Shown piece by piece: positions 1 to 64,000 of a stretch of 64,000 nucleotides of DNA; the stretch's first letter is position 1; every line of letters begins with the position of its first letter. The stretch is from assembly GCA_963674965.2 (NCBI GenBank), contig CAXXFL010000006.1, positions 512,001 to 576,000 of the forward strand, read 5' to 3'. The notes beneath the pieces are model-generated. The model was not told the origin of the DNA, did no database searches, and worked only from the letters and a program-made list of their open reading frames with translations. The DNA comes from a bacterium. Lineage in GTDB: Bacteria; RBG-13-61-14; DATKZS01. The position numbers and the translations under genes are program-made.

Positions 1-620
1 GTTTTCATGCCCAGCTTTTCGCGGACTTCCCGGCCTTTTTCGCTGATCCACTCGAGGTAGACCTCCTCGGGTCCCGACCCGATGACGCAAAGGTTTATAT
101 CCGCGTTTTGGGGCACGGGAAACTCGCACATCCCGCAGGCGGGAGCCAACGCCGGCTCCCCCTCTGACGCCTCTTTGTTCGCCAGGGCCGACTCCAGGAA
201 TTGAGTCGTGGTCGCGCCATTCCTCGCCAGTTTCAGGAAATCCTTGTTTTCGAACCTTCCCAGGCAGTCCATTCCGATCAGAATGAGGCCGTCAAGGTTG
301 GCCTGGTGCAGTTTCACCAGCTCGATAAGGGCCCGTAACTCGCACGATCTCATGACCACGGCCAGTGGCCTTCCCGACGGCGTGCTTGTCAAACTCGAAA
401 CCAGCTTGGCCGAGGAAAGAGGCGCCACCGGCGCGAAGGGGTCCGCGGCGTCGCATCCGACCGGTTCCGATATCAGGGTCGGCATGACGCCTTTCTCGGG
501 CTGGCGGGCCGGGACCAGTATCGCGTCGACCACTTTTTTCTCCAGCAAACTCTTAAAGAATCTGCCGACTTTTTTATTCAGGTTTCCTTTTCCCTCGGAG
601 AGCCTGCTGAATTCTCCCAT
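1..620 (-). CDS. FdhB/FrhB-like iron-sulfur subunit, partial (3' end runs off the window)
   Basis: Not in the ORF track; read manually from ATG at 620 with GGAGG upstream. Open frame MGEFSRL...AVVMRSCELRALIELVKLHQANL...IGMDC...ACGMCEFPVPQNAD, motifs typical of F420-hydrogenase/formate dehydrogenase beta subunits. Follows mvhD. Confidence 0.75.
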   Translation of the reverse strand, partial: MGEFSRLSEGKGNLNKKVGRFFKSLLEKKVVDAILVPARQPEKGVMPTLISEPVGCDAADPFAPVAPLSSAKLVSSLTSTPSGRPLAVVMRSCELRALIELVKLHQANLDGLILIGMDCLGRFENKDFLKLARNGATTTQFLESALANKEASEGEPALAPACGMCEFPVPQNADINLCVIGSGPEEVYLEWISEKGREVREKLGMK

Positions 621-689
621 CTTTCGCCTCCAGAAAAAACGTCCGGTAATAGCCGTTATTTAAACGCTTCGCGGTTATAAGCAATTAAA

Positions 690-1205
690 CTACGTGCGCT
701 GCGCCTGCAGCTCGGCGGACTCGAGGTCCTCGAGTTTCACGTCGTCGCCTCCTCCATCCAGCACCGTTAAAAGGGCCCTTCTGCGCGCCCAGTCCTTCTT
801 GATGGGGCTGGGACCGAGCTTCTTTAAGTTCTCGGTCATCTCGTCGGCGTACTTTTGAAACATGACGCCGTCGCTGGCGGCCACCCATCTGAGCCAGAAT
901 CGCTCCTCCTCGATGCCGAACTTTTCCAGGAGCTCCTGGACCATGGCCATGCGCCTTCTGGCCTTCAGGTTGCCGTTGATGTAATGGCAGTCGCCGGGCC
1001 AGCATCCGCCGATAAACACTCCGTCCGCGCCCTCGATAAAGGCCTTGAGCACGTACATGGGGTCAACCATTCCCGAGCACATGACGCGAATGATCTTCAC
1101 GTTTTGCGGGTAGCTCAGCCTCGAGCTTCCCGCCAGGTCGGCGGCCGTGTAGGTGCACCAATTGCATAAAAAGGCCACTATTTTCGGTTCGAATTCTTCT
1201 GACAT
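690..1205 (-). CDS. mvhD: Hydrogenase iron-sulfur subunit delta (MvhD/FlpD family)
   Basis: FEPKIVAFLCNWC, RVMCSG and GCWPGDCHYINGN motifs; GGAGG RBS; directly after the hdrA-like gene. Confidence 0.92.
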   Translation of the reverse strand: MSEEFEPKIVAFLCNWCTYTAADLAGSSRLSYPQNVKIIRVMCSGMVDPMYVLKAFIEGADGVFIGGCWPGDCHYINGNLKARRRMAMVQELLEKFGIEEERFWLRWVAASDGVMFQKYADEMTENLKKLGPSPIKKDWARRRALLTVLDGGGDDVKLEDLESAELQAQRT

Positions 1206-1217
1206 ACCTTTTCCTCC

Positions 1218-4200
1218 CTAGCTAGCTAAAAGTCCTTCAATCTCGCTGAAAACTTGTTTCTGAGTGAAGTGTCTAATATCAGCCGCCCCGCTGGGGCAAT
1301 GAGCGGCGCAGCTTCCACATCCCCTGCATACGGCCTCGTTGATAACGCTTATCTTCCTCAACTCGTCGAACTCTATGGCCCCGTAGGGGCAAAGGCCTAT
1401 ACAGGCCTGGCATCCTATGCAGACGTCCTCGTCTATATGGCTTATCATGGGCTCGACCACCACCTTGCCCAGGGTGGAAAGGGCCTGCGCCTCGCTGGCG
1501 GCCGCCTTGGCCTGGGCCACCGAGTCGGGGATATCCTTGGGCCCCTGGCACGCGCCCGCCAGGAACACCCCGGAGGTGGGGGTCGAGACCGGACCCAGCT
1601 TGGGGTGTTCCTCCATGAAGAAGCCGTCCTTGCTCAGGGAGAGACCGAAAGTCCGGGCCACGTCCTGAGCGTCATCCCTGGCCTCCATGGCCGTGCAGAG
1701 AACGACCATCTCGACCGGGACCCTGACGGTCTTGCCGATAAGAGTGTCCTCCGCCTTGACGATCAGCATGCCCTCTTCCTCGGGACTTTCGGCCTTGTCC
1801 GTAACCTCCGTGGCCTTGCCCCGGATAAAGCGGACCCCCTCGTCCTGCACCCGCTGGTAGAACTCCTCATAGCCCTTGCCAAAGCAGCGCATGTCTATAT
1901 AGAAGTTGAATACCTGGGTTTCATGGCCGCACTTGTCCTTGACCAGGTGCGCCATCTTCAAGGCGTACATGCAGCAGGTGCGCGAGCAGTATTCGTGGTA
2001 GTTCTTGTCCCGGCTGCCTATGCAGTGGAGAAAAGCCACGCTCTGGGGCGGATCGGAGTACTTGAATTTTTCCACCGGGTCTTTTTTCAGTATCTTGCCG
2101 GAGGTCGGTCCCGTCGCGTTCGAGAGCCTTTCGAACTCGAGATTAGTTATCACGTTGGCGTACCTGGAGTAGCCGTAGTTTTCCATGGGCGTCGGGTCCA
2201 TGACGTCGAATCCGGTGGCCACGATAATCGAGCCCACGTCGAGCTCGACCACCTGGTCTTTCTGGTCGTGCTCGATGGCCCTCGCCTCGCAGGACGGAAC
2301 GCAGAGCTTGCACTCGCAGCAGACGCCGCACGAGACGCACCTTCCCGCCTCGGCCCTCGCCTGTTCCTCGGTAAAGGCCAGCTCGACCTCGTCAAAGCTT
2401 TTGATGCTTTCCGCCGGGTCGAGCTGGGGCGGGGCCATCCTGGCGGTTTTTGCCAGGTCCTTGGGTATTTCGCCCCAATTTCGGCCGGTGGGCCTTTGCG
2501 GCCTGTCCTCGGCCAGGTCGTCTCCCCGCAGGTAGCGGCCGATGGATATGGCCGCCTCCCTGCCCGCGGCCACGGCCTCGACCACCAGCGACGGCCCGGT
2601 GAAAACGTCTCCACCGGCGAACACTCCCGGCATGGTGGTCTGCATGGTCGTCGGGTCCACCCGCATCAACCCCCTTGACGTCGTTTCGATCCCCTCCATT
2701 CCCTTGACGCAGGCCAGGTCCGGCTTCTGTCCTATGGCCGGGATCAGGGTGTCCGCGTCCATCATTTCGAGGGCGCCTTCTATGGGGACCGGGCGGCGGC
2801 GTCCAGAGTCGTCGGGCTCTCCCAGTTCCATTTTCTGAATCTCGATCCGCTTGAGCGCGCCTTTTTTATCCGCCACCGCCTTGTTGGGGGCGGCAAGGAA
2901 ATGGAACTCCACGCCTTCGCGCTCCGCCGCCTCGATTTCCTCGAGGTTGGCCGGCATCTCGGCGCGGGTCCGCCTGTAAAGGACGGTAACCTTGTCCGCG
3001 CCCAGGCGAAGCGAAACGCGGGCCGCGTCGATGGCGGAGTTTCCGCCGCCCACCACCACCACGCGCTTGCCGACCTTGGCCTTGCCCTCAAGGTTGCACT
3101 CGCGCAGGAACGTGATCGCGTTAACGACGCCCTTCGCGTCTTCCCCCTCGATGCCGAGGCTCATGTCCTTGTGCGCGCCGGTCGCTATGAAGACCGCCTT
3201 GTAGCCTTCCTTTAACAGCGAGTTGATATCTCTTCCCTCGCCGATGGGGGTCTCGGTCTTGATTTCCACGCCCATTCGTTTCACGTACTCGAGCTCTTTC
3301 TCGATCTCCTCCGGCGGCAACCTGTAATCGGGAATCCCGGTTCGAAGCATGCCGCCCACCGCGGGCAGGGCCTCGAAAATGGTCGGGTGATAGCCCTCGC
3401 GGGCGAGAAAATATGCGCATGATATGCCGCCGGGCCCGGACCCTATCACGGCGACCTTCTCCTCGGGGGGCTTTTCGTCTATCTCCGGGAGCGGAAAGGT
3501 TTTCCAGTCGACCTGGTCGGCGGCGAACCTTTTCAGGGCCCTTATGGCGAGGGGGGCGTCCACTTCCGCCCTTCTACAAGCGCCCTCGCACGGCGCCGGG
3601 CACACGCGCCCGAGCACCCCCGGGATGGGAAGGTTCTCGAGCATTATCTTGACGGCCTGGTCGTAATTCCCCTCCTTGATCATGGTCACGTAGCCCTGCA
3701 CGTTGGTACCCGCCGGGCAGGTCTGCACGCAGGGTCCGCGGTCGCGCTTGTCGATGGCGAAATTGATGGGCACGGCCTGGGGAAAAGGCCTGTATATCGC
3801 TTTTCTGAGCTGGGTCCCCACGTCCCATTCGTTGGGCAGCGAAACGGGGCATTGCTTGGCGCACTCGCCGCACCCCGTGCACTTGTTCGCGTCCACGTAT
3901 TGCGCCTTCCTTTTGACCTTGACCGTGAAGTTCCCCACGAAGCCGCTAACCTCCTCGACCTCGCTGTGGGACATGATCTCGATGTTGGGATGCTGTCCCG
4001 CCGAGACGAGCTTGGGCGTACCGATACAGGCCGCGCAGTCCATGGTGGGAAAGGTCTTGTCATACTGAAGCATGTGACCGCCGATGGTCCCCTGCCTCTC
4101 GATGAGATAGACCTTGTAGCCGGCGGCGGCGACGTCCAGCGACGCCTGGATTCCCGCTATGCCTCCGCCCACCACCATGGTGTTGGGATTGACCGGAAAG

Positions 4201-4631
4201 GTCTCGGGAAAAAGGTCGGTCTGGTAGCGAACCCTGTTAATCCCGGCCCTGCTCAGCGCCTTGGCCTTCTCGGTCGCCTCGTCCTCGTCCAGGGTAACCC
4301 AGGAAACGTGTTCCCTGACGCACACGTGATGGAAGGAACGGAATGGGTTCAGTCCGGCCCTCTGGCACGCGGCCCTGAAGGTGTTCTCATGCATGCGGGG
4401 GGAGCACGACGCGACCACCACCCGGGTAAGCCCGTGTTCCTTGACGTCCTTTTCGATCAATTCCTGGCCGGGGTCGGAGCACATGAACAGGTAATCGCGG
4501 GAAACGACGACCCCGGGCAGTGAGCCTATATACTCCGCCACTTCCCCGCACCTGACCTTGAAGGCGATATTGATCCCGCAATGACAGATATAAAAACCGA
4601 TCCTCTCCTGGCTAAGTGAAATTACGCTCAT
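1218..4631 (-). CDS. hdrA: HdrA-family heterodisulfide reductase flavoprotein with inserted GltD/NfnB-like FAD/NAD(P) module (HdrL-type)
   Basis: ICHCGINI, VVASCSPRMHE, GGGIAG, DKTFPTMDCAAC, YCSRTCC and GACQGPKDIP (HdrA). Internal CPAG...GRVCPAPCE, GSGPGG, GIPDYRLP, GGGNSAID and GVFAGGD (GltD-like). Several CxxCxxCxxxCP ferredoxin motifs. Confidence 0.9.
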   Translation of the reverse strand: MSVISLSQERIGFYICHCGINIAFKVRCGEVAEYIGSLPGVVVSRDYLFMCSDPGQELIEKDVKEHGLTRVVVASCSPRMHENTFRAACQRAGLNPFRSFHHVCVREHVSWVTLDEDEATEKAKALSRAGINRVRYQTDLFPETFPVNPNTMVVGGGIAGIQASLDVAAAGYKVYLIERQGTIGGHMLQYDKTFPTMDCAACIGTPKLVSAGQHPNIEIMSHSEVEEVSGFVGNFTVKVKRKAQYVDANKCTGCGECAKQCPVSLPNEWDVGTQLRKAIYRPFPQAVPINFAIDKRDRGPCVQTCPAGTNVQGYVTMIKEGNYDQAVKIMLENLPIPGVLGRVCPAPCEGACRRAEVDAPLAIRALKRFAADQVDWKTFPLPEIDEKPPEEKVAVIGSGPGGISCAYFLAREGYHPTIFEALPAVGGMLRTGIPDYRLPPEEIEKELEYVKRMGVEIKTETPIGEGRDINSLLKEGYKAVFIATGAHKDMSLGIEGEDAKGVVNAITFLRECNLEGKAKVGKRVVVVGGGNSAIDAARVSLRLGADKVTVLYRRTRAEMPANLEEIEAAEREGVEFHFLAAPNKAVADKKGALKRIEIQKMELGEPDDSGRRRPVPIEGALEMMDADTLIPAIGQKPDLACVKGMEGIETTSRGLMRVDPTTMQTTMPGVFAGGDVFTGPSLVVEAVAAGREAAISIGRYLRGDDLAEDRPQRPTGRNWGEIPKDLAKTARMAPPQLDPAESIKSFDEVELAFTEEQARAEAGRCVSCGVCCECKLCVPSCEARAIEHDQKDQVVELDVGSIIVATGFDVMDPTPMENYGYSRYANVITNLEFERLSNATGPTSGKILKKDPVEKFKYSDPPQSVAFLHCIGSRDKNYHEYCSRTCCMYALKMAHLVKDKCGHETQVFNFYIDMRCFGKGYEEFYQRVQDEGVRFIRGKATEVTDKAESPEEEGMLIVKAEDTLIGKTVRVPVEMVVLCTAMEARDDAQDVARTFGLSLSKDGFFMEEHPKLGPVSTPTSGVFLAGACQGPKDIPDSVAQAKAAASEAQALSTLGKVVVEPMISHIDEDVCIGCQACIGLCPYGAIEFDELRKISVINEAVCRGCGSCAAHCPSGAADIRHFTQKQVFSEIEGLLAS

Positions 4632-4645
4632 AAAGATTCCCCTCG

Positions 4646-5785
4646 TTAAACGGACTGATACAGCAATTCAGCCACGTCCAGAATTTTCATCTCATCTTCG
4701 CCTAGACCCAACGACTTGAGGGCGTCCTCAAACATGATCATGCAGAAGGGACAGGCGGTGGCGATGACCTCCGCGCCCACTTCCTGGGCTTCTCGAACGC
4801 GAAGCACGCTGAAGCGCTTTTCCTTTTCGATCTCGGCCCAGATTCCTCCCCCCCCGCCGCCGCAGCAGAGGCTGAAACGCCGATTGCGCGGAAACTCCAC
4901 CGGCTCGAGTCCGGGGATGCTTTGCAAAACCCGGCGCGGCTCCTCGTAGACGCCGTTGTGACGGCCCAGGTAGCAGGGGTCGTGATATGCTACCTTCAAG
5001 GGAACTTCCTTTTGGGGAACAAGCTTTTCTTTTTGGATCAACTCGTCGAAAACCTGGACGTAATGCAGGGACCGGTAATCCCCGGAGTAATGCTTCTTGA
5101 ACATGTTCATGCAGTGCGGAGAACTGGTGATAATGCTTTTCACGCCTTTTTTCTCGAACAGTTCCGAGTTCGAGTTTTCCAGGGTCGAAAATATTTCAAA
5201 TCCGCCGCACTTATGGACCTGGTCCCCGCAGCAGCTTTCCTCGTTTCCGATTATTCCCATGGACGCGCCGGATTTCAGTAGCAGCTCGGCCATTTCCTTG
5301 ACGACCTTTTTGTTCCTGCCGTCAAAGGCGTGGGTGCAACAGGCGTAAAACAGGTTTTCGGTTTCCCCGGCCTCGAACCGGGGAAGTTCGAGGCCCTGGG
5401 CCCATTGCTCGCGGTCGTCGCGCGAGTTGCCCCAGGGGTTTCCTTCGTTTCTCAGGCTTCCGAAGGGCGTCCTGAACAGGGGCGGAACTATTCCTCCCTC
5501 TATCATCACGCTCCTGGTCGAGCGCATGACGTCCACCATGTCAACCCCTCTCGGGCATCTGTCCACGCACGTTCCGCAAGTCACGCAGTTCCAGAGGCCA
5601 TCCTGCTCGTAGCCTTCTATTCCCATGCTGGCCAGCCGTAAAAGCTGGCGGGGGTTGAAATCATCAACGAGGTTCCAGGGGCACACGCTGGTGCAGGTGC
5701 CGCACTGGATGCATATTTTCATGGTTTCTCCGCCGATATCCATTATCATGTCGGCTATTTCGAGCATTGGAGCGATTGCGGTCAT
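4646..5785 (-). CDS. HdrD/GlpC-like (Fe-S)-binding CCG-domain protein
   Basis: Two N-terminal 4Fe-4S motifs (CIQCGTCTSVCP, CVTCGTCVDRCP) and two CCG domains (ESCCG, YHDPCYLGR, CCGGGGG, TACPFC). Confidence 0.88.
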   Translation of the reverse strand: MTAIAPMLEIADMIMDIGGETMKICIQCGTCTSVCPWNLVDDFNPRQLLRLASMGIEGYEQDGLWNCVTCGTCVDRCPRGVDMVDVMRSTRSVMIEGGIVPPLFRTPFGSLRNEGNPWGNSRDDREQWAQGLELPRFEAGETENLFYACCTHAFDGRNKKVVKEMAELLLKSGASMGIIGNEESCCGDQVHKCGGFEIFSTLENSNSELFEKKGVKSIITSSPHCMNMFKKHYSGDYRSLHYVQVFDELIQKEKLVPQKEVPLKVAYHDPCYLGRHNGVYEEPRRVLQSIPGLEPVEFPRNRRFSLCCGGGGGGIWAEIEKEKRFSVLRVREAQEVGAEVIATACPFCMIMFEDALKSLGLGEDEMKILDVAELLYQSV

Positions 5786-5815
5786 CAGATTCTCTCCTTG
5801 TAATGGCGATTAGAT

Positions 5816-6679
5816 TTACATTCCATTCCTGTCGGGGGGGCATATGCTTCCGATGTTCAATACCGAACCGGTCGAGGATATCTCGCCTTTATAAAGAAGC
5901 ATGTGGCGGACGAGCTTGATAAAGGAATCGCGCGTGGTCGGATGCTCCGCGTATTTTCCGTGCCTTAAAATGACCGCTTCGCGGAATGAGTCCTCGTAAA
6001 CCCGGGTCGGCTCCAAAGGACCCACCGAAACAAGGATGGGGATGCCGCACAAATTCCTGTCTCGCTGCAGGGCAAAAAGGGTCTTGTTTCCCTCCTTGTT
6101 GTGCATGCTGATGTTCAGAAATATCAGGTCCGGCCTGTTTTGTTTTATCTGATCCATCGCGCTTTTGTAGTCGTTCGCGATCGCGACGTTATTGAACTTG
6201 GCTTCCTTAAGGATGGTGATCACGCAGAAGGTTATGTCGGGATCGTCGTCCACCACCATGATTTCCTTGTGAAGAAGCATCTTTTCCCTTTCGCGGTCCA
6301 GCATTTCCTCCCAGACCACGTCCGTTTGTTGCTCGGGATCATAGTATCCGGTCACGGCGTTTAACTCCTTTGCCAGGGTTTTTTCCGGCTGAACCCCGGA
6401 AAATCTCTTCAGTTCCGAACCGTTGCGAAAAATTACCACCGTGGGAACGTTGTGGATGTTATACTTGGATTTCGCGGTCGGAACGTTTTCTATATCAACG
6501 CTGCCGAAATGAACGTTCTCCTTGAAAAGTATGGAAACCTTGTCCGCTATACTGTTCTGTATGTTGCAGGCCGCCGACCACGGCACTCCAAAAGTCATAA
6601 GAGTAACGCCCTTGCTGGATATTATTTTTGAAAACGACTCGTAATCCGTAAGAAAATCCATCTTGTCTATTTCAGGCAT
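5816..6679 (-). CDS. Thioredoxin-like domain fused to an atypical receiver domain
   Basis: N-terminal Trx fold (FGVPWSAAC, YNIHNVPTVVIFRNG); C-terminal REC-like (IMVVDDDPDI, RPDLIFLNISM, IPILV). Confidence 0.7.
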   Translation of the reverse strand: MPEIDKMDFLTDYESFSKIISSKGVTLMTFGVPWSAACNIQNSIADKVSILFKENVHFGSVDIENVPTAKSKYNIHNVPTVVIFRNGSELKRFSGVQPEKTLAKELNAVTGYYDPEQQTDVVWEEMLDREREKMLLHKEIMVVDDDPDITFCVITILKEAKFNNVAIANDYKSAMDQIKQNRPDLIFLNISMHNKEGNKTLFALQRDRNLCGIPILVSVGPLEPTRVYEDSFREAVILRHGKYAEHPTTRDSFIKLVRHMLLYKGEISSTGSVLNIGSICPPDRNGM

Positions 6680-6723
6680 TGCGTCCTCTCCCGCGTTGTA
6701 TTTGCAAAAATCAATTGGGAATA

Positions 6724-6741
6724 AGGCAATTGTTGTGCCGT
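6724..6741 (-). promoter_or_regulatory. Sigma-54 -24/-12 promoter
   Basis: Minus strand CGGCACAACAATTGC gives GG-N10-GC with GGCAC and TTGC, about 45 bp upstream of the ATG at 6679. Confidence 0.75.
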
Positions 6742-6980
6742 TAAAGGTAATAAATTGCTTTGGGCGGCGAATAAAATATCTTTACGCCAGGATATTATGA
6801 CATTATAACAATGGGTTATATAACATACGCATTCGATGGCCCGGCGGCGAAGATTGCAGGTTCGGTTTGTAAATATGAAGTAACAAAAATTGAAACGGAG
6901 CTATTTTTGCAACCGTTCCTTAAGGGTAACGGTTTCCCCGCGTTTCCCTATATGCTTGAGAGTACCGACTTCTAACCCTC

Positions 6981-7226
6981 TCAACCTTCTTTGCTCTTTT
7001 CAATTTTCATCTTGATTTTCGAACGCTCGATTTCCAGGTCCACCCACTCGTCAATTAGCTTCTTGAAACGGCGATAGGCCGCGTTCTGCGCTTTGATCTC
7101 CCGCGCGAACTCCGGGCGAATATATTCGGTCCGCCCTTTGCCCCGGTGAGTGTAGCTGAGTTGATGGTAAGTCTTCTCGGCTCCTCGCTTCATGGATAAG
7201 AACCATAAGGCCGGGCATCCCTCCAT
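6981..7226 (-). pseudogene. Short ORF resembling the C-terminal part of IS-associated DUF6788-like proteins; probable remnant
   Basis: YHQLSYTHRGKGRTEYI...YRRFKKLIDEWVDLEIE resembles that family from memory; the usual Cys-rich N-terminus and an adjacent transposase are absent. Confidence 0.4.
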
Positions 7227-7449
7227 CGCAACAAGTCACCGCCATTGCCATGAGAAACGCCCTGCCGGAATTTATCGCTGATTCGTCGGATAAACACATC
7301 TTCGCGAAATTCCTGCGGGAAAGAATAGATACAACAAGGGCTGAGGGATTACGTATGCTTGCCGTCAACGAATGAGTTGACGAGGAAAGGGGAAACGGTA
7401 CTCTCAAGAAAAGTAATTGCGCGTCATAATTGCTGAGCCCGCGGCCGCC

Positions 7450-7483
7450 GCCCAGGCAATATTGCAGACAACATTGCCTGGGC
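7450..7483 (-). terminator. Stem-loop downstream of lnt, possible terminator
   Basis: Perfect 11-bp inverted repeat GCCCAGGCAAT...ATTGCCTGGGC, 30 bp after the lnt stop; no clear U-tract. Confidence 0.4.
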
Positions 7484-7513
7484 AACCCCGCTGGAGGATT
7501 TGACAATCTGATT

Positions 7514-9082
7514 TCACCTGGGTCGTTTTGGAAGCTTTTTAATATCAACGATAAATGGCGCCGATATCGAAGACGCCGTCACAACCAGGCACAACCAACT
7601 GAAATAATGGCCAAAACGACTGTAAAAAGATTTCTCTTTAATAAATACGCCCTCGGCGACGATATGCCCGATTTCGCCGATTTCGGTCTCAGAAAGAATC
7701 CGGCCGTGGGCGTCGACCATTTGCGATACCCCCGAAGAAGCGACTCTGAAAAGCCATCGCCGGTTTTCAACCGCCCGCAGGGAACTCATGGCCGCGTGCT
7801 GCAAGTGTTGAGAGCGGCCCCAGATAAAAGCGTCCATGGTCGGGAAGATCAATATCTCGGCCCCATTCGAAACCAGCCCGCGGCTCACATAGGAATAATC
7901 CATGTCATAGCAGATCGCCACTCCGGCTTTGCCGAACTCCGTATTCACCACCGTGAAATCCTTGCCCGGCTCGCCGTCCATGAAAAATGGAATCGGGTTC
8001 ATCTTCACCGCCCGGCCGATTATCTCTCCCTTTCTCGAAAGAACGAAGGCGGTGTTCTTGAACGAATTGGCCTCATCTCCCGAATCCCTCCCGCCGAAGA
8101 TAAAATAAACGTCGTTTTCGGCCGCGAACTCAGTCAACCTATCCATCGGCTCGGGGTCTTTCTCCAGGATAAAAGGCGTCGAGTACTCGGGCCATACAAT
8201 AATATCGGCGCTGGAATCTCCGTTCTTAATCGCTTTCTCCGAAAGCTCGATCAACTCGTCATACCAGCCCGACTCGAACTGAACGCCGACAAATTTTACC
8301 GGCCGTCCCAAGTGGACCTTTTGTAACGACCAGACGCCATAGACGAACATAAGCGCAATCAGCAAGACGGAAAAAACATTCATCAAAAAAGGGCCGGGAA
8401 AATACGGATACTTTTTATCTTTTCGATCCAGCAGAAAATCCACGATTAAAGCAACGGAGGAATTCACGGAAAGCAGGGCGAATGAAATTCCATATACGCC
8501 GAACAGGTCGGCCGATTGAAGGATTGTCAGGCTCGCGTGTTGGGTGTAGCCCATGCCTAGCCAGGCGAATTTCAAAGTCCATAACTCGCTTCGGAAAAAC
8601 TCGACGCCCGTCCAGATAAAGGGAGCCAAAGCGGCGGCGGCCAAATTGCCAAACCGTTTTTTTAAGCTGGAAACGATAAAAGCGAACAGCGCGGTGAACG
8701 TCGCCAGGACCATGATCAGAAGAAATCCAAACGCTCCGAAGATGGTCATGAACCAGTAAAGACCTCCCGAATAAAAGACCAGCCCCCAGATGAACCCATA
8801 GGCCAGGCCCCAGCGCCGCTTGACGCGCGGTATCACGGCCAGCAAAGGGACCAGCGCGATCCAGGCCATCAAAGAAAAATCAAAAGGGGGAAAAGCCGCG
8901 ATAGCGAGCAGGCTGGAGGCGAGAGTCGCGACGAGGTATGGAAATTTAAACTTAGCTTCCAAATCAGGCACGTTATTTAGCTTCTCCGATTGAAAAAGGC
9001 CTCTCAGTACGATTGGCGTCAGAAGCGTCCAGCCCGCGGTCTTAGCCGCCCACGCAATAATGAAGACAAAATTGCGGGCCAC
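7514..9082 (-). CDS. lnt: Apolipoprotein N-acyltransferase
   Basis: AFPP, WTGVEFFR and LGMGYTQ membrane region; nitrilase domain IVWPE, K, ICYD and RAVENRRW. Start codon uncertain. Confidence 0.88.
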   Translation of the reverse strand: MARNFVFIIAWAAKTAGWTLLTPIVLRGLFQSEKLNNVPDLEAKFKFPYLVATLASSLLAIAAFPPFDFSLMAWIALVPLLAVIPRVKRRWGLAYGFIWGLVFYSGGLYWFMTIFGAFGFLLIMVLATFTALFAFIVSSLKKRFGNLAAAALAPFIWTGVEFFRSELWTLKFAWLGMGYTQHASLTILQSADLFGVYGISFALLSVNSSVALIVDFLLDRKDKKYPYFPGPFLMNVFSVLLIALMFVYGVWSLQKVHLGRPVKFVGVQFESGWYDELIELSEKAIKNGDSSADIIVWPEYSTPFILEKDPEPMDRLTEFAAENDVYFIFGGRDSGDEANSFKNTAFVLSRKGEIIGRAVKMNPIPFFMDGEPGKDFTVVNTEFGKAGVAICYDMDYSYVSRGLVSNGAEILIFPTMDAFIWGRSQHLQHAAMSSLRAVENRRWLFRVASSGVSQMVDAHGRILSETEIGEIGHIVAEGVFIKEKSFYSRFGHYFSWLCLVVTASSISAPFIVDIKKLPKRPR

Positions 9083-9738
9083 CCCGCGATCCCCCTATTC
9101 AGAAGCGTTCCGCTCGCGTGTTCGTTCTCTACTATCAAATGTTACTTATTGGTATCCCCTCATGCTAGACGGGAAAGCTTATGTGAAAATATCGATATTA
9201 GACCACCAAGCATCAGGTAGCCGAGGACCACCTCCAACATTACTATTACCTCACCGCATGTCGAGGTTGGAGTAATATCACCAAACCCGAGGGTTGTAAA
9301 GGTAACCACACTGAAATATAAATAAGTAAAAAAATCAGCTTTTCGCCCTCCTAAGACGGTGAGTACGAGAGATTCTTTTTCCGTCGCTGAAAGTAAATGC
9401 CACTGTTTTAACTGAATTAAAAGATCCGCATTGCTAATTTGTCCCACACTCACCAAAGAATCTCCTCCAATCCAAAAAATAATGCCAAAGGTAAAAGCGA
9501 AAAATAATGACCAACCTGCCCATAGCAATATATTTGTCCCATAACCTGAAGTGACTCCCCACACGAACATCCATGCTTGGTCGAGTATACTTCTTTTACT
9601 TGCCTCAATCCTGGCTTCAAGGTAGGATTGGTCCTTTATATAGCGTAGGTCTAGTGGGTCGCATGGACCAAGGTTCTCGACAGATGCCCCTTTCCAGCTA
9701 GTGGGCTTTGTAACAATTCTGGCAATTAATGATTTTTT

Positions 9739-11087
9739 GGGTCTTCCCAAGAATCTGTGGGTGTTCTTTGACATAGTTTAGTTGAAAAGCACGGTCGTTT
9801 CAGGCTAATAGGGTTATGCGAAAACAATCCTGAAGCCTGAAGGAGTCGACCGTGCTTGTAGAGAGTCTTGTACGAGAAACGCTTGGTGTCAAGGATCACA
9901 AGGTTAAGAGCGTCAGCGGAGACGCGGTGGGGCTTACGGTTCTTATGGATCGCAAGAAGCTTCGGAAGCTCACCTGCTCTTGTTGCGGCTCTCGAGCTTG
10001 GGTTTACGACACGCTTGCCGAGAGGACCTGGCGTCATGTTCCGTTGTGGGGCATCCCCGTGACCATCGTTTACAGCCCGCGCCGGGTGAACTGCCCAAAT
10101 TGCGGCGTCAAGGTCGAGCAGGTCCCGTGGGGGATGGGCAAAAGTCGGCTCTCCCTGCCGCTGATCATCGTGCTCGCCGCCTGGGCCAGGCTCCTGGCCG
10201 TCGGCGTCGTGGCCGATCTCTTCGGCTTGAGTTGGTCCACGGTGGGGGCGGCGGTCAAGCACGCGGTGGCTTACGGCCTCGAACACCGCGACGTTTCCGG
10301 CGTGCTTTACATCGGGATCGACGAGGTCTCTCGCAAAAAAGGCCACGTCTATCACACCCAGGTTTACGAGATCGGCAAGAGGCGGCGTCTTTTGTGGTCC
10401 GGAGAGGGGCGCAAGAAAGAGACGCTGGAACGTTTTTTCGATGAACTTGGCGAGGAGGGGGTTGCCGCCATCCAGGGCGTCTGTTGCGACATGTGGGCGC
10501 CTTACGTGGACGTCATCAAGGAGAAGGCGCCCAAGGCGGTCCTTGTTTTTGACAAATTCCACCTTGTCCGCCACTTGAACGACGCCGTGGACAAGGTGAG
10601 AAAAAAGGAAGCCGAGAAGCTCAAGGAAAAGGACCCGGGGCTTTTGAAGGGCACGAAATACATCTGGCTCAAAAACCCCTGGAACCTGACGCCCAAACAG
10701 AAACAGCGGCTTGGTTACCTGGAGAGCATGAACCTTAAGATCAACCGCGCTTACCTTCTCAAGGAGAGCTTCCGTGAATTGTGGTCCTATCAGAGCAAGG
10801 GTTGGGCCAAGCGTTATTTGAACAAGTGGTTCTGGTGGGCGACCCACTCTCGCCTGGAACCGATGCGTGATTTTGCCTGGCTTCTTCGCCGTCATGAGGA
10901 AGACGTCCTTAATTGGTTCAACGTTCCGATCGATAATGGGGCGGTGGAGGCAATGAACAACAACGCCAAGGCCATCAGTCACCGAGCCAGAGGTTACAGG
11001 AGCGAAAAATGGTTCACCCTGATACAATTACATTGCCTGGGTCAAATGCCCATGCCGGAATCCACCCACAGATTTGCGTGAGGAGCC
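9739..11087 (+). mobile_element. ISL3-family insertion sequence, 1349 bp, with 8-bp target-site duplication
   Basis: Imperfect terminal inverted repeats GGGTCTTCCCAAGAATCTGTGGGTG and (reverse complement) GGCTCCTCACGCAAATCTGTGGGTG, 19/25 identical; direct repeat GATTTTTT at 9731-9738 and 11088-11095. Confidence 0.93.
9852..11081 (+). CDS. ISL3-family transposase
   Basis: Zinc finger (CSCCG...CPNCG), IGIDE, CCDMW, FDKFHL and NGAVEAMNN..K motifs; AGGAG RBS before GTG. Confidence 0.93.
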   Translation: MLVESLVRETLGVKDHKVKSVSGDAVGLTVLMDRKKLRKLTCSCCGSRAWVYDTLAERTWRHVPLWGIPVTIVYSPRRVNCPNCGVKVEQVPWGMGKSRLSLPLIIVLAAWARLLAVGVVADLFGLSWSTVGAAVKHAVAYGLEHRDVSGVLYIGIDEVSRKKGHVYHTQVYEIGKRRRLLWSGEGRKKETLERFFDELGEEGVAAIQGVCCDMWAPYVDVIKEKAPKAVLVFDKFHLVRHLNDAVDKVRKKEAEKLKEKDPGLLKGTKYIWLKNPWNLTPKQKQRLGYLESMNLKINRAYLLKESFRELWSYQSKGWAKRYLNKWFWWATHSRLEPMRDFAWLLRRHEEDVLNWFNVPIDNGAVEAMNNNAKAISHRARGYRSEKWFTLIQLHCLGQMPMPESTHRFA

Positions 11088-12072
11088 GATTTTTTCTTTG
11101 ACTTTTTACGAAACTCTAGTCTTTTTGAAGTGCATTCTTTTAAAATATTGAAGTAATAATCAAAGTAACCTGTGTCCCGAATGGCATCAAAGAGATAACG
11201 CAAAAGACCTTCAAAATAAATCGGTTTCTTATCAATCCATGAAAGCCAAACACAAAGGCAGAATGCCTGGATAAATGATGGAAGTCGGATAAATTCCGTG
11301 TAATAGATGCTGCGGAGATCCGCCTTTTCAAGATTAGCCTCCTCAAAGTCAGCCCCCTCGATATGTGCTAACCATAGGTTTGCGGCTTTTAGGTTAACAT
11401 GCCAAAGTTCCGCCCTTTCGAGATTGGCGCACTCTAGTTCCGCACCGTCTAGATCAGACCCAGAAAGTAAAGCACCCTTAAGATTTGCACTGCAAAGTGA
11501 GGAATTCTTGAGATTTGCGTCATTTATTTCTGCATTTTCGAGATTGCTGAAATTGAGATTCGCCTTTTGAAGAACTGCGGTTGCGATCAATGCATTTTTT
11601 AGGTTTGCTTTTTTGAGATTTGCCCCTTCAAGATTGGCATTCCATAGTACAGCACCTTCAAGATTAGCTCCCTCAAGATATATCCCTTTTAGGTTTGCAT
11701 TTTTAAAATATCCATTTTGCAGATTACTTCTCTCTAATTCAACTCCATCACGCCATCTGAGTACTCCATCATTCCCGGTTTCTTTCTGCAAACACGCTGC
11801 ACAATAATCAGAACCCCACAGGGCAAGCTCCCCGCATAAACATCTCGTAGCAGTAATTACTTGCATGATGCTACTCTCCAGTGTCTATCCATCCGTTAGG
11901 TCATATTTTTTCTCACTCCACCTTTGCCACGATTCTCTCGTCGCCGTATTACTCAGCCCATTCGGTACCTTCACCCATGTGAGATGGGCTTTTCATAAAA
12001 TTATATATATCCAACTGTCGCGCCGGGCGGTGGTGCAAGTAATATATAAAACCGGGCCGTGCCATCCTTGAA

Positions 12073-13494
12073 TTACAGCTTGCACTTGTCGGTCGAGTCG
12101 GGGATGTCGATGTGGTTGAACTTGGAAACCTCCTCACACTCGATCTTCCACTCCTCGCCGACCTTGACCAGACGAAAGCGCTTGTCCACCCCGTACTCGA
12201 CCACCTCGCCGAAGTTGTTCGTAAGAGAGCCGTCAACCGTGCACTCGACCATGGCCTTGTCGCCGGTCTCGCTATACTCCTCCCTCAGGTTGTAAATCGA
12301 CATGTCGTAGGCCTTGATGCTCCTTAAATATTTGGCGTGGTTCTCCAGGAGCCACGACCGGGTTTTGTTGGTGCCCCTCCAGACGACGCCGTCCGTGTAA
12401 TAGCCGGCCATGTCCTGGGCCGACTTGTTCTCCTCCGCCAGGGTGAACAAGGTCACCACCTGCATGGGGTCGCAGGTCAGGGGCTTTTGCGACGTGTCGC
12501 AAACCAGCTTTCCCTCGTTGTCCATCACCACGTAGCGGGAGACGGGCCCGCCGCCCATGGGCCGGAAAATCTTCACCTGGAAGCCGGCCTTGGAAAAGGA
12601 CTCGACCTCGCCCTGCCCCATCAGGACCAGCTTTTTGTCGCTCACGGAAAAGGTCTTCGCCTGGGTGAGACCGGCGCTGGACACGCAGGTCGAGGAGATA
12701 ATTTTGGACGCGGCGTCGAAGGAGGGCGAGCAGAGGGAGTCGAACATGTCGGTCGGCTTGTATTGCATGGTTTCCTTATCGAAGAGCCAGTACAGATATT
12801 GCTCTCTTACTCCCCTGCCCTTCTCGGTCACCAGGAGCCTCAAGTCGGCGTATCCGTCAAAGTCCATGTCCTCGATACTGAAGTCCACGTCCCTGGTCTT
12901 GAGGACGTCGGCGAAGAGGATGCTTTGAGGTGGCGCGGCCCCGGCGGACCTATACTCGATCCGGTCGAGGTAGTTGTTCTTTCCCGCGAAGACCAGCTTG
13001 AACTCGGCGGCGGGCATATCGGAATGGATGGCCGCCTTCTCGGCGTAGCTGACGGGAGAAGGGGCGCAGGCTTCCTTTTTATCCTGGGCCCCGGCGTTGG
13101 CGCACTTGACGTAATCGTTAATGTCGGACATATAGAGCATGGGGCCGACCTGGATATAGGCCTTGTCCGCCTTCCACTGCGCGCCGGAGACGGCGGCCAT
13201 CACGTCGGTGGCGAGGCCGATCCGGCTCCCCTTCTCCTCCCGCGCCTTGAAAAGGGCGTCCTCAAGATTGTCTCCGTCAACGTCCACCAGTGAAACGCCG
13301 AGGGAAAGGCCGGCCTTGGCCAACTCCCCCTCCAGAACGCTTTGAAAGGTCTCGGCCGGGACCTCGGTTTTATCGTCCTTGTCCTTGCCGCCTTTTTCCC
13401 GGGCCGCTCCCGACCCGCCGCAGCCAAGGGCCAGGGCGATCAATACGGCCGCCGCCAAAACCGGTCCGCTCGCTCGCCAAAGATAACGTTGCAT
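12073..13494 (-). CDS. Multidomain lipoprotein (XAC2610-like middle region, NTF2/SnoaL-like C-terminus)
   Basis: Lipobox LALGC; DMDFDGYADL...YLYWLFD motif; C-terminal KRFRLVKVGEEWKIECEE. Confidence 0.6.
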   Translation of the reverse strand: MQRYLWRASGPVLAAAVLIALALGCGGSGAAREKGGKDKDDKTEVPAETFQSVLEGELAKAGLSLGVSLVDVDGDNLEDALFKAREEKGSRIGLATDVMAAVSGAQWKADKAYIQVGPMLYMSDINDYVKCANAGAQDKKEACAPSPVSYAEKAAIHSDMPAAEFKLVFAGKNNYLDRIEYRSAGAAPPQSILFADVLKTRDVDFSIEDMDFDGYADLRLLVTEKGRGVREQYLYWLFDKETMQYKPTDMFDSLCSPSFDAASKIISSTCVSSAGLTQAKTFSVSDKKLVLMGQGEVESFSKAGFQVKIFRPMGGGPVSRYVVMDNEGKLVCDTSQKPLTCDPMQVVTLFTLAEENKSAQDMAGYYTDGVVWRGTNKTRSWLLENHAKYLRSIKAYDMSIYNLREEYSETGDKAMVECTVDGSLTNNFGEVVEYGVDKRFRLVKVGEEWKIECEEVSKFNHIDIPDSTDKCKL

Positions 13495-13547
13495 GTCCCC
13501 TCCCCGGCGGCCCTATGGCCGCTCTATAATTTCGTCCCCTTTGAACG

Positions 13548-14990
13548 CTATATTACCATGGAAATGAACTTCAGCTCCGTGTAGGCGTCAACGCCTTCCC
13601 GGCCGCCTTCCCGCCCCATGCCCGAGGCTTTTACTCCCCCGAAGGGCCCCTGCACCGCCGCGGGCGCCGGGTCGTTGACTCCCACTATACCCGCCTCGAG
13701 TCTCTCGCTCAGCTTGATGGCGTAGTCCAGTCTTTTCGTGACCACGTAGGCCGCGAGACCGAACTCGGTGCCGTTGGCCACCTCGACGGCCTGGTCCAGG
13801 TCGTCGTAGCCCATGACCGGCATAATGGGGGCGAAGGGTTCCTCCTTCATGATGATCATGTCACCGTTGACTTCGGTGACCACGGCGGGCTCGATCCAGA
13901 AACCCTTTTTATATTTCTCTCCCTGGGGCCTTTTGCCTCCGCACACGATCTTGCCGCCCTTGTCGGCCACGTCCTGCAAGAGGGCCTCCGTCTCCGCCAG
14001 CCTGAGCCGGTCGTGGAGCGGGCCCACGTCCACGTCGGGCTCGAGGCCGTTGCCTATGCGGAGGGCCGAGGCGAACTCGGCCGCCCTGGCCAGGAACTCG
14101 TCCTTCATCCGGCTGGGCACGAAGAAGCGGGAGGGGGATATGCACACCTGCCCCATGTTGCGGTACTTACCGAACACGGCCAGGCGGGCGGCGTCCTCGG
14201 GCGAGGCGTCGTCGCATACTATAAAGGGAGAGTGGCCGCCTAGCTCGAGGGAAATCCTTTTCAAGGAGTCGGCCGACCTCTTCAATAACTCCTTGCCCAC
14301 GGGCACGGAGCCGGTAAAGCTGATCTTTCTCACCGCCGGGTTCCCGATGAACTCGTCGGCCGCGTCCGCGGGCGGTCCGGTGATCAAATTGGCCACGCCG
14401 GGGGGCAACCCGGCCTCGTGGATGCAGTTCCACATTTCCATGGTGGCAAGGGGGGTCTGGGTGGCGGATCGTCCGACCACGGCGTTGCCGCAGGCCAGGG
14501 CCGGGGCGATCTTGCGCGCCATGAGCAAAACGGGGAAGTTCCAGGGCGCGATGGCGCCCACGACCCCCAGCGGAGACCGGGTCGACATCATGCGCTTGTC
14601 CGTCATATGGGAGGGTATCCACTCGCCCCATCTGCGCTTGACCTCCTCGGCGTACCACTCGAACTGGGCCGCCGCGCCCATGATCTCTCCCCTCGACTCC
14701 GCCAGGGGCTTGCCCACCTCCATGGTCAGGGTCCTGGACATCTCGTCCGCCCGGGAGCGCATGAGGCCGGCTATCCGGAGAAGCAGCGGGGCCCTTTGAT
14801 ATGGAGTATTGTCTCTCCAATCCGGATAGGCCGAGCGGGCGGCCTCGACGGCCTGGACGGCCTCGTAACGAGAACCGTAGGGGACCTCCCGGATCGTCTC
14901 CTCCGTCGCCGGGTTGATCACGCCCATCGACTGGCCTTCCTTGCCTTCTATAAACTCTCCATTTACGTATAGCTTGTACTCCATGCTCAT
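13548..14990 (-). CDS. gabD: NAD(P)-dependent succinate-semialdehyde dehydrogenase-like aldehyde dehydrogenase
   Basis: PWNFP, SFTGS, LELGGH, GQVC, EEPFAP and PFGGVKASGMGREG. Confidence 0.8.
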   Translation of the reverse strand: MSMEYKLYVNGEFIEGKEGQSMGVINPATEETIREVPYGSRYEAVQAVEAARSAYPDWRDNTPYQRAPLLLRIAGLMRSRADEMSRTLTMEVGKPLAESRGEIMGAAAQFEWYAEEVKRRWGEWIPSHMTDKRMMSTRSPLGVVGAIAPWNFPVLLMARKIAPALACGNAVVGRSATQTPLATMEMWNCIHEAGLPPGVANLITGPPADAADEFIGNPAVRKISFTGSVPVGKELLKRSADSLKRISLELGGHSPFIVCDDASPEDAARLAVFGKYRNMGQVCISPSRFFVPSRMKDEFLARAAEFASALRIGNGLEPDVDVGPLHDRLRLAETEALLQDVADKGGKIVCGGKRPQGEKYKKGFWIEPAVVTEVNGDMIIMKEEPFAPIMPVMGYDDLDQAVEVANGTEFGLAAYVVTKRLDYAIKLSERLEAGIVGVNDPAPAAVQGPFGGVKASGMGREGGREGVDAYTELKFISMVI

Positions 14991-15356
14991 AAACGCCTCC
15001 CTTTTTGGATGATGGGGACCTCAGATGACTCAATCACCGGGCCTCACGATCTGGATAAGTTTATTATACCAAAGGCCCGGGCGCCAGTTTGAGCGCGCCT
15101 TTTCCGATCCCGGCTCCAGCGATCGGGGAAATCCGGCTTTTTTCGCCGGCCAACCGCGCCGATCTTTGTTATGCCTCGAGAGCCAATTGTAAAAGCGCCT
15201 CGGTTACCGTCTTTCACGGCCAAGTCTCCGGACTCGTTCATGATATTTTGTGGTCTCATGACGGGAATCTTTCAAAAAACGACGCTTCCCCCCGAGCGCT
15301 CTCAAGCATTAATCCGATCTTTGCGGCTTTGGGACTTTCGTGATAAATTCCCTAAC

Positions 15357-17126
15357 ATGAGACAAATTTCGATCGCGACAACGGACGCCCGAAAACGGCC
15401 GAGCTTCGTTCCTCTTTGGCTACTCCTCTGTTTCCTTATGGCCCTGGGATGCTGCTCTTTCAAACGACCCGTCATGCCGAAAAATCTGAGCGGCATCGGC
15501 CACTCCGGCACTTACCTGGAGCGAGACCCCGAGGTCCTGGCCATGAACCACTTCACCTTCGCCCAGCACTACGTTTATAACGGGCAGGCCGAGGAAGCGG
15601 TGGAGGAACTTAGGGAGGCCCTCCGGATCGACCCCGGCTCGGTCTACGTCAGGGAATACCTGGCCGGTCTTTTATATCAGATGGGCGAGACGGACGAGTC
15701 TCTCGAGCTGGTGGAGGAAATTTTAGCCATCGATCCTGACCGGGCCCAGGCTTACAACCTTCGGGGGCTTATCATCCTCAACTCGGGGAGGGAGGACCAG
15801 CTCGAGGAGGCGGAGACGGCCTTTATCGAGGCCCTGTCCCGAGAGCCCGACTCGGTCGAGTACGTTTTAAGCCTGGCCGAGACCCGGGTCCGGATGGGTA
15901 AGCTCAAGGCCGCCCTCGAGGTGCTCGAGAACTTCGCCATCAAAAACCCCGGCGCCATCGACGTGTACCATTACATCGCCAGCATCCTTAACGGGATGGG
16001 ACGCTCGCAGGAGGCGGCCGAGGTTTACTGGGGCATAGTCAAAAAAGCCCCCGGTTATTACCCGGCCATGCGCGACCTTTTCCTTCTCGAGGTGGGAAGG
16101 CAAAACTGGGACAAGGCCATCGAACTGGGGGATATGATCGTGTCCTTTTATCCGGGCGACTCCGAGACCAGGCTGACCCTGGCCAAAATCCTGGTCTACC
16201 GGGGCCAGGACGACCGGGCCCTCGAGGTCCTTCAGGCGGGCAAGACCTCGGGCGTGGTCCTTATCGACTGGTACCTCCAGCGAGGCTACATCTTCCTCAA
16301 ACAGGACAAGCTCGATGAGGCGGAAAACGAGTTCAGCCTCGCCCTCACCCTCGAGCCCTCCAACGGGGAGGCCGTTTTCGCCATGGGACTGATCGAGGCG
16401 GCGAAAAACGACCGCGTGGCCGCGGCCTCTTATTTCGAGTCCGTGCCTCAGGACGACCCCATTTACCTCGAGGCCAGGAAGCAGTTGGCCCTGCTCGCCA
16501 TTAAGGACGGCGACAACCAAAGGGCCCTGGCCATAGTCGAGGACCTGCTCGAGAAAAAGCCGGACGATAAGGGCATTGTCTTCGCCTATTCCATGATCTG
16601 CCGCCAGATCGGGGAACCGGAACGCGCGCAGTCCGCGGTAATCGACGCCCTGGCCGCCGACCCCGAGGACGAGAACCTGAAATACGAGCTGGGCATGCTC
16701 TTTTACGAGGAGGGAAGGGTCGAGGCGGCCCTGGCCCTTAACGAGGAAATCCTCTCGAGAAACCCGAACAACGCCAACTCGCTGAACTTCATCGGCTACA
16801 CCTGGGCCGAGAGGGGCGAGCGCCTGGATGAGGCCGAGGCGAAAATCCGCCGGGCCCTCGAGCTCGAGCCCGAGGCGGGCCACATCATGGACAGCCTGGG
16901 ATGGGTTTATTATCAGCGGGGCGACTACGGCGAGGCCTTGAAGTGGCTTAACAAGGCGGTGGAGAAACTGGGACGGGAGCCGGAGCTTCTCGAGCACCTT
17001 GCCCTTTGCCATCTTGCCATGGGCGATAAGGCCAAGGCGGTCGAGATATTCGAGGAGGCCCTTGCAAAGGGTCCCACCCCCAGAATTAAAGAGAGGATCG
17101 AAAGAAAGCTCGAGGATATCAAATGA
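15357..17126 (+). CDS. Tetratricopeptide-repeat (lipo)protein
   Basis: Many TPR helices; LMALGC lipobox-like; C-terminal LNFIGYTWAE...DSLGWVYY. Start chosen at ATG 15357 (ORF track begins at 15171). Confidence 0.8.
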   Translation: MRQISIATTDARKRPSFVPLWLLLCFLMALGCCSFKRPVMPKNLSGIGHSGTYLERDPEVLAMNHFTFAQHYVYNGQAEEAVEELREALRIDPGSVYVREYLAGLLYQMGETDESLELVEEILAIDPDRAQAYNLRGLIILNSGREDQLEEAETAFIEALSREPDSVEYVLSLAETRVRMGKLKAALEVLENFAIKNPGAIDVYHYIASILNGMGRSQEAAEVYWGIVKKAPGYYPAMRDLFLLEVGRQNWDKAIELGDMIVSFYPGDSETRLTLAKILVYRGQDDRALEVLQAGKTSGVVLIDWYLQRGYIFLKQDKLDEAENEFSLALTLEPSNGEAVFAMGLIEAAKNDRVAAASYFESVPQDDPIYLEARKQLALLAIKDGDNQRALAIVEDLLEKKPDDKGIVFAYSMICRQIGEPERAQSAVIDALAADPEDENLKYELGMLFYEEGRVEAALALNEEILSRNPNNANSLNFIGYTWAERGERLDEAEAKIRRALELEPEAGHIMDSLGWVYYQRGDYGEALKWLNKAVEKLGREPELLEHLALCHLAMGDKAKAVEIFEEALAKGPTPRIKERIERKLEDIK

Positions 17127-18868
17127 AAAAAGCGGCCATCCTTCTGGCGGTGCTTCTCGCTTTTGGGGCGGGTTGCAAAAAGCGCGGCAATGACAAGGGC
17201 TCGAACTCCGGTCCCGGAAAGGACGTAAGAACCGGGGAGACGGTTGAGACGAAAAAATCCGCCGGTTGCTCCGCGGTCGATCCCGGCGGCGTGACCTCGA
17301 TCCCCGCGCCGGCGGGAGAGGTCCCCGACGACGGCGACGCGCTGGTAAGAAGGCTGCCCGCCGAGCCCGGCACCCTTAACCCCCTGACCGCCACCGACGC
17401 CTACGAGCAGTCCATCAACTATCCCTTCGTGATCGAGACCCTGCTGGACCAGGACCTCGCGACGGGTGAGCTTAAGCCCCTTTTGGCCGAGAGCTGGGAC
17501 GTGTCTCCCGACAAGCTGACCTTTACCTTCCATCTCCGGAAGGACGTGAAATGGCACGACGGAAAACCGCTTACCGTTGACGACGTGGTGTTTACCTATG
17601 ACAAGCTCATGGACCCCAAGGTCGACGCGGCCTCATACCGGAGCTACTTCGGCGACATGGAGTCCTACGAGAAAATCGACGACTATACCTTCCTCGTGAA
17701 ATGGAAAAAGCCCTATTTCAAGTCCCTCGAGATGATCGGCGGAACGCCCGTCTTGCCCAAACACGCGCTCGACGACGGGACCGACTTCAACAAGCATCCC
17801 TATGGCCGGGCCCCTCTCGGCTCGGGTCCCTACGTGTTCGACAAATGGGAAACGGGCCAGCGCATAGTCCTGAAAAGGAACCCGAATTACTGGGGCAAAA
17901 AACCCCATTTCGACTCCGTGGTCTTTAAGATACTCACCAACGACGACGTGGCGCTTAGCCTCATGAAAAAAGGCGAACTGGACACTTTAGGCCTGTCGCC
18001 GCTGCAATGGGTATATCAGACGGGAACGTCCCAGTTCAACGAGAAGAACCATAAAATCCATTACCATTATCCCGGCTATTCTTATATCGGTTGGAACCTC
18101 AGGAAGCCCCTTTTCCAGGACAAGAGGGTAAGGAAAGCCCTTACCATGCTCCTTAACCGGGAGGCCATCCTGGAAAAAATCTATTATTGCCTCGGGTCCA
18201 TTCAGACCGGTCCCTACGACCAGACCGGAGACTTCGCCGACCCCGATATCAAGCCCTATCCGTTCGATCCCAAGGCGGCCGGAGCCCTTCTGGCCGAGGC
18301 GGGATGGACGGACGAGGACGGGGACGGAATATTGGACAAGGACGGTATGGCCTTCCGTTTCGAGATGTCCTTTACGGCCCAGCTTCCCGAGGTGGAAAAG
18401 GCCATGCGCATATACAAGGAGGACCTGAGGAAAGCCGGAATCGACATGGAGATACGGACCCTCGAGTGGGCCGTGTTCCTGCAAAACGTGCAGGAATGGA
18501 AGTTCGACGCCACGGCCCTTGGCTGGGCCCTCGCCTCCAATCCAGACTCCTATCAGCTCTGGCACTCGAGCCAGGCCGATATCAAGTCAAGCTCGAACCA
18601 CGTGGGTTTCAAGAGCGCCAGGGTGGACGAGTTGATCGAGCTTAACCGGGAGGAGTTCGACCGGAACAAAAGGATCGAGTACTGCCGGGAAATCCACCGG
18701 GTGCTGCATGAGGAGCAGCCATACACGTTCTTCATCTCCTCCGAGGCCCTGTCCGCCGTGGATAAAAGGATTCACAACGTGGTCCCCCATCCCATCCGGC
18801 CCATATTTCTTTACAACGAGTGGTACGTGCCCAAGGCCATGCAAAAAAGGAGCGCGGCCTCACTTTAA
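17123..18868 (+). CDS. oppA: Peptide ABC transporter substrate-binding lipoprotein (family 5)
   Basis: Lipobox FGAGC; LAESWDVS...FHLRKDVKWHDG, GSGPY and DKRVRKAL. Confidence 0.88.
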   Translation: MKKAAILLAVLLAFGAGCKKRGNDKGSNSGPGKDVRTGETVETKKSAGCSAVDPGGVTSIPAPAGEVPDDGDALVRRLPAEPGTLNPLTATDAYEQSINYPFVIETLLDQDLATGELKPLLAESWDVSPDKLTFTFHLRKDVKWHDGKPLTVDDVVFTYDKLMDPKVDAASYRSYFGDMESYEKIDDYTFLVKWKKPYFKSLEMIGGTPVLPKHALDDGTDFNKHPYGRAPLGSGPYVFDKWETGQRIVLKRNPNYWGKKPHFDSVVFKILTNDDVALSLMKKGELDTLGLSPLQWVYQTGTSQFNEKNHKIHYHYPGYSYIGWNLRKPLFQDKRVRKALTMLLNREAILEKIYYCLGSIQTGPYDQTGDFADPDIKPYPFDPKAAGALLAEAGWTDEDGDGILDKDGMAFRFEMSFTAQLPEVEKAMRIYKEDLRKAGIDMEIRTLEWAVFLQNVQEWKFDATALGWALASNPDSYQLWHSSQADIKSSSNHVGFKSARVDELIELNREEFDRNKRIEYCREIHRVLHEEQPYTFFISSEALSAVDKRIHNVVPHPIRPIFLYNEWYVPKAMQKRSAASL

Positions 18869-18869
18869 A

Positions 18870-21068
18870 ATGCGCGACTACGTGATAAAAAGGCTTCTCG
18901 CCATTATACCCACCATATTCGGGATCACCCTGATCACGTTCCTTATTATCAACCTGGCGCCGGGAAACCCGGCCGAGCTTAAAATCCGAAAGGCCCAGGG
19001 CGGAGAGCTCGATCCCCAGTTCGCCGCCGAGATCATCGAGCAGACCAGGAAGCTCTACGGTCTGGACAAGCCGCTGGGCCGGCGCTACCTGATCTGGGTG
19101 GGCCAGATACTGACCCTGGACTTCGGGGAGTCCTATAAGGACCACAGGCCCGTGACGGACAAGATACTCGAGCGCGTGCCCGTGTCCCTCCAGCTCTCCA
19201 TCATCAGCATTTTCCTGGTCTATCTTCTGGCCATACCAATCGGGGTATTCAGCGCGGTCAAGCAGGAAACCATGGCCGACCGGGCGCTCACGGTCTTTCT
19301 TTTCATCTTGTACAGTCTGCCCAACTTCTGGGTGGCCATGATGCTGATTACCTTCCTCGGGGGCGGTGACTTCCTGGACCTCTTCCCCATTTACGGGCTT
19401 TCCAGCGACGGGGCCGAGGCCCTGCCCTTGCTCGGCCGACTCCTCGACCGCGCTCACCACCTCGTGCTGCCCGTGGCCTGCCTGACTTACGGCGGGCTGG
19501 CCTACATCAGCCGCCAGATGCGCGGCTCCATGCTCGAGGTCATCAGGCAGGACTACGTGCGCACGGCCCGGGCCAAGGGCCTTTCGGAAAAAGTGGTGGT
19601 CGGCAAGCACGCCTTTCGCAACTCTCTCATACCCATCGTCACGCTGCTGGCGGTGCTGTTCCCTGCCCTGATCGGGGGATCGGTCATCATCGAGGAAATC
19701 TTTTCCATCCCCGGCATGGGCAAGATGAGCTTCGAGGCCATCCTGTCCCGCGACTATCCCGTCATCATGGGCGTCATTACGGTTTCCTCCATTTTGACGC
19801 TCATCGGGATACTGGTGGCCGACCTCGTCTACACCCTGGTCGACCCCAGGATAGACTTCTCCGGCGCCCCCGTCATGATCAAGCCGAAAAGCTTCCTCAT
19901 CGGATTGGCCGTTGTCGCGACCATTGTCCTGGCCGCCCTCTGGGCCCCAACGGCCGAGGTGGGACTGGGGTCCCTTATCCTCCTCCACGGAAAAAAGGCG
20001 GCCCTTATAATCCTGGCCGCCTCCGCCGCCATAGTGGCCTATTCTCTTATCGGAGACAGGGGCTACTGGGCCTCCGTGTTCAGGCAGTTTCGGCGGGGCA
20101 AGGTCGCCATGGTCTCCCTTGGCGGAGTGCTGGCGCTCTTCCTGGTAGCGGCCCTGGCTCCCCTTTTGGCCAACGACAAGCCCCTGGTGATGAAGGTGGG
20201 CGGCGAATATTACTTCCCCGCCTTTCGCGACTACCTTCCCGAGAGGTCCCGCCATTACCGGGAGTTCGGCAATCGGGACATAGGCGAGATGGCCTCGGCC
20301 CTCGAGGGCGACGACTACGCCCTGTTTCCGCCCGTGGCCTGGGGACCATATCAGAACGACCTTGACGGCGTGCTGCAAGGCCCAAGTTCAAGGCACTTCC
20401 TCGGCGCCGACGGATCGGGAAGGGACGTCCTGGCCCGCATGATCCACGGCTCTCGCATAGCTTTGTCCGTGGGATTCGTGGCCGTGGGACTTTACGTTTT
20501 TATCGGGGTGGTCTTCGGGTCCCTGGCCGGATACTACGGGGGCTGGGTGGACGTCATCATCTCGCGTCTCATCGAGGTGATGATGTGCATCCCCACCTTC
20601 TTCCTTATCATCTCGGTGGTGGCTTTCCTCGATCCCAGCATCTATAACGTCATGGCCGCCATCGGTCTGGTGGGATGGACGGGCACGGCGCGGCTGGTGC
20701 GGGGCGAGTTCCTCAAGGTGAGGAACATGGAGTTCGTCGAGGCCTCGCGGGCCCTGGGCGCGAGGGACCCGCGCGTTATCTTCCGCCACGTGTTGCCCAA
20801 CGCCCTTACGCCCGTCCTGGTCATCGCCACCTTCGGCGTGGCCGACGCCATCCTGGTCGAGTCGTCCCTCAGCTTCCTGGGTTTCGGCGTCCAGCCGCCC
20901 ACCGCCAGTTGGGGGGACATTCTCAGCAAGGCCAGAAGTTATTACAACGTGGCCTGGTGGATTACGCTTTTTCCGGGCCTGGCCATCTTCTTCACCATCA
21001 CCACACTGAACCTGGTGGGGGAAGGATTGAGGGACGCTATTGACCCGAGACTCAAAGATAAAAGATAA
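18870..21068 (+). CDS. Fused OppB-OppC ABC permease
   Basis: OppB part (YVIKRLL...DYVRTARAKGL...DPRI) and OppC part (LGADGSGRD...EFVEASRALGA...GEGLRDAIDP) in one frame from ATG 18870 (732 aa). Confidence 0.88.
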   Translation: MRDYVIKRLLAIIPTIFGITLITFLIINLAPGNPAELKIRKAQGGELDPQFAAEIIEQTRKLYGLDKPLGRRYLIWVGQILTLDFGESYKDHRPVTDKILERVPVSLQLSIISIFLVYLLAIPIGVFSAVKQETMADRALTVFLFILYSLPNFWVAMMLITFLGGGDFLDLFPIYGLSSDGAEALPLLGRLLDRAHHLVLPVACLTYGGLAYISRQMRGSMLEVIRQDYVRTARAKGLSEKVVVGKHAFRNSLIPIVTLLAVLFPALIGGSVIIEEIFSIPGMGKMSFEAILSRDYPVIMGVITVSSILTLIGILVADLVYTLVDPRIDFSGAPVMIKPKSFLIGLAVVATIVLAALWAPTAEVGLGSLILLHGKKAALIILAASAAIVAYSLIGDRGYWASVFRQFRRGKVAMVSLGGVLALFLVAALAPLLANDKPLVMKVGGEYYFPAFRDYLPERSRHYREFGNRDIGEMASALEGDDYALFPPVAWGPYQNDLDGVLQGPSSRHFLGADGSGRDVLARMIHGSRIALSVGFVAVGLYVFIGVVFGSLAGYYGGWVDVIISRLIEVMMCIPTFFLIISVVAFLDPSIYNVMAAIGLVGWTGTARLVRGEFLKVRNMEFVEASRALGARDPRVIFRHVLPNALTPVLVIATFGVADAILVESSLSFLGFGVQPPTASWGDILSKARSYYNVAWWITLFPGLAIFFTITTLNLVGEGLRDAIDPRLKDKR

Positions 21069-21179
21069 TGGAGGACGTCCAATTAATGGCGACCGACGGG
21101 CGGCCGCGTGCTAGAATAAAAAAGGCGAGATATCGATCGATATCATCGCGGCCGGGACAGGGCACAAGGAGGAGTTCCC

Positions 21180-22304
21180 ATGGCGGACGATAAAGACAAA
21201 TTTGGCGAAGACTCGGCTTGGGCGCCGCCCGAGGTCGGACCGGACGAAACGTCCGACGAGATGGACATTATCAAGTCCGTCTTCTCCGCCGACGCGGAAG
21301 AGGAGTCCGCGGGCGGAGGCGTTTTCAGCCAGGACCTGTTCGGCGGCTCCGATCAGTCCGCTCCCGCCGGGGCGGACGAGTCGGCCCAGGAGATCGAGCC
21401 CATCATGACCGAGCCTTCTCCTCCCGAGGAAGCCGAGTCCGAGCCGTGCGCGGCTACGGAGGCCTCCGCTTCCCCCGAGGACGAAGTCGAGGAACCGGCC
21501 GATGAAGCCCCGCCGGAAAAGCAGGCCGCGGAGGCCGGCCCGGCCGAGGGCGTCAAGATCGTGACCGACGACGACCTGCGCGCCCTCTTCGAGGCCAGCT
21601 CTCCAGGCGCTCCGCGCCCTCCCGAGTCTCCTCTCCCCGAGGCCGCGGAAGAGATGGAAGACGAGATGGAAGGCGAGGCCGAGGAAAGCGCGCCTTCCCC
21701 CGAGCCACCAGCCGAGCCGGAGCCGGCGGAGCCTGAAGAGGTGGAAGAGCCCGAGTTTTCCGCTCCCGCCATGGCGCCCGTGGCGGCCGACGTCGAGGAG
21801 TTGGGTTTCGACATGGACGACTCCTCGTCGGGACAACTGGACGAGCCTCCCCCCCCGGCCGAGACCCGGGATGAGATGGATGAAATGGAAGAGGCGGTAC
21901 CCGAGGACGAGATAACCGAGGTATACGAGGAGGAGGAGCCTCCCCCGCCCGAGGAAACCTCCATCGAGGAGACCAAAGCCGAGGAAGATGACGAACAAGG
22001 ACCTCCGGCCGACTCCCCCAGCGTAAGCGATATATCGCCGGACGAGATAGTGGACAACCTCGAGTCCATGGCCCAGGTCGGCGAGATGACCGCCGTGGCC
22101 GCGGGCAAAAAGGGAGAGCTGCTGGACAAGACCAAGGACCTTATTACCAGGCTGGCCCCCGCCGGTGACGACTTCATGAGCGTGGCCGAGCTTAAAAAGC
22201 TCTTCGAGAACATGAACGTCATCATCGAGTGGGCCAAGGAGATGAACGAGCGTCTGGAGGCGATCGAGGAGCGCCTGTCCCGGGCGGAGGGGAAGGAAGA
22301 TTGA
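21180..22304 (+). CDS. Highly acidic Glu/Asp/Pro-rich protein with a helical/coiled-coil C-terminus
   Basis: AGGAGGAG RBS; low-complexity E/D/P/A middle; stop overlaps the next start (TGATG). Confidence 0.75.
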
Positions 22305-23320
22305 TGGCCGAGACGGCGAAAAAGCCCGAGGCGTCCTCATCCCCCCTCCTCGAGGTCGAGGACCTGGTGACGGAGTTCCGGACGGAGGAAGGCCTTCTCC
22401 GGGCGGTGGACGGCGTCTCGATCCGGATCGGCCGGGGAGGCAAGGTCGGGGTTATCGGCGAATCGGGCTGCGGCAAGAGCGTCACGGCCCTGTCCGTTCT
22501 TCGGCTGATCCCCGATCCTCCGGGCATGATCAGCTCGGGCCGTATCAGCTTCGACGGTCTCGATCTTCTTGGCCTTCCGCTCTCCAGGATGCGCTCGATC
22601 CGGGGCAACAGAATATCCATGATTTTCCAGGAGCCCATGAGTTCGCTCAACCCGGTTTTCACGGTGGGGGACCAGATCGGTGAGGCGATCCGTCTCCACC
22701 AGGGGAAGAGCCGCAAGGAGGCGCTCGAGCTTTCCATCGAGCTTCTGGGCAAGGTCGGCATCCCCGACCCGGAGCGGAGGGTCAAGGACTACCCGGGCAT
22801 GCTCTCGGGCGGCATGTGCCAGCGGGTCATGATCGCCATGGCCCTTAGCTGCCATCCCGAGCTTCTCATGGCGGACGAGCCCACCACGGCCCTGGACGTG
22901 ACCATCCAGGCGCAGATACTCGAGCTGATGCAGGAGTTGGTGGACGAGATGGACATGAGCCTCATGCTTATCACCCACGACCTGGGCGTGGTGGCCGAGA
23001 CGGTGGACTACGTGTACGTCATGTACACCGGCAAGGTGGTCGAGCAAACCGACGTCCGCTCGATTTTCCGCGAGCCTCTCCATCCTTACACCAGGGGACT
23101 CCTGGCGGGCCTGCCCGGAGCGGCGGGCGCCCCTTCCCAAAAGGGGGAGGCGAAAAGACGGCTCCGAGCCATTCCCGGCGTGGTCCCCAGTCCCCTTCAC
23201 CTGCCTGAAGGTTGCCCTTTCCAGGAACGGTGCGGACTAAGAAAGCCCCATTGCTCGGAGTCCATGCCCGAGCTCGAGGAGAAAAAACCCGGCCGGTTCG
23301 TCAGGTGTTTTGAAGTATAG
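22304..23320 (+). CDS. oppD: Oligopeptide ABC transporter ATP-binding protein
   Basis: [29 protein letters not shown] and C-terminal GCPF..RC. Confidence 0.9.
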
Positions 23321-23337
23321 GAAATAATGCCCGCGCC

Positions 23338-25656
23338 TTAAGCCGTGCCGGAAGCAGCCGGTGAATTTTTGTCTCCATCCAGCGCCTCTCTTACTTTCCT
23401 GGACAGGGACTCGATGGTGAAGGGTTTTTGCAGGAGATGCACTCCCTCCTCGACCACCCCCAATTGCCCGATCACGTCGTCCGTATAGCCGGACATATAC
23501 AAAGATTTAAGGCCGGGAAAAGACTCTTTCAGCCTGACAATCAATTCGCTCCCGTTCATGTTGGGCATGATAACGTCGGTCAGGACCAGGTCGACCTTTC
23601 CGGCGTACCCCTTGGCCTTGAGCAGGGCGTCCTCCCCGTCCACCGCCTCGATCACCCCGTATCCCCTCATGGTCAGCATGCGCCTGGCCAGGGTCCGGAC
23701 CGCCCGGTCGTCCTCAACCAGCAGTATCGTCTCGTTTCCATCGGGGATTTCCTTTGCCAACTTTATGGTGGACTTTCTCGGCTCGGGCCGAGCCGCGGGG
23801 AAATAGATTTTAAAGGTCGTTCCAGCTCCGGGCTCGGAATCGACCTCGATAAATCCTCCGTTCTGCTTGGTGACCCCGTAGACGGTGGACAGCCCCAGTC
23901 CCGTTCCCTTTCCCATGGGCTTGGTGGAGAAGAAGGGCTCGAATATCCTTTGCCTGACCTCGGCGTCCATGCCCTGTCCGTTGTCGCTGACGGCTAGAAG
24001 AACGTAGTTCCCCGGGCCGGCTTCCTTGCCGGAGGCGAATTCCTCCGCGATTGAAGCGTTCATGGTCTCGATCACGAGCTTGCCGCCCTCGGGCATGGCG
24101 TCCCGGGCGTTGACCGCCAGGTTGACCAGTATCTGATCGATTTGTGCCGGGTCGGCCATGATTGCCCAAAGCGACTCCGCGGGCTTGAACTCGAGCCTTA
24201 CGTCCTCCCCTATGATCCTCTCGAGCATTTTCCTCGAAACCTCGAGCGACTCGTCGATCCTTATCAAGCGGGGCGATATTATCTGCTTCCTGCTGAAGGC
24301 GAGAAGCTGGTTGGTCAGACCGACCGCCCTTTCACCGGCCTTCCTGATTTCCTGGACGTCGGCGTAGAGGGGGTCGTCGGGCTTCAAGGCGGCCAGGGCC
24401 ATCTCGGAGTAGCCCGTTATTCCGGTGAGTATGTTATTGAAGTCGTGGGCCACGCCTCCCGCCAGGCGGCCGATGGCCTCCATCTTCTGGGACTGGATGA
24501 GCTGTTCCTCGAGGGACGCCCTCTCCTCCTCGGCTCGAATCCGCTCGGTCACGTCGCGGGTGACCCCCAGAATACCAGTTGCCTTTCCATCCTGGCCGTG
24601 AAGCATGGTCATGGTGACCTCGGCCCAGATGGTATGGCCGTCCTTATGGTACTGTTCCATGGTGAGGGTAACGGGCCGGTTCGGCTCTCTCAGGCCCTCC
24701 TCCTCCAGCTTCATCTCCCGCTCGAAAGCCTCCATGACCAGGCCAAAAGACTCGGGCGTCAGCATGTCCCGGGGCGTCTGGGACATGTGCTCCTTTACCG
24801 TGTAGCCTCTGAGCGCGAGGCATGAGGGACTGATATAGGTGAAATTGAGCCCGAGGTCCATTGTCCAGATCACGTCGGAGGCGTTCTCGGCCAGGCGGCG
24901 ATACCTCTCCTCGCTGTCGCGCAGGGCCAGCTCCGACTCCTTGCGCTCGGTGATGTTCCGGACGATGGCCAGTATGCGTTCACGGCCGCCTATGGCCGCC
25001 ATCTTGAGGTTGACCTCGCCCCAGAAGGCGTTCCCCTCCCGATCCTTGCAGCGCCACTCGAAGATTTGAGGCTCGCCCGCGGCCGCCTTCAGGATCAACT
25101 CGACCGCCCGCGTCTGATTGAAGGGAGGCCGGCCCTCGCTTAGGTCCTCGACCTTCATCTGGGTAGCTTCATCCCTCGTGCACTTGAACATATCGCACAT
25201 GCTTTGGTTCACGTCCAGGATGTCGCCCGTTTCCATATCGTGGATGAAGATGGCGTCGTTAACCGAATTGAAAATGGAGTAATAGGAGTCGCTGAACTCG
25301 ACGGCCGAGCCATCCGTCTCGCGCGCGGGCTTTATCGTCACCAGGCGCCCGCCTGGGCCGGGAGCGGAGTCAAGGGGTGAGGCCGTCAGACGGCGGGAAA
25401 AGTCGCGGCCGGCAAAGCGAAAAACGACGTTTCCTTTCCACTTGCCCTTGGATTCGACAATCTCTCGCCATATGGACGGGTCTAAGAAAAATCTCGAAAT
25501 ATCCAGGCCCGCCGCATGGTCCTCCTCGCCCAGCCCAAGCGCGTCGAGAGCGGCCCCGTTAATACATATCAAGCGGCCGCCGGGGCCGATGACCATCGCC
25601 GCGTCGTCCAGCGCGTTTAAGAGAGATTGTATAACGCGAAAAGAGCCGGTTTCCAT
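23338..25656 (-). CDS. PAS-domain hybrid sensor histidine kinase/response regulator
   Basis: PAS/PAC repeats; AHDFNN H-box, NARDAM, DNGQG and GTGLGL; C-terminal receiver LLVEDD...LTDVIMP...QKPF. Confidence 0.92.
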
Positions 25657-25896
25657 GAGGGCGTCCCTTTAAGTTCGCCAATATAATCGACGAGGAAGAT
25701 ACTCCCGCCTCGCGGGCGTGGATGTGATACTCGATGGGCGGACTTGGCGGGTAAAGGCCTCGAGGACGCTCCCCATTCCTCCATCCAAGGAGCAAGACGC
25801 CGGGCCAAGGCTCGGACGGCTTCATCTTTTAAGGTAGCATCGATAACCCGAGGCGCAAAGGAGATTTATTCGCGGTAATTGTTCTTGCGTCGGCGG

Positions 25897-26940
25897 TCAT
25901 GGCCGCAACGGCGGCGATAAAAGTCCCTCAGTCTCGGGAAGTCCCAGCATGAGGTTCATGTTCTGGACGGCCGCTCCCGAGGCGCCTTTCACCAGGTTGT
26001 CGATGGCCGTGACCACGATGGCCTCCTTGCCGTCGGGCGACGCGGTGACGGCCAGGTCCACGAAGTTGGTCCCCCTCACGCGGGAGACGCAAGGCAGGTC
26101 TCCCACCGGGAGCACCCGTACGAAGGGCTCGTCCAGGTAGGCCTCGGCCAGGACTTCCCGGAGGGCGGAGCTCGATAGTTTTTTCGTCAGGGCCAGATAG
26201 ATGGTCCCCAGTATGCCCCGGTTCATGGGGGCCAGGTGGGGGCTGAAGGTCACGCTCGCCTTCTTGCCCAGGGCGGCGGAAAGCTCCTGCTCCATCTCGG
26301 GACCGTGGCGGTGAGCGTAAAGGTTATAGGCGCGAAAGGCCTCGTTGACCTCGCAAAAGGAAAGGGCCAGCGTGCCCTTCCGGCCCGCGCCGGAAACTCC
26401 GGACTTCATGTCCGCGATGATCCGGCCGGGGCCGGCGACCCCCGCGGACAAAAGCGGCGCTACCCCGAGGATGACGCCGGTGGGATAACATCCAGGGTTC
26501 GCCACCAGTTGGGCCTTTTTGATTTTTTCCCTGTATAGCTCGGGCAGGCCGTAAACGGCCTTTTTTAAAAGGTCTCCCCTCGAGTGCGGCCCGTACCATT
26601 TTTCATAAACCTTCTTCACCCTCAGGCGGAAGTCGGCGGAAAGGTCCACCGCCTTCACGCCCAGGTCGTGGGCCTTGCCCACGGCTTCCATGCTCTCGGC
26701 GTGGGGCAGGCAGAAAAAGGCCAGGTCCACGCTCCTCAGCCTGGCGGGATCGTACTGAGTGAGCGTGGGCAGATCGTATCCTTTGAAGCTGGGAAACAGG
26801 TCCGCGTAGGCCTCGCCGGTGTTTTGCCGCGAGGTCATGATAGAAATCCTGGCCGACGGATGAACGGCCAGTATCCGCGTCAGTTCCTGTCCGGTGTATC
26901 CCGTGGCGCCCACTATGGCCAGTTTTTTCTTCTCGCCCAT
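25897..26940 (-). CDS. argC: N-acetyl-gamma-glutamyl-phosphate reductase
   Basis: GATGYTG, DLSADFRL, ANPGCYPT, SGVSGAGR and DNLVKGASG. Confidence 0.96.
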   Translation of the reverse strand: MGEKKKLAIVGATGYTGQELTRILAVHPSARISIMTSRQNTGEAYADLFPSFKGYDLPTLTQYDPARLRSVDLAFFCLPHAESMEAVGKAHDLGVKAVDLSADFRLRVKKVYEKWYGPHSRGDLLKKAVYGLPELYREKIKKAQLVANPGCYPTGVILGVAPLLSAGVAGPGRIIADMKSGVSGAGRKGTLALSFCEVNEAFRAYNLYAHRHGPEMEQELSAALGKKASVTFSPHLAPMNRGILGTIYLALTKKLSSSALREVLAEAYLDEPFVRVLPVGDLPCVSRVRGTNFVDLAVTASPDGKEAIVVTAIDNLVKGASGAAVQNMNLMLGLPETEGLLSPPLRP

Positions 26941-27030
26941 TTATCTCTCCAGGCTAAGCGGCGCCGCCGGCAAGCCGGCGACGCCTTGGTCTATCGATTC
27001 CGGGTCGGATACCTCCGTCCCTTTTTCATC

Positions 27031-27624
27031 TCACGCCCTTGGTATGACGTATCCGCAGTAGTCGCACTTCCAGTAGGTTTTTCCCACTCTCATGTAGACC
27101 ACTCCCAGGACGGCGGCGGCGGCGGCGGGTATAAACAGGGTCCAAATCCAGAGTCCGGCGACGGCCAGGACCGCTCCCAGCCCGAGCAGCGCGAAGGGCC
27201 AGGCCCTCGAGTAGGGCATGGACCTTTGCACCTCCATCGCGCCTCCGCACTGGACGCAACGGATGGACCTCGCCTTCTCACCCCGCGTCCCGTATTCCTC
27301 CCGCGTCTCCTCCCCATCATCCGAAACCACCGTGACCAAGGGAGCCTGGATCTCCTGCCTGCGGCGCTGATCTTGCTTTAATTGCTCGGATTCCTGGCCC
27401 TCGTTCTTCTTTCTCCTCCCCCTTGGCTCGATCTCCTCGCGTTTTGGGGCCTTTTGAGACCTCTCCAGCATCCTGGATTTCAATCTCTCCGCGGCCGAGG
27501 TCTGGCTGACGTCCTCCGCCAGGACCACCCTCGACCTGGGTTCCATGGTTTTAAGGTCGATCTCGCACCGGCGGCATACCTGCTCGCCGGGGGGATGGAC
27601 CAGGTTGCATCGCGGGCAGTTCAT
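27031..27624 (-). CDS. Hypothetical zinc-ribbon membrane protein
   Basis: N-terminal CPRC...CRRC; C-terminal CVQC, hydrophobic hairpin, then CDYC; directly downstream of the PilZ gene. Confidence 0.65.
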   Translation of the reverse strand: MNCPRCNLVHPPGEQVCRRCEIDLKTMEPRSRVVLAEDVSQTSAAERLKSRMLERSQKAPKREEIEPRGRRKKNEGQESEQLKQDQRRRQEIQAPLVTVVSDDGEETREEYGTRGEKARSIRCVQCGGAMEVQRSMPYSRAWPFALLGLGAVLAVAGLWIWTLFIPAAAAAVLGVVYMRVGKTYWKCDYCGYVIPRA

Positions 27625-27633
27625 GCGCCTTGG

Positions 27634-27993
27634 TTACTCCCCGCCCTTGTTTCTGGCGTTGGCCTGCCAGAGCGAGTCGATAAGGTCCCTGTCCTCGTCG
27701 GACAGCGCGTCGAACTCGATGCCCATGCCCGCGGGTTCCTGCTCGTCCTCACCGGGAAAGATGACCCGAGCGACCTGGCCCGTGGTCTTGAAGGGTTTAT
27801 CCAGTCCGGGTATCTCGAACTCGATCTCGACCCTCGAGCCCCTGGCCAGGGGACGCCTGGTCTTGATGAACATGCCCCCGTGACTGACGTTCAGGGCGTA
27901 GTCGTAGAAAAAAGCGTCCAGGCTGTGGTACTTGACCTGCATGGAGATGGGCTTTCTCTCGTGCCTCCTGCGCTCCCTGCCAGAATATTTCAT
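27634..27993 (-). CDS. PilZ-domain protein (TIGR02266-like)
   Basis: ERRRHER (RxxxR), NVSHGGMFI (D/NxSxxG) and GMGIEF. Confidence 0.85.
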   Translation of the reverse strand: MKYSGRERRRHERKPISMQVKYHSLDAFFYDYALNVSHGGMFIKTRRPLARGSRVEIEFEIPGLDKPFKTTGQVARVIFPGEDEQEPAGMGIEFDALSDEDRDLIDSLWQANARNKGGE

Positions 27994-28068
27994 GCAACTT
28001 CTCCTTTTTCCACGTCTCCGACCGTCGATGAACGGCCGCGGGCCAAAACCAGCGGCCGAGTCCGCTTA

Positions 28069-29904
28069 TTAGGTGAAGCTCTCCTCGGCGATGTCGAGGG
28101 GAGACGTCTCGTCCGCCATCACCTCGGCCGCCTTGCCCGGCATGTTGGCCAGGTAAGAGCCGATGAAATAACGGGCCGACTGGACCTTGCCGTCCAGATA
28201 GGCCGCCTCGTTGTTCTCCTTGACGATGACCGCCTTGTCGCCGCCGCCCACCAGCTCGGCCAGAAGCTTCTCGGCGATCGAGGCCTGCCAAAGCAGCATC
28301 CATCCCGCCAGGACGTCTCCCACCATGTAGAGTAGGGGCGTGGCGTTAAGGAAGCCCAGCATAAAGTCCTTGCTCCCGGCCTTGCCCGTCACGTTCTTGA
28401 CCGCCTTGATCATTTCCGAGCGGGCGGCCTCGAGTTTCTCCGCGTACGGGCCAAGGGCCGCGCTGGCCTTGGCCTCCGCCAGCGACTCGTCCATCTTGGC
28501 CATGAGGGCCTCGAAAACCTTGCCGCCCGCCATGGGAAGCTTGCGCCCGAGAAGGTCCATGGCCTGGATGCCGGTGGTACCCTCGTAAAGGCTGGTGATC
28601 TTACAGTCGCGGGCCAATTGCTCGACGCGGTACTCGGAGCAGAAGCCGTAGCCGCCGTGCACCTGGATGGCCTGCTCGGTCACGCGGTACGACATGTCCG
28701 ACCCGTAGGCCTTGACGACGGGCGTGAGAAGCTCGACCAGGCCGGACCACAGCTTCTTCTCGTCGCCCTCCGCCACGTGGGCCATGTCGATGCACATTCC
28801 GGTGTAGTAGTTCATGGCCCTCATGCCCTCGGTCATGGACTTCATCCACATGAGCATACGCCTTATGTCCGGATGCTGGATGATGGGCACGGGAGGAGCG
28901 TCGGGGTTCTTGCCCTGGGTGATGTGCCTCCCCTGCAGCCTCTCCCTCGAGTAGGCCTGGGCCAGCTGGTAGGCCGCCGAGGCGATGCCCATGGCCTGGG
29001 CCGCCACCAGGAGCCTCTCCTCATTCATCATGAGGAACATGATCTTAAGGCCCTCGCGGGCGTTGCCAAGCAGCTCTCCCACGCAATTTCCATCCTCGCC
29101 GAAAGCGAGTTGGCAGGTGGCCGAGGCCTTGATGCCCATCTTATGCTCGATGCCCAGACACTTGACGTCGTTGTTCTCGCCGATCGACCCGTCCTCCCCC
29201 ACGCGGTCGCGGGGCACGATGAAAATCGAGATGCCCTTGGGTCCGGCAGGGTCTCCCTCGATCCGGGCCAGAACCGGATGGATAACGTTGGGCCTCAAGT
29301 CGTGCTGGCCCGCGGTTATAAACGTTTTCGTTCCCACGATGTTGTAAAGTCCGTCGTCCCTGGGGATGGCCTTGGTTTTGAGGATGCCCAGGTCCGAGCC
29401 CGCGCCCGGCTCGGTCAGGCACATGGTCCCCGACCACTCGCCGGACCAAAGCCGCGAGAGGAAAAGCTCCTTTTGCCTGTCCGTGCCGTGGCTGTGGATC
29501 ATGACGCCCGCGCCGTGGGTCAGGTTAGGATAATTGGCGAAGGCCGTGTTCGAGCCGTGAAAGCACTCGTGGCAGGCCGTGCAAAGGGCCTCGGGAAGGC
29601 CCTGCCCACCGTCGTCCGGGGAATCGGAAGGCGTCAGCCAGCCGCCCTCCACGTACTGGTCGTAGGCGTCCTTAAAGCCCTCGGGCACGGTCACGATCCC
29701 TTCCTTCCAGACGGCCCCCTCCTCGTCGCCCTTCTGGTTGAGCGGCCAAAGAACGTTCTCCGCGAATTTTTCCGCCTCCGACATGACCATCTCGAAGACG
29801 TCCTTGTCATAGTCCGCGAACTTCTCGTACTTGTTAAGGTCCTGAATCTTGAGCTGGTCGAACAGGATAAACCTGCGATCCCTGTAATCACCTAGCTTGG
29901 TCAT
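28069..29904 (-). CDS. Acyl-CoA dehydrogenase (about 600-aa class)
   Basis: TMCLTEPGAGSD, EHKMGI, MMNEER, IQVHGGYG and LYEGTTGIQ. Confidence 0.93.
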   Translation of the reverse strand: MTKLGDYRDRRFILFDQLKIQDLNKYEKFADYDKDVFEMVMSEAEKFAENVLWPLNQKGDEEGAVWKEGIVTVPEGFKDAYDQYVEGGWLTPSDSPDDGGQGLPEALCTACHECFHGSNTAFANYPNLTHGAGVMIHSHGTDRQKELFLSRLWSGEWSGTMCLTEPGAGSDLGILKTKAIPRDDGLYNIVGTKTFITAGQHDLRPNVIHPVLARIEGDPAGPKGISIFIVPRDRVGEDGSIGENNDVKCLGIEHKMGIKASATCQLAFGEDGNCVGELLGNAREGLKIMFLMMNEERLLVAAQAMGIASAAYQLAQAYSRERLQGRHITQGKNPDAPPVPIIQHPDIRRMLMWMKSMTEGMRAMNYYTGMCIDMAHVAEGDEKKLWSGLVELLTPVVKAYGSDMSYRVTEQAIQVHGGYGFCSEYRVEQLARDCKITSLYEGTTGIQAMDLLGRKLPMAGGKVFEALMAKMDESLAEAKASAALGPYAEKLEAARSEMIKAVKNVTGKAGSKDFMLGFLNATPLLYMVGDVLAGWMLLWQASIAEKLLAELVGGGDKAVIVKENNEAAYLDGKVQSARYFIGSYLANMPGKAAEVMADETSPLDIAEESFT

Positions 29905-30074
29905 GTTTACTACTCCTTTTCCGACTGGTTGGCGGTCCCGGCGGACCGATTGGACATAATATCATGAAAACACCGGGGAGTTAACTTCACCTGTAACCCG
30001 AGGCCTGGGGCAAGGACCAATATATCTCGATAAGCGGCGTCTTTTCAAGACGAGACGGCAAAGGCCGTTAAAGG

Positions 30075-31064
30075 TTACTTCCAGGTGATCCTGGGAGTGC
30101 TCCTTTTCACCGGGCCGTCTATCTCGCCCTGGGGCCAGCCCAGGGCCACGCTGGTGGCTATGCGAAGGGGCCACGCTATCCCCAGTTCCTTCATCAACTT
30201 CCGGTCGGGCAGAGAGTTAAGGGCCGTGATAAAGCCGACGTAGCAGGTCCCCAAGCCCAGGCTATGGGCCGCCAGCACCAGGTTCTGGGCGCATATGCCC
30301 GCGTCGAGCTCGACCTGTCCTATGCCCCGCAGGTCCGACAGTATCACTATCACCACCGGCGCCCCGAAGAAAAGCGTATCGCGCTCGACCGCCGTGTCCA
30401 TGCCCGAGATGACCCGGACGTCCGCGTCGCCCGGCCGCCAGAGGCTGATGAGGTTCCACATGAGTCTCCTTGCCCTTCCCTGCTTCAGGTAGTTGCCCGA
30501 GGTCAGCTTGAGCCCCTTGAGGGAAGCCGTCTCGACGCGCCGTATAAGTTCCCGGTCCCGCAGCGCGAGGAACTCCCAGGACTGGCCGTTGCCCGAGCTG
30601 GGAGCGTAGCGGGCCGCCTCGATCACCCTGCGGATCAGTTCCTCGGGCACCTCCTTTTTCTTGAAGAGACGGTTCGAGCGGCGGCGGTAGATCACCCGCT
30701 CCACCGGCGTCAGTTCCTCCTCGATGGTCTCGAACGCGGGCGGGACCTCGGCGCCGAGCGGATTGGGCGGGGAGACAACGCCCCGGCTGAGGCTTTGGTA
30801 GCGGCCGGACGAGACGTAATAGTCGCCGCTCACCGAGGCCGCGCCCTCCTTGCAGACGGCCATGCAGTTGTTGCAGCCAAGACACGCGACCTCGAGGCCC
30901 TTGTAACCACGGATAACGGGCGGTCCCTCCTCGGGCATGTACAGGATGTGGGTGGGACAAGTCCTCACGCACCGGCCGCAGCGCGTGCATTTTTCCGGGT
31001 CCGCCCAGAACCGGGGAAACTCCGCCGGAGGATAATGGGCCTTGCCAATGTACTTGAGGTTCAT
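30075..31064 (-). CDS. Nitroreductase-family protein with N-terminal 4Fe-4S dicluster domain
   Basis: CTRCGRCVRTCP and CLGCNNCMAVC; RRRSNR, APSSGNGQ and AHSLGLGTC. Confidence 0.88.
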   Translation of the reverse strand: MNLKYIGKAHYPPAEFPRFWADPEKCTRCGRCVRTCPTHILYMPEEGPPVIRGYKGLEVACLGCNNCMAVCKEGAASVSGDYYVSSGRYQSLSRGVVSPPNPLGAEVPPAFETIEEELTPVERVIYRRRSNRLFKKKEVPEELIRRVIEAARYAPSSGNGQSWEFLALRDRELIRRVETASLKGLKLTSGNYLKQGRARRLMWNLISLWRPGDADVRVISGMDTAVERDTLFFGAPVVIVILSDLRGIGQVELDAGICAQNLVLAAHSLGLGTCYVGFITALNSLPDRKLMKELGIAWPLRIATSVALGWPQGEIDGPVKRSTPRITWK

Positions 31065-31257
31065 GAGTCCCTCCTGAAATGAATTACTCTCATCCTATTA
31101 TTATCGCCGGCCCGATTGCAATAAGAAAACATGAGTGGTGGAAGAGAAAAAAGGCGTAAAAGGCGTCAAGAGGCTTTGGGATATTTCCAGCGCCGCTGGG
31201 CCACCCGGATAAATAAAACCGAGTGACCCATCTTGCGGCGATATATCCGGGAGGGCG

Positions 31258-31602
31258 TTAATGGTATTCGTGCGTGCCCTGCTTCACCTCGATTCCGGTC
31301 TTGCCGCTTATGATCTGTGCCATCTCGTCGGCGTTCGAGTAAGGGCAGCCGGGTTTGGCCCCCACCAGGCAGCTTGACAGGCGTATCTCGTCCGGCTTGA
31401 TCTCCGAAAGCTTGATCGCCATCCCCACGTTGGGGGCCAGGCTGCGGCCGGGACATTCGCACTTGACGAAGCCGATCACCTGGACCGGCTCATCGAATTT
31501 GCCCTCCCCCAGGGCCGCCGCCTTCAGGCAACGCCACTCGCCCGGGCATCCATAGCCGCTGTCCATGTACGCTCCACATCCCACCACGAATACTTTTTTC
31601 AT
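31258..31602 (-). CDS. CGGC-domain (Cys-rich metal/Fe-S-binding) protein
   Basis: VGC...CPGEWRC...KCECPG...LSSC...CP...GTH pattern; AAGGAG RBS. Confidence 0.75.
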   Translation of the reverse strand: MKKVFVVGCGAYMDSGYGCPGEWRCLKAAALGEGKFDEPVQVIGFVKCECPGRSLAPNVGMAIKLSEIKPDEIRLSSCLVGAKPGCPYSNADEMAQIISGKTGIEVKQGTHEYH

Positions 31603-31713
31603 TTTAAACGTCTCCTTCTCTTTACTAATTCACCGCGCCCACAGTATATCATGGGCTTTGGGTTTCCCCGACAATATTTTTTTGCGGCGCCTTTCCTCAA
31701 ACCTTGGCCCCTC

Positions 31714-33066
31714 TCATTTTATTTTCTGAAGGGCCTGCTCGGCGGCGATGGTAATGGGCTCGGCGCTGGGCTCGGAGGAGCAGTCGGGATTTCCCGCGCA
31801 CATGAGCGTGGTCAGTTCCGGTATGGTTTTTCCTCCCAGGATCAGGGCGTTAATGGCGTCGATCTCCTTGGCCGGCGCCACGTCGTCGCTGATGATCTGT
31901 CCGCCGATAAGCTTTTGGCTTTTTTTATCGAACACCAGCTTGAGGGTCCAGGGCTTCTTGCCGGGGATCATGTTGTGCTTGCTCCGAGAGTCGACCGTCG
32001 CGCACACGGCATCGAAGTTCTCCTTTTGGGCGGCCTCCTCGCTTAGCCCCACGGCCGCGATGTACTTGTCGAAGAGCCTGACCGCCGTGGCCCCGAGCAA
32101 TCCCGGGAACGGTATCTCGTAACCCGCCAGCCGCTTGGCCGCCAGACGTCCCTGGATGACGGCCGGTCCGCGAAGCTGGATGGGCACGGGCTTTTTCGTG
32201 ACGAAATGGAAGTTCTCGATGCAGTCGCCGGCGGCGATCACGTCGGGGTCGGAGGTCTCGAGGAACTGGTTGACCTTGATCCCGAACCTGCCCATCTCGA
32301 GACCCATCCGCTCGGCCAACTCCAGGTTGGGCCTGGCCCCCACGTTCATGAAGACCATGTCCGCCTCCAGGCTTTGTCCCGAACCGAGTTCCACGCCGGC
32401 GACCATCCCGTCCTTGCCCAGGATTTTCGTCACCTTCTCGCCCATGCGGAAGGCGAGGCCCTTCTCCGTGAGGTAATCCTTCAGCCCGGCCCCCAACTCC
32501 GCGTCGAGCATAAGCGGGAGCGGATGACCGAGCAGCTCGATGATAGTTATCTCGTACTGGCCGGGAGCGTTCTCCATGAGGAGAGTGGCCTGCTCCATGC
32601 TGATGAAGCCCGCCCCGATGAACACCAGCCGCTTGGGTTTCTTTTCGGTCAGGAACTTCCTTATCCTCTCGGCGTCCTCGAGGGAGCGCAGGGTGAACAC
32701 GCCCTCCAGGTCGCAACCCTCAAGGGGGGGCACGAACGGCCTCGATCCTATCCCCAGCACCAGCTTGTCATAGGCAAGCTCTTTCCCGTCGCTGAAATGA
32801 AGTTTTTTAGCCTTGACGTCGACATTTTCCACCTTGGCAACGATCGAGTCAATGCGGTTGTCCGTGAACATCTTGTCCGGGTTGGTGATCGATTCTCCCG
32901 TGGCCAGACCGGCCACCACGTGGGGAAGCGCTCACCGCACAATGAAGGTTTTTTCCTCCCGGATCACCGTGACGTCCACGTCCGGCATCAGTTTCCTCGA
33001 GAGCATGGCGGCGGGACCGCCCACTCCGCCGCAGCCTAATATCACAAGTTTCTCTCCCTTTTTCAT
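31714..33066 (-). CDS. NADH oxidase/CoA-disulfide reductase-family flavoprotein, probable selenoprotein (Sec45), 450 aa
   Basis: ATG 33066 with AAGGAG RBS; FAD motif ILGCGGVGG; single in-frame TGA at 32932-32934 in FIVR-U-ALPH; frame continues into the 31714..32919 ORF (GAGFI, AAGDC, dimerisation domain). Confidence 0.85.
32892..32931 (-). promoter_or_regulatory. Bacterial SECIS-like hairpin
   Basis: Immediately 3' of the UGA: GCGCTTCCCCACGTG-GTGGCC-GGTCT-GGCCAC-GGGAGAA, a 6-bp perfect upper stem with a G-initiated loop 21 nt after the UGA. Confidence 0.75.
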
Positions 33067-33284
33067 GGGCCATCTCCTTTTTAATTGCTTTTACTTATGA
33101 ATAAGTATCATCTTTCCCACGTCATTGGCAACATATCCTTCCCCATAATCACGCGCCCTTTTGGCAAACGGGACTCCAAATATTATAAGGCGGATGACAA
33201 ACACCTTCTCCAGGGCTAAGGTAATAGCGCATCGGAAGCGTGAAAGCCTCAAGCCGGGTTTCAAGGAGAATTGTTTCAGTGAAA

Positions 33285-34163
33285 TCATGGCAGTGTGATC
33301 GCGTCCTCCGGGCAAACGTCAACGCAGGAGCCGCACGAAATACAATCGCGCCCGACCACGACGGCCTTGCCCTTGCTCAAGCTAATCGAGTTATTGGGAC
33401 AGACGTCAACGCAGGCCCCACATCCCGTGCAGAGTTCGCGGTCAACGACGGCCGCGGGGGAAGCGGACCCCATTCCTTCCAGTTGTTGAAGACGCCCCTT
33501 GATTTCATCCAATCGCCGCGCCAATACATCAACCTGCCCCTGGAGCATGGTCCTTTCGTCCATGGGAGCCGCGGCCGCCTCGGGCGTCGATTGAGTTGTA
33601 CCAGCGTTGGAAATTCCACCCATGCCTCCACCCATTCCCCGGCCCGTGCCCATCCCCATTCCGCGACCCATGCCCATGCCCCGGCCCATGCCCATGCCTC
33701 GGCCTCCGCCCATTCCGCGACCCATCCCCATTCCACGGCCCATACCCATTCCGCCGCCGGCCGCCGGCTGCGCCGCGCTCTGAGGATTTCCCGCTACCAT
33801 GCCCATGCCGAAATGGCCGGCAACGCTGGGTTGGCTCGCGGTGGAATAGGCCCCATTGCTGAAATTATGCACCGCCTCGCGGACGAGGCCTGAAACGCCA
33901 ACGACGACCTCGACGCCGGCGGCGGAAAGCGTCTGGTGAGCGTTGGGGCCGCAGTTCCCCGTAAGCACGTATTTCACTCCCTTTTCGGCCATTAGCTGAG
34001 CCGACTGGATACCGGCTCCGCTGGCGGAAGAAACGTTTGAGTTTTCCACCGCCTCGAAGCTCAAATCATCGGTATCCACGATCACGAAGAATGAGCATCG
34101 GCCGAACCGGGGATCTACCGGAGATTCCAAAGACCGCCCATTAGCGCTTACCGCGATTTTCAT
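33285..34163 (-). CDS. NifB/NifX-family (orange-protein-like) domain plus Gly/Met/Arg repeat plus 4Fe-4S ferredoxin
   Basis: MKIAVS...VDPRFGRC..F...GAGIQSAQ...TGNCGPNA; GMGMGRG repeats; CTGCGACVDVCP and CISCGSCVDVCP. Confidence 0.88.
   Translation of the reverse strand: MKIAVSANGRSLESPVDPRFGRCSFFVIVDTDDLSFEAVENSNVSSASGAGIQSAQLMAEKGVKYVLTGNCGPNAHQTLSAAGVEVVVGVSGLVREAVHNFSNGAYSTASQPSVAGHFGMGMVAGNPQSAAQPAAGGGMGMGRGMGMGRGMGGGRGMGMGRGMGMGRGMGMGTGRGMGGGMGGISNAGTTQSTPEAAAAPMDERTMLQGQVDVLARRLDEIKGRLQQLEGMGSASPAAVVDRELCTGCGACVDVCPNNSISLSKGKAVVVGRDCISCGSCVDVCPEDAITLP
33617..33757 (-). repeat. Coding low-complexity tandem repeat (GMGMGR-like)
   Basis: Repeated CCCATG/CCCATT units on the + strand encode GGGMGMGRGMGMGRGMGGGRGMGMGRGMGMGRGMGMGTGRGMGGGMGG. 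Confidence 0.85.
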
Positions 34164-34295
34164 TAGAATAAAGGCCTCCTTTTCCGGAAAAAGCGGGGAA
34201 AATCGTCCCCGTCATTTCCAGACAAAATAAAATGATCAATCAATCCGAGCCAAGCCATCCCTCGTTAAAGCGCTTGGTACAGGCCGCGGTATTTC

Positions 34296-34673
34296 TCAAC
34301 TTTCCCCGTTACCCCCTTGAATACGACGTCGGCGGCCGCAGCACCCGGGCATTAAAAAGGAGTCCTCCGAGAATCCGCCGCTTAAAAATACCCTGACCAC
34401 GTCATCAACCGGTCCGCAGGTGTGAGGAATTACTTGAACACCGGCGGACGAAAGCGCCATTTCCAAGGGCCAGGAAATTGCGCCGCATATGAGAACGTCA
34501 ACGCCAACTCCCGAGATTTCCCGGGCTCGCGAAAAAGGGTCCTGAAAGAACAATTTCTTCTCGACGCGGCCGGCCTCTTTCCCGCCTACCGCCTCTATCA
34601 CCAGCAATTTCCTTGCGACGTCCAAAACCGGAGAGACGCGCCTTTGCCAAATCGGAAGAGCAACCTTCATCAT
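34296..34673 (-). CDS. NifB/NifX-family molybdenum-iron cluster-binding-like protein
   Basis: MKVALP...RVSPVLDVA...VDVLICGAIS...MPGCCGRRRR. Confidence 0.8.
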   Translation of the reverse strand: MMKVALPIWQRRVSPVLDVARKLLVIEAVGGKEAGRVEKKLFFQDPFSRAREISGVGVDVLICGAISWPLEMALSSAGVQVIPHTCGPVDDVVRVFLSGGFSEDSFLMPGCCGRRRRIQGGNGES

Positions 34674-34683
34674 TTATTTATTT

Positions 34684-34701
34684 AGGCAATCAATGTGCCG
34701 A
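34684..34701 (-). promoter_or_regulatory. Sigma-54 -24/-12 promoter
   Basis: Minus strand CGGCACATTGATTGC gives GG-N10-GC; divergent from a sigma-54 activator gene. Confidence 0.8.
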
Positions 34702-34777
34702 CAATTATAAAATCCCCTAACTGGCCTTTTTCAAAGGATTATTCAAATTGAATAACGGCCATGCAATCATCCGGATA

Positions 34778-34824
34778 TTCGCAAAATGCGATTTATCCAT
34801 GTATTATCGGTTGCATTTTGCGAA
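34778..34824. promoter_or_regulatory. Paired candidate upstream activator sequences
   Basis: TTCGCAAAATGCGA (34778-34791) and TTGCATTTTGCGAA (34811-34824), inverted to each other, 80-125 bp from the sigma-54 site. Confidence 0.65.
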
Positions 34825-34846
34825 ATTAAGGCTAGCCTAAAAGGAT

Positions 34847-36217
34847 ATGAAAAAGACCCTGGACAAATCAAAACGCGAATGCCAGGACGTGATCCTGGAT
34901 TCTATCAATGAGGGGGTTTTTACCGTCGGCCTGGATTGGCGGATCAGTTCCTTTAATCGCGCCGCTGAAATCATCACGGGAGTAAGCCGGGAAAAAGCGG
35001 TGGGCCACGCTTGCTACGAGGTCTTTCGGACCAACATCTGCGAAGACTCCTGCGCGCTGAAAAAGACCATGTCCACCGGCGAGCCGATCGTTAACGCCAC
35101 CGCGCATATCGTGACCGAGTCCGGAATCCGCGTCCCCATCCGCGTCTCCACGGCCTTGTTGAAAGACGATCATGGAGTGGTGATCGGGGGCGTGGAGACG
35201 TTCCAGGATTTGACCCAGGTGGAACGGCTTCGAAAGGAACTGGAGGCCCGGTACACCTTCGAGGACGTCATCGGCCGGAGCCAGGCCATGACCGAGCTTT
35301 TCCAGATTCTCCCGCAAATCGCCGAAAGCGATTCCACGGTATTGATCGAGGGAGGCTCAGGCACGGGCAAGGAGTTGTTCGCTCGCGCTCTTCACAACTT
35401 GTCTCCTCGCAAAAAAAAGCGCTTCGTGCCCGTGAATTGCGCGGCCCTTCCCGATACTCTTCTGGAGTCCGAGCTTTTCGGATACAAAGCCGGGGCCTTT
35501 ACCGACGCGAAAAAAGACAAGCCCGGCCGTTTCGCCCTGGCCGATGGGGGCACGATATTTCTTGATGAAATCGGGGACGTCTCACCCGCCATGCAGGCCC
35601 GGCTGCTGAGGGTACTCCAGGACCAGAAGATTGAGCCTTTAGGCTCGGTCGAGCCAATCCAGGTGAACGCTCGAGTGGTGTGCGCCACCAACAAGGACTT
35701 GACCAGGCTCGCCCGATCGGGCAAGTTCAGGGAGGACCTTTATTATCGGGTCCGGGTTATCCATCTCAAGCTGCCTTGCCTTAAGCGGCGCCGGGAGGAT
35801 ATTCCCCTCTTGGTGGACCACCTGATCGGCAAGTTCAACCTGCTCCAGGACAAAGATATAGCCGGGGTTTCGGGAGCGGTCATGGCCCGACTGATGGAGC
35901 ACGATTTCCCGGGTAACGTGCGTGAACTCGAGAACGTCATCGAGCGAGCCTTCGCTCTCTGCCGGGGAAACATGATCGAAATGCATCATCTGCCCGCGGA
36001 CCTCCGGCCTGATGAAGTCAAAATGGGAGAGCACGGTTCCGCCACCACGCTCGATTCCATGGAAAAGATAATGATCACCGAGGCGCTCAGGCGCTGCCAG
36101 GGCAATAAAAAACAGGCCGCCCGGGAACTCGGCGTTAACGCCAGCACGATATACCGCAAGATCAAAGCCCTGGGAATCGAGCCTCCCGAACGCCGACGAG
36201 AGACCCTCAAAAAATAA
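34847..36217 (+). CDS. PAS-domain sigma-54-dependent transcriptional activator (OrpR-like)
   Basis: PAS domain with C..VFRTNICEDSC; GGSGTGKE, ESELFG..AGAFTDA, FLDEIG, FREDLYYR and PGNVRELEN; Fis-type HTH. Confidence 0.92.
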   Translation: MKKTLDKSKRECQDVILDSINEGVFTVGLDWRISSFNRAAEIITGVSREKAVGHACYEVFRTNICEDSCALKKTMSTGEPIVNATAHIVTESGIRVPIRVSTALLKDDHGVVIGGVETFQDLTQVERLRKELEARYTFEDVIGRSQAMTELFQILPQIAESDSTVLIEGGSGTGKELFARALHNLSPRKKKRFVPVNCAALPDTLLESELFGYKAGAFTDAKKDKPGRFALADGGTIFLDEIGDVSPAMQARLLRVLQDQKIEPLGSVEPIQVNARVVCATNKDLTRLARSGKFREDLYYRVRVIHLKLPCLKRRREDIPLLVDHLIGKFNLLQDKDIAGVSGAVMARLMEHDFPGNVRELENVIERAFALCRGNMIEMHHLPADLRPDEVKMGEHGSATTLDSMEKIMITEALRRCQGNKKQAARELGVNASTIYRKIKALGIEPPERRRETLKK

Positions 36218-36218
36218 A

Positions 36219-36233
36219 TTCGCAAAATGCAAC
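36219..36233. promoter_or_regulatory. Third copy of the candidate activator-binding motif
   Basis: TTCGCAAAATGCAAC is the exact reverse complement of 34810-34824. Confidence 0.6.
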
Positions 36234-36337
36234 GTTCTTCATTATTTATCCGGACCTTAAAAATCGCGGCCTTCATATTACGTGAAAAAATTCTATATTT
36301 TAAGGCTCTTAGATCGAGGAATATTACCCGTTTTCAG

Positions 36338-36355
36338 CGGGTATGTTTATTGCTT
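36338..36355 (+). promoter_or_regulatory. Candidate sigma-54 promoter
   Basis: GGTATGTTTATTGC gives GG-N10-GC with TTGC, about 105 bp downstream of the motif at 36219. Confidence 0.55.
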
Positions 36356-36453
36356 GTTCTCTTTTTAAGCTCGGCTCGTTTTATTGGAGAAAAAGTCCTT
36401 GGATGGGTCCCCATGCTTATCGAACAAGTATGGCAAATAACCGGGAGGTGGTT

Positions 36454-36660
36454 ATGAATTGTCCATTACTTAAAGGCAAATTTAATAAACAGTGCGGGGC
36501 GGTAAAGGCCCTGGTCGTGCTTTCCAACGCCCAGCTTGTACTTTACTGCGAAAACGGACGCTTCGAGGAATGCCCGGTATACATGACTTGGCAAAACCTT
36601 TCAGGCAAGGAAATGTCCCTGGCCGCCTACGCCGAGCTTGAAAGGGAAGCGACGCTCTGA
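36454..36660 (+). CDS. Small 4-Cys hypothetical protein (68 aa)
   Basis: GGGAGG RBS before ATG 36454; C-x10-C-x17-C-x7-CPVY. Confidence 0.65.
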   Translation: MNCPLLKGKFNKQCGAVKALVVLSNAQLVLYCENGRFEECPVYMTWQNLSGKEMSLAAYAELEREATL

Positions 36661-36673
36661 GTTGCCTATTCTA

Positions 36674-37669
36674 TTACAGCAACCCGAAGGCGGCCACGGG
36701 CATTCCGGGGAGGGCCACGGAGGAATCGGAGTGGCCCAGGACCAGGCCCGCTCTTTCGGTCACGAGGGTTTCCTGGAGCTTGCCGAACACGTTATGAATC
36801 TTGGCCACCTTGTGCCCGGCCTTCACGATCTGGCCGGGTTTGACCAGGAACCTTATGACCCCGCTGCTCGAGGCCGGCGGGCGGTGGGAATAATCCAGTA
36901 TCTTGTCCTTCAGGGATGGGGGAACGGGCCGGTTCAGTATCTTTTCCCGAGGCCGGGTCATGCCGAGAAAAGACAGGATATTCCAAACGGACGTCACGCC
37001 GTCGTCCACGTTCTGCTCGTTGACCACGAAGGACTCGCCCAACTCGAGGGTTATGGCGGGCGCCCCGCGCCGAATGACGCTGCCGGTCAGGGACTTCTCC
37101 AGGTAGGGGTCCGAGGTCTCGGGGGCCTGCTCCTTGACCACGATGAAGCCGCTCAGCCGGGCGAAGGTCACCGACTTGTCGAAGATTTCCTTTTCCCCCT
37201 CCGGCCATCGCGGCTCGATGAGGGCGTAGGGAATGGACTTGATCCAGTCGTTATGCAGGTCGAGCACCAGGGTGGGATTGGTCTGGATGATGGTCGAGAA
37301 AATCCTTTCGGCAATGCGCTCGGCCAGCGACCCGTTGGGGTCCCCCGGGAAGGACCGGTTCAGGTCCTCCATGGACAGGCCGATGTGCCTGGAGGCGGTC
37401 TCGAAGCCGATGGGGTTCATGAGGGGAAAGGCGTATAGCCGTCCGCAAAGCAGGGGTTCCTTCCGAAGCCGTTTGAAAATCTCCTGGATGACCACCATGC
37501 CCCCCACCTCGTCGCCGTGCACGCAACCGGTGAGCCAGACCACGGGACCGGGACGCGGACTCGAGGCCTCCATCATCGCCAGCCTCCGCCTCGAAAGGTC
37601 CGAGCCGGTAAGTATCTTGAGGAAGGAATACTTGATCCTTTGCGAAGAATCCTTCTCGGTCAAGGCCAT
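36674..37669 (-). CDS. Succinylglutamate desuccinylase/aspartoacylase-family (M14-like) protein
   Basis: HGDE, DLNRSFPG, LDLH and ITLELG; C-terminal barrel-sandwich region. Confidence 0.88.
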   Translation of the reverse strand: MALTEKDSSQRIKYSFLKILTGSDLSRRRLAMMEASSPRPGPVVWLTGCVHGDEVGGMVVIQEIFKRLRKEPLLCGRLYAFPLMNPIGFETASRHIGLSMEDLNRSFPGDPNGSLAERIAERIFSTIIQTNPTLVLDLHNDWIKSIPYALIEPRWPEGEKEIFDKSVTFARLSGFIVVKEQAPETSDPYLEKSLTGSVIRRGAPAITLELGESFVVNEQNVDDGVTSVWNILSFLGMTRPREKILNRPVPPSLKDKILDYSHRPPASSSGVIRFLVKPGQIVKAGHKVAKIHNVFGKLQETLVTERAGLVLGHSDSSVALPGMPVAAFGLL

Positions 37670-37776
37670 CTCGAGTCACCCCTTTGTTCGCGCCTTTTGC
37701 CGAAGCGGCCTTAAAGTCGGCCGTTTCTTTTCATCCGGCCATCGGGTCCTATATCTTTTCAAAGCGGCTAGCCCGC

Positions 37777-38841
37777 TCAGGCCATAATCCAGGTATAAAG
37801 CGCCGCGAGCAGCAGGCCGGCCACGAACCATCCGCCGGCGATCCTCACCCACCACACTCCCCAGGCCACGTACCAGAGGGGCCATAAAGGATAGCTCTCG
37901 GGCGGGGCCTCGGGATCGAACCTGCCTTTCAGGTCCTCGGGGATAACGTCCTCAGCCATGGCGAAGGCCTCGGCCGGGGTCGCGGGCGTCGGGCTCGAGA
38001 GGGTCACGATAAACCTCGTGGCCCGAGGAATCGAGACCAGAGCCAGGAGGGCCAGCCAATGAATCCAGCCAGCGGCCGCGAGGGCGGTGATGACGATGTA
38101 GAAGCTCCACACCATGATCTGCGTGGCCACCCGGCCTTTTTCCTCACCCAGAAGCACGGGCAGGGTACCCACGCCCTTGGCCGCGTCCTTCTCCCGCTTG
38201 TCCAGGTGCTTGCCCATGAGCACCGCGCTCACGCCCAGGCCGTAGGGCACGGAGCAGGCCATGACCTGCCATGACAGGGTCTCGGTCAGCACGAAATAGG
38301 TCCCGCCGATCATGAGGGGGCCCCAGATGAGGAATATGGCCGGCTCGCCCAGGCCGCGGTGCTTGAGCTTAAGGGGCGGGGCCACGTAGAATACGCTGGT
38401 CGCCAGGCCGGCCGCGGCGAAGGCCATCACGGTCCAACCCACCTGGCCGACCAGGTGAATGGCGATGATGAGATCGACAAGGTTGCAAAAGAGGATGGCC
38501 GCCACCAGCCCTTCCCCGCTGACCAGGTTGTCCAGGAGGGGATGGGGCGCGTAGTTGGCGCGGGGGTAGTCCTTGGTGTCCACGCCCTCGAGGAGGTCGA
38601 AGGCGTCGTTGACCATGTTGTTGGCCGCGTGGGCCAAGGTCAGTCCCAACGCCACGAGGAGGAAGCGTCCCAAATTAAAGCTCCCGTCAATGGCCGCCAG
38701 GAGCCCGCCGATCAAGGCGGAGAGCAGGGTCATGGAAAAAACGCACGACCTGGTGATAATCAGCCACTTGCTGACCAGGTCCATTTCGGCGCCCTCGGGC
38801 AGGTTGCACGTCCTTAAAACCTCTATCCAGTTGCGTACCAT
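37777..38841 (-). CDS. UbiA-family prenyltransferase (MenA-like)
   Basis: HAANNMVNDAFD...GVD, Y..PP..LK..GLGE and D...GVGTLPV; start chosen after AGGGAGG. Confidence 0.82.
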   Translation of the reverse strand: MVRNWIEVLRTCNLPEGAEMDLVSKWLIITRSCVFSMTLLSALIGGLLAAIDGSFNLGRFLLVALGLTLAHAANNMVNDAFDLLEGVDTKDYPRANYAPHPLLDNLVSGEGLVAAILFCNLVDLIIAIHLVGQVGWTVMAFAAAGLATSVFYVAPPLKLKHRGLGEPAIFLIWGPLMIGGTYFVLTETLSWQVMACSVPYGLGVSAVLMGKHLDKREKDAAKGVGTLPVLLGEEKGRVATQIMVWSFYIVITALAAAGWIHWLALLALVSIPRATRFIVTLSSPTPATPAEAFAMAEDVIPEDLKGRFDPEAPPESYPLWPLWYVAWGVWWVRIAGGWFVAGLLLAALYTWIMA

Positions 38842-39129
38842 TTCCATCCCTCCCTTGAATAGGACTATTGTTACATCATGGGCCGGCGCGAGCAAGAAGG
38901 GTCGCCGGCGTGAAGACGAGATCGCTCGGTTTGCGGATTGGCCGGATTCGCGCCAAGACGACCGAGTGGGCGGCAAGTTAAAAGAAGAGCGGCAAACTGG
39001 TTTTAATCCGAAGCATGACTCCCGGTTTGGCCACGAACGGCCCGCCTGAGATTTCTATTGGGGCCACTCTAAAATCGTAATGGCGGTCGAGTCCGTTCAT
39101 ATCCTAATATGATGGCCGCCGTCTCCCGG

Positions 39130-41067
39130 CTATTTCTTGTCCCTGGTCCTCTTCGGCCTGACCTTGATCAGCGGGTCGCCCTGGGCCACCTGCGAGCCCT
39201 CGGCCACGTCCACCTTGTGCACGACCCCGTCTATGGCGCTGGCAATGGTATTGAGCATCTTCATGGCTTCCAGCACCAGAAGCGGGTCGCCCTCGGAGAC
39301 CTTGTCGCCCTCATTCACCCTGACCTCGACCACCACTCCGCGGAGGGGCGCCCGGGTCTCGCCCATCTCGGCCAGGGTCGCGATCTCCTCGGGGCTGAGG
39401 GACTTCTTTTCCTGCTCCGCCGCCTGCTTGCCCTCGGGGCGATAAAGGTACGGCTCGGGGTGATGGTTAATAAGGAGGTAAGTGAGCGTGCCCCCGTCCG
39501 ATATCCGGTGGGACGGACCCATGGACACCTGATGGTGCTTGCCGCCGTGGTCCTCGAACACGATCTGCTCGTCCTGACCGAACCCTCCCTCCCGGAACCA
39601 TATCTCGGGACCGAAAATATAGGTCTTGCCGTACTCCTCCTCGAACTTGAAAAAGTCGGCCGCGTCGCGTGGATGCTGGAGGTATAGCGCGAGGTCCTCC
39701 TCATCGGGGGGACGGCCCAGGGCCTTCTCCAGTTTCTCGCGCTCCACCTCCAGGTCGATCGGCTCGATGGACTCGCATCCTCCCTCGTTGCAAAGGGTCT
39801 TTTTCCACTCGGGGCCGAAGACGGCCTGGTAAATCTCGTCCGCCGGACGCCTGAAGGGGAAAGGCCCATACCTTTCGAGGAGGAGTCTTTTCAAGTCCTC
39901 CGAGGCGTTGACGTAACGCTTGCCGGAAAGGACGTGAGCCACGGCGGTGGTCCACAATATCTGGGAACCGGGCGTGACCGACCAGAAGTTGCCCAGCTCG
40001 ACGTGGACCCTGGGCAACTCCTTCATAAGTATCTCGGGCATGCGGTCCAGGAAGTCGCCCTTTACCGCCTGCTCGAAGCTCGAGCCCATGGCGCCGCCCG
40101 GCAGCTTGTGGATATGAACGGTGGGGTCGAAGCCCTTGAACTGCGACTCGAAGGCCTGGTAAAAGGGACGGACCTTCCGCAGCTTCGAACTGGCGGCGAT
40201 GACGGCGTCCTTATCCACGTTCGCGGCCTTGACGCCCTTGTCCTCCAGCATCATTATGGTGGTGAGCAAGGGAGGAGGGCCGTAAAAGCCGGTGAGGGCG
40301 TGGTCGCAGGCGTCCACGATCTTGGCGCCGGCCTTGACCGCGGCCAGTATCCGGCCGACGTCGTTCCCGTCCGTGTTGTGTCCGTGATAGTGGATGACGA
40401 GGTCCGGATAGGCCTTCTTGAGGGCGTCAACCAGGGAGTAAATCCGGCCCGGCTCGCCCAGGCCCGAGTGGTTCTTGATGGCCATGATTATGTCCGGTCC
40501 CGTCATCTCGAGTATCTCGCCCGCCTTATCCACGTAGAAACGGTCCGTGTGCTCGGGACCGGTCGAGAAGCAAAGGGCGGGCTCGAGGATTTTGCCGGCC
40601 CTTTGCACCTCCTCGAAGACCGGCGCCATGTTGGGCACGTGGTTGAGGAAGTCGAACACGCGCCACACGTCCACGTAGCGGGCGAAGTTACGCACGGTCA
40701 GCCTGATCACGTTCTCGGGGTAAGGCCTGTATCCGAAGAGGTTGACGCCGCGGCACAGGGTCTGGAACATGGTGTTGGGCATCTTGCGGCGGAGGAGCTT
40801 GAGCCTCTCGAAGGGATTGATCTGTTTTCTGAGCATATCCACGTGTACGGACGCTCCCCCCGTTATCTCGAGGGAGAAGAACCCGGCGGCGTCTCTTTCC
40901 TCGGCGACCAGGAGGTCGGTATGCGGCAGTATCCGGTTTTTGAAGTCCGACTGAGAGGCGTCTCTGGCGGTGTTGGTGATGAAGTATCCTTCGGTCTCGC
41001 GCAGTTTTCTTATGGCCCCGGCCGGGTCCGCGCCGGGCAGTATCCTGTCTTTAATATTAATATCCAT
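39130..41067 (-). CDS. pycB: Pyruvate carboxylase subunit B (carboxyltransferase plus biotin carrier)
   Basis: RDASQS, EITGGA, RGVNLFGY, H.H, PGG and VTPGSQ; C-terminal EAMKM. Confidence 0.85.
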   Translation of the reverse strand: MDINIKDRILPGADPAGAIRKLRETEGYFITNTARDASQSDFKNRILPHTDLLVAEERDAAGFFSLEITGGASVHVDMLRKQINPFERLKLLRRKMPNTMFQTLCRGVNLFGYRPYPENVIRLTVRNFARYVDVWRVFDFLNHVPNMAPVFEEVQRAGKILEPALCFSTGPEHTDRFYVDKAGEILEMTGPDIIMAIKNHSGLGEPGRIYSLVDALKKAYPDLVIHYHGHNTDGNDVGRILAAVKAGAKIVDACDHALTGFYGPPPLLTTIMMLEDKGVKAANVDKDAVIAASSKLRKVRPFYQAFESQFKGFDPTVHIHKLPGGAMGSSFEQAVKGDFLDRMPEILMKELPRVHVELGNFWSVTPGSQILWTTAVAHVLSGKRYVNASEDLKRLLLERYGPFPFRRPADEIYQAVFGPEWKKTLCNEGGCESIEPIDLEVEREKLEKALGRPPDEEDLALYLQHPRDAADFFKFEEEYGKTYIFGPEIWFREGGFGQDEQIVFEDHGGKHHQVSMGPSHRISDGGTLTYLLINHHPEPYLYRPEGKQAAEQEKKSLSPEEIATLAEMGETRAPLRGVVVEVRVNEGDKVSEGDPLLVLEAMKMLNTIASAIDGVVHKVDVAEGSQVAQGDPLIKVRPKRTRDKK

Positions 41068-41081
41068 GTCTTTTATCCTTC

Positions 41082-42536
41082 TTACATGGCAAAGGGGTTC
41101 TTTTTATTATGGTGGATGGCCGCCAGGAGCTTGCCCAGCTTGGCCCCCTCCCTGACCTGGTCGCGGTAATCGAACAGCTCGGGATGCCGCTCGATGTACT
41201 CGGTGTCTATCTTGCGCTCGAGGAACTCGGGCTCCATAACCAGTTTCTGGTAAAAGGGGATGGTGGTCTTGGGTCCCGCGATGACGAATCCCTTCAGGGC
41301 CCGCTCGAGCCTGCTGGTGGTATCGCTCCAGGTGAAACCGTAGACCGTCAGCTTGACCAGCAGGGAGTCGTATTCCTCGGGTATGCGATAGCCCTGGTAG
41401 ACCATGCCGTCAAGCCTGATGCCGGGTCCGCCCGGCGAGTTGTAGACGGCCACGGTGGTCCCGCTGTCGGGCGCGAAGTCGCGGCGGGGGTCCTCGGCGT
41501 TGATCCGCATCTCGATGGCGAAGCCCCGGCAGAGGACGTCGGACTGCATGACGTCGAGGGGCATGTCCTGGGCCACCCTTAATTGGCGCCTTACAATGTC
41601 GATGCCGGTAATGGACTCGGTCACCGTGTGCTCGACCTGGAGTCGGGTGTTGATCTCGAGGAAGTAGAACTTGTCGTCCGAATCAAGGAGGAACTCGACC
41701 GTGCCGGCGTTGGTGTAGCCGGAATGGCGGGCGTAAAGGAGCGCGGTCTCGAGGACCTTGGCCTCCAGCTCGGGCGCGATAAGGCCTGGGGCCACCTCGA
41801 CCAGCTTCTGGTGGCGGCGCTGGATCGAGCAGTTCCTGGCCCCGAGATGGATTATATCTCCGTGATGGTCGCCTAGAATCTGGACCTCGAGATGGCGGGG
41901 CTTGACCAGACCCTTCTCCAGGTAGAGCCTGTCGTCGTTAAAGGCGCTCTTGGCTTCCCTGCGGGCCAGCCCGATCTGGTCCTTAAGCTCCTTTTCATTA
42001 TCCACCCGGCGGATGCCGCGGCCGCCGCCGCCGGCCACCGCCTTGATCATCACCGGGTAACCGACCTCCTTGGCGAACGACAGGGCCTGACTCAGGCCGT
42101 CATCCCCGGAAGGAAGGATGCCGCTCCCGGGTATCACGGGCACGCCGGCCTCGATGGCCAGATTGCGGGCGATGGTTTTGTCTCCCAGGCTTTTGACCAC
42201 CCTGGAGGGAGGCCCGATAAATATTATGCCCTCATCCTCGCAGGCGGCGGCCAGGTCGGGGTTCTCGGCCAGGAAACCGTAACCCGGATGAAGCGCCTGG
42301 CACTCCGAGCGTTTGGCCGCCCAGATGATGCGGTCAATGTCCAGATAGTCCTTTTTCGGGCCGGGACCGATCCAGATGGCCTCGTCCGCCGTGTGGATGT
42401 GCCGTGAATACTGGTCCGGCGTCTCGTAAATGGCGACGGCTTTGAGGCCCTCTTCCTGTACGGCTCGGCAGATTCTTATGGCTATCTCGCCGCGGTTGGC
42501 CACCAACACTTTATTAATTTTTCCTACTCTTCGCAC
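41082..42536 (-). CDS. pycA: Biotin carboxylase (pyruvate carboxylase subunit A)
   Basis: ANRGEIA, HPGYGFLAEN, GGGGRG, CSIQRRHQK and EINTRLQVEH; adjacent to pycB. Confidence 0.88.
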   Translation of the reverse strand: MRRVGKINKVLVANRGEIAIRICRAVQEEGLKAVAIYETPDQYSRHIHTADEAIWIGPGPKKDYLDIDRIIWAAKRSECQALHPGYGFLAENPDLAAACEDEGIIFIGPPSRVVKSLGDKTIARNLAIEAGVPVIPGSGILPSGDDGLSQALSFAKEVGYPVMIKAVAGGGGRGIRRVDNEKELKDQIGLARREAKSAFNDDRLYLEKGLVKPRHLEVQILGDHHGDIIHLGARNCSIQRRHQKLVEVAPGLIAPELEAKVLETALLYARHSGYTNAGTVEFLLDSDDKFYFLEINTRLQVEHTVTESITGIDIVRRQLRVAQDMPLDVMQSDVLCRGFAIEMRINAEDPRRDFAPDSGTTVAVYNSPGGPGIRLDGMVYQGYRIPEEYDSLLVKLTVYGFTWSDTTSRLERALKGFVIAGPKTTIPFYQKLVMEPEFLERKIDTEYIERHPELFDYRDQVREGAKLGKLLAAIHHNKKNPFAM

Positions 42537-42719
42537 GATACTCCCCTTTTTTCAAGGACTTGCCTTGAAAAACAACGAACCTAATAATTTTAATAAGCAA
42601 TGCTACCGGGCAAGAAATATGATCAAAGCCGGAAGAACGAATTGATATTGATTTTAGTACAAATCATCCGGACGTTCAAATCTCGCGCTAAAAAAACTGA
42701 TTCTTGGCGGCGAAGCCGC

Positions 42720-42843
42720 TTTGGACTGCGGTCGTTTGAGACCGCTTTAGATGGCCTTGGCTTGACAAGGCCAATAAATACAACGCCTTTCCTCGCGTCA
42801 AGCCGCTCGGAAGCAAAGCGGAGTCGAGCCGCCGCACTCCAAA
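42720..42843. repeat. REP-like nested palindromic element
   Basis: Arms TTTGGACTGCGG...CCGCTTT (42720-42748) and AAAGCGG...CCGCACTCCAAA (42815-42843); inner inverted repeat GGCTTGAC/GTCAAGCC. Confidence 0.65.
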
Positions 42844-43023
42844 TCTGGACTTTTATAAGAGGCGCAATAATTACCAGTAAAAGCCGCCGTACAAAATATA
42901 GCGCCCGGAAATATAATCGTTACAACGCCGCGACACTAATAACAATATACATTACTAAGAGACTGATATATCAAAGGAAAGGACGGCCGATTGGCCGCCA
43001 TTTCCCGGTAAAGGTCCAAGACT

Positions 43024-46000
43024 TTACTGGGCCACTATCGTGACTATCCTGTCTTCGGTGATGGCGGCACAATATCTTCCAAGTCCTCCGCTCCCGCACT
43101 CGGGGGTCGAGGCCTTGAGGTAAATGGTACCGGCGGCCGTGGCGCGAAGCACAATGGTGGACCGTCCGCCAGAGGCTATGGCGCCGGAGATATCGTAACG
43201 TCCCGAGCCGGAGTCGCCCTCCCCTCCCAGAATTACCGCCGAGCCCGTAGAGCCGGCGCCGTCAATCTCGAATACCACGCCAAAGCCGGCCGTGTAGTTG
43301 GGATAATCGTTCTTTACGCCAATGGTGACCCGAACGGTCGAGCCCACGTCGACGTTAACGATTGAGTCTCCCACCAGCTCGAGGGAAGTGGGTCTTCCAG
43401 GCACGGAAGAAACGCTCTGCAGGGAGGCCATCTGTCTAAGGAGAGAGAGGTCCAGGGACGAGACGATCTCGTCCATGTCCAACTCCTGGGTGTCGCCGTT
43501 CGGTGGAATAACTCCCGTATAGGAAACCGAACTCAGGGCTATCCTGGACTTGAGCGTATTTACGTCGAGGGGGGACAGGAGGCCGTCGGCGGAGGTCGTG
43601 TTGCCGGAATCGGTCCAGTAGAAACACCCCGGCCCGCCGGTCACGTTCTCGTCCCACAGGTCCGTGTCGTTGTAGTACTCATGGCAGTTGGGGTTCCCGT
43701 CCGCGTCGAAGTCGGCCGAGCATCCGTCCGAGTCGTCAAGCGGATTCAAGTTGTTCGAGTGACCCGAGGAATTGGCAACCTCGAAGGGGTCGGGCAGATG
43801 GTCGCCGTCCGTGTCCCAGGCGGTTGATCCGGTCCCGTAGGTCACCGTCTCCTCGTAGTCGTCGAGTCCGTCGTCGTCGGAGTCGTCGTCGCAGGGACTG
43901 CTCTCGGTCGAGTCCACCACTCCGTCGGCGTTTAGGTCCTCGCCCTTGGCGCAAAGAACGGTGTCACCGTCCATTACCGAGGTGTTGCCGTCACAAAGGC
44001 CGTCATCGTCCGAGTCGTAGTCCTCCGAGTCGAGACATCCAACGCCGTCCTCGACCGAGTCCTCGATGCCGTCGCCGTCCGTGTCGACCCCACCCACCGG
44101 CGTCATGCTGAAGTCGTGCCTGGTCGTCTCGCCGTCGGAAACCTCGAGGTCCTCGACCAGGTAGGTCTCATAGCCGTCAAGCGCGGCGAAAATGTAATGG
44201 TTGCTCGCCTGCACCAGGCGGATGGAGAACTCGCCCTTGTGGTCGGTCGAGGCGGATTTGCCCGAAATCTCGAGGCTGAGGCCGCCCAGGGGATCGCCGT
44301 GCTCGTCCGTGACCTTGCCCAGCAGGACTCCCGTGCTGGCGAAGGGCGAGAGCACCACGTTCTTGGTCGAGGTCGAGTTCTCGTTAATGACGGGACAAAG
44401 CTCGGTCTTGCTCGAGTAGTTGGTGGCGCTGTAGCTGCACAGGTATCCGCTGCCCGAGGGCACGGTGCCGTTTATGTAGTATTGGCCGCCGCCGCTGGTA
44501 TAGACGATGGTCCCGGTGGTGGGCATCTGCCAGATCACCTGGACCCTGGCGCCCTGGACCCCGAACCCGGTGGCCAGGTCCGTGACCTTGCCGTTAAGGG
44601 AGCCGAAGGTCCCGGACTCCTGGTCCACGTAGAGGCTGTAGGAGGTCCCGGCTCCGTAGCCGCTCAGGCTGTGCCGAACCATGGCGTAATAGGTGGCCCC
44701 GTCCGCCACGAAATAGATATAGGACTCGGACTCGTGGAAGTCGTCGTTAAAATCGACCAGGTCGAGGGTCGAGCCGTTCAGCTTGTAAAGCTCCATGTAG
44801 GTGTCGCAGTTCTCGCCCAGGTTGCCCGTGTAAACCACGTAGGGGTTGCCCTCGTTGCCGTAAAACACGATCCAGTCCTCATCCACGTCGGAGTGGAAGT
44901 TATGGAGCTGGCCGGTGCTCGAGCCCACGGTGATCGAGCTGGCCTGGGTCTCGTCGTTGTCCGGCTCGTAGGCGTCCATGCCCCTCAGCGTGATGTAGGT
45001 AGTGGCCGGGTCGCTCAGGTTGCCCGCGCTGTCCTTGGCGTAAACGGTGACCGTGTAGTCGCCGTTGATGGTGAAGATGTTGTCCGACTGGGTCTGGGTG
45101 AACACGTGCTCGTAGCGGTCGTCGCCGTCGGGATCGGTCAAGTGCACGATCGGTATCAGGTCGTCCTCTATCTTGGGCGTCTCGAAGCTCTCGTCGATGG
45201 TGGGGGCCTCGTATCCTGGAGGCGTGATGACGGCGTAAACGCCGGCGATGTCGTTGAAATTCATCACGTCCACCCAGATGGTGGCGGTGTCGCCCGAGTC
45301 GATCTCGACCGAGGGGCTGGCCTGCAGGTCGGGCGTCTCGTCTCCGGTGAAGAACTCGGACCCGAGGTACTTGCCCTCCGAGTAGGCCCCGTCCCGGTCG
45401 GCCCCGGAGGCCACGTAAACGCCGTCGCCGTTGTCGTCCAGCCGCGGCGACTGTCCCGACCATCCCTTGATGGCGGCCGCCGCCAGGTTGAAGGAACTCT
45501 TGATGTCCTGGCCGGCCATGACGTTATTGAGGAAGAACTGGCTGAAGCTGACCGTGCCGTTGACCGTGAAGAAGGCCGGGCTGGTGGCCGAGGCGCTCGA
45601 GATAACGATCCGGTCGGCCGAGCCCGAGCCCAGGTTGTCGATGAAGCTGCCCGAGTAGCAGGCGTCGTAAATGACGTTGACCCGGCAGGGATGGGACGTC
45701 TGAATATCGTCCAGCCACCCGTCCAGGCTGTCGGCGGAAAGCACCACCGGAGTGACCGTTTCGCCCACCACTATCCTGTCCACCAGGAAGCTGTCCACCC
45801 CGCCGTGGTCCAGGAGGTACACGGTAAGAGGAACGTCAGGATCGCTGGACACGGGAGAAGTGGGACCGTTGAACCAATGGCCGTCAACCGTCCCGCCCTC
45901 GGCCGCGGCCCAGCCGGTGATGGCGTACCTCATATTGTCCAGGCTGGGCAGGGCGTCCACGTCGTTGTAGTAGCCGTCGCCGTTGCCGTCGAAGGTCTGG

Positions 46001-49000
46001 GTCTTGTTCGGGTTCATGTAGAATATCTTGTCCGGCGTGAAGCCCCTCGAGATGAGGGTCTTGTACGCGAAGTTGGCCAGGTAGTTGATGTTGTTGACCA
46101 GGCGGTTGTCGTCCAAAAGGCCGCCGCCCGCCACGATCACCGCTCTGCCCACGTCCTCGGTGATGGTGATCTTGGCGCTCACCACGTCCGCGGGAGTGGA
46201 TGAATCGAGCACCGAGATGGTGTACTCGCCGTAAATCGATCCCGCCTGGAACATGAAGGTGTCGCCGTCGCCGATCGAAATCATGCCGCCCAGGGCGTAC
46301 CACTCGTAGGGAGCGGTCCCGCCCACGACCCTGAACTCCTGCGTCTCGCCCGGGGCCAGGCCCACGGCCTGCGGCTGTATCTGGAACACCAGCTTGGTCA
46401 GCTTCACGTCGGCCGCGAAGCTCACGCCCCTGGTGTCCACCACGGCGACCAGGTAAGAACCCGGATCGGGTCCGGGCGCGTAATGAAGGGTCGTTCCCTC
46501 CACGACGGCCGTCCCGCCCGTATAGGACCAATCGTAGGGAGGTATGCCGCCGGTGACCTTGAAGTCCACCGTGTCGCCGTTGGTGGGTACCTCGACCACG
46601 GACGGCGTGATAACAACCAGTCCCGGCTTGTCGATGGTGAAGACCAGGTTGCGGTCCAGGGCCCGCCCGGTCGAGGCCACGTCGTCGGCCAAGATGGACA
46701 GGCTGTGGGTGCCGAGTTTGGAGCCGGCCTTGACCTCGACCAGGTGGTCGTCAAGGCCCTGTTGGGTAAGGTCGATGGTCACGGTGTTGCCGGTCCAAAC
46801 CTCGTTGTAATCGACGCCCAGTGCCAGGACGTCCTCGTCGAGGGCCAGGACCGGGTAAGCGGGAGTATCTATTCCCGAGGTCTTATCGTACAGGACCACC
46901 TGCACGGTGATAGTGTCGCTGAGGATCACGTCCCCATCGTAAGGCGATGCGCTTATCAGTTGGGGACCGACAATGTCCATCTTGCTAACGTCCGAGGAGA
47001 CGGGAGAGGCGGAAACTCCGCCCTGGTTGACGGCGATGACCGTGGCCACCACCGAGTCGCCGTCGGAAAGGAGAAGACCCTGCGCCGTGACCTGGCAGTA
47101 GCCCACCGTGCAGGAGTAGCCGACTCCCGTGTAGCCTAGGTACTCGGTCCCGCCCGGCGCGGCGCCGATGGCGTAGAGGTAGCCGACCTCGGAGTCGGGG
47201 TCGGTGGCCTCGTCCCATCCGATCCAAAGGGTGCTTCCCTCGCTGAGCCAGTAGCTCTCGAGCATGACCGACATGCCGTCGATTACCGGAGGTGAAACGT
47301 CGATAAAGGTCGAGCAGTCGGGTATAGCCGGTGATTCCTCCACGTTGCCCGCGCGGTCCACCGCGATGGTGGAAAACTCGTAAGTCCCGTTGGCGGTCGA
47401 GCCGAACAGGAAAGAGCCCGAGGAGCCCGAGTCGGTGGAGCCGAAAAGCGTCATCTCTCCTCCGTCATGGCTATACCACAGACTGACCTCGGCGCAGTCC
47501 TCGTCGGCCGTCCAGGTGACGGGGAAGGCCACGTCGCCGCCGTAAGGAGGGCTCGAGGCCGAGGACGACGGGTCGGTCCAGTCCACGATGGTGGTGGCCT
47601 CAGCCGAGCTCTTGGGCGGCTCGACGTGTATGGGCGAGAAGAAGCCTCGCGTATAGAACCGGTACGTGCCTTCTCCGTATTGCGGCACGTACTGGAATTC
47701 TCCAAATTCCTGCCTGGCCGTGTAGCCCGAATTCTGGAACAAAGACCCGTTCCAGCTCACGTATAGAGTGACCAGCGAGGTGGGCTCGGTGGTGTTGGCG
47801 AATATGACCCAGACCGTGTTGCCGTTCTCATAGGGCTCGGATGAGCAGATCGTGACGGGGTCGCCGTTGGCCGTGAACATGTCCGAGCCGTATGTGTACT
47901 CGTCGCCGTCGTTTCGGCCGTCGTCGTCCATGTCCGGGTCCAGGGGGTCGGATAAAACCGGATAATTGACTTCAACGTAGTCGCTAAGGCCGTCGCCGTC
48001 CGTGTCAACCTGGTTCGGGTCGGTGCCGTAAGTAATGATTTCCTCGCCGTCCCATAGCCCGTCGCCGTCCGTGTCAGGGTCGTTCGGGTCCGTGCCGTAG
48101 GCGGCCTCCGCCGCGTCGGGCAGGTAGTCGCCGTCGTTGTCGAAACCGACCTGGTCGAACATTATGCCGTCCAGCGTGTTGCCGACCACGAACCAGGCCA
48201 CGCCGTATACCGATCCCGTCCACTCGATGGATGGATAATAGGCGTTAGCGGAATCTCCCGAGATGGAGATGGGATAGCCCATCTGGAAGCCGCCCACGTG
48301 GACTCGGGACAAGAATATCATGTCGCGTCCGGAGTCGCTCTCCCATTGGAAATAGGCGATCCCGAACTCGTGATTCCCGGCCGTTATGTCCGCGTCGCCG
48401 CAGTTGTAACTATACCCCTCTGACACGGTGAACGGCGTCTCAAGGGTGTCGCCGTCGGCCGAAATTCCGACGAATTGGACGTTACACCACATGTAATCGA
48501 TGTATTTGAAGGCCAGCCCAAAAAGGCCATCGTCGTGCCAGGCTAGGGACGGCTCTCCATGGTATGAAAACATCGCGGAATGAGTAATTTGTTGGCCGAG
48601 CGACAAGACGTTGCCAGCGTCGTCGATCCTTGTGAAATAAATCTCGACCGTAGACCCTTCTCCAGGCATGTCCCACTCGTAAGCCACGCCGAACTCACTT
48701 CCGCTCCATGCGATCGTCGGCGAGTGGGCCCCACCGTAGGGGGCGCTGGAGGTAAGCTGCACTCCCGGCATTAAGGTGTCGCCGTTTTGATCGAGCCTGG
48801 TGAAGAACAACTCCTCGTTCCCGTCGGCCAACCAGTTTATATAGACCGCGCCGTACTCCGATCCGGTCCAGGCGACGTCGGGGTAGGTCTCTAAATCCAT
48901 GGCGTCGTTGGCAAAGGGCTTCTCGGGCCCGGCCGTGTCGCCATACTGGTCAATCTGAATGAAATAGGAGTCATCGCCTCCTCTTTCCCATACCAGGGCA

Positions 49001-52000
49001 AACTCCGAGCTTCCCCAGGTCAATTTCGGGTTGACGTCGTCCATGATATGCGAGGTGATGGTGGTCCCGCCCAGCACGGTGTCGCCGAACTCGTTGATCC
49101 GGGCGAAAATAATATTGTAGTCATAGAGGGCGTCCATCTCGGTCCAGGCCACTCCGTACTGGGAGCCGGTCCAGGCCAGCGTCGGGGCCCAGGCGTCGGT
49201 AGCGGTGTCTCCCGAGGAAACCAACAGCCGCTTGCCGAAGGGCGCGAAGCCCGCGTCGTCATAAGGGTCCTCGGGGTCGCGGCCGCCCGCTATCTCGCTT
49301 CCGTCAAGCTCGCCGCCCATGTCCGTGTCGGGCGAGAGCGGGTTGGTAAAGTATCCGTACACGTGCATGACTTCCTCGAAGTCAGTAAGGTCGTCGTGGT
49401 CCGTGTCCTCGTCGGTCGGGTCGGTCTCCGAGTTGTAGACCTCGAAGCCGTCGCCAAGGCTGTCGTCGTCAGTGTCCCAGTCGTTGGGATCGGTCCCGTT
49501 AAGATACTCGTTCAGGTTGCTAAGGCCGTCGTAATCAGGGTCTCCCGAGGCGTCGTATAAATTCGGATTGAGCCCGTTCTCGACCTCCCAGCCGTCGGGC
49601 ATGTCGTCGCCGTCCGTGTCCCAGTTAATGGGATTGGTCATGGTGTCGTAAAGTTCCTGGTAGTCGGTCAGCCCGTCCGCGTCCGTGTCGGGGTCGCAGG
49701 GATCGAGTTGGGGCCGGTTCGTAAACTCGAACCAGTTGGTCAGGGTGTCCCCGTCCGCGTCGAGCATGTTGTCCACCGTGTTTATCATCAAACAGCCGTA
49801 CATGTACTCGTAGCCGTCGGGCATTCCGTCCGCGTCCGTGTCCTCGTAGACGCACGGATTGTGGCCGTTCTGGTACTCGAAGAGGTTGGTGTAATAGTCG
49901 TAATCAGCGTCCAGGTCGGAGTCGAAATAATTGGGATCTATGTAACAGGACGACCCGACCATCACCTCCCAGCCGTCGTCCATGCCGTCGTCGTCCGTGT
50001 CCCAGTCATAGGGGTCGGTCTCGTAGTCGTTTATCTCCTCCGCGTCCGTCAGCCCGTCGCCGTCGGTGTCGGCGTTGGTCCCTCCCATGCCGACGCGGGC
50101 GAACCATATCTCGTCCTCAATCCTGCCGTCCCTCCAGGCCACGCCGTACTCGGAGCCGTTCCAGTCCAGGGACGGGGCTTGGGACGTATCCACGTCGTCC
50201 TCGCTCACCTGTATGGGCGCGCACAGAGTCGATCCCGCGAGGTCGAGCTCGATGAAGAAAATCTCCTTGTAAGTTGTAGGCCGGAACTCGTAGGCCAGTC
50301 CGAACGCGGAGTGGCCATAAACCAGGTCGGGCATGGTGGGTTCATATAAACCGCCGCTATAGGTGATCCTTAAATTGGGGCCGATGGTGTCTCCGTCCGC
50401 TCCGACGCGAGTGAAGAATATCTCTCCGTACCAGTCACGATAATCCTCCCAGGCCGCGGCGTACTCATCGCCGGTCCAGACGAGTTTCGGGTTCTCGGGG
50501 CATTGCGTGGTGGCCCCCCCGCTGAGACTTATCTGAGGGCCGATGGTGTCGCCGTCCGCCGCCAGACGCGCGAACTTGACGTCCAAGGCCCCCCAATCCT
50601 CCCAGGCCAAGCCGAACTCCCCGTCGGCCCAGACAAGGGAAGGAGCTTGCGCGTCTCCGGAGGAATTGGAAACGATCCTTACGCCGTCCACGGTGTCTCC
50701 GTTAACGGCCACCCTCTGGAACAATACCTCCGTGTTCGCTCCTAACCGATATTTCTGGTAGGCCACGCCGTACTCGGACCCGGTCCAGGCGATGGAGGGA
50801 TAGCCGATGGATTCGATCGTCAACTCGGAGATGGCGGCCGGGCTTATTATGGTCGAGCCGTCCACGCCCACGCGGGTGAAATAGATCGAGTCCTGGGAAG
50901 CCGAATATTTCCAGCTCACGCCGAATTCAGACCCGGTCCACACGGCGTCCGTATGCGCTTGGGTGTCGTTCTCCAATTTCAGTCGAACGTCGGGGCCCAG
51001 GGTGTCCCCGAACATGTCGAGACGCTCGAAAAACACGTTTAAGTCGCTATCGCCTCGATTGTCCTCCCAGAACAGGCCGTACTCCGTGCCCCTCCAAAGC
51101 AGGGTCGGGTTAATGGCGTAGGCGCCGGCGTAGGTCACGCGCACCTCGTCCCCAATCCTTCCCATGTCGCCGGGATAGGGGGTGATGTCCGGGTCGAGCG
51201 GGTTGGACCCGTTTAATATCTCGATCCCGTCGTCCACGCCGTCGCCGTCGGTGTCGTTATCATAGGGGTCGGTGCCCGCGTTGCTGGGGCCGTTATACAC
51301 GCCCGTGTCGGTCTCGACCGCGTCGGGAGCGGAGTCGGAGTCGCCGTCGTCGTTCCAGACCATGGGGTCGGTCAGCCAGAAATAGACTTCCTTGCCGTCG
51401 TCGAACCCGTCGTCGTCGGAATCAATATCGTCCGGATAGGTGAGGTAAAGGTTCACCTCGTCGCCGTCGGTCACGCTGTCGCCGTCGGTGTCGCTCACGC
51501 AGGGAAGGGCGTCGTTCAGGAACTCATCGATATTACTTAGGCCGTCAAAGTCGTAATCCCAGGTAGCGTCGTAGTATGTGGGGTCGAGTCCGCAGATGGA
51601 TCCGTAATTTACCTCCCAGCCGTCCTCCATGCCGTCGCCGTCGCTGTCCTCGTCGCAGGGGTTGGTTCCCGACGCCAACTCGTAAATATTGCCGAGCCCG
51701 TCCGTGTCCCCGTCAAGCAGGGAATCACCCACCGTCGGATCGAGGCCGCAATACATGTAGAGATATTCCCAGTCGTCCCCCATGCCGTCCCCGTCGCTGT
51801 CCTCTTCGCAGGGGTTCGTGCCCAGCATGTATTCCTGCATGTTGGTCAGGGAATCCTCGTCTCCGTTGCTTGCCGAGTCGCCGACCATGGCGTTCACGCA
51901 GCCGTACATGGACTCCCAATGGTCGTCCATGCCGTCGCCGTCCGTGTCCGCCATAGTGTAATCGGTGCCGGCCAAGTCCTCGAGGAAGTCGCTTAGGCTG

Positions 52001-55000
52001 TCGCCGTCAGTGTCCAGGGTCATGTTGAAGCGGCCGTAATAGATATCGCCGCCGTCCCAGTCGTTGCCGGACCATACCACGTGCAAGTCCCCCTCGGGAC
52101 CGAAGGAACACTTGGGGTCGGCCGCGGAATTGCCGGCCAACACCGAGTACCATTCCTCGCCGACCAGGAAGCCAAGGTATAAGTTATCGGAAGAGTTGGT
52201 CCAGGCCAGGGCCACCAGGCCGTCGGACTGACGGGCCGCGGCGTGAGCCTCGTAACCCCCGAAAATATCTTGGCCGTATTGCCAACCCGCCGCGGTTTTC
52301 TTTCCCATCCGGATATAGGCGCTATTGAGCCAGAAAAGGTAAACGCCGTCGCCGGAGGTCACGGCCGATGGGATGTGATACGTGCTGGTGTAGCCGCCAT
52401 ATATCTGTTGCTGGTACTCCCAGCCCTCGCCTGGAGAATAATCGGAGACGTATATCTCACCGTCGTCCGTTCCCTCGTACCAGTAGACGCTGAGGGAGGA
52501 ACCGTCGAGGCCCAGGCCGGGCCGATACGAGTAATATCCGGGGTACGAAATACGATACTCCGCCGTGGTGTTTCCGCCGCTCTCGATGGTGAAGTGGTAA
52601 ACGTCGGATAGATCACTGTCTCCCCGCTGGTAAACCAGCTCGATGGTGTCTCCCATGGCCATGGCCTGAGGCCAATATTCCTCCTCGCTAGTGGCCTTGG
52701 CCGTTACCGGCCCGCTCCAGCTTCCGCCATTCCAGAAGGAATGGGCTATGTCCGAGCTGTAACCGTAGAGGGTGTCCTCGAAGAAGACGTGGACCACGCC
52801 CGAGGCGTCTATGACCACCTCAGGATGGCGGTTATCGTCTCCGGACGAGACGGTAAGAGGAGTGGCCCATCCCGTCGAGCCGTCCTTGATATTATGCACG
52901 ATGAAGTCCGGTCCCGTGCCGCCCCACTGCTCCCAGACCACGTTGATATCACCCGCGTCGTCGATGGCCAGGTCCGGCCTCGAGTTTCCAGCGGCCGTGT
53001 CCGAAATGATTACCACCGGGTAAACCAGGGGCACGTCGTCCAGCGGGTTGAGCGGATCGCGGCCCGCGTCGACCTCCCTCTTGTCGTCCTCGCCCCCGCC
53101 GTCGGTGTCAACGGCGCAGGGGTCGGTCGAGTTGCCGTATTCCTCGAGGTTGGAAAGGAGGTCGCCGTCGGGATCGCCCAGGGAGTCGCCCCATCCCACC
53201 ATCAGGCCGCAGCTGCCGCCGGCCAGTATCTCGAAGCCGTCGCTCATGCCGTCGCCGTCGGTGTCCCAATTGTCGGGATCGGCCCCCGCCGGTATCTCCT
53301 GCGAAGCCAAAAGTCCGTCGCCGTCGGCGTCAAGTGCGATACGCGAGAATTGCAGCGTCTCATGCGTGCTTCCGTACTCCTGCTGGACCCAGACCATGGC
53401 GTACTCGCTGCCGGTCCAGAGGACGCCCTGCTTGGAGGAACTGAGGTAATCGTCATCCATGCTGTTGGTCAATCTGGATTCTTTGAGGCTTACATTGCCT
53501 TTATCGTCGAGCAGGCCGCAGTAGATTTCGTAGTTTCCGTCCCTGTCGTCCTGCCATACCACCAGGTATTCCCCATCATCCTCGTTCCAGGCTATATCCG
53601 GGCTTACGCTTTCGTTACCATCCGAGGTCAGGATGCTCTCGGGTCCCAGGGTGTCTCCATCGCTTTCCATCCTTTGGAAAAGTATGGTGGAGTCGTTGGA
53701 ACTCCAGGCCATTCCCAGCGCGTCTCCCGCCCATTCCAAGGCGGGGGCCGAGGCGTTGACGGAGTTGTAGGTAATTCTGTTTTCATAGGTCACGGTGGCG
53801 CCGCTTGTAATGCCGGCCGCGTATACCTGGTAAATGGCGTCTCTGTTGTCGTACCAGGCCGCGGTGTATTCGCTTCCGGTCCAGACGAAATCGGGCAGAT
53901 ACTGCCGGTTGGTATCGGTCGTTACCTGCAGCTCGGAGGACGCGAAGCCTCCAAGGTTGGTAAGCCTTCTGAAATATATGTCCGGCATGCCGCCTCGCCA
54001 GTCCTCCCAGGCCAGTCCGTAACCGTTTTGGTCCCATACCAGTTTTGGGTTGCCTCGGTTTAGGGTCGAGTTGGTTATCCTTCTGTCGGACCCCATGGGC
54101 ATGCCGGTGGGAGAGATGCGGTTGAAAATTATTTCGTAGTTGCCATAAACGTTCGACTGCCACGCCAGGCCGAATAGCCAGTTCGATTCATTCCAGGCAA
54201 TGGAGCAGTTCCGGGCGACGCCCGTGCCGCCGGTTATCTGGACGACCGGGTCCACGCTCGAGCCATAATAGGTGAGAGGCACATAATAGATATCGTAGAT
54301 TGTTGAATACCCCTCGTACCAGCATACGCCCAGACCCGAGTCGTAATCCGCCATGGCCGGCCTGCCCACGCCGCTGGAGGAACCCCTCACCACCCTGGCC
54401 GAGCCCGCCATCTTGACGCTGGAGGCTATCTTCGAATCGTGGGGATTGGAGCCCCTGATCACCTCGAAGCCGTCAAGCACGCCGTCGTCGTCCGTGTCCG
54501 GATCGTTGGGATCGGTGCCCGTGTTGGTGGTTCCCGCGTAAACGCCCGTGTTCGTCTCGACCTGATCGGGCAACCCGTCCGAGTCCGTGTCGCCGTCGGG
54601 CGTGGAAGGGGAAGTGCCCCAAAGGTAAATTTCATCGTAGTCGGAAAAGCCGTCGCCGTCCGTGTCCGGGTCGCACGGGTCGGTCGAGTTGCCGTACTCG
54701 ATTATATTGGTCACGCTGTCGCCGTCGGCGTCGAGGAGTGAGTCAACGGCCAACGGGTCGAGCCCGCAGGAGGAATAGGAGTGTTCCCAGCCGTCCTCCA
54801 TGCCGTCGCTGTCCGTGTCGTCCGAACCGGGATGAGTCCCGAGAAAGTATTCCACGCGGTTAATGAGGCCGTCCGTGTCCCCGTCAAGGATGGCGTCGGA
54901 CGAGTCTCCCGCGCTGAAACCGTAAAAGGTTTCCCAGGTATTCGGTATGCCGTCGAAGTCGCCGTCCCAGAAGGCCGAGTCGGGACCGCCGGTAAAGCCC

Positions 55001-55944
55001 ATATCGTTCCGGGAGGAGTCAGGGTCCCGCTCGAAAAAGCCGGTCCCACCGGCGTTAATGCATTGGGACCCGATCTGAAGTCCGTGATCGATGTAGTTGG
55101 CGTCCCAGAAATTCGGGTTCGCGCAGATGTTGCCCGTGCCGGTGACCAGCTCGCAAACGTCGGTATAGTCGACGGTGCCTCCGGAAGCCAGGTCAAGCTG
55201 GTCATCGTTTCCATAGATAATCGCGTTCCTGATGGTCGTGGTGGGCTCCGGATAAGTAGAGGTAGTTCCCGTTTCGAGGCCCACGCTGTTTCCCGAGATA
55301 GTATCGTTGGTGGATTTCAACTCCAGGTAATAGCCGGAATAGGTATGGACCGCCTTAACGCCTGATTTATTGCCGATAATGAGATTGTTCGAAGTGTTCT
55401 GGTAAGCCCGCCAGCCTGGAAAATACGAGGGCACCGTCGCGTAAATGCCGACTTCGTTACCCCTGATAATACTGTTACTGATGGAAAAGTGCGAGCTTGC
55501 GCTCTCGAGTCCGGCCGTTCCGTTTTGCAGGATAAGGCCGTCGATAAATATCATCTGCTCCATATTGGTTATGGATATGGCCGGCCCCGTTCCCCCGCCG
55601 TCGACTATGGTCCTGAAAACGGGCACGTTACGGGCCCAGCCCGACGGGTTGTACCCACCCAAAAGGGAAAGGTACTGGTAATCGATCTCGACGTTTTCTT
55701 GGTAAACTCCGGCGGCCACGCAGATCGTGTCTCCCCATCCCACGTTGTCCACGGCGTGGCCTATCGTGGCCCAGGGCATACCTTGCGTTCCATAGCCGGA
55801 GGTGTCGTTTCCCGTGGTGATGGACACGTACAACTTGGTCGCCCGCGCCTGGCCGGCAAAAAGCAGAAAGCCGAGGGCCGCCATGAAAGCGAGAACGGAC
55901 GGCCTCCAGGAAAATAATCCGCGGGTTTTCGTCGAGAGCTTCAT
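43024..55944 (-). CDS. Giant secreted modular protein (4306 aa): beta-helix-like N-terminus, Ca-binding DxDGDG repeats, propeller-like modules, Ig-like domains, C13-like peptidase, dockerin-like C-terminus
   Basis: AGGAGG RBS; signal peptide ending GQARA; LYVS...GND...PWATI..A; dozens of DTDGDG repeats; WTGSEYGVAW repeats; LDHGG and YDACYSGSF. Confidence 0.85.
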   Translation of the reverse strand: MKLSTKTRGLFSWRPSVLAFMAALGFLLFAGQARATKLYVSITTGNDTSGYGTQGMPWATIGHAVDNVGWGDTICVAAGVYQENVEIDYQYLSLLGGYNPSGWARNVPVFRTIVDGGGTGPAISITNMEQMIFIDGLILQNGTAGLESASSHFSISNSIIRGNEVGIYATVPSYFPGWRAYQNTSNNLIIGNKSGVKAVHTYSGYYLELKSTNDTISGNSVGLETGTTSTYPEPTTTIRNAIIYGNDDQLDLASGGTVDYTDVCELVTGTGNICANPNFWDANYIDHGLQIGSQCINAGGTGFFERDPDSSRNDMGFTGGPDSAFWDGDFDGIPNTWETFYGFSAGDSSDAILDGDTDGLINRVEYFLGTHPGSDDTDSDGMEDGWEHSYSSCGLDPLAVDSLLDADGDSVTNIIEYGNSTDPCDPDTDGDGFSDYDEIYLWGTSPSTPDGDTDSDGLPDQVETNTGVYAGTTNTGTDPNDPDTDDDGVLDGFEVIRGSNPHDSKIASSVKMAGSARVVRGSSSGVGRPAMADYDSGLGVCWYEGYSTIYDIYYVPLTYYGSSVDPVVQITGGTGVARNCSIAWNESNWLFGLAWQSNVYGNYEIIFNRISPTGMPMGSDRRITNSTLNRGNPKLVWDQNGYGLAWEDWRGGMPDIYFRRLTNLGGFASSELQVTTDTNRQYLPDFVWTGSEYTAAWYDNRDAIYQVYAAGITSGATVTYENRITYNSVNASAPALEWAGDALGMAWSSNDSTILFQRMESDGDTLGPESILTSDGNESVSPDIAWNEDDGEYLVVWQDDRDGNYEIYCGLLDDKGNVSLKESRLTNSMDDDYLSSSKQGVLWTGSEYAMVWVQQEYGSTHETLQFSRIALDADGDGLLASQEIPAGADPDNWDTDGDGMSDGFEILAGGSCGLMVGWGDSLGDPDGDLLSNLEEYGNSTDPCAVDTDGGGEDDKREVDAGRDPLNPLDDVPLVYPVVIISDTAAGNSRPDLAIDDAGDINVVWEQWGGTGPDFIVHNIKDGSTGWATPLTVSSGDDNRHPEVVIDASGVVHVFFEDTLYGYSSDIAHSFWNGGSWSGPVTAKATSEEEYWPQAMAMGDTIELVYQRGDSDLSDVYHFTIESGGNTTAEYRISYPGYYSYRPGLGLDGSSLSVYWYEGTDDGEIYVSDYSPGEGWEYQQQIYGGYTSTYHIPSAVTSGDGVYLFWLNSAYIRMGKKTAAGWQYGQDIFGGYEAHAAARQSDGLVALAWTNSSDNLYLGFLVGEEWYSVLAGNSAADPKCSFGPEGDLHVVWSGNDWDGGDIYYGRFNMTLDTDGDSLSDFLEDLAGTDYTMADTDGDGMDDHWESMYGCVNAMVGDSASNGDEDSLTNMQEYMLGTNPCEEDSDGDGMGDDWEYLYMYCGLDPTVGDSLLDGDTDGLGNIYELASGTNPCDEDSDGDGMEDGWEVNYGSICGLDPTYYDATWDYDFDGLSNIDEFLNDALPCVSDTDGDSVTDGDEVNLYLTYPDDIDSDDDGFDDGKEVYFWLTDPMVWNDDGDSDSAPDAVETDTGVYNGPSNAGTDPYDNDTDGDGVDDGIEILNGSNPLDPDITPYPGDMGRIGDEVRVTYAGAYAINPTLLWRGTEYGLFWEDNRGDSDLNVFFERLDMFGDTLGPDVRLKLENDTQAHTDAVWTGSEFGVSWKYSASQDSIYFTRVGVDGSTIISPAAISELTIESIGYPSIAWTGSEYGVAYQKYRLGANTEVLFQRVAVNGDTVDGVRIVSNSSGDAQAPSLVWADGEFGLAWEDWGALDVKFARLAADGDTIGPQISLSGGATTQCPENPKLVWTGDEYAAAWEDYRDWYGEIFFTRVGADGDTIGPNLRITYSGGLYEPTMPDLVYGHSAFGLAYEFRPTTYKEIFFIELDLAGSTLCAPIQVSEDDVDTSQAPSLDWNGSEYGVAWRDGRIEDEIWFARVGMGGTNADTDGDGLTDAEEINDYETDPYDWDTDDDGMDDGWEVMVGSSCYIDPNYFDSDLDADYDYYTNLFEYQNGHNPCVYEDTDADGMPDGYEYMYGCLMINTVDNMLDADGDTLTNWFEFTNRPQLDPCDPDTDADGLTDYQELYDTMTNPINWDTDGDDMPDGWEVENGLNPNLYDASGDPDYDGLSNLNEYLNGTDPNDWDTDDDSLGDGFEVYNSETDPTDEDTDHDDLTDFEEVMHVYGYFTNPLSPDTDMGGELDGSEIAGGRDPEDPYDDAGFAPFGKRLLVSSGDTATDAWAPTLAWTGSQYGVAWTEMDALYDYNIIFARINEFGDTVLGGTTITSHIMDDVNPKLTWGSSEFALVWERGGDDSYFIQIDQYGDTAGPEKPFANDAMDLETYPDVAWTGSEYGAVYINWLADGNEELFFTRLDQNGDTLMPGVQLTSSAPYGGAHSPTIAWSGSEFGVAYEWDMPGEGSTVEIYFTRIDDAGNVLSLGQQITHSAMFSYHGEPSLAWHDDGLFGLAFKYIDYMWCNVQFVGISADGDTLETPFTVSEGYSYNCGDADITAGNHEFGIAYFQWESDSGRDMIFLSRVHVGGFQMGYPISISGDSANAYYPSIEWTGSVYGVAWFVVGNTLDGIMFDQVGFDNDGDYLPDAAEAAYGTDPNDPDTDGDGLWDGEEIITYGTDPNQVDTDGDGLSDYVEVNYPVLSDPLDPDMDDDGRNDGDEYTYGSDMFTANGDPVTICSSEPYENGNTVWVIFANTTEPTSLVTLYVSWNGSLFQNSGYTARQEFGEFQYVPQYGEGTYRFYTRGFFSPIHVEPPKSSAEATTIVDWTDPSSSASSPPYGGDVAFPVTWTADEDCAEVSLWYSHDGGEMTLFGSTDSGSSGSFLFGSTANGTYEFSTIAVDRAGNVEESPAIPDCSTFIDVSPPVIDGMSVMLESYWLSEGSTLWIGWDEATDPDSEVGYLYAIGAAPGGTEYLGYTGVGYSCTVGYCQVTAQGLLLSDGDSVVATVIAVNQGGVSASPVSSDVSKMDIVGPQLISASPYDGDVILSDTITVQVVLYDKTSGIDTPAYPVLALDEDVLALGVDYNEVWTGNTVTIDLTQQGLDDHLVEVKAGSKLGTHSLSILADDVASTGRALDRNLVFTIDKPGLVVITPSVVEVPTNGDTVDFKVTGGIPPYDWSYTGGTAVVEGTTLHYAPGPDPGSYLVAVVDTRGVSFAADVKLTKLVFQIQPQAVGLAPGETQEFRVVGGTAPYEWYALGGMISIGDGDTFMFQAGSIYGEYTISVLDSSTPADVVSAKITITEDVGRAVIVAGGGLLDDNRLVNNINYLANFAYKTLISRGFTPDKIFYMNPNKTQTFDGNGDGYYNDVDALPSLDNMRYAITGWAAAEGGTVDGHWFNGPTSPVSSDPDVPLTVYLLDHGGVDSFLVDRIVVGETVTPVVLSADSLDGWLDDIQTSHPCRVNVIYDACYSGSFIDNLGSGSADRIVISSASATSPAFFTVNGTVSFSQFFLNNVMAGQDIKSSFNLAAAAIKGWSGQSPRLDDNGDGVYVASGADRDGAYSEGKYLGSEFFTGDETPDLQASPSVEIDSGDTATIWVDVMNFNDIAGVYAVITPPGYEAPTIDESFETPKIEDDLIPIVHLTDPDGDDRYEHVFTQTQSDNIFTINGDYTVTVYAKDSAGNLSDPATTYITLRGMDAYEPDNDETQASSITVGSSTGQLHNFHSDVDEDWIVFYGNEGNPYVVYTGNLGENCDTYMELYKLNGSTLDLVDFNDDFHESESYIYFVADGATYYAMVRHSLSGYGAGTSYSLYVDQESGTFGSLNGKVTDLATGFGVQGARVQVIWQMPTTGTIVYTSGGGQYYINGTVPSGSGYLCSYSATNYSSKTELCPVINENSTSTKNVVLSPFASTGVLLGKVTDEHGDPLGGLSLEISGKSASTDHKGEFSIRLVQASNHYIFAALDGYETYLVEDLEVSDGETTRHDFSMTPVGGVDTDGDGIEDSVEDGVGCLDSEDYDSDDDGLCDGNTSVMDGDTVLCAKGEDLNADGVVDSTESSPCDDDSDDDGLDDYEETVTYGTGSTAWDTDGDHLPDPFEVANSSGHSNNLNPLDDSDGCSADFDADGNPNCHEYYNDTDLWDENVTGGPGCFYWTDSGNTTSADGLLSPLDVNTLKSRIALSSVSYTGVIPPNGDTQELDMDEIVSSLDLSLLRQMASLQSVSSVPGRPTSLELVGDSIVNVDVGSTVRVTIGVKNDYPNYTAGFGVVFEIDGAGSTGSAVILGGEGDSGSGRYDISGAIASGGRSTIVLRATAAGTIYLKASTPECGSGGLGRYCAAITEDRIVTIVAQ

Positions 55945-56443
55945 AACCTTAATCCTCCTTGCGCTCCGGGGAGCGATGACGTCAACAGGGTGGTCTCAAT
56001 ATATCTGTAAAAAATTGGAATCACGCGAGAAGCGCCGGCGGCGCCGCGAAAAGTCGGCTTGGACCTCTCATTATGAGAGTATATATCGGAGCGCGGGTCG
56101 GCGTAGCGCAAAACAATCTCCCTGTGCCCGAGAAGCCGAATCGGCCCTTTACCCTGGTCCGAGTCGAGGGAAGTCCAGAATCCTCTTGAAGTTGAACGTC
56201 AGCCGGCCTTGTGCAGCCAGAGCTAGAGCCTTGGAGTCTGAGCGCGAACCGGCGGACACGCGGCGCTTCGATTCCCCGTGAAAAGCGCCTCAAAAAATTA
56301 CCCTTTCTTCTAAAAGTCCCTAAAGAAGACTTGATTACAATAGACGAAGAGGAGTCAAAAATCAAACCAAAAATACGCGCCGCGTCCTTCTCCCTACGAT
56401 AATACGGCGTAATTCCAGGGCTTGGGCTTCGAGCGAATATCGG

Positions 56444-56644
56444 CTAATCTCCCAGGGCGGACGCCTGTTTTTCCTTTTGCCGTATTTTGTAAGCGGCGTA
56501 TACCATGGCCGCCATTGCCGGCGTCGTAACCACGCCGAGGGCGATCAGCTTCGGCTCACCAGTCATCAGCGCCCCAATAGCCGCTCCCTGCAGCCAGAAG
56601 CCGAAATAGGCAATAATCGGAAAATAATCCAGATACTTATCCAT
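56444..56644 (-). CDS. Small membrane protein (66 aa)
   Basis: Two hydrophobic segments and a basic tail; starts 2 bp after the upstream stop. Confidence 0.55.
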   Translation of the reverse strand: MDKYLDYFPIIAYFGFWLQGAAIGALMTGEPKLIALGVVTTPAMAAMVYAAYKIRQKEKQASALGD

Positions 56645-56646
56645 GT

Positions 56647-57558
56647 TTATATCCCCCATACGGTCAAATTCACCGTGCTATCCAGTATCTGCATGGTTAT
56701 CGTCCCGTAAATTATAAAGAAAATCAGTATGCAAATCTCCAGTCCCATAAGCAGGGCATAGAAGATGACCGCCGCCTTCGACGGCCCCCACCTCGAGACC
56801 ATGGCCGGTAACTTCTCAAAAACTATGGCGAAAACGAATATGAGCAGGAACCAGCCAATAAAGTTGGAAAGAGGTATGGAAAACAGGTTTATCCTGTCGC
56901 CCTCGAACCAGATCCAGGACTTGAAAGTCTCGTGGGTCTGCACCGGGTCCAGCCAGAGATCGAGGTTCATGGCCAACAGGCCGCCCAGGCCGGCCTTGGC
57001 CACTATCCCGGCCCGGGGTATGATTATGTCCGCCACGTAAACGCAAGAATAGGCCACGAAAAACCATCCCAGGCAGGCGAGGAGAGGCGTCTCGAGGAAC
57101 CAGAAAAATCCTCGCGTGAAGAAATATGTCCCCGTCACTTCCTTAGCCCCTTCTCCCAGGGCCGCGTCGGCCACCTGGGCCCCGCCAAGCGCCTGTATCT
57201 CGGCCTGGTAGCGGCCGAGTAAAATCCACATGCTTTCCTCAACGCCGGTAAAGACAAAGGACCCGCCCAGGAAGATCATGGCGCGATAGATGCCCAGCCT
57301 CTTCCAGGCGTGGTGGAAACAAAGCCAGGCCAGGAAGACGGGTATAAGATCGAGGGCGAACATTTCTCCATATCCGGAGAAAGGAACTCCCAGTTCGGCG
57401 TTGGAGGGCACGTTGAAGACCCCGGGAAAGGCGTGGTGAATAACGGTAAAAATAAGGGTCGAGATCACCAAGCTTATACCGATGATCCAGCTAACCCTGA
57501 TCTCCTCGGGGTTGGCCTGGGCGGCGAGGCTTCCGTCGGCCAGTACGATGTTAGGCAT
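56647..57558 (-). CDS. DUF422/CruF-like (carotenoid biosynthesis family) membrane protein
   Basis: P....GWF...Y, DLWLDPV, WIW and IPLSNFIGWF motifs; GAGGAGG RBS. Confidence 0.75.
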   Translation of the reverse strand: MPNIVLADGSLAAQANPEEIRVSWIIGISLVISTLIFTVIHHAFPGVFNVPSNAELGVPFSGYGEMFALDLIPVFLAWLCFHHAWKRLGIYRAMIFLGGSFVFTGVEESMWILLGRYQAEIQALGGAQVADAALGEGAKEVTGTYFFTRGFFWFLETPLLACLGWFFVAYSCVYVADIIIPRAGIVAKAGLGGLLAMNLDLWLDPVQTHETFKSWIWFEGDRINLFSIPLSNFIGWFLLIFVFAIVFEKLPAMVSRWGPSKAAVIFYALLMGLEICILIFFIIYGTITMQILDSTVNLTVWGI

Positions 57559-57635
57559 ATGTCCCTCCTCTTTGGGTTTTTGCCCCTATATATAACAAAC
57601 GTTATGGCCTTATGGCAAGAAAAAAATACAAAAAG

Positions 57636-58442
57636 TTATCCGGGCCAAAGCTCGGGAGGCGCGGCCTCGGCCGTGCACCTTCCCTCCTCCTGGCAACTAT
57701 ATGGGCCGGACATAAGCTCGAACTTCTCGCCCCCGCCCTCCCCCATCACCACCAGGTGCGGGTCGTCCTTTAAAAGCCAGAAGTAGTTGTCGGGAACGAC
57801 GTACCCCAAAGCCCCGGCCAAAGTCATGCGAAACTTATAGCACTCGAACTCACCAGCCGGTACCTTGATCTTCTCGGTCCCCAGTGGAATTAGATAAATG
57901 GAGAACACCCGGGGTTTCTGGAGAAGGGCGTTGGGCTCGGCCACCAGAACGTCCACCGGGGCCAGCGAGTCCTTTTCCCCAAAGGGATACCCCTTCAGGA
58001 GGAAGGCAAAGGACTCGGTGTCGTGAACGCCCCTCGCCGCCTCGACCACCACGTCCATGGGGTAAGGAACTCCCTCCCGTATGACCCGAGCCTTGTCGTC
58101 TCCGTAGAGGCGCTTGATGAATTTCTTCTCGTCCTTCCATTCCTCGATGGAGGCGATGGGGGTGAGGTCCGAGGCCCGCATGGTCACGCGCCTTATCCGG
58201 TCGTCGAACGCGCTGACGGACTGGTAGGCCTTCTCGCCCCCGACCTCGATCTCCTTGGCGAAGACTTTATAGACCTCGGACTTCCCGCTCTCCTGCGAGG
58301 TCCTTCTGTACTCGACCTCCATCCCGCAAGTCGGGGCCCGGGCCTCCATCTTCACCCGCTTCTCGCCCCAGCCGAAAAGGGCGAGCGGAACCAGCGCGCA
58401 TAAAGCCGCGAAGAAAAAGGCCAGCCTGGTCTTGAATTTCAT
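57636..58442 (-). CDS. Exported hypothetical protein (DUF3108-like)
   Basis: Signal-like N-terminus MKFKTRLAFFFAALCALV; EKIKVPAGEFECYK motif. Confidence 0.6.
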   Translation of the reverse strand: MKFKTRLAFFFAALCALVPLALFGWGEKRVKMEARAPTCGMEVEYRRTSQESGKSEVYKVFAKEIEVGGEKAYQSVSAFDDRIRRVTMRASDLTPIASIEEWKDEKKFIKRLYGDDKARVIREGVPYPMDVVVEAARGVHDTESFAFLLKGYPFGEKDSLAPVDVLVAEPNALLQKPRVFSIYLIPLGTEKIKVPAGEFECYKFRMTLAGALGYVVPDNYFWLLKDDPHLVVMGEGGGEKFELMSGPYSCQEEGRCTAEAAPPELWPG

Positions 58443-58711
58443 TTGGCCCTTAATAGACCACAGGGTATACCCGATGTCAACGGAAGGTTTGCGAAGGGTT
58501 TGGTGATCATAGCGCGCGTAATTTTTGGCGCGCCCCTGGAGGGAATATTTCCGAAGGGGGCCATTTTCTGATAAAATCTCATTTCGAATCGGCCATGGGA
58601 CCCAAAGGCGCCTGAGCGCTAAAGTCAATCCTCGTCACGATTAGAATCAGGCTTCCTTCTTTCGAGTCAAGGCGGCTGGAGTTGGAATCCTCAGAAACCA
58701 TGGGGCTGGAT

Positions 58712-61438
58712 ATGGAAAAAATATCTGAACGAAACTGGCATGCTCTTTCCGCCGATGAGGTTATAAATACTTTCGAAACCAACGTCGCCAACGGTCTGGC
58801 CGGCGATGAGGCTTATAAACGCCTTGAATTATTCGGACCGAACGATCTGACCAAGAAAAAGGGGCAAGGCCCGATAATCCGTTTTCTTCTTCAGTTCAAT
58901 CAGCCACTTGTAATTATTCTCCTCGTCGCGACGGTGGTCACTTTCGTTCTTGGCGAATACGTCGATTCGGCGGTCATATTCGCGGTGGTTCTGGTCAACG
59001 CGATAATCGGCTTTATCCAGGAGTCCAAGGCCCTCAAGGCGATCGAGGCTCTGGCCAAAGCCATGACCAGCGAGACCACGGTAATGCGTGACGGCGAGCG
59101 ACGCCGATTGAATTCCAAGTCCCTGGTTCCAGGCGATATCGTGATTCTTCAGTCTGGGGACAAAGTTCCGGCGGACCTCAGGCTAATCAGGACTCGCGAA
59201 CTTCAGGTGGACGAGAGCGCGCTGACGGGCGAGAGCGTGCCCGTCCAGAAGGAGCAGACCGTTCTGGACGCCGAGATGGGAGTCGGCGACCGGCGCAACA
59301 TGGCCTATTCTTCAACGCTGGTTACCTACGGCGGCGGACAGGGAGTAGTCGTTTCCACGGGTGACGACACGGAGATAGGCAAAATCAACGAACTGATCGC
59401 GTCGGCGGACGTTCTCGAGACCCCTCTTACCCAGAAAATCCACCACTTTTCCAATATCCTTCTGTACGCGATCATGGGCATGGCCATCCTTACCTTCGTG
59501 GTGGGGTTCCTTCGCGGGCAGGACTGGGTGGAAATGTTCATGGCCTCAGTGGCGCTCGCCGTGGGAGCCATACCGGAGGGACTGCCCGCGGCCATCACCA
59601 TAACCCTGGCTATCGGCGTATCCAGAATGGCGAAAAGAAACGCCATTATCAGGAAACTTCCCGCCGTCGAAACCTTGGGCTCGACCATGATTATTTGCTC
59701 CGACAAGACCGGCACTCTTACCCAAAACCAGATGACCGTACAGGACATGGTGGCCGGGGGGGCAAGATACTCGGTAAGTGGGGTGGGCTACGCGCCGGCG
59801 GGAGAAATTCTGGAGGACCAAAAGAAAGCGGACCCGGAAAAGAACCTCGCCCTGCGCGAGTTGCTTATTGCCGGGGCGCTGTGCAATGATTCGTCCATCG
59901 ACGAGACCGACGAAGGCTGGAGGGTCGCGGGGGACCCCACGGAGGGAGCTCTAATAACGTCAGCCATGAAAGCCGGCTTCACTCCCAAGGAATTGGCAAC
60001 CCAACTTCCACGCCTTGACTCTATCCCCTTCGAGTCCGAGCGCCAATACATGGCAACCCTCCACGACCAGGGCGAGGGCAAGCCCAGGATCATCTACGTT
60101 AAGGGGTCCATCGAGAGCATTTGCGTGGAATGCAACGTGACTTTCGGTCCAGACGGTTCCTCACATATCCCGGGCAAGGGCCAGGTGACCGAATGGGTGG
60201 AGTCCATGGCCGACAAAGGACTCAGGGTACTGGCCTTCGCCAGAAAGGAGGTCGGTCCCGAGACAAATGAGATCACTCACGCCGACGTCGAGCAAGGGAT
60301 AGAGTTTATCGGTCTCCAGGGCATGATCGATCCTCCCCGACCCGAGGCCATCGAGGCCGTAAAAGCCTGCCAAGCGGCCGGCATCAGAGTAAAAATGATT
60401 ACGGGGGACCACGCCGGCACGGCCGCCGCCATCGCCAGGCAGATTGGGCTTTGCGGGGAAAGCTGCTCATATCACTCCCGCGAGGTCCTGACCGGCAAGG
60501 ACGTGGCGAGCCTACAAGACGAGGAACTCGTGGAACAGGCAGACCGCACGGCCGTCTTCGCCAGGGTCTCTCCCGAGCAGAAGCTCCGCCTGGTGGAGGC
60601 GTTGCAGAAGAGACGCTACGTGGTGGCCATGACTGGAGACGGCGTCAACGACGCTCCGGCGCTGCGGCAAGCCAACATTGGCGTGGCCATGGGCGTCACG
60701 GGCACCGAAGTATCGAAGGAATCGGCCGATATGGTCCTCACGGACGACAACTTCGTCACCATCAAGGCGGCCGTTGAGGAGGGCCGCGGAGTATTCGACA
60801 ATCTCATTAAATTCATAACCTGGACCCTTCCCACCAACGGCGGTGAAGGACTGGTGATTTTAACCGCCATCTTCCTCGGCGCCAAGTTGCCAATACTTCC
60901 GCTCCAGATACTCTGGATCAACATGAGTACCGCCCTGCTTTTAGGGCTGATGCTGGCCTTCGAGCCGAAAGAACCCGGCATTATGACCCGACCTCCAAGG
61001 AACCCGGACACGCCAATCCTCACCAGGACTCTGATCATGAGGGTTGTTCTGGTGAGCGTTCTTCTCGTTATTGGGGCATTTGGCCTGTTCAAGCTTGAAA
61101 TGGCCCTGCGGGGAGCCAGCGAGGACCTGGCAAGGACCTTGGCGGTCAACGTCTTCGTCTTCGGGGAGATGTTCTACCTGTTCAATTGCCGGTCCATTAC
61201 CAAACCCTTCTGGTCCCTGGGGATTTTCAGCAACAAGTTCCTTTGGGGCGGCGTGGCGATAATGGCCATGCTCCAGGTGGCCTATACTTATATCCCTGCC
61301 TTTAACGGCGTTTTCCAGAGCGAGCCCATGGGGCACGTTGAATGGCTCCTGGTGATAGGCAACAGTTTGCTGATTTTCATCATCGTGGAGGTCGAGAAAT
61401 GGGTGAGAAGATCGAGAGGCCAAAACCCCATAGCCTGA
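58712..61438 (+). CDS. Cation-transporting P-type ATPase (type IIA-like)
   Basis: LTGES, IPEGL, DKTGTLT, MITGD, TGDGVND and QILWIN. Confidence 0.95.
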   Translation: MEKISERNWHALSADEVINTFETNVANGLAGDEAYKRLELFGPNDLTKKKGQGPIIRFLLQFNQPLVIILLVATVVTFVLGEYVDSAVIFAVVLVNAIIGFIQESKALKAIEALAKAMTSETTVMRDGERRRLNSKSLVPGDIVILQSGDKVPADLRLIRTRELQVDESALTGESVPVQKEQTVLDAEMGVGDRRNMAYSSTLVTYGGGQGVVVSTGDDTEIGKINELIASADVLETPLTQKIHHFSNILLYAIMGMAILTFVVGFLRGQDWVEMFMASVALAVGAIPEGLPAAITITLAIGVSRMAKRNAIIRKLPAVETLGSTMIICSDKTGTLTQNQMTVQDMVAGGARYSVSGVGYAPAGEILEDQKKADPEKNLALRELLIAGALCNDSSIDETDEGWRVAGDPTEGALITSAMKAGFTPKELATQLPRLDSIPFESERQYMATLHDQGEGKPRIIYVKGSIESICVECNVTFGPDGSSHIPGKGQVTEWVESMADKGLRVLAFARKEVGPETNEITHADVEQGIEFIGLQGMIDPPRPEAIEAVKACQAAGIRVKMITGDHAGTAAAIARQIGLCGESCSYHSREVLTGKDVASLQDEELVEQADRTAVFARVSPEQKLRLVEALQKRRYVVAMTGDGVNDAPALRQANIGVAMGVTGTEVSKESADMVLTDDNFVTIKAAVEEGRGVFDNLIKFITWTLPTNGGEGLVILTAIFLGAKLPILPLQILWINMSTALLLGLMLAFEPKEPGIMTRPPRNPDTPILTRTLIMRVVLVSVLLVIGAFGLFKLEMALRGASEDLARTLAVNVFVFGEMFYLFNCRSITKPFWSLGIFSNKFLWGGVAIMAMLQVAYTYIPAFNGVFQSEPMGHVEWLLVIGNSLLIFIIVEVEKWVRRSRGQNPIA

Positions 61439-61519
61439 ACAGTGGAGCCTGAAAGCCGCTTGTCTTTAAAAAGTTCTTGGAATACAATTAAGCAATAAAT
61501 TATCCCCAAGGAGAGCGTA

Positions 61520-62416
61520 ATGAAGAAGTACAATAAAATTCTCGTTGCAATTAATCTTGAAGACGAAGATTATTCGTCAACGAAATTCGCGGCCAGGCTG
61601 AGTCATATGGCCGAGTCCCAGGAAGTACATTTTTTCCATGTAACCGATGAACTCGACCTTCCAGAAAGCCTATGCTCCGCCGTGGAGGGAAATACCGGTT
61701 GCGACGCCGTCACCGCCGCCATGAAGGATCGGGTGGAAAAAAACTGGGACGGCTTTGCCAAAACCAGGCTCTCCTTTGACGCGTCCGACGGCGACCTCCT
61801 CAGGGACGCGCTAGCTTACATTAAAAAACAAGAAATGGACGTGGTCATAGTCGAGAAAGTCTGCGGGGGGTCCAAAATACCGGAGAGGCTGGCCAGGAAA
61901 GCCCCCTGCTCAACGCTGCTTGTCCCTCCCGGATCGGAGCCGTCTTTTAAAAACATCTTTGTGGCCATTGACTTCTCCGATCACAGCCGAGAGGCACTCA
62001 CGAGCGCGCTGGCCTACGCGAAGGCCTCGGGGGCCGGCAAGTTAACCTGCGTTCACGTTTATTCCGTTCCCATGGGCTATCACCGGAGCGGAAGGACCCA
62101 CGAGGAGTTCTCGGACATTCTAAAGAAGAACGCGGCCGAAGAGTTCGATAAACTGATGAAATCTTTGGACCCCGGAGACGTTAAAGTCGAGTTGATCGTC
62201 GAGATGAACGAACGCCCCTACCAGGGCATCATCGATATTGTCCGCTCCAACGACGCGGACCTTTTGGTGGTCGGCTCTCGCGGCAGAAGCAAAACCGCGG
62301 CGATACTGTTGGGATCGGTAACCGAGCGTCTGATAGAGGCCTGTAACGTTCCCGTCTTGACCATCAAGAAAAAGGGACAGGGACTTTCGATCCTGGAGGC
62401 CATGTTCGACCTCTGA
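61520..62416 (+). CDS. Tandem universal stress protein
   Basis: Two USP domains (KILVAI; NIFVAIDFS...DLLVVGSRG...LLGSVTE...PVL). Confidence 0.9.
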   Translation: MKKYNKILVAINLEDEDYSSTKFAARLSHMAESQEVHFFHVTDELDLPESLCSAVEGNTGCDAVTAAMKDRVEKNWDGFAKTRLSFDASDGDLLRDALAYIKKQEMDVVIVEKVCGGSKIPERLARKAPCSTLLVPPGSEPSFKNIFVAIDFSDHSREALTSALAYAKASGAGKLTCVHVYSVPMGYHRSGRTHEEFSDILKKNAAEEFDKLMKSLDPGDVKVELIVEMNERPYQGIIDIVRSNDADLLVVGSRGRSKTAAILLGSVTERLIEACNVPVLTIKKKGQGLSILEAMFDL

Positions 62417-62508
62417 TCGGTCGATCCCGGCGGGACCCTGGAGGACTTGCTTTCAAGAAGGTCATCGAAAGCTTTGACAAGATAATCATTTCTTTCCTCC
62501 TGGGACTG

Positions 62509-62931
62509 ATGATGGTGGCCGTATTCGTGGCCACCATCGAACTGGCCTGTACCCTTTTCAAAGAGTTGATGAAGCCGCCCCTGTTGCTGCTTAACATCAG
62601 CGAGATGCTGGAGGTCTTCGGCTTCTTTCTTATGGTCCTAATTGGCCTCGAGCTGTTCGAGACCATCAGGTCCTATCCCAGGGAGAAGCGTATCCACGCG
62701 GAGGTGGTAATTCTTGTGGCCATCGTGGCGGTCTCCAGAAAGGTTATTATAATCGAGTACAAGGAAACTACTCCGGGGATGCTCTATGGAATCTCCGCCA
62801 TCATTATCGCTCTTGGCATTGCCTATTTCCTCATAAGGAAAGCACTCGACTTTAAAGTCGCGGACGCGACGGGACCTTCCTCGCGCCCCGAGGGAAAAAA
62901 ACAAGAAGGCGGCCGGGAAAATAACAAATAA
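62509..62931 (+). CDS. Phosphate-starvation-inducible PsiE-family membrane protein (start uncertain)
   Basis: LIGLELFETI..Y...EVVILVAIVAVSRKVII motif. Confidence 0.75.
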   Translation: MMVAVFVATIELACTLFKELMKPPLLLLNISEMLEVFGFFLMVLIGLELFETIRSYPREKRIHAEVVILVAIVAVSRKVIIIEYKETTPGMLYGISAIIIALGIAYFLIRKALDFKVADATGPSSRPEGKKQEGGRENNK

Positions 62932-63188
62932 ATCCTTGCCGGCGGCGGGGCGGCCTATTGATATCAAGGCTTTTGGCGGGGTTGTTAACCTTCATTAACC
63001 TATCCATTATTACCATGCCTCGTGACAAAGAACTTCAACGGACTCAGTTTGTACTTGCCAATTGAGCCGGCCATGACGCTTGGGCTTTCGTATAGTAAAA
63101 GAAGACATGGCGAGATGAAACATATTTTTTCCGACCTTTTCCTTATTTCCCCTTGCGGACGCTGCAATCATTATTGGATAGCGCTCTT

Positions 63189-64000
63189 TCACGCCGCGGG
63201 ACCGACCCCGATATTCTCCCGGTAATAGGGCGACTGCCGGAGCATGTACCAGCGAGCGACGGGGCTAAACAACGCGGCCAGGTGGCGGGCGAGGCCAAGT
63301 TCCTTTTTAACGGCGCTCAGGTAGTCGTCATAAGTATGGTTCTGGTACCTCAGCAGTTCCTGGCTTTCCTCGGTGTCATACCAGTCAAAGTAGCGGTGCT
63401 CATCGGTAAAGGCCTCCGCCGGCATTTCTCCCAGTCCCAACTCTTTCATGCTTTTGCCTATCATTTCCCCATAGGTCATCTGGCAGCGCGTACCGCCGGC
63501 GACGATCAGCCGCTTTCCCGCAGCCTCTTTGCTACCGGCCGCGTTGGCGCAGGCGGTCCCCACGTCCCGTGTGTGGGTGAACTCGATGCGGTTGTCCAAA
63601 GGCACGTCGAACATCTCCGGAGTCATGCGTACGCCCAGGGCGGGAATGGCCGAGAAACGCAGGATCACCCACTCGAGACCGGAGCCCGTCACCAGTTCCT
63701 CGCATTTCATTTTATGGTCCGTGTAATGGTCGCTCACGGTGACCGGATCGTCCACCTTGACGGGAGGTTCCCGGTCGTGGGTGAACCCGTAAAGGGAGAC
63801 GCTGGAGGCAAAGACCAATCGGGGAGGCGCGTCCATCTTTTTCGCGGCCTCGACCACGTTTCGGGTCCCGCCCACGTTGATCTCCTCGGCCCATTCCGGG
63901 TGGTCCTCACTGGACCTGCCCGAGCGGCTGATGGCGGAGGGAATGATAAAGGCAAGATGGATGACCGCGTCTCGCCCTTCCATCGCCTTCTCAACGTCCT
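63189..64000 (-). CDS. NAD-dependent epimerase/dehydratase family, partial (N-terminus outside the window)
   Basis: DAVIHLA, NVGGT, FASSVSLYG, YTDHK (YxxxK) and HTRDV. Confidence 0.85.
   Translation of the reverse strand, partial: DVEKAMEGRDAVIHLAFIIPSAISRSGRSSEDHPEWAEEINVGGTRNVVEAAKKMDAPPRLVFASSVSLYGFTHDREPPVKVDDPVTVSDHYTDHKMKCEELVTGSGLEWVILRFSAIPALGVRMTPEMFDVPLDNRIEFTHTRDVGTACANAAGSKEAAGKRLIVAGGTRCQMTYGEMIGKSMKELGLGEMPAEAFTDEHRYFDWYDTEESQELLRYQNHTYDDYLSAVKKELGLARHLAALFSPVARWYMLRQSPYYRENIGVGPAA

Follow-up and report, generated by a model that had tools for sequence, protein, structure and literature searches.

The stretch of DNA analysed here (64,000 nucleotides, referred to as the window) carries on its minus strand a complete flavoprotein gene (31714–33066) which, as read from the frame, the Pfam matches and the PDB relatives, codes for 450 residues with selenocysteine (Sec) at residue 45. 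From the ATG at 33066 to the TGA at 31714 the frame has a single interruption, an in-frame TGA at codon 45 (32932–32934, minus strand; FIVR-U-ALPH in translation), which aligns with the catalytic cysteine of the family and is read here as selenocysteine. The gene's own stop codon is a TGA, too (31716–31714). A Shine-Dalgarno-like AAAGGAG, recognised in the sequence at 33074–33080 (minus strand), precedes the ATG by 7 nt, the N-terminal 44 codons upstream of the in-frame TGA encode the motif GCGGVGG, and just 3′ of this TGA there is a SECIS-type hairpin (32900–32916, minus strand) with a 6-bp stem GUGGCC/GGCCAC and the loop GGUCU (32910–32906), defined by covariation and RNAalifold.

On the same strand the flavoprotein gene is flanked upstream by a gene for a fusion protein (33285–34163), in which Pfam finds a Nitro_FeMo-Co domain ("Di-Nase", orange-protein-type), DUF5320 and two 4Fe-4S ferredoxin motifs, and farther upstream by the first gene of the cluster (34296–34673), whose 125-aa product gives a weak Nitro_FeMo-Co match (4.6e-05; 24.1 bits, under the cut-off of 26.3 bits). 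Downstream follow the gene for a CGGC-domain protein of 114 aa (31258–31602, minus strand; Pfam PF08821, 4.6e-20) and, next to it, one for a protein that Pfam assigns a ferredoxin domain and to the nitroreductase family (30075–31064, minus strand). A sigma-54 activator of 456 aa is encoded divergently on the plus strand (34847–36217); it has by Pfam and sequence an OrpR-type PAS domain and a GAFTDA loop.

Gene model and protein family

The initial annotation had stated that the track of open reading frames begins this gene at 32919 without its FAD-binding N-terminus, that the frame extends through one TGA at codon 45 to the ATG at 33066 with a good ribosome-binding site and GCGGVGG, and that pipelines would call the gene truncated, all of which is borne out. 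The mechanical ORF list gives 31714–32919 (minus strand, 401 aa) with a GTG start. This GTG (32917–32919, minus strand), the codon for Val50, is the false start chosen by ORF and gene callers, and the truncated database relatives start there too: of the 120 database relatives that match best, 104 are calls of at most 410 aa that begin just past the TGA, and they are so uniform because gene callers cannot read UGA. If one were to follow these annotations, the real product would be the 401-aa protein, with the 44 codons before it either left untranslated or making a separate small peptide. However, such a protein is without the GxGxxG FAD-binding beta-alpha-beta unit and without the catalytic residue, the Pyr_redox_2 match begins already at residue 6 of the read-through protein, full-length relatives with Cys cover 100% of the latter, and the good ribosome-binding site is at ATG 33066. 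We therefore find this alternative scarcely credible. Because the FAD-binding N-terminus is missing from it, the 401-aa ORF from GTG 32919 is a gene-calling artefact.

The read-through protein matches Pyr_redox_2 (1.3e-52, residues 6–286), Pyr_redox (4.1e-11, residues 146–227) and Pyr_redox_dim (9.5e-11, residues 332–431) in Pfam, three PNDOR domains that together span residues 6–431, and the GxGxxG FAD unit (GCGGVGG), a second Rossmann unit for NAD(P)H (GAGFIS) and the C-terminal dimerisation domain are all present. Its PDB relatives align over nearly the full length with E-values from 4.4e-60 to 1e-33. In 6pfz, 6ruz and 3iwa the residue aligned with U45 is the catalytic Cys, the solved homologs having R-C-G-L-P-Y, A-C-G-L-P-Y and G-C-G-I-P-Y at this place, and all 16 of the close relatives that are full-length have Cys in this column (FIVR-C-[SA]-LPY), as the initial annotation had expected. 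The single redox position of the family, near residue 42–45 in an x-C-x-[LI]-P context, is thus held by Sec in R-U-A-L-P-H. Domain order and the context of the redox residue, x-C-x-[LI]-P-[YH], are shared with NoxA-3 (6pfz) and the Thermus NADH oxidase (6ruz), with the CoA-disulfide reductases (3icr, 4fx9, 1yqz), and with CoA-persulfide reductase (8a56) and NADH peroxidase (1joa). On these alignments the gene is predicted to encode a flavoenzyme of the Nox/Npx/CoADR group with selenocysteine in place of the catalytic cysteine.

The single-cysteine flavoprotein disulfide reductases of solved structure differ from the protein in having Cys instead of Sec, and there are two further differences. 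Four residues past the redox residue the Sec forms have His (73 of 73), whereas the solved relatives have Tyr; and the C-terminal segment L-[AS]-Y-A-P-P-[YF]-S, conserved in the solved relatives, is here replaced by M-C-A-G-N-P-D-C-S or T-S-A-C-N-P-D-I-S, which hold one or two Cys. We take the Y-A-P-P-[YF]-S segment, including its Tyr, to line the active site of the partner subunit in CoADR. In NCBIfam no equivalog cut-off is reached, the scores staying below those for CoADR (TIGR03385, 256.4 versus 578.8 bits; NF007123, 218.5 versus 458 bits; NF010037, 149.4 versus 394 bits) and for H2O-forming NADH oxidase (NF046103, 166.7 versus 600 bits). With every one of these cut-offs missed, it is not established that the activity is that of an "NADH oxidase" or of a "CoADR".

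The in-frame UGA and its decoding

The hairpin GTGGCC-GGTCT-GGCCAC, which had been noticed after the TGA, is present at 32916–32900 and is conserved by comparison. Its apical loop is 21 nt from the UGA; in bacterial SECIS elements this spacing is usually 16–37 nt. It is a stem-loop just 3′ of the UGA with a small apical loop that contains G, and these are the features by which bacterial SECIS elements are recognised according to the available text of PMC1088965. As a single sequence its fold is only slightly better than chance (z = −1.79; 12 of 200 shuffles fold equally well), and no Rfam family was matched anywhere in the window at the gathering score. The case that the hairpin is not due to chance is therefore comparative. 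From 72 distinct Sec-type sequences RNAalifold derives exactly the same 6-bp hairpin as consensus. Of the 432 cells (72 sequences) 98.1% are paired, as against 16–51% in a control with the 3′ arm slid by 1–3 columns; compensatory changes are found at four of the six pairs, and none of 500 shuffles attains any of the five measures. All six pairs are kept in 64 of the 72 sequences and five in the other 8, and the loop is GGTCT in 61, GGTCA in 6, GGGCT in 3 and GGTGT in 2. Even the wobble bases within the hairpin are near-invariant (67, 71, 69, 71 and 61 of 72), whereas at the wobble positions compared outside it, in four preceding and three following codons, the commonest base is found in at most 52 of 72 sequences, and in no more than 35 of 72 at positions that show all four bases. 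The four Cys-type loci retain just 3, 4, 5 and 5 of the six pairs. When the window sequence is folded alone, the stem is predicted to extend further at its base, but this extension is not conserved in the alignment, for which RNAalifold keeps the 6-bp hairpin only.

The TGA could also mark a decaying pseudogene, have arisen by nonsense mutation, or be a mistake made in sequencing or assembly. An in-frame stop is, after all, the default mark of a broken gene, and the single-sequence fold of the hairpin is not significant. The comparative data already contradict this. A TGA at the codon-45 column is found in four of four genomes of the same family (75–81% identity) and in 73 of 80 loci of other genomes, four having Cys and three being unscorable, which makes 73 of 77 scorable loci; these loci are drawn from one species-level genome collection, and L086, L126 and L128 (the last partial, starting at residue 144) are outside all Sec and Cys counts, having no match to the motif pattern. 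Among the carriers of Sec-type orthologs are the cultured Desulfosarcina alkanivorans (L101) and D. widdelii (L108). The 44 codons upstream of the TGA are, moreover, open and conserved, the FAD motif included. Logan contigs of two runs, assembled separately, are identical to the window over 32700–33200 with word depths of 20 and 15; both runs come from one sample that is probably also the source of the genome assembly and are thus not independent of it, so that all they exclude is an assembly slip at the TGA. The probability of a mutation or an error at this place is in our opinion negligible. In a provisional quick tree the branches of the Cys forms seem to arise from within the Sec forms, but this tree has one outgroup (L050) on a very long branch (end branch 5.94 in the tree itself and 10 in its summary), and its root, hence the direction from Sec to Cys, is unsafe.

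Equally, UGA might be read as Cys, Trp or Gly by a near-cognate tRNA or in an altered code, for which there is precedent in some bacteria. Against this, the Sec forms and the Cys forms share the same C-terminal end point, and because the gene and its Cys-type relatives end there together, this organism must use the terminal TGA as a stop. The G-containing hairpin with its compensatory changes, which has the bacterial SECIS hallmark as given in the available text of PMC1088965, stands 3′ of the codon-45 UGA only. Furthermore, the selA/selB/selC/selD set, for which the initial annotation had proposed a search, is complete: in the window's own genome SelA (558 bits), SelB (378 bits), tRNA-Sec (69.5 bits) and SelD (361 bits) all score above the curated cut-offs, selA, selB and the tRNA-Sec gene being mutually adjacent on contig 4 and selD being itself of the Sec type with its own in-frame TGA. 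Insertion of an amino acid other than selenocysteine is accordingly very unlikely.

The initial annotation's reading, with Sec in place of the catalytic Cys, is supported by each of the checks that it had named as able to refute it: the homologs have Cys in the column of U45, the Sec machinery is complete, and the TGA, kept in the same-family genomes and in the scorable loci elsewhere, is neither an error nor a strain-specific mutation. As to the mechanism, SelB carrying Sec-tRNA(Sec) would bind the hairpin 21 nt past the UGA during translation, so that this UGA would be decoded rather than terminate, and the final TGA, which is without such a hairpin, would terminate normally.

An ORP-like neighbourhood

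Two sigma-54-type promoter motifs were found in the cluster, both as matches to the consensus. The first, −24/−12-like (TGGAGT-N5-TTGC; 33164–33178, minus strand), is 112 nt upstream of ATG 33066. Of 76 stretches upstream of the flavoprotein gene, 11 contain the pattern TGG-N8-TTGC, as against 1 on the reverse complement, and 200 shuffles give a mean of 1.3 and a maximum of 5. The second, a strong one (CGGCAC-N5-TTGC; 34686–34700, minus strand), is just upstream of ATG 34673. The divergent promoter region also contains a perfect 12-nt inverted repeat (34778–34824; TTCGCAAAATGC / GCATTTTGCGAA) with arms 23 nt apart, which is a candidate binding site of the activator. Its core is similar to the centre of the published OrpR site; the published 17-bp OrpR palindrome itself gave 0 matches at up to 3 mismatches. 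A terminator scan was no better than shuffles (6 found versus 6.2 expected) and found none in 33285–33066.

The PAS domain of the activator has the triad C56-x8-C65-x3-C69 and E58. The corresponding residues of OrpR are C52/C61/C65 and D/E54, according to the available text of PMC8359166, and a GAFTDA loop is listed for DVU2106 in a table of PMC4641369. The window thus resembles the ORP locus of Desulfovibrio vulgaris Hildenborough, as far as the latter is described in these sources, in the divergent sigma-54 activator with its C-x8-C-x3-C triad, acidic residue at +2 and unusual GAFTDA loop, as well as in the sigma-54 promoter motifs and the Di-Nase (Nitro_FeMo-Co) proteins. It differs in having no ATPase of the Orp3/Orp4/Orp9 type: a tblastn search of the window for an Orp3/Orp4-type ATPase returned ferredoxin-motif matches only. 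Conversely, the Desulfovibrio ORP complex consists of five proteins, among which the available text of PMC8359166, PMC6345978 and PMC4641369 names no flavoprotein disulfide reductase; the term "disulfide reductase" is absent from the full text of all three.

How general this arrangement is was examined in 80 related loci by tblastn with few queries. ORP-type components are near the gene in 32 of them and absent in 48, and those that have them belong to several separate clades, including the Cys-type acidobacterial loci L084 and L089. In 10 of the 80 loci a CGGC gene is no more than 5 kb away from the flavoprotein gene, and in none is a gene for the ferredoxin/nitroreductase-family protein found near it. 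L058, which at 81% identity is the closest relative, has the gene order OrpR-like regulator, Sec-flavoprotein, CGGC protein, two Di-Nase proteins, DUF5320, a further Di-Nase protein and two MinD/ferredoxin ATPases, the last two resembling Orp3 and Orp4. Across the flavoprotein family, however, the neighbourhood varies widely, and it may be that only certain clades have the ORP link. The context in the window is recognisably that of an ORP-like locus, with a sigma-54 activator of the OrpR type, a link shared by some members of the family and not by others. The view of the initial annotation that the novelty lies mainly in the gene context holds only in part: such a locus is recognisable here, and by tblastn ORP-type components are near the gene in 32 of the 80 related loci.

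Possible function and significance

Taken together, we give a probability of about 0.9 to the full explanation that the gene encodes an oxidoreductase of approximately 450 residues using FAD and NAD(P)H, with Sec45 inserted at a SECIS-directed UGA, and that it lies in an ORP-like cluster. Expression at low redox potential is predicted from the OrpR-type redox-sensing sigma-54 activator, which would control the cluster. Electrons would pass from NAD(P)H via FAD and reduce either a selenenic acid or a selenenyl-sulfide formed with the substrate or with a nearby Cys.

Enzymes of this kind are already on published selenoprotein lists, as the initial annotation had correctly stated, and are routinely cut short by gene callers. 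"NADH oxidase" or "FAD-dependent oxidoreductase, CoADR" is a listed selenoprotein family in tables of PMC1794560 and PMC9312934, and a Sec "NADH oxidase" is attributed to Geobacter metallireducens and to the delta1 symbiont of Olavius algarvensis in the tables of PMC1794560 and PMC9312934 and in the text and table of PMC1976440. The superfamily, the name, the occurrence in deltaproteobacteria-type anaerobes and the prediction from an in-frame UGA with a bacterial SECIS element are the same, as far as these sources go, and the likeness to the Geobacter metallireducens representative consists in name, COG and taxon range (PMC9312934, PMC1794560). The difference is one of extent: the 2006–2007 lists have one such sequence per data set, whereas in the loci compared here Sec is the majority state.

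With respect to the substrate, a low-molecular-weight disulfide, persulfide or polysulfide, reduced in a manner like that of CoADR or persulfide reductase, comes close to an even chance, because the ORP and DsrE contexts fit it; the neighbours in related loci include DsrE-type sulfur carriers and a rhodanese-fused paralog. A peroxide, O2 or a peroxiredoxin is tentatively proposed at lower odds because peroxiredoxin, rubrerythrin and thioredoxin contexts fit, and some other substrate would be rather unlikely.

The enzyme may also detoxify O2 or H2O2 as an NADH oxidase or as a peroxidase, or may serve to reduce a peroxiredoxin; it would then be unrelated to ORP, its ORP-like placement being incidental. 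The top solved relatives bear the name NADH oxidase (6pfz, 6ruz), and at other loci the adjacent genes include those for rubrerythrin (L096, L109, L116), thioredoxin (L099) and Hsp33 (L082). In L059 the next gene codes for a peroxiredoxin whose peroxidatic residue is Sec, and L117 and L119 share a cut-off AhpC/TSA ORF of the same type. The 48 loci without an ORP-type neighbour point in the same direction. On the other hand, OrpR turns its operons off as the redox potential rises (according to the available text of PMC8359166), which would be the wrong regulation for oxygen defence if the activator in the window behaves alike; ORP-type components are present in several separate clades, Cys-type loci included; and the DsrE-type carriers and the rhodanese-fused paralog are neighbours as well. 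We regard a role in oxygen defence as possible, with clearly less than even odds.

A more specific proposal is that the Sec clade functions as an NAD(P)H-driven selenol reductase for the ORP complex, possibly with a two-residue centre. The enzyme would supply or remove sulfane sulfur (persulfide or polysulfide) for the Mo-Cu-S and Fe-S clusters of ORP and would be switched on solely at low redox potential via the OrpR-type Fe-S sensor. The centre would consist of Sec45 of one subunit and a Cys of the C-terminal loop (C423/C425/C429) of the other, the loop occupying the place of the Tyr-containing Y-A-P-P-[YF]-S segment, and would be new for this single-cysteine family. In this combined form we consider the proposal a long shot.

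The annotation error described above is clear, widespread and easily corrected. 104 of the 120 closest database proteins are without their FAD-binding N-terminus and their catalytic residue, and anything inferred from such truncated entries starts from a broken protein. The Sec form dominates a large clade of sulfate-reducing and related anaerobes (73 Sec versus 4 Cys loci), and the SECIS element of this clade is unusually uniform. Because of the Sec majority, the uniform SECIS and the apparently nested Cys forms, the clade lends itself well to the question of why Sec is retained. The recurring position beside ORP components and an OrpR-type regulator provides a testable link to the function of the ORP complex. 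Should the flavoprotein be the reductase of this complex, it would be the first enzymatic handle on ORP, and the Sec-dominant clade may then be no oxygen-defence "NADH oxidase".

Reading frame and family of the flavoprotein

The gene at 31714..33066 on the minus strand is called mechanically as an ORF of 401 amino acids with a GTG start (31714..32919). Its frame continues upstream to ATG 33066, which has a Shine-Dalgarno-like AAAGGAG 7 nt ahead of it (33080-33074), and is interrupted on the way only by one TGA (32934-32932, context FIVR-U-ALPH). If this codon is read through (U45), the product has 450 residues with the FAD motif GCGGVGG near the N-terminus, and its stop codon is a second TGA (31716-31714). 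The initial annotation had proposed a hidden selenoprotein miscalled as a truncated ORF, and all the coordinates it gave were found to be right when re-read from the sequence. The 401-aa ORF could be taken for the real product, but such a protein would have neither the catalytic residue nor the FAD-binding unit.

In the 450-residue product Pfam recognizes Pyr_redox_2 (1.3e-52, residues 6-286), Pyr_redox (residues 146-227) and Pyr_redox_dim (residues 332-431). The closest solved structures are NADH oxidases (Nox) and CoA-disulfide/CoA-persulfide reductases (CoADR) (best E-value 4.4e-60), and in three structure alignments residue 45 falls on the Cys of R-C-G-L-P-Y, A-C-G-L-P-Y and G-C-G-I-P-Y, in agreement with the proposal that Sec occupies the redox-Cys column. 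This Cys is the single redox-active cysteine of the Nox/CoADR family. Judged by sequence, the assignment to the Nox/CoADR group is clear, the specific activity not: the product scores below every NCBIfam equivalog cut-off, including those for CoADR (TIGR03385, 256 vs 579) and H2O-forming Nox (167 vs 600).

Decoding and conservation of the UGA

Sec decoding of the UGA at codon 45 is, in our view, real and well supported (probability about 0.9). A search for the Sec machinery, proposed with the initial annotation, found all of it in the window's own genome (97.6% complete): selA, selB and tRNA-Sec are adjacent on contig 4 (558, 378 and 69.5 bits), and selD has an in-frame TGA of its own (context S-G-U-A-A-K). 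SelD is thus itself a selenoprotein (G000:C1:1052858-1053775, locus L008, TGA at locus position 1528-1530), and a short G-rich hairpin candidate lies 3' of its UGA.

When the genomes of 60 relatives were searched in six frames with the flavoprotein, an ortholog (75-81% identity) with exactly one TGA, in the same column, was found in 4/4 genomes of the same family; the same query gave only paralog-level matches in the same-order (6) and same-class (2) genomes (best identities 30-37%). Relatives are encoded by 122 stretches of a species-level genome collection; in the best 80 of these the Sec column is TGA in 73 and TGC or TGT in four, three loci (L086, L126 and the partial L128) being unscorable. 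A sequencing error or a pseudogene can be excluded because the TGA is so conserved and the 44 N-terminal codons are open and conserved as well. Independent contigs of two runs are identical to the assembly, but both runs come from one sample, which is probably the source. A changed genetic code is unlikely because the Sec gene and its Cys-type relatives share their C-terminal end point, where the window has TGA.

That gene callers truncate the gene was also confirmed: among the best 120 of 1414 database matches (E ≤1e-50), which include NCBI entries labelled merely 'FAD-dependent oxidoreductase', 104 are ≤410 aa long, cover 85-90% of the query and start at Val/Ala residues just past the UGA, and the remaining 16 are full length, all with Cys at the column. 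The term hidden selenoprotein therefore holds for the whole clade, beyond the window's genome.

Carriers are mostly Thermodesulfobacteriota (Desulfobacterales, Desulfobulbales, Desulfohalobiaceae, Syntrophobacterales), among them two cultured Desulfosarcina with complete genomes. Carriers also include single MAGs labelled Fibrobacteraceae and Dehalococcoidia, and the Cys forms include Acidobacteriota. The Sec-type ortholog is thus present throughout the window's family, was not found with the query in the same-order and same-class genomes searched, and has its closest relatives elsewhere in Thermodesulfobacteriota-labelled genomes; this patchy distribution would fit horizontal transfer.

Hairpin and protein features of the Sec clade

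The SECIS-like hairpin noted 3' of the UGA (GTGGCC-GGTCT-GGCCAC, 32916-32900, minus strand) has 21 nt between UGA and loop; the usual spacing in bacterial SECIS elements is 16-37 nt. For the window sequence by itself the fold does not reach significance (z = -1.79; 12/200 shuffles fold equally well), and Rfam at gathering score has no match in the window. The hairpin is nevertheless borne out by covariation in an ungapped 66-nt alignment of 72 distinct Sec-type sequences. RNAalifold predicts the 6-bp hairpin only; pairing occurs in 98.1% of 432 cells (16-51% with slid partners), all six pairs are retained in 64 sequences and five in the other eight, and both sides have changed at four of the six pairs (G-C to A-U or C-G, U-A to C-G, C-G to A-U). 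None of 500 shuffles reaches any of the pairing or covariation measures. The apical loop is GGTCT in 61, GGTCA in six, GGGCT in three and GGTGT in two sequences; a small apical loop with G shortly downstream of the UGA is what PMC1088965 describes for bacterial SECIS. Codon third positions within the hairpin are near-fixed (67, 71, 69, 71 and 61 of 72), whereas at the wobble positions outside (four codons before, three after) the commonest base reaches at most 52/72, and at most 35/72 where all four bases occur. This freeze is an RNA-level constraint superimposed on the codons. In the four Cys-type loci 3, 4, 5 and 5 of the six pairs are retained.

The protein also has clade-specific features. 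His stands four residues past Sec (U-[AS]-L-P-H) in 73/73 Sec forms, and Tyr at the same place in the four Cys-type loci and 16 full-length Cys proteins. Where solved relatives have C-terminal L-[AS]-Y-A-P-P-[YF]-S, the window protein has M-C-A-G-N-P-D-C-S; in 32 other Sec loci the form is S-A-C-N-P-D-I-S (T-S-A-C in 26, close variants in six), with Cys replacing the Tyr position. Among 70 Sec loci with a readable segment, 68 have at least one Cys in it. Because the segment's tyrosine lines the active site of the partner subunit in CoADR, such a Cys may meet Sec45 across the dimer.

A tree of 90 rows, built by a quick maximum-likelihood search, groups 14 Cys forms together with support 100 and leaves one other Cys form (P0030) on its own; both Cys lineages are nested among Sec forms, with three label changes overall. 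Rooted as it is on a single very long outgroup, the tree suggests, but does not show, Sec-to-Cys replacement within the clade.

Gene neighbourhood and relation to earlier work

The flavoprotein gene (33066-31714) is third in a minus-strand cluster. It follows a weak Di-Nase-like ORF (34673-34296) and a gene for a single polypeptide with Di-Nase, DUF5320 and 2x[4Fe-4S] ferredoxin motifs (34163-33285), and precedes genes for a CGGC-domain protein (31602-31258), a ferredoxin-nitroreductase (31064-30075) and, last listed, an acyl-CoA dehydrogenase. The divergent gene on the other strand (34847-36217, plus strand) encodes a sigma-54 activator. Its PAS Cys triad (C56-x8-C65-x3-C69), acidic residue (E58) and AAA+ loop GAFTDA are features published for OrpR, the [4Fe-4S] redox sensor for the orange-protein (orp) operons in Desulfovibrio (C52/C61/C65, D/E54; PMC8359166), GAFTDA being published for DVU2106 (PMC4641369). 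A near-consensus sigma-54 motif, CGGCAC-N5-TTGC (34700-34686, minus strand), lies ahead of the first cluster gene, with a perfect 12-nt inverted repeat (34778-34789/34813-34824) upstream of it in the divergent promoter region (34674-34846), and a weaker sigma-54 motif, TGGAGT-N5-TTGC (33178-33164, minus strand), ahead of the flavoprotein gene. A search of the window allowing ≤3 mismatches found no copy of the 17-bp site published for OrpR, and the window has no Orp3/Orp4-type ATPase. Elsewhere in the window a 4306-aa ORF (43024-55944, minus strand), whose Pfam matches are all small (CarboxypepD_reg, bacterial TSP3 repeat, Big_13), probably encodes a huge surface or adhesin-like protein.

At L058, the locus most similar to the window's (81% identity), the genes run OrpR-like, Sec-flavoprotein, CGGC, Di-Nase, Di-Nase, DUF5320, Di-Nase, two MinD/ferredoxin ATPases and TauE; Di-Nase and DUF5320 are separate genes followed by the ATPases, whereas the window has the fusion and no ATPases. 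By gene content this is a full set of the orange-protein complex (ORP) type, as its composition is given in PMC6345978. With nine tblastn queries, at least one ORP-type component was found within about 5 kb of the gene in 32 of the 80 loci (activator 17, Di-Nase 13, CGGC 10, ATPase 6, DUF5320 5), the OrpR Cys triad in only 5/17 activators. TGG-N8-TTGC occurs within 300 nt upstream in 11/76 stretches (reverse complement 1; shuffle mean 1.3).

For 77 loci, Pfam was run on the closest crude ORF to either side of the gene (144 proteins, from our own gene picking, some ORFs being spurious). Six loci (L071, L072, L075-L078) have an ArsP_2 permease before the gene, and four of them an OYE/Pyr_redox enzyme after it; neighbours elsewhere are DsrE/DrsE_2 (four loci), DUF1638 (three), rubrerythrin (three), NifU (two), thioredoxin (one) and Hsp33 (one). 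A cut-off AhpC/TSA ORF lies downstream in three loci (L059, L117, L119), two of them also with a DsrE ORF. In L059 (1929-2687, plus strand, directly downstream) it has TGA at the peroxidatic position (F-T-F-V-U-A-T-E), and thus a Sec-peroxiredoxin adjoins the Sec-flavoprotein; the same cut-off ORF is at L117:1807-2061 and L119:2103-2393. Such tandem selenoprotein genes in the L059 clade usually have a DsrE/DrsE_2 gene upstream. In the acidobacterial locus L089 a rhodanese-fused second family member of persulfide-reductase-like architecture (6677-8329, plus strand) follows the Cys-type ortholog, and the genes upstream include MinD/ferredoxin ATPase and Di-Nase. The neighbourhood is mixed: some clades show sulfur/metal-cluster themes and others peroxide defence, so that gene context does not reveal a single physiological role.

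As the initial annotation stated, Sec-type NADH oxidases have been predicted before: an 'NADH oxidase' selenoprotein family is listed for Geobacter metallireducens (PMC1794560) and for the Olavius delta1 symbiont (PMC1976440). The gene thus belongs to a known kind, the Geobacter protein being likened to it by family name. Four points seem to be absent from the papers searched: how large the Sec-dominant clade is, the switch between His and Tyr, the Cys-bearing C-terminal loop, and the link of the Sec flavoprotein to ORP loci; the term 'disulfide reductase' was not found in the ORP papers searched, the founding 2011 paper lying outside that search. The finding is ordinary in kind and useful for annotation, and the functional lead it offers is modest but testable.
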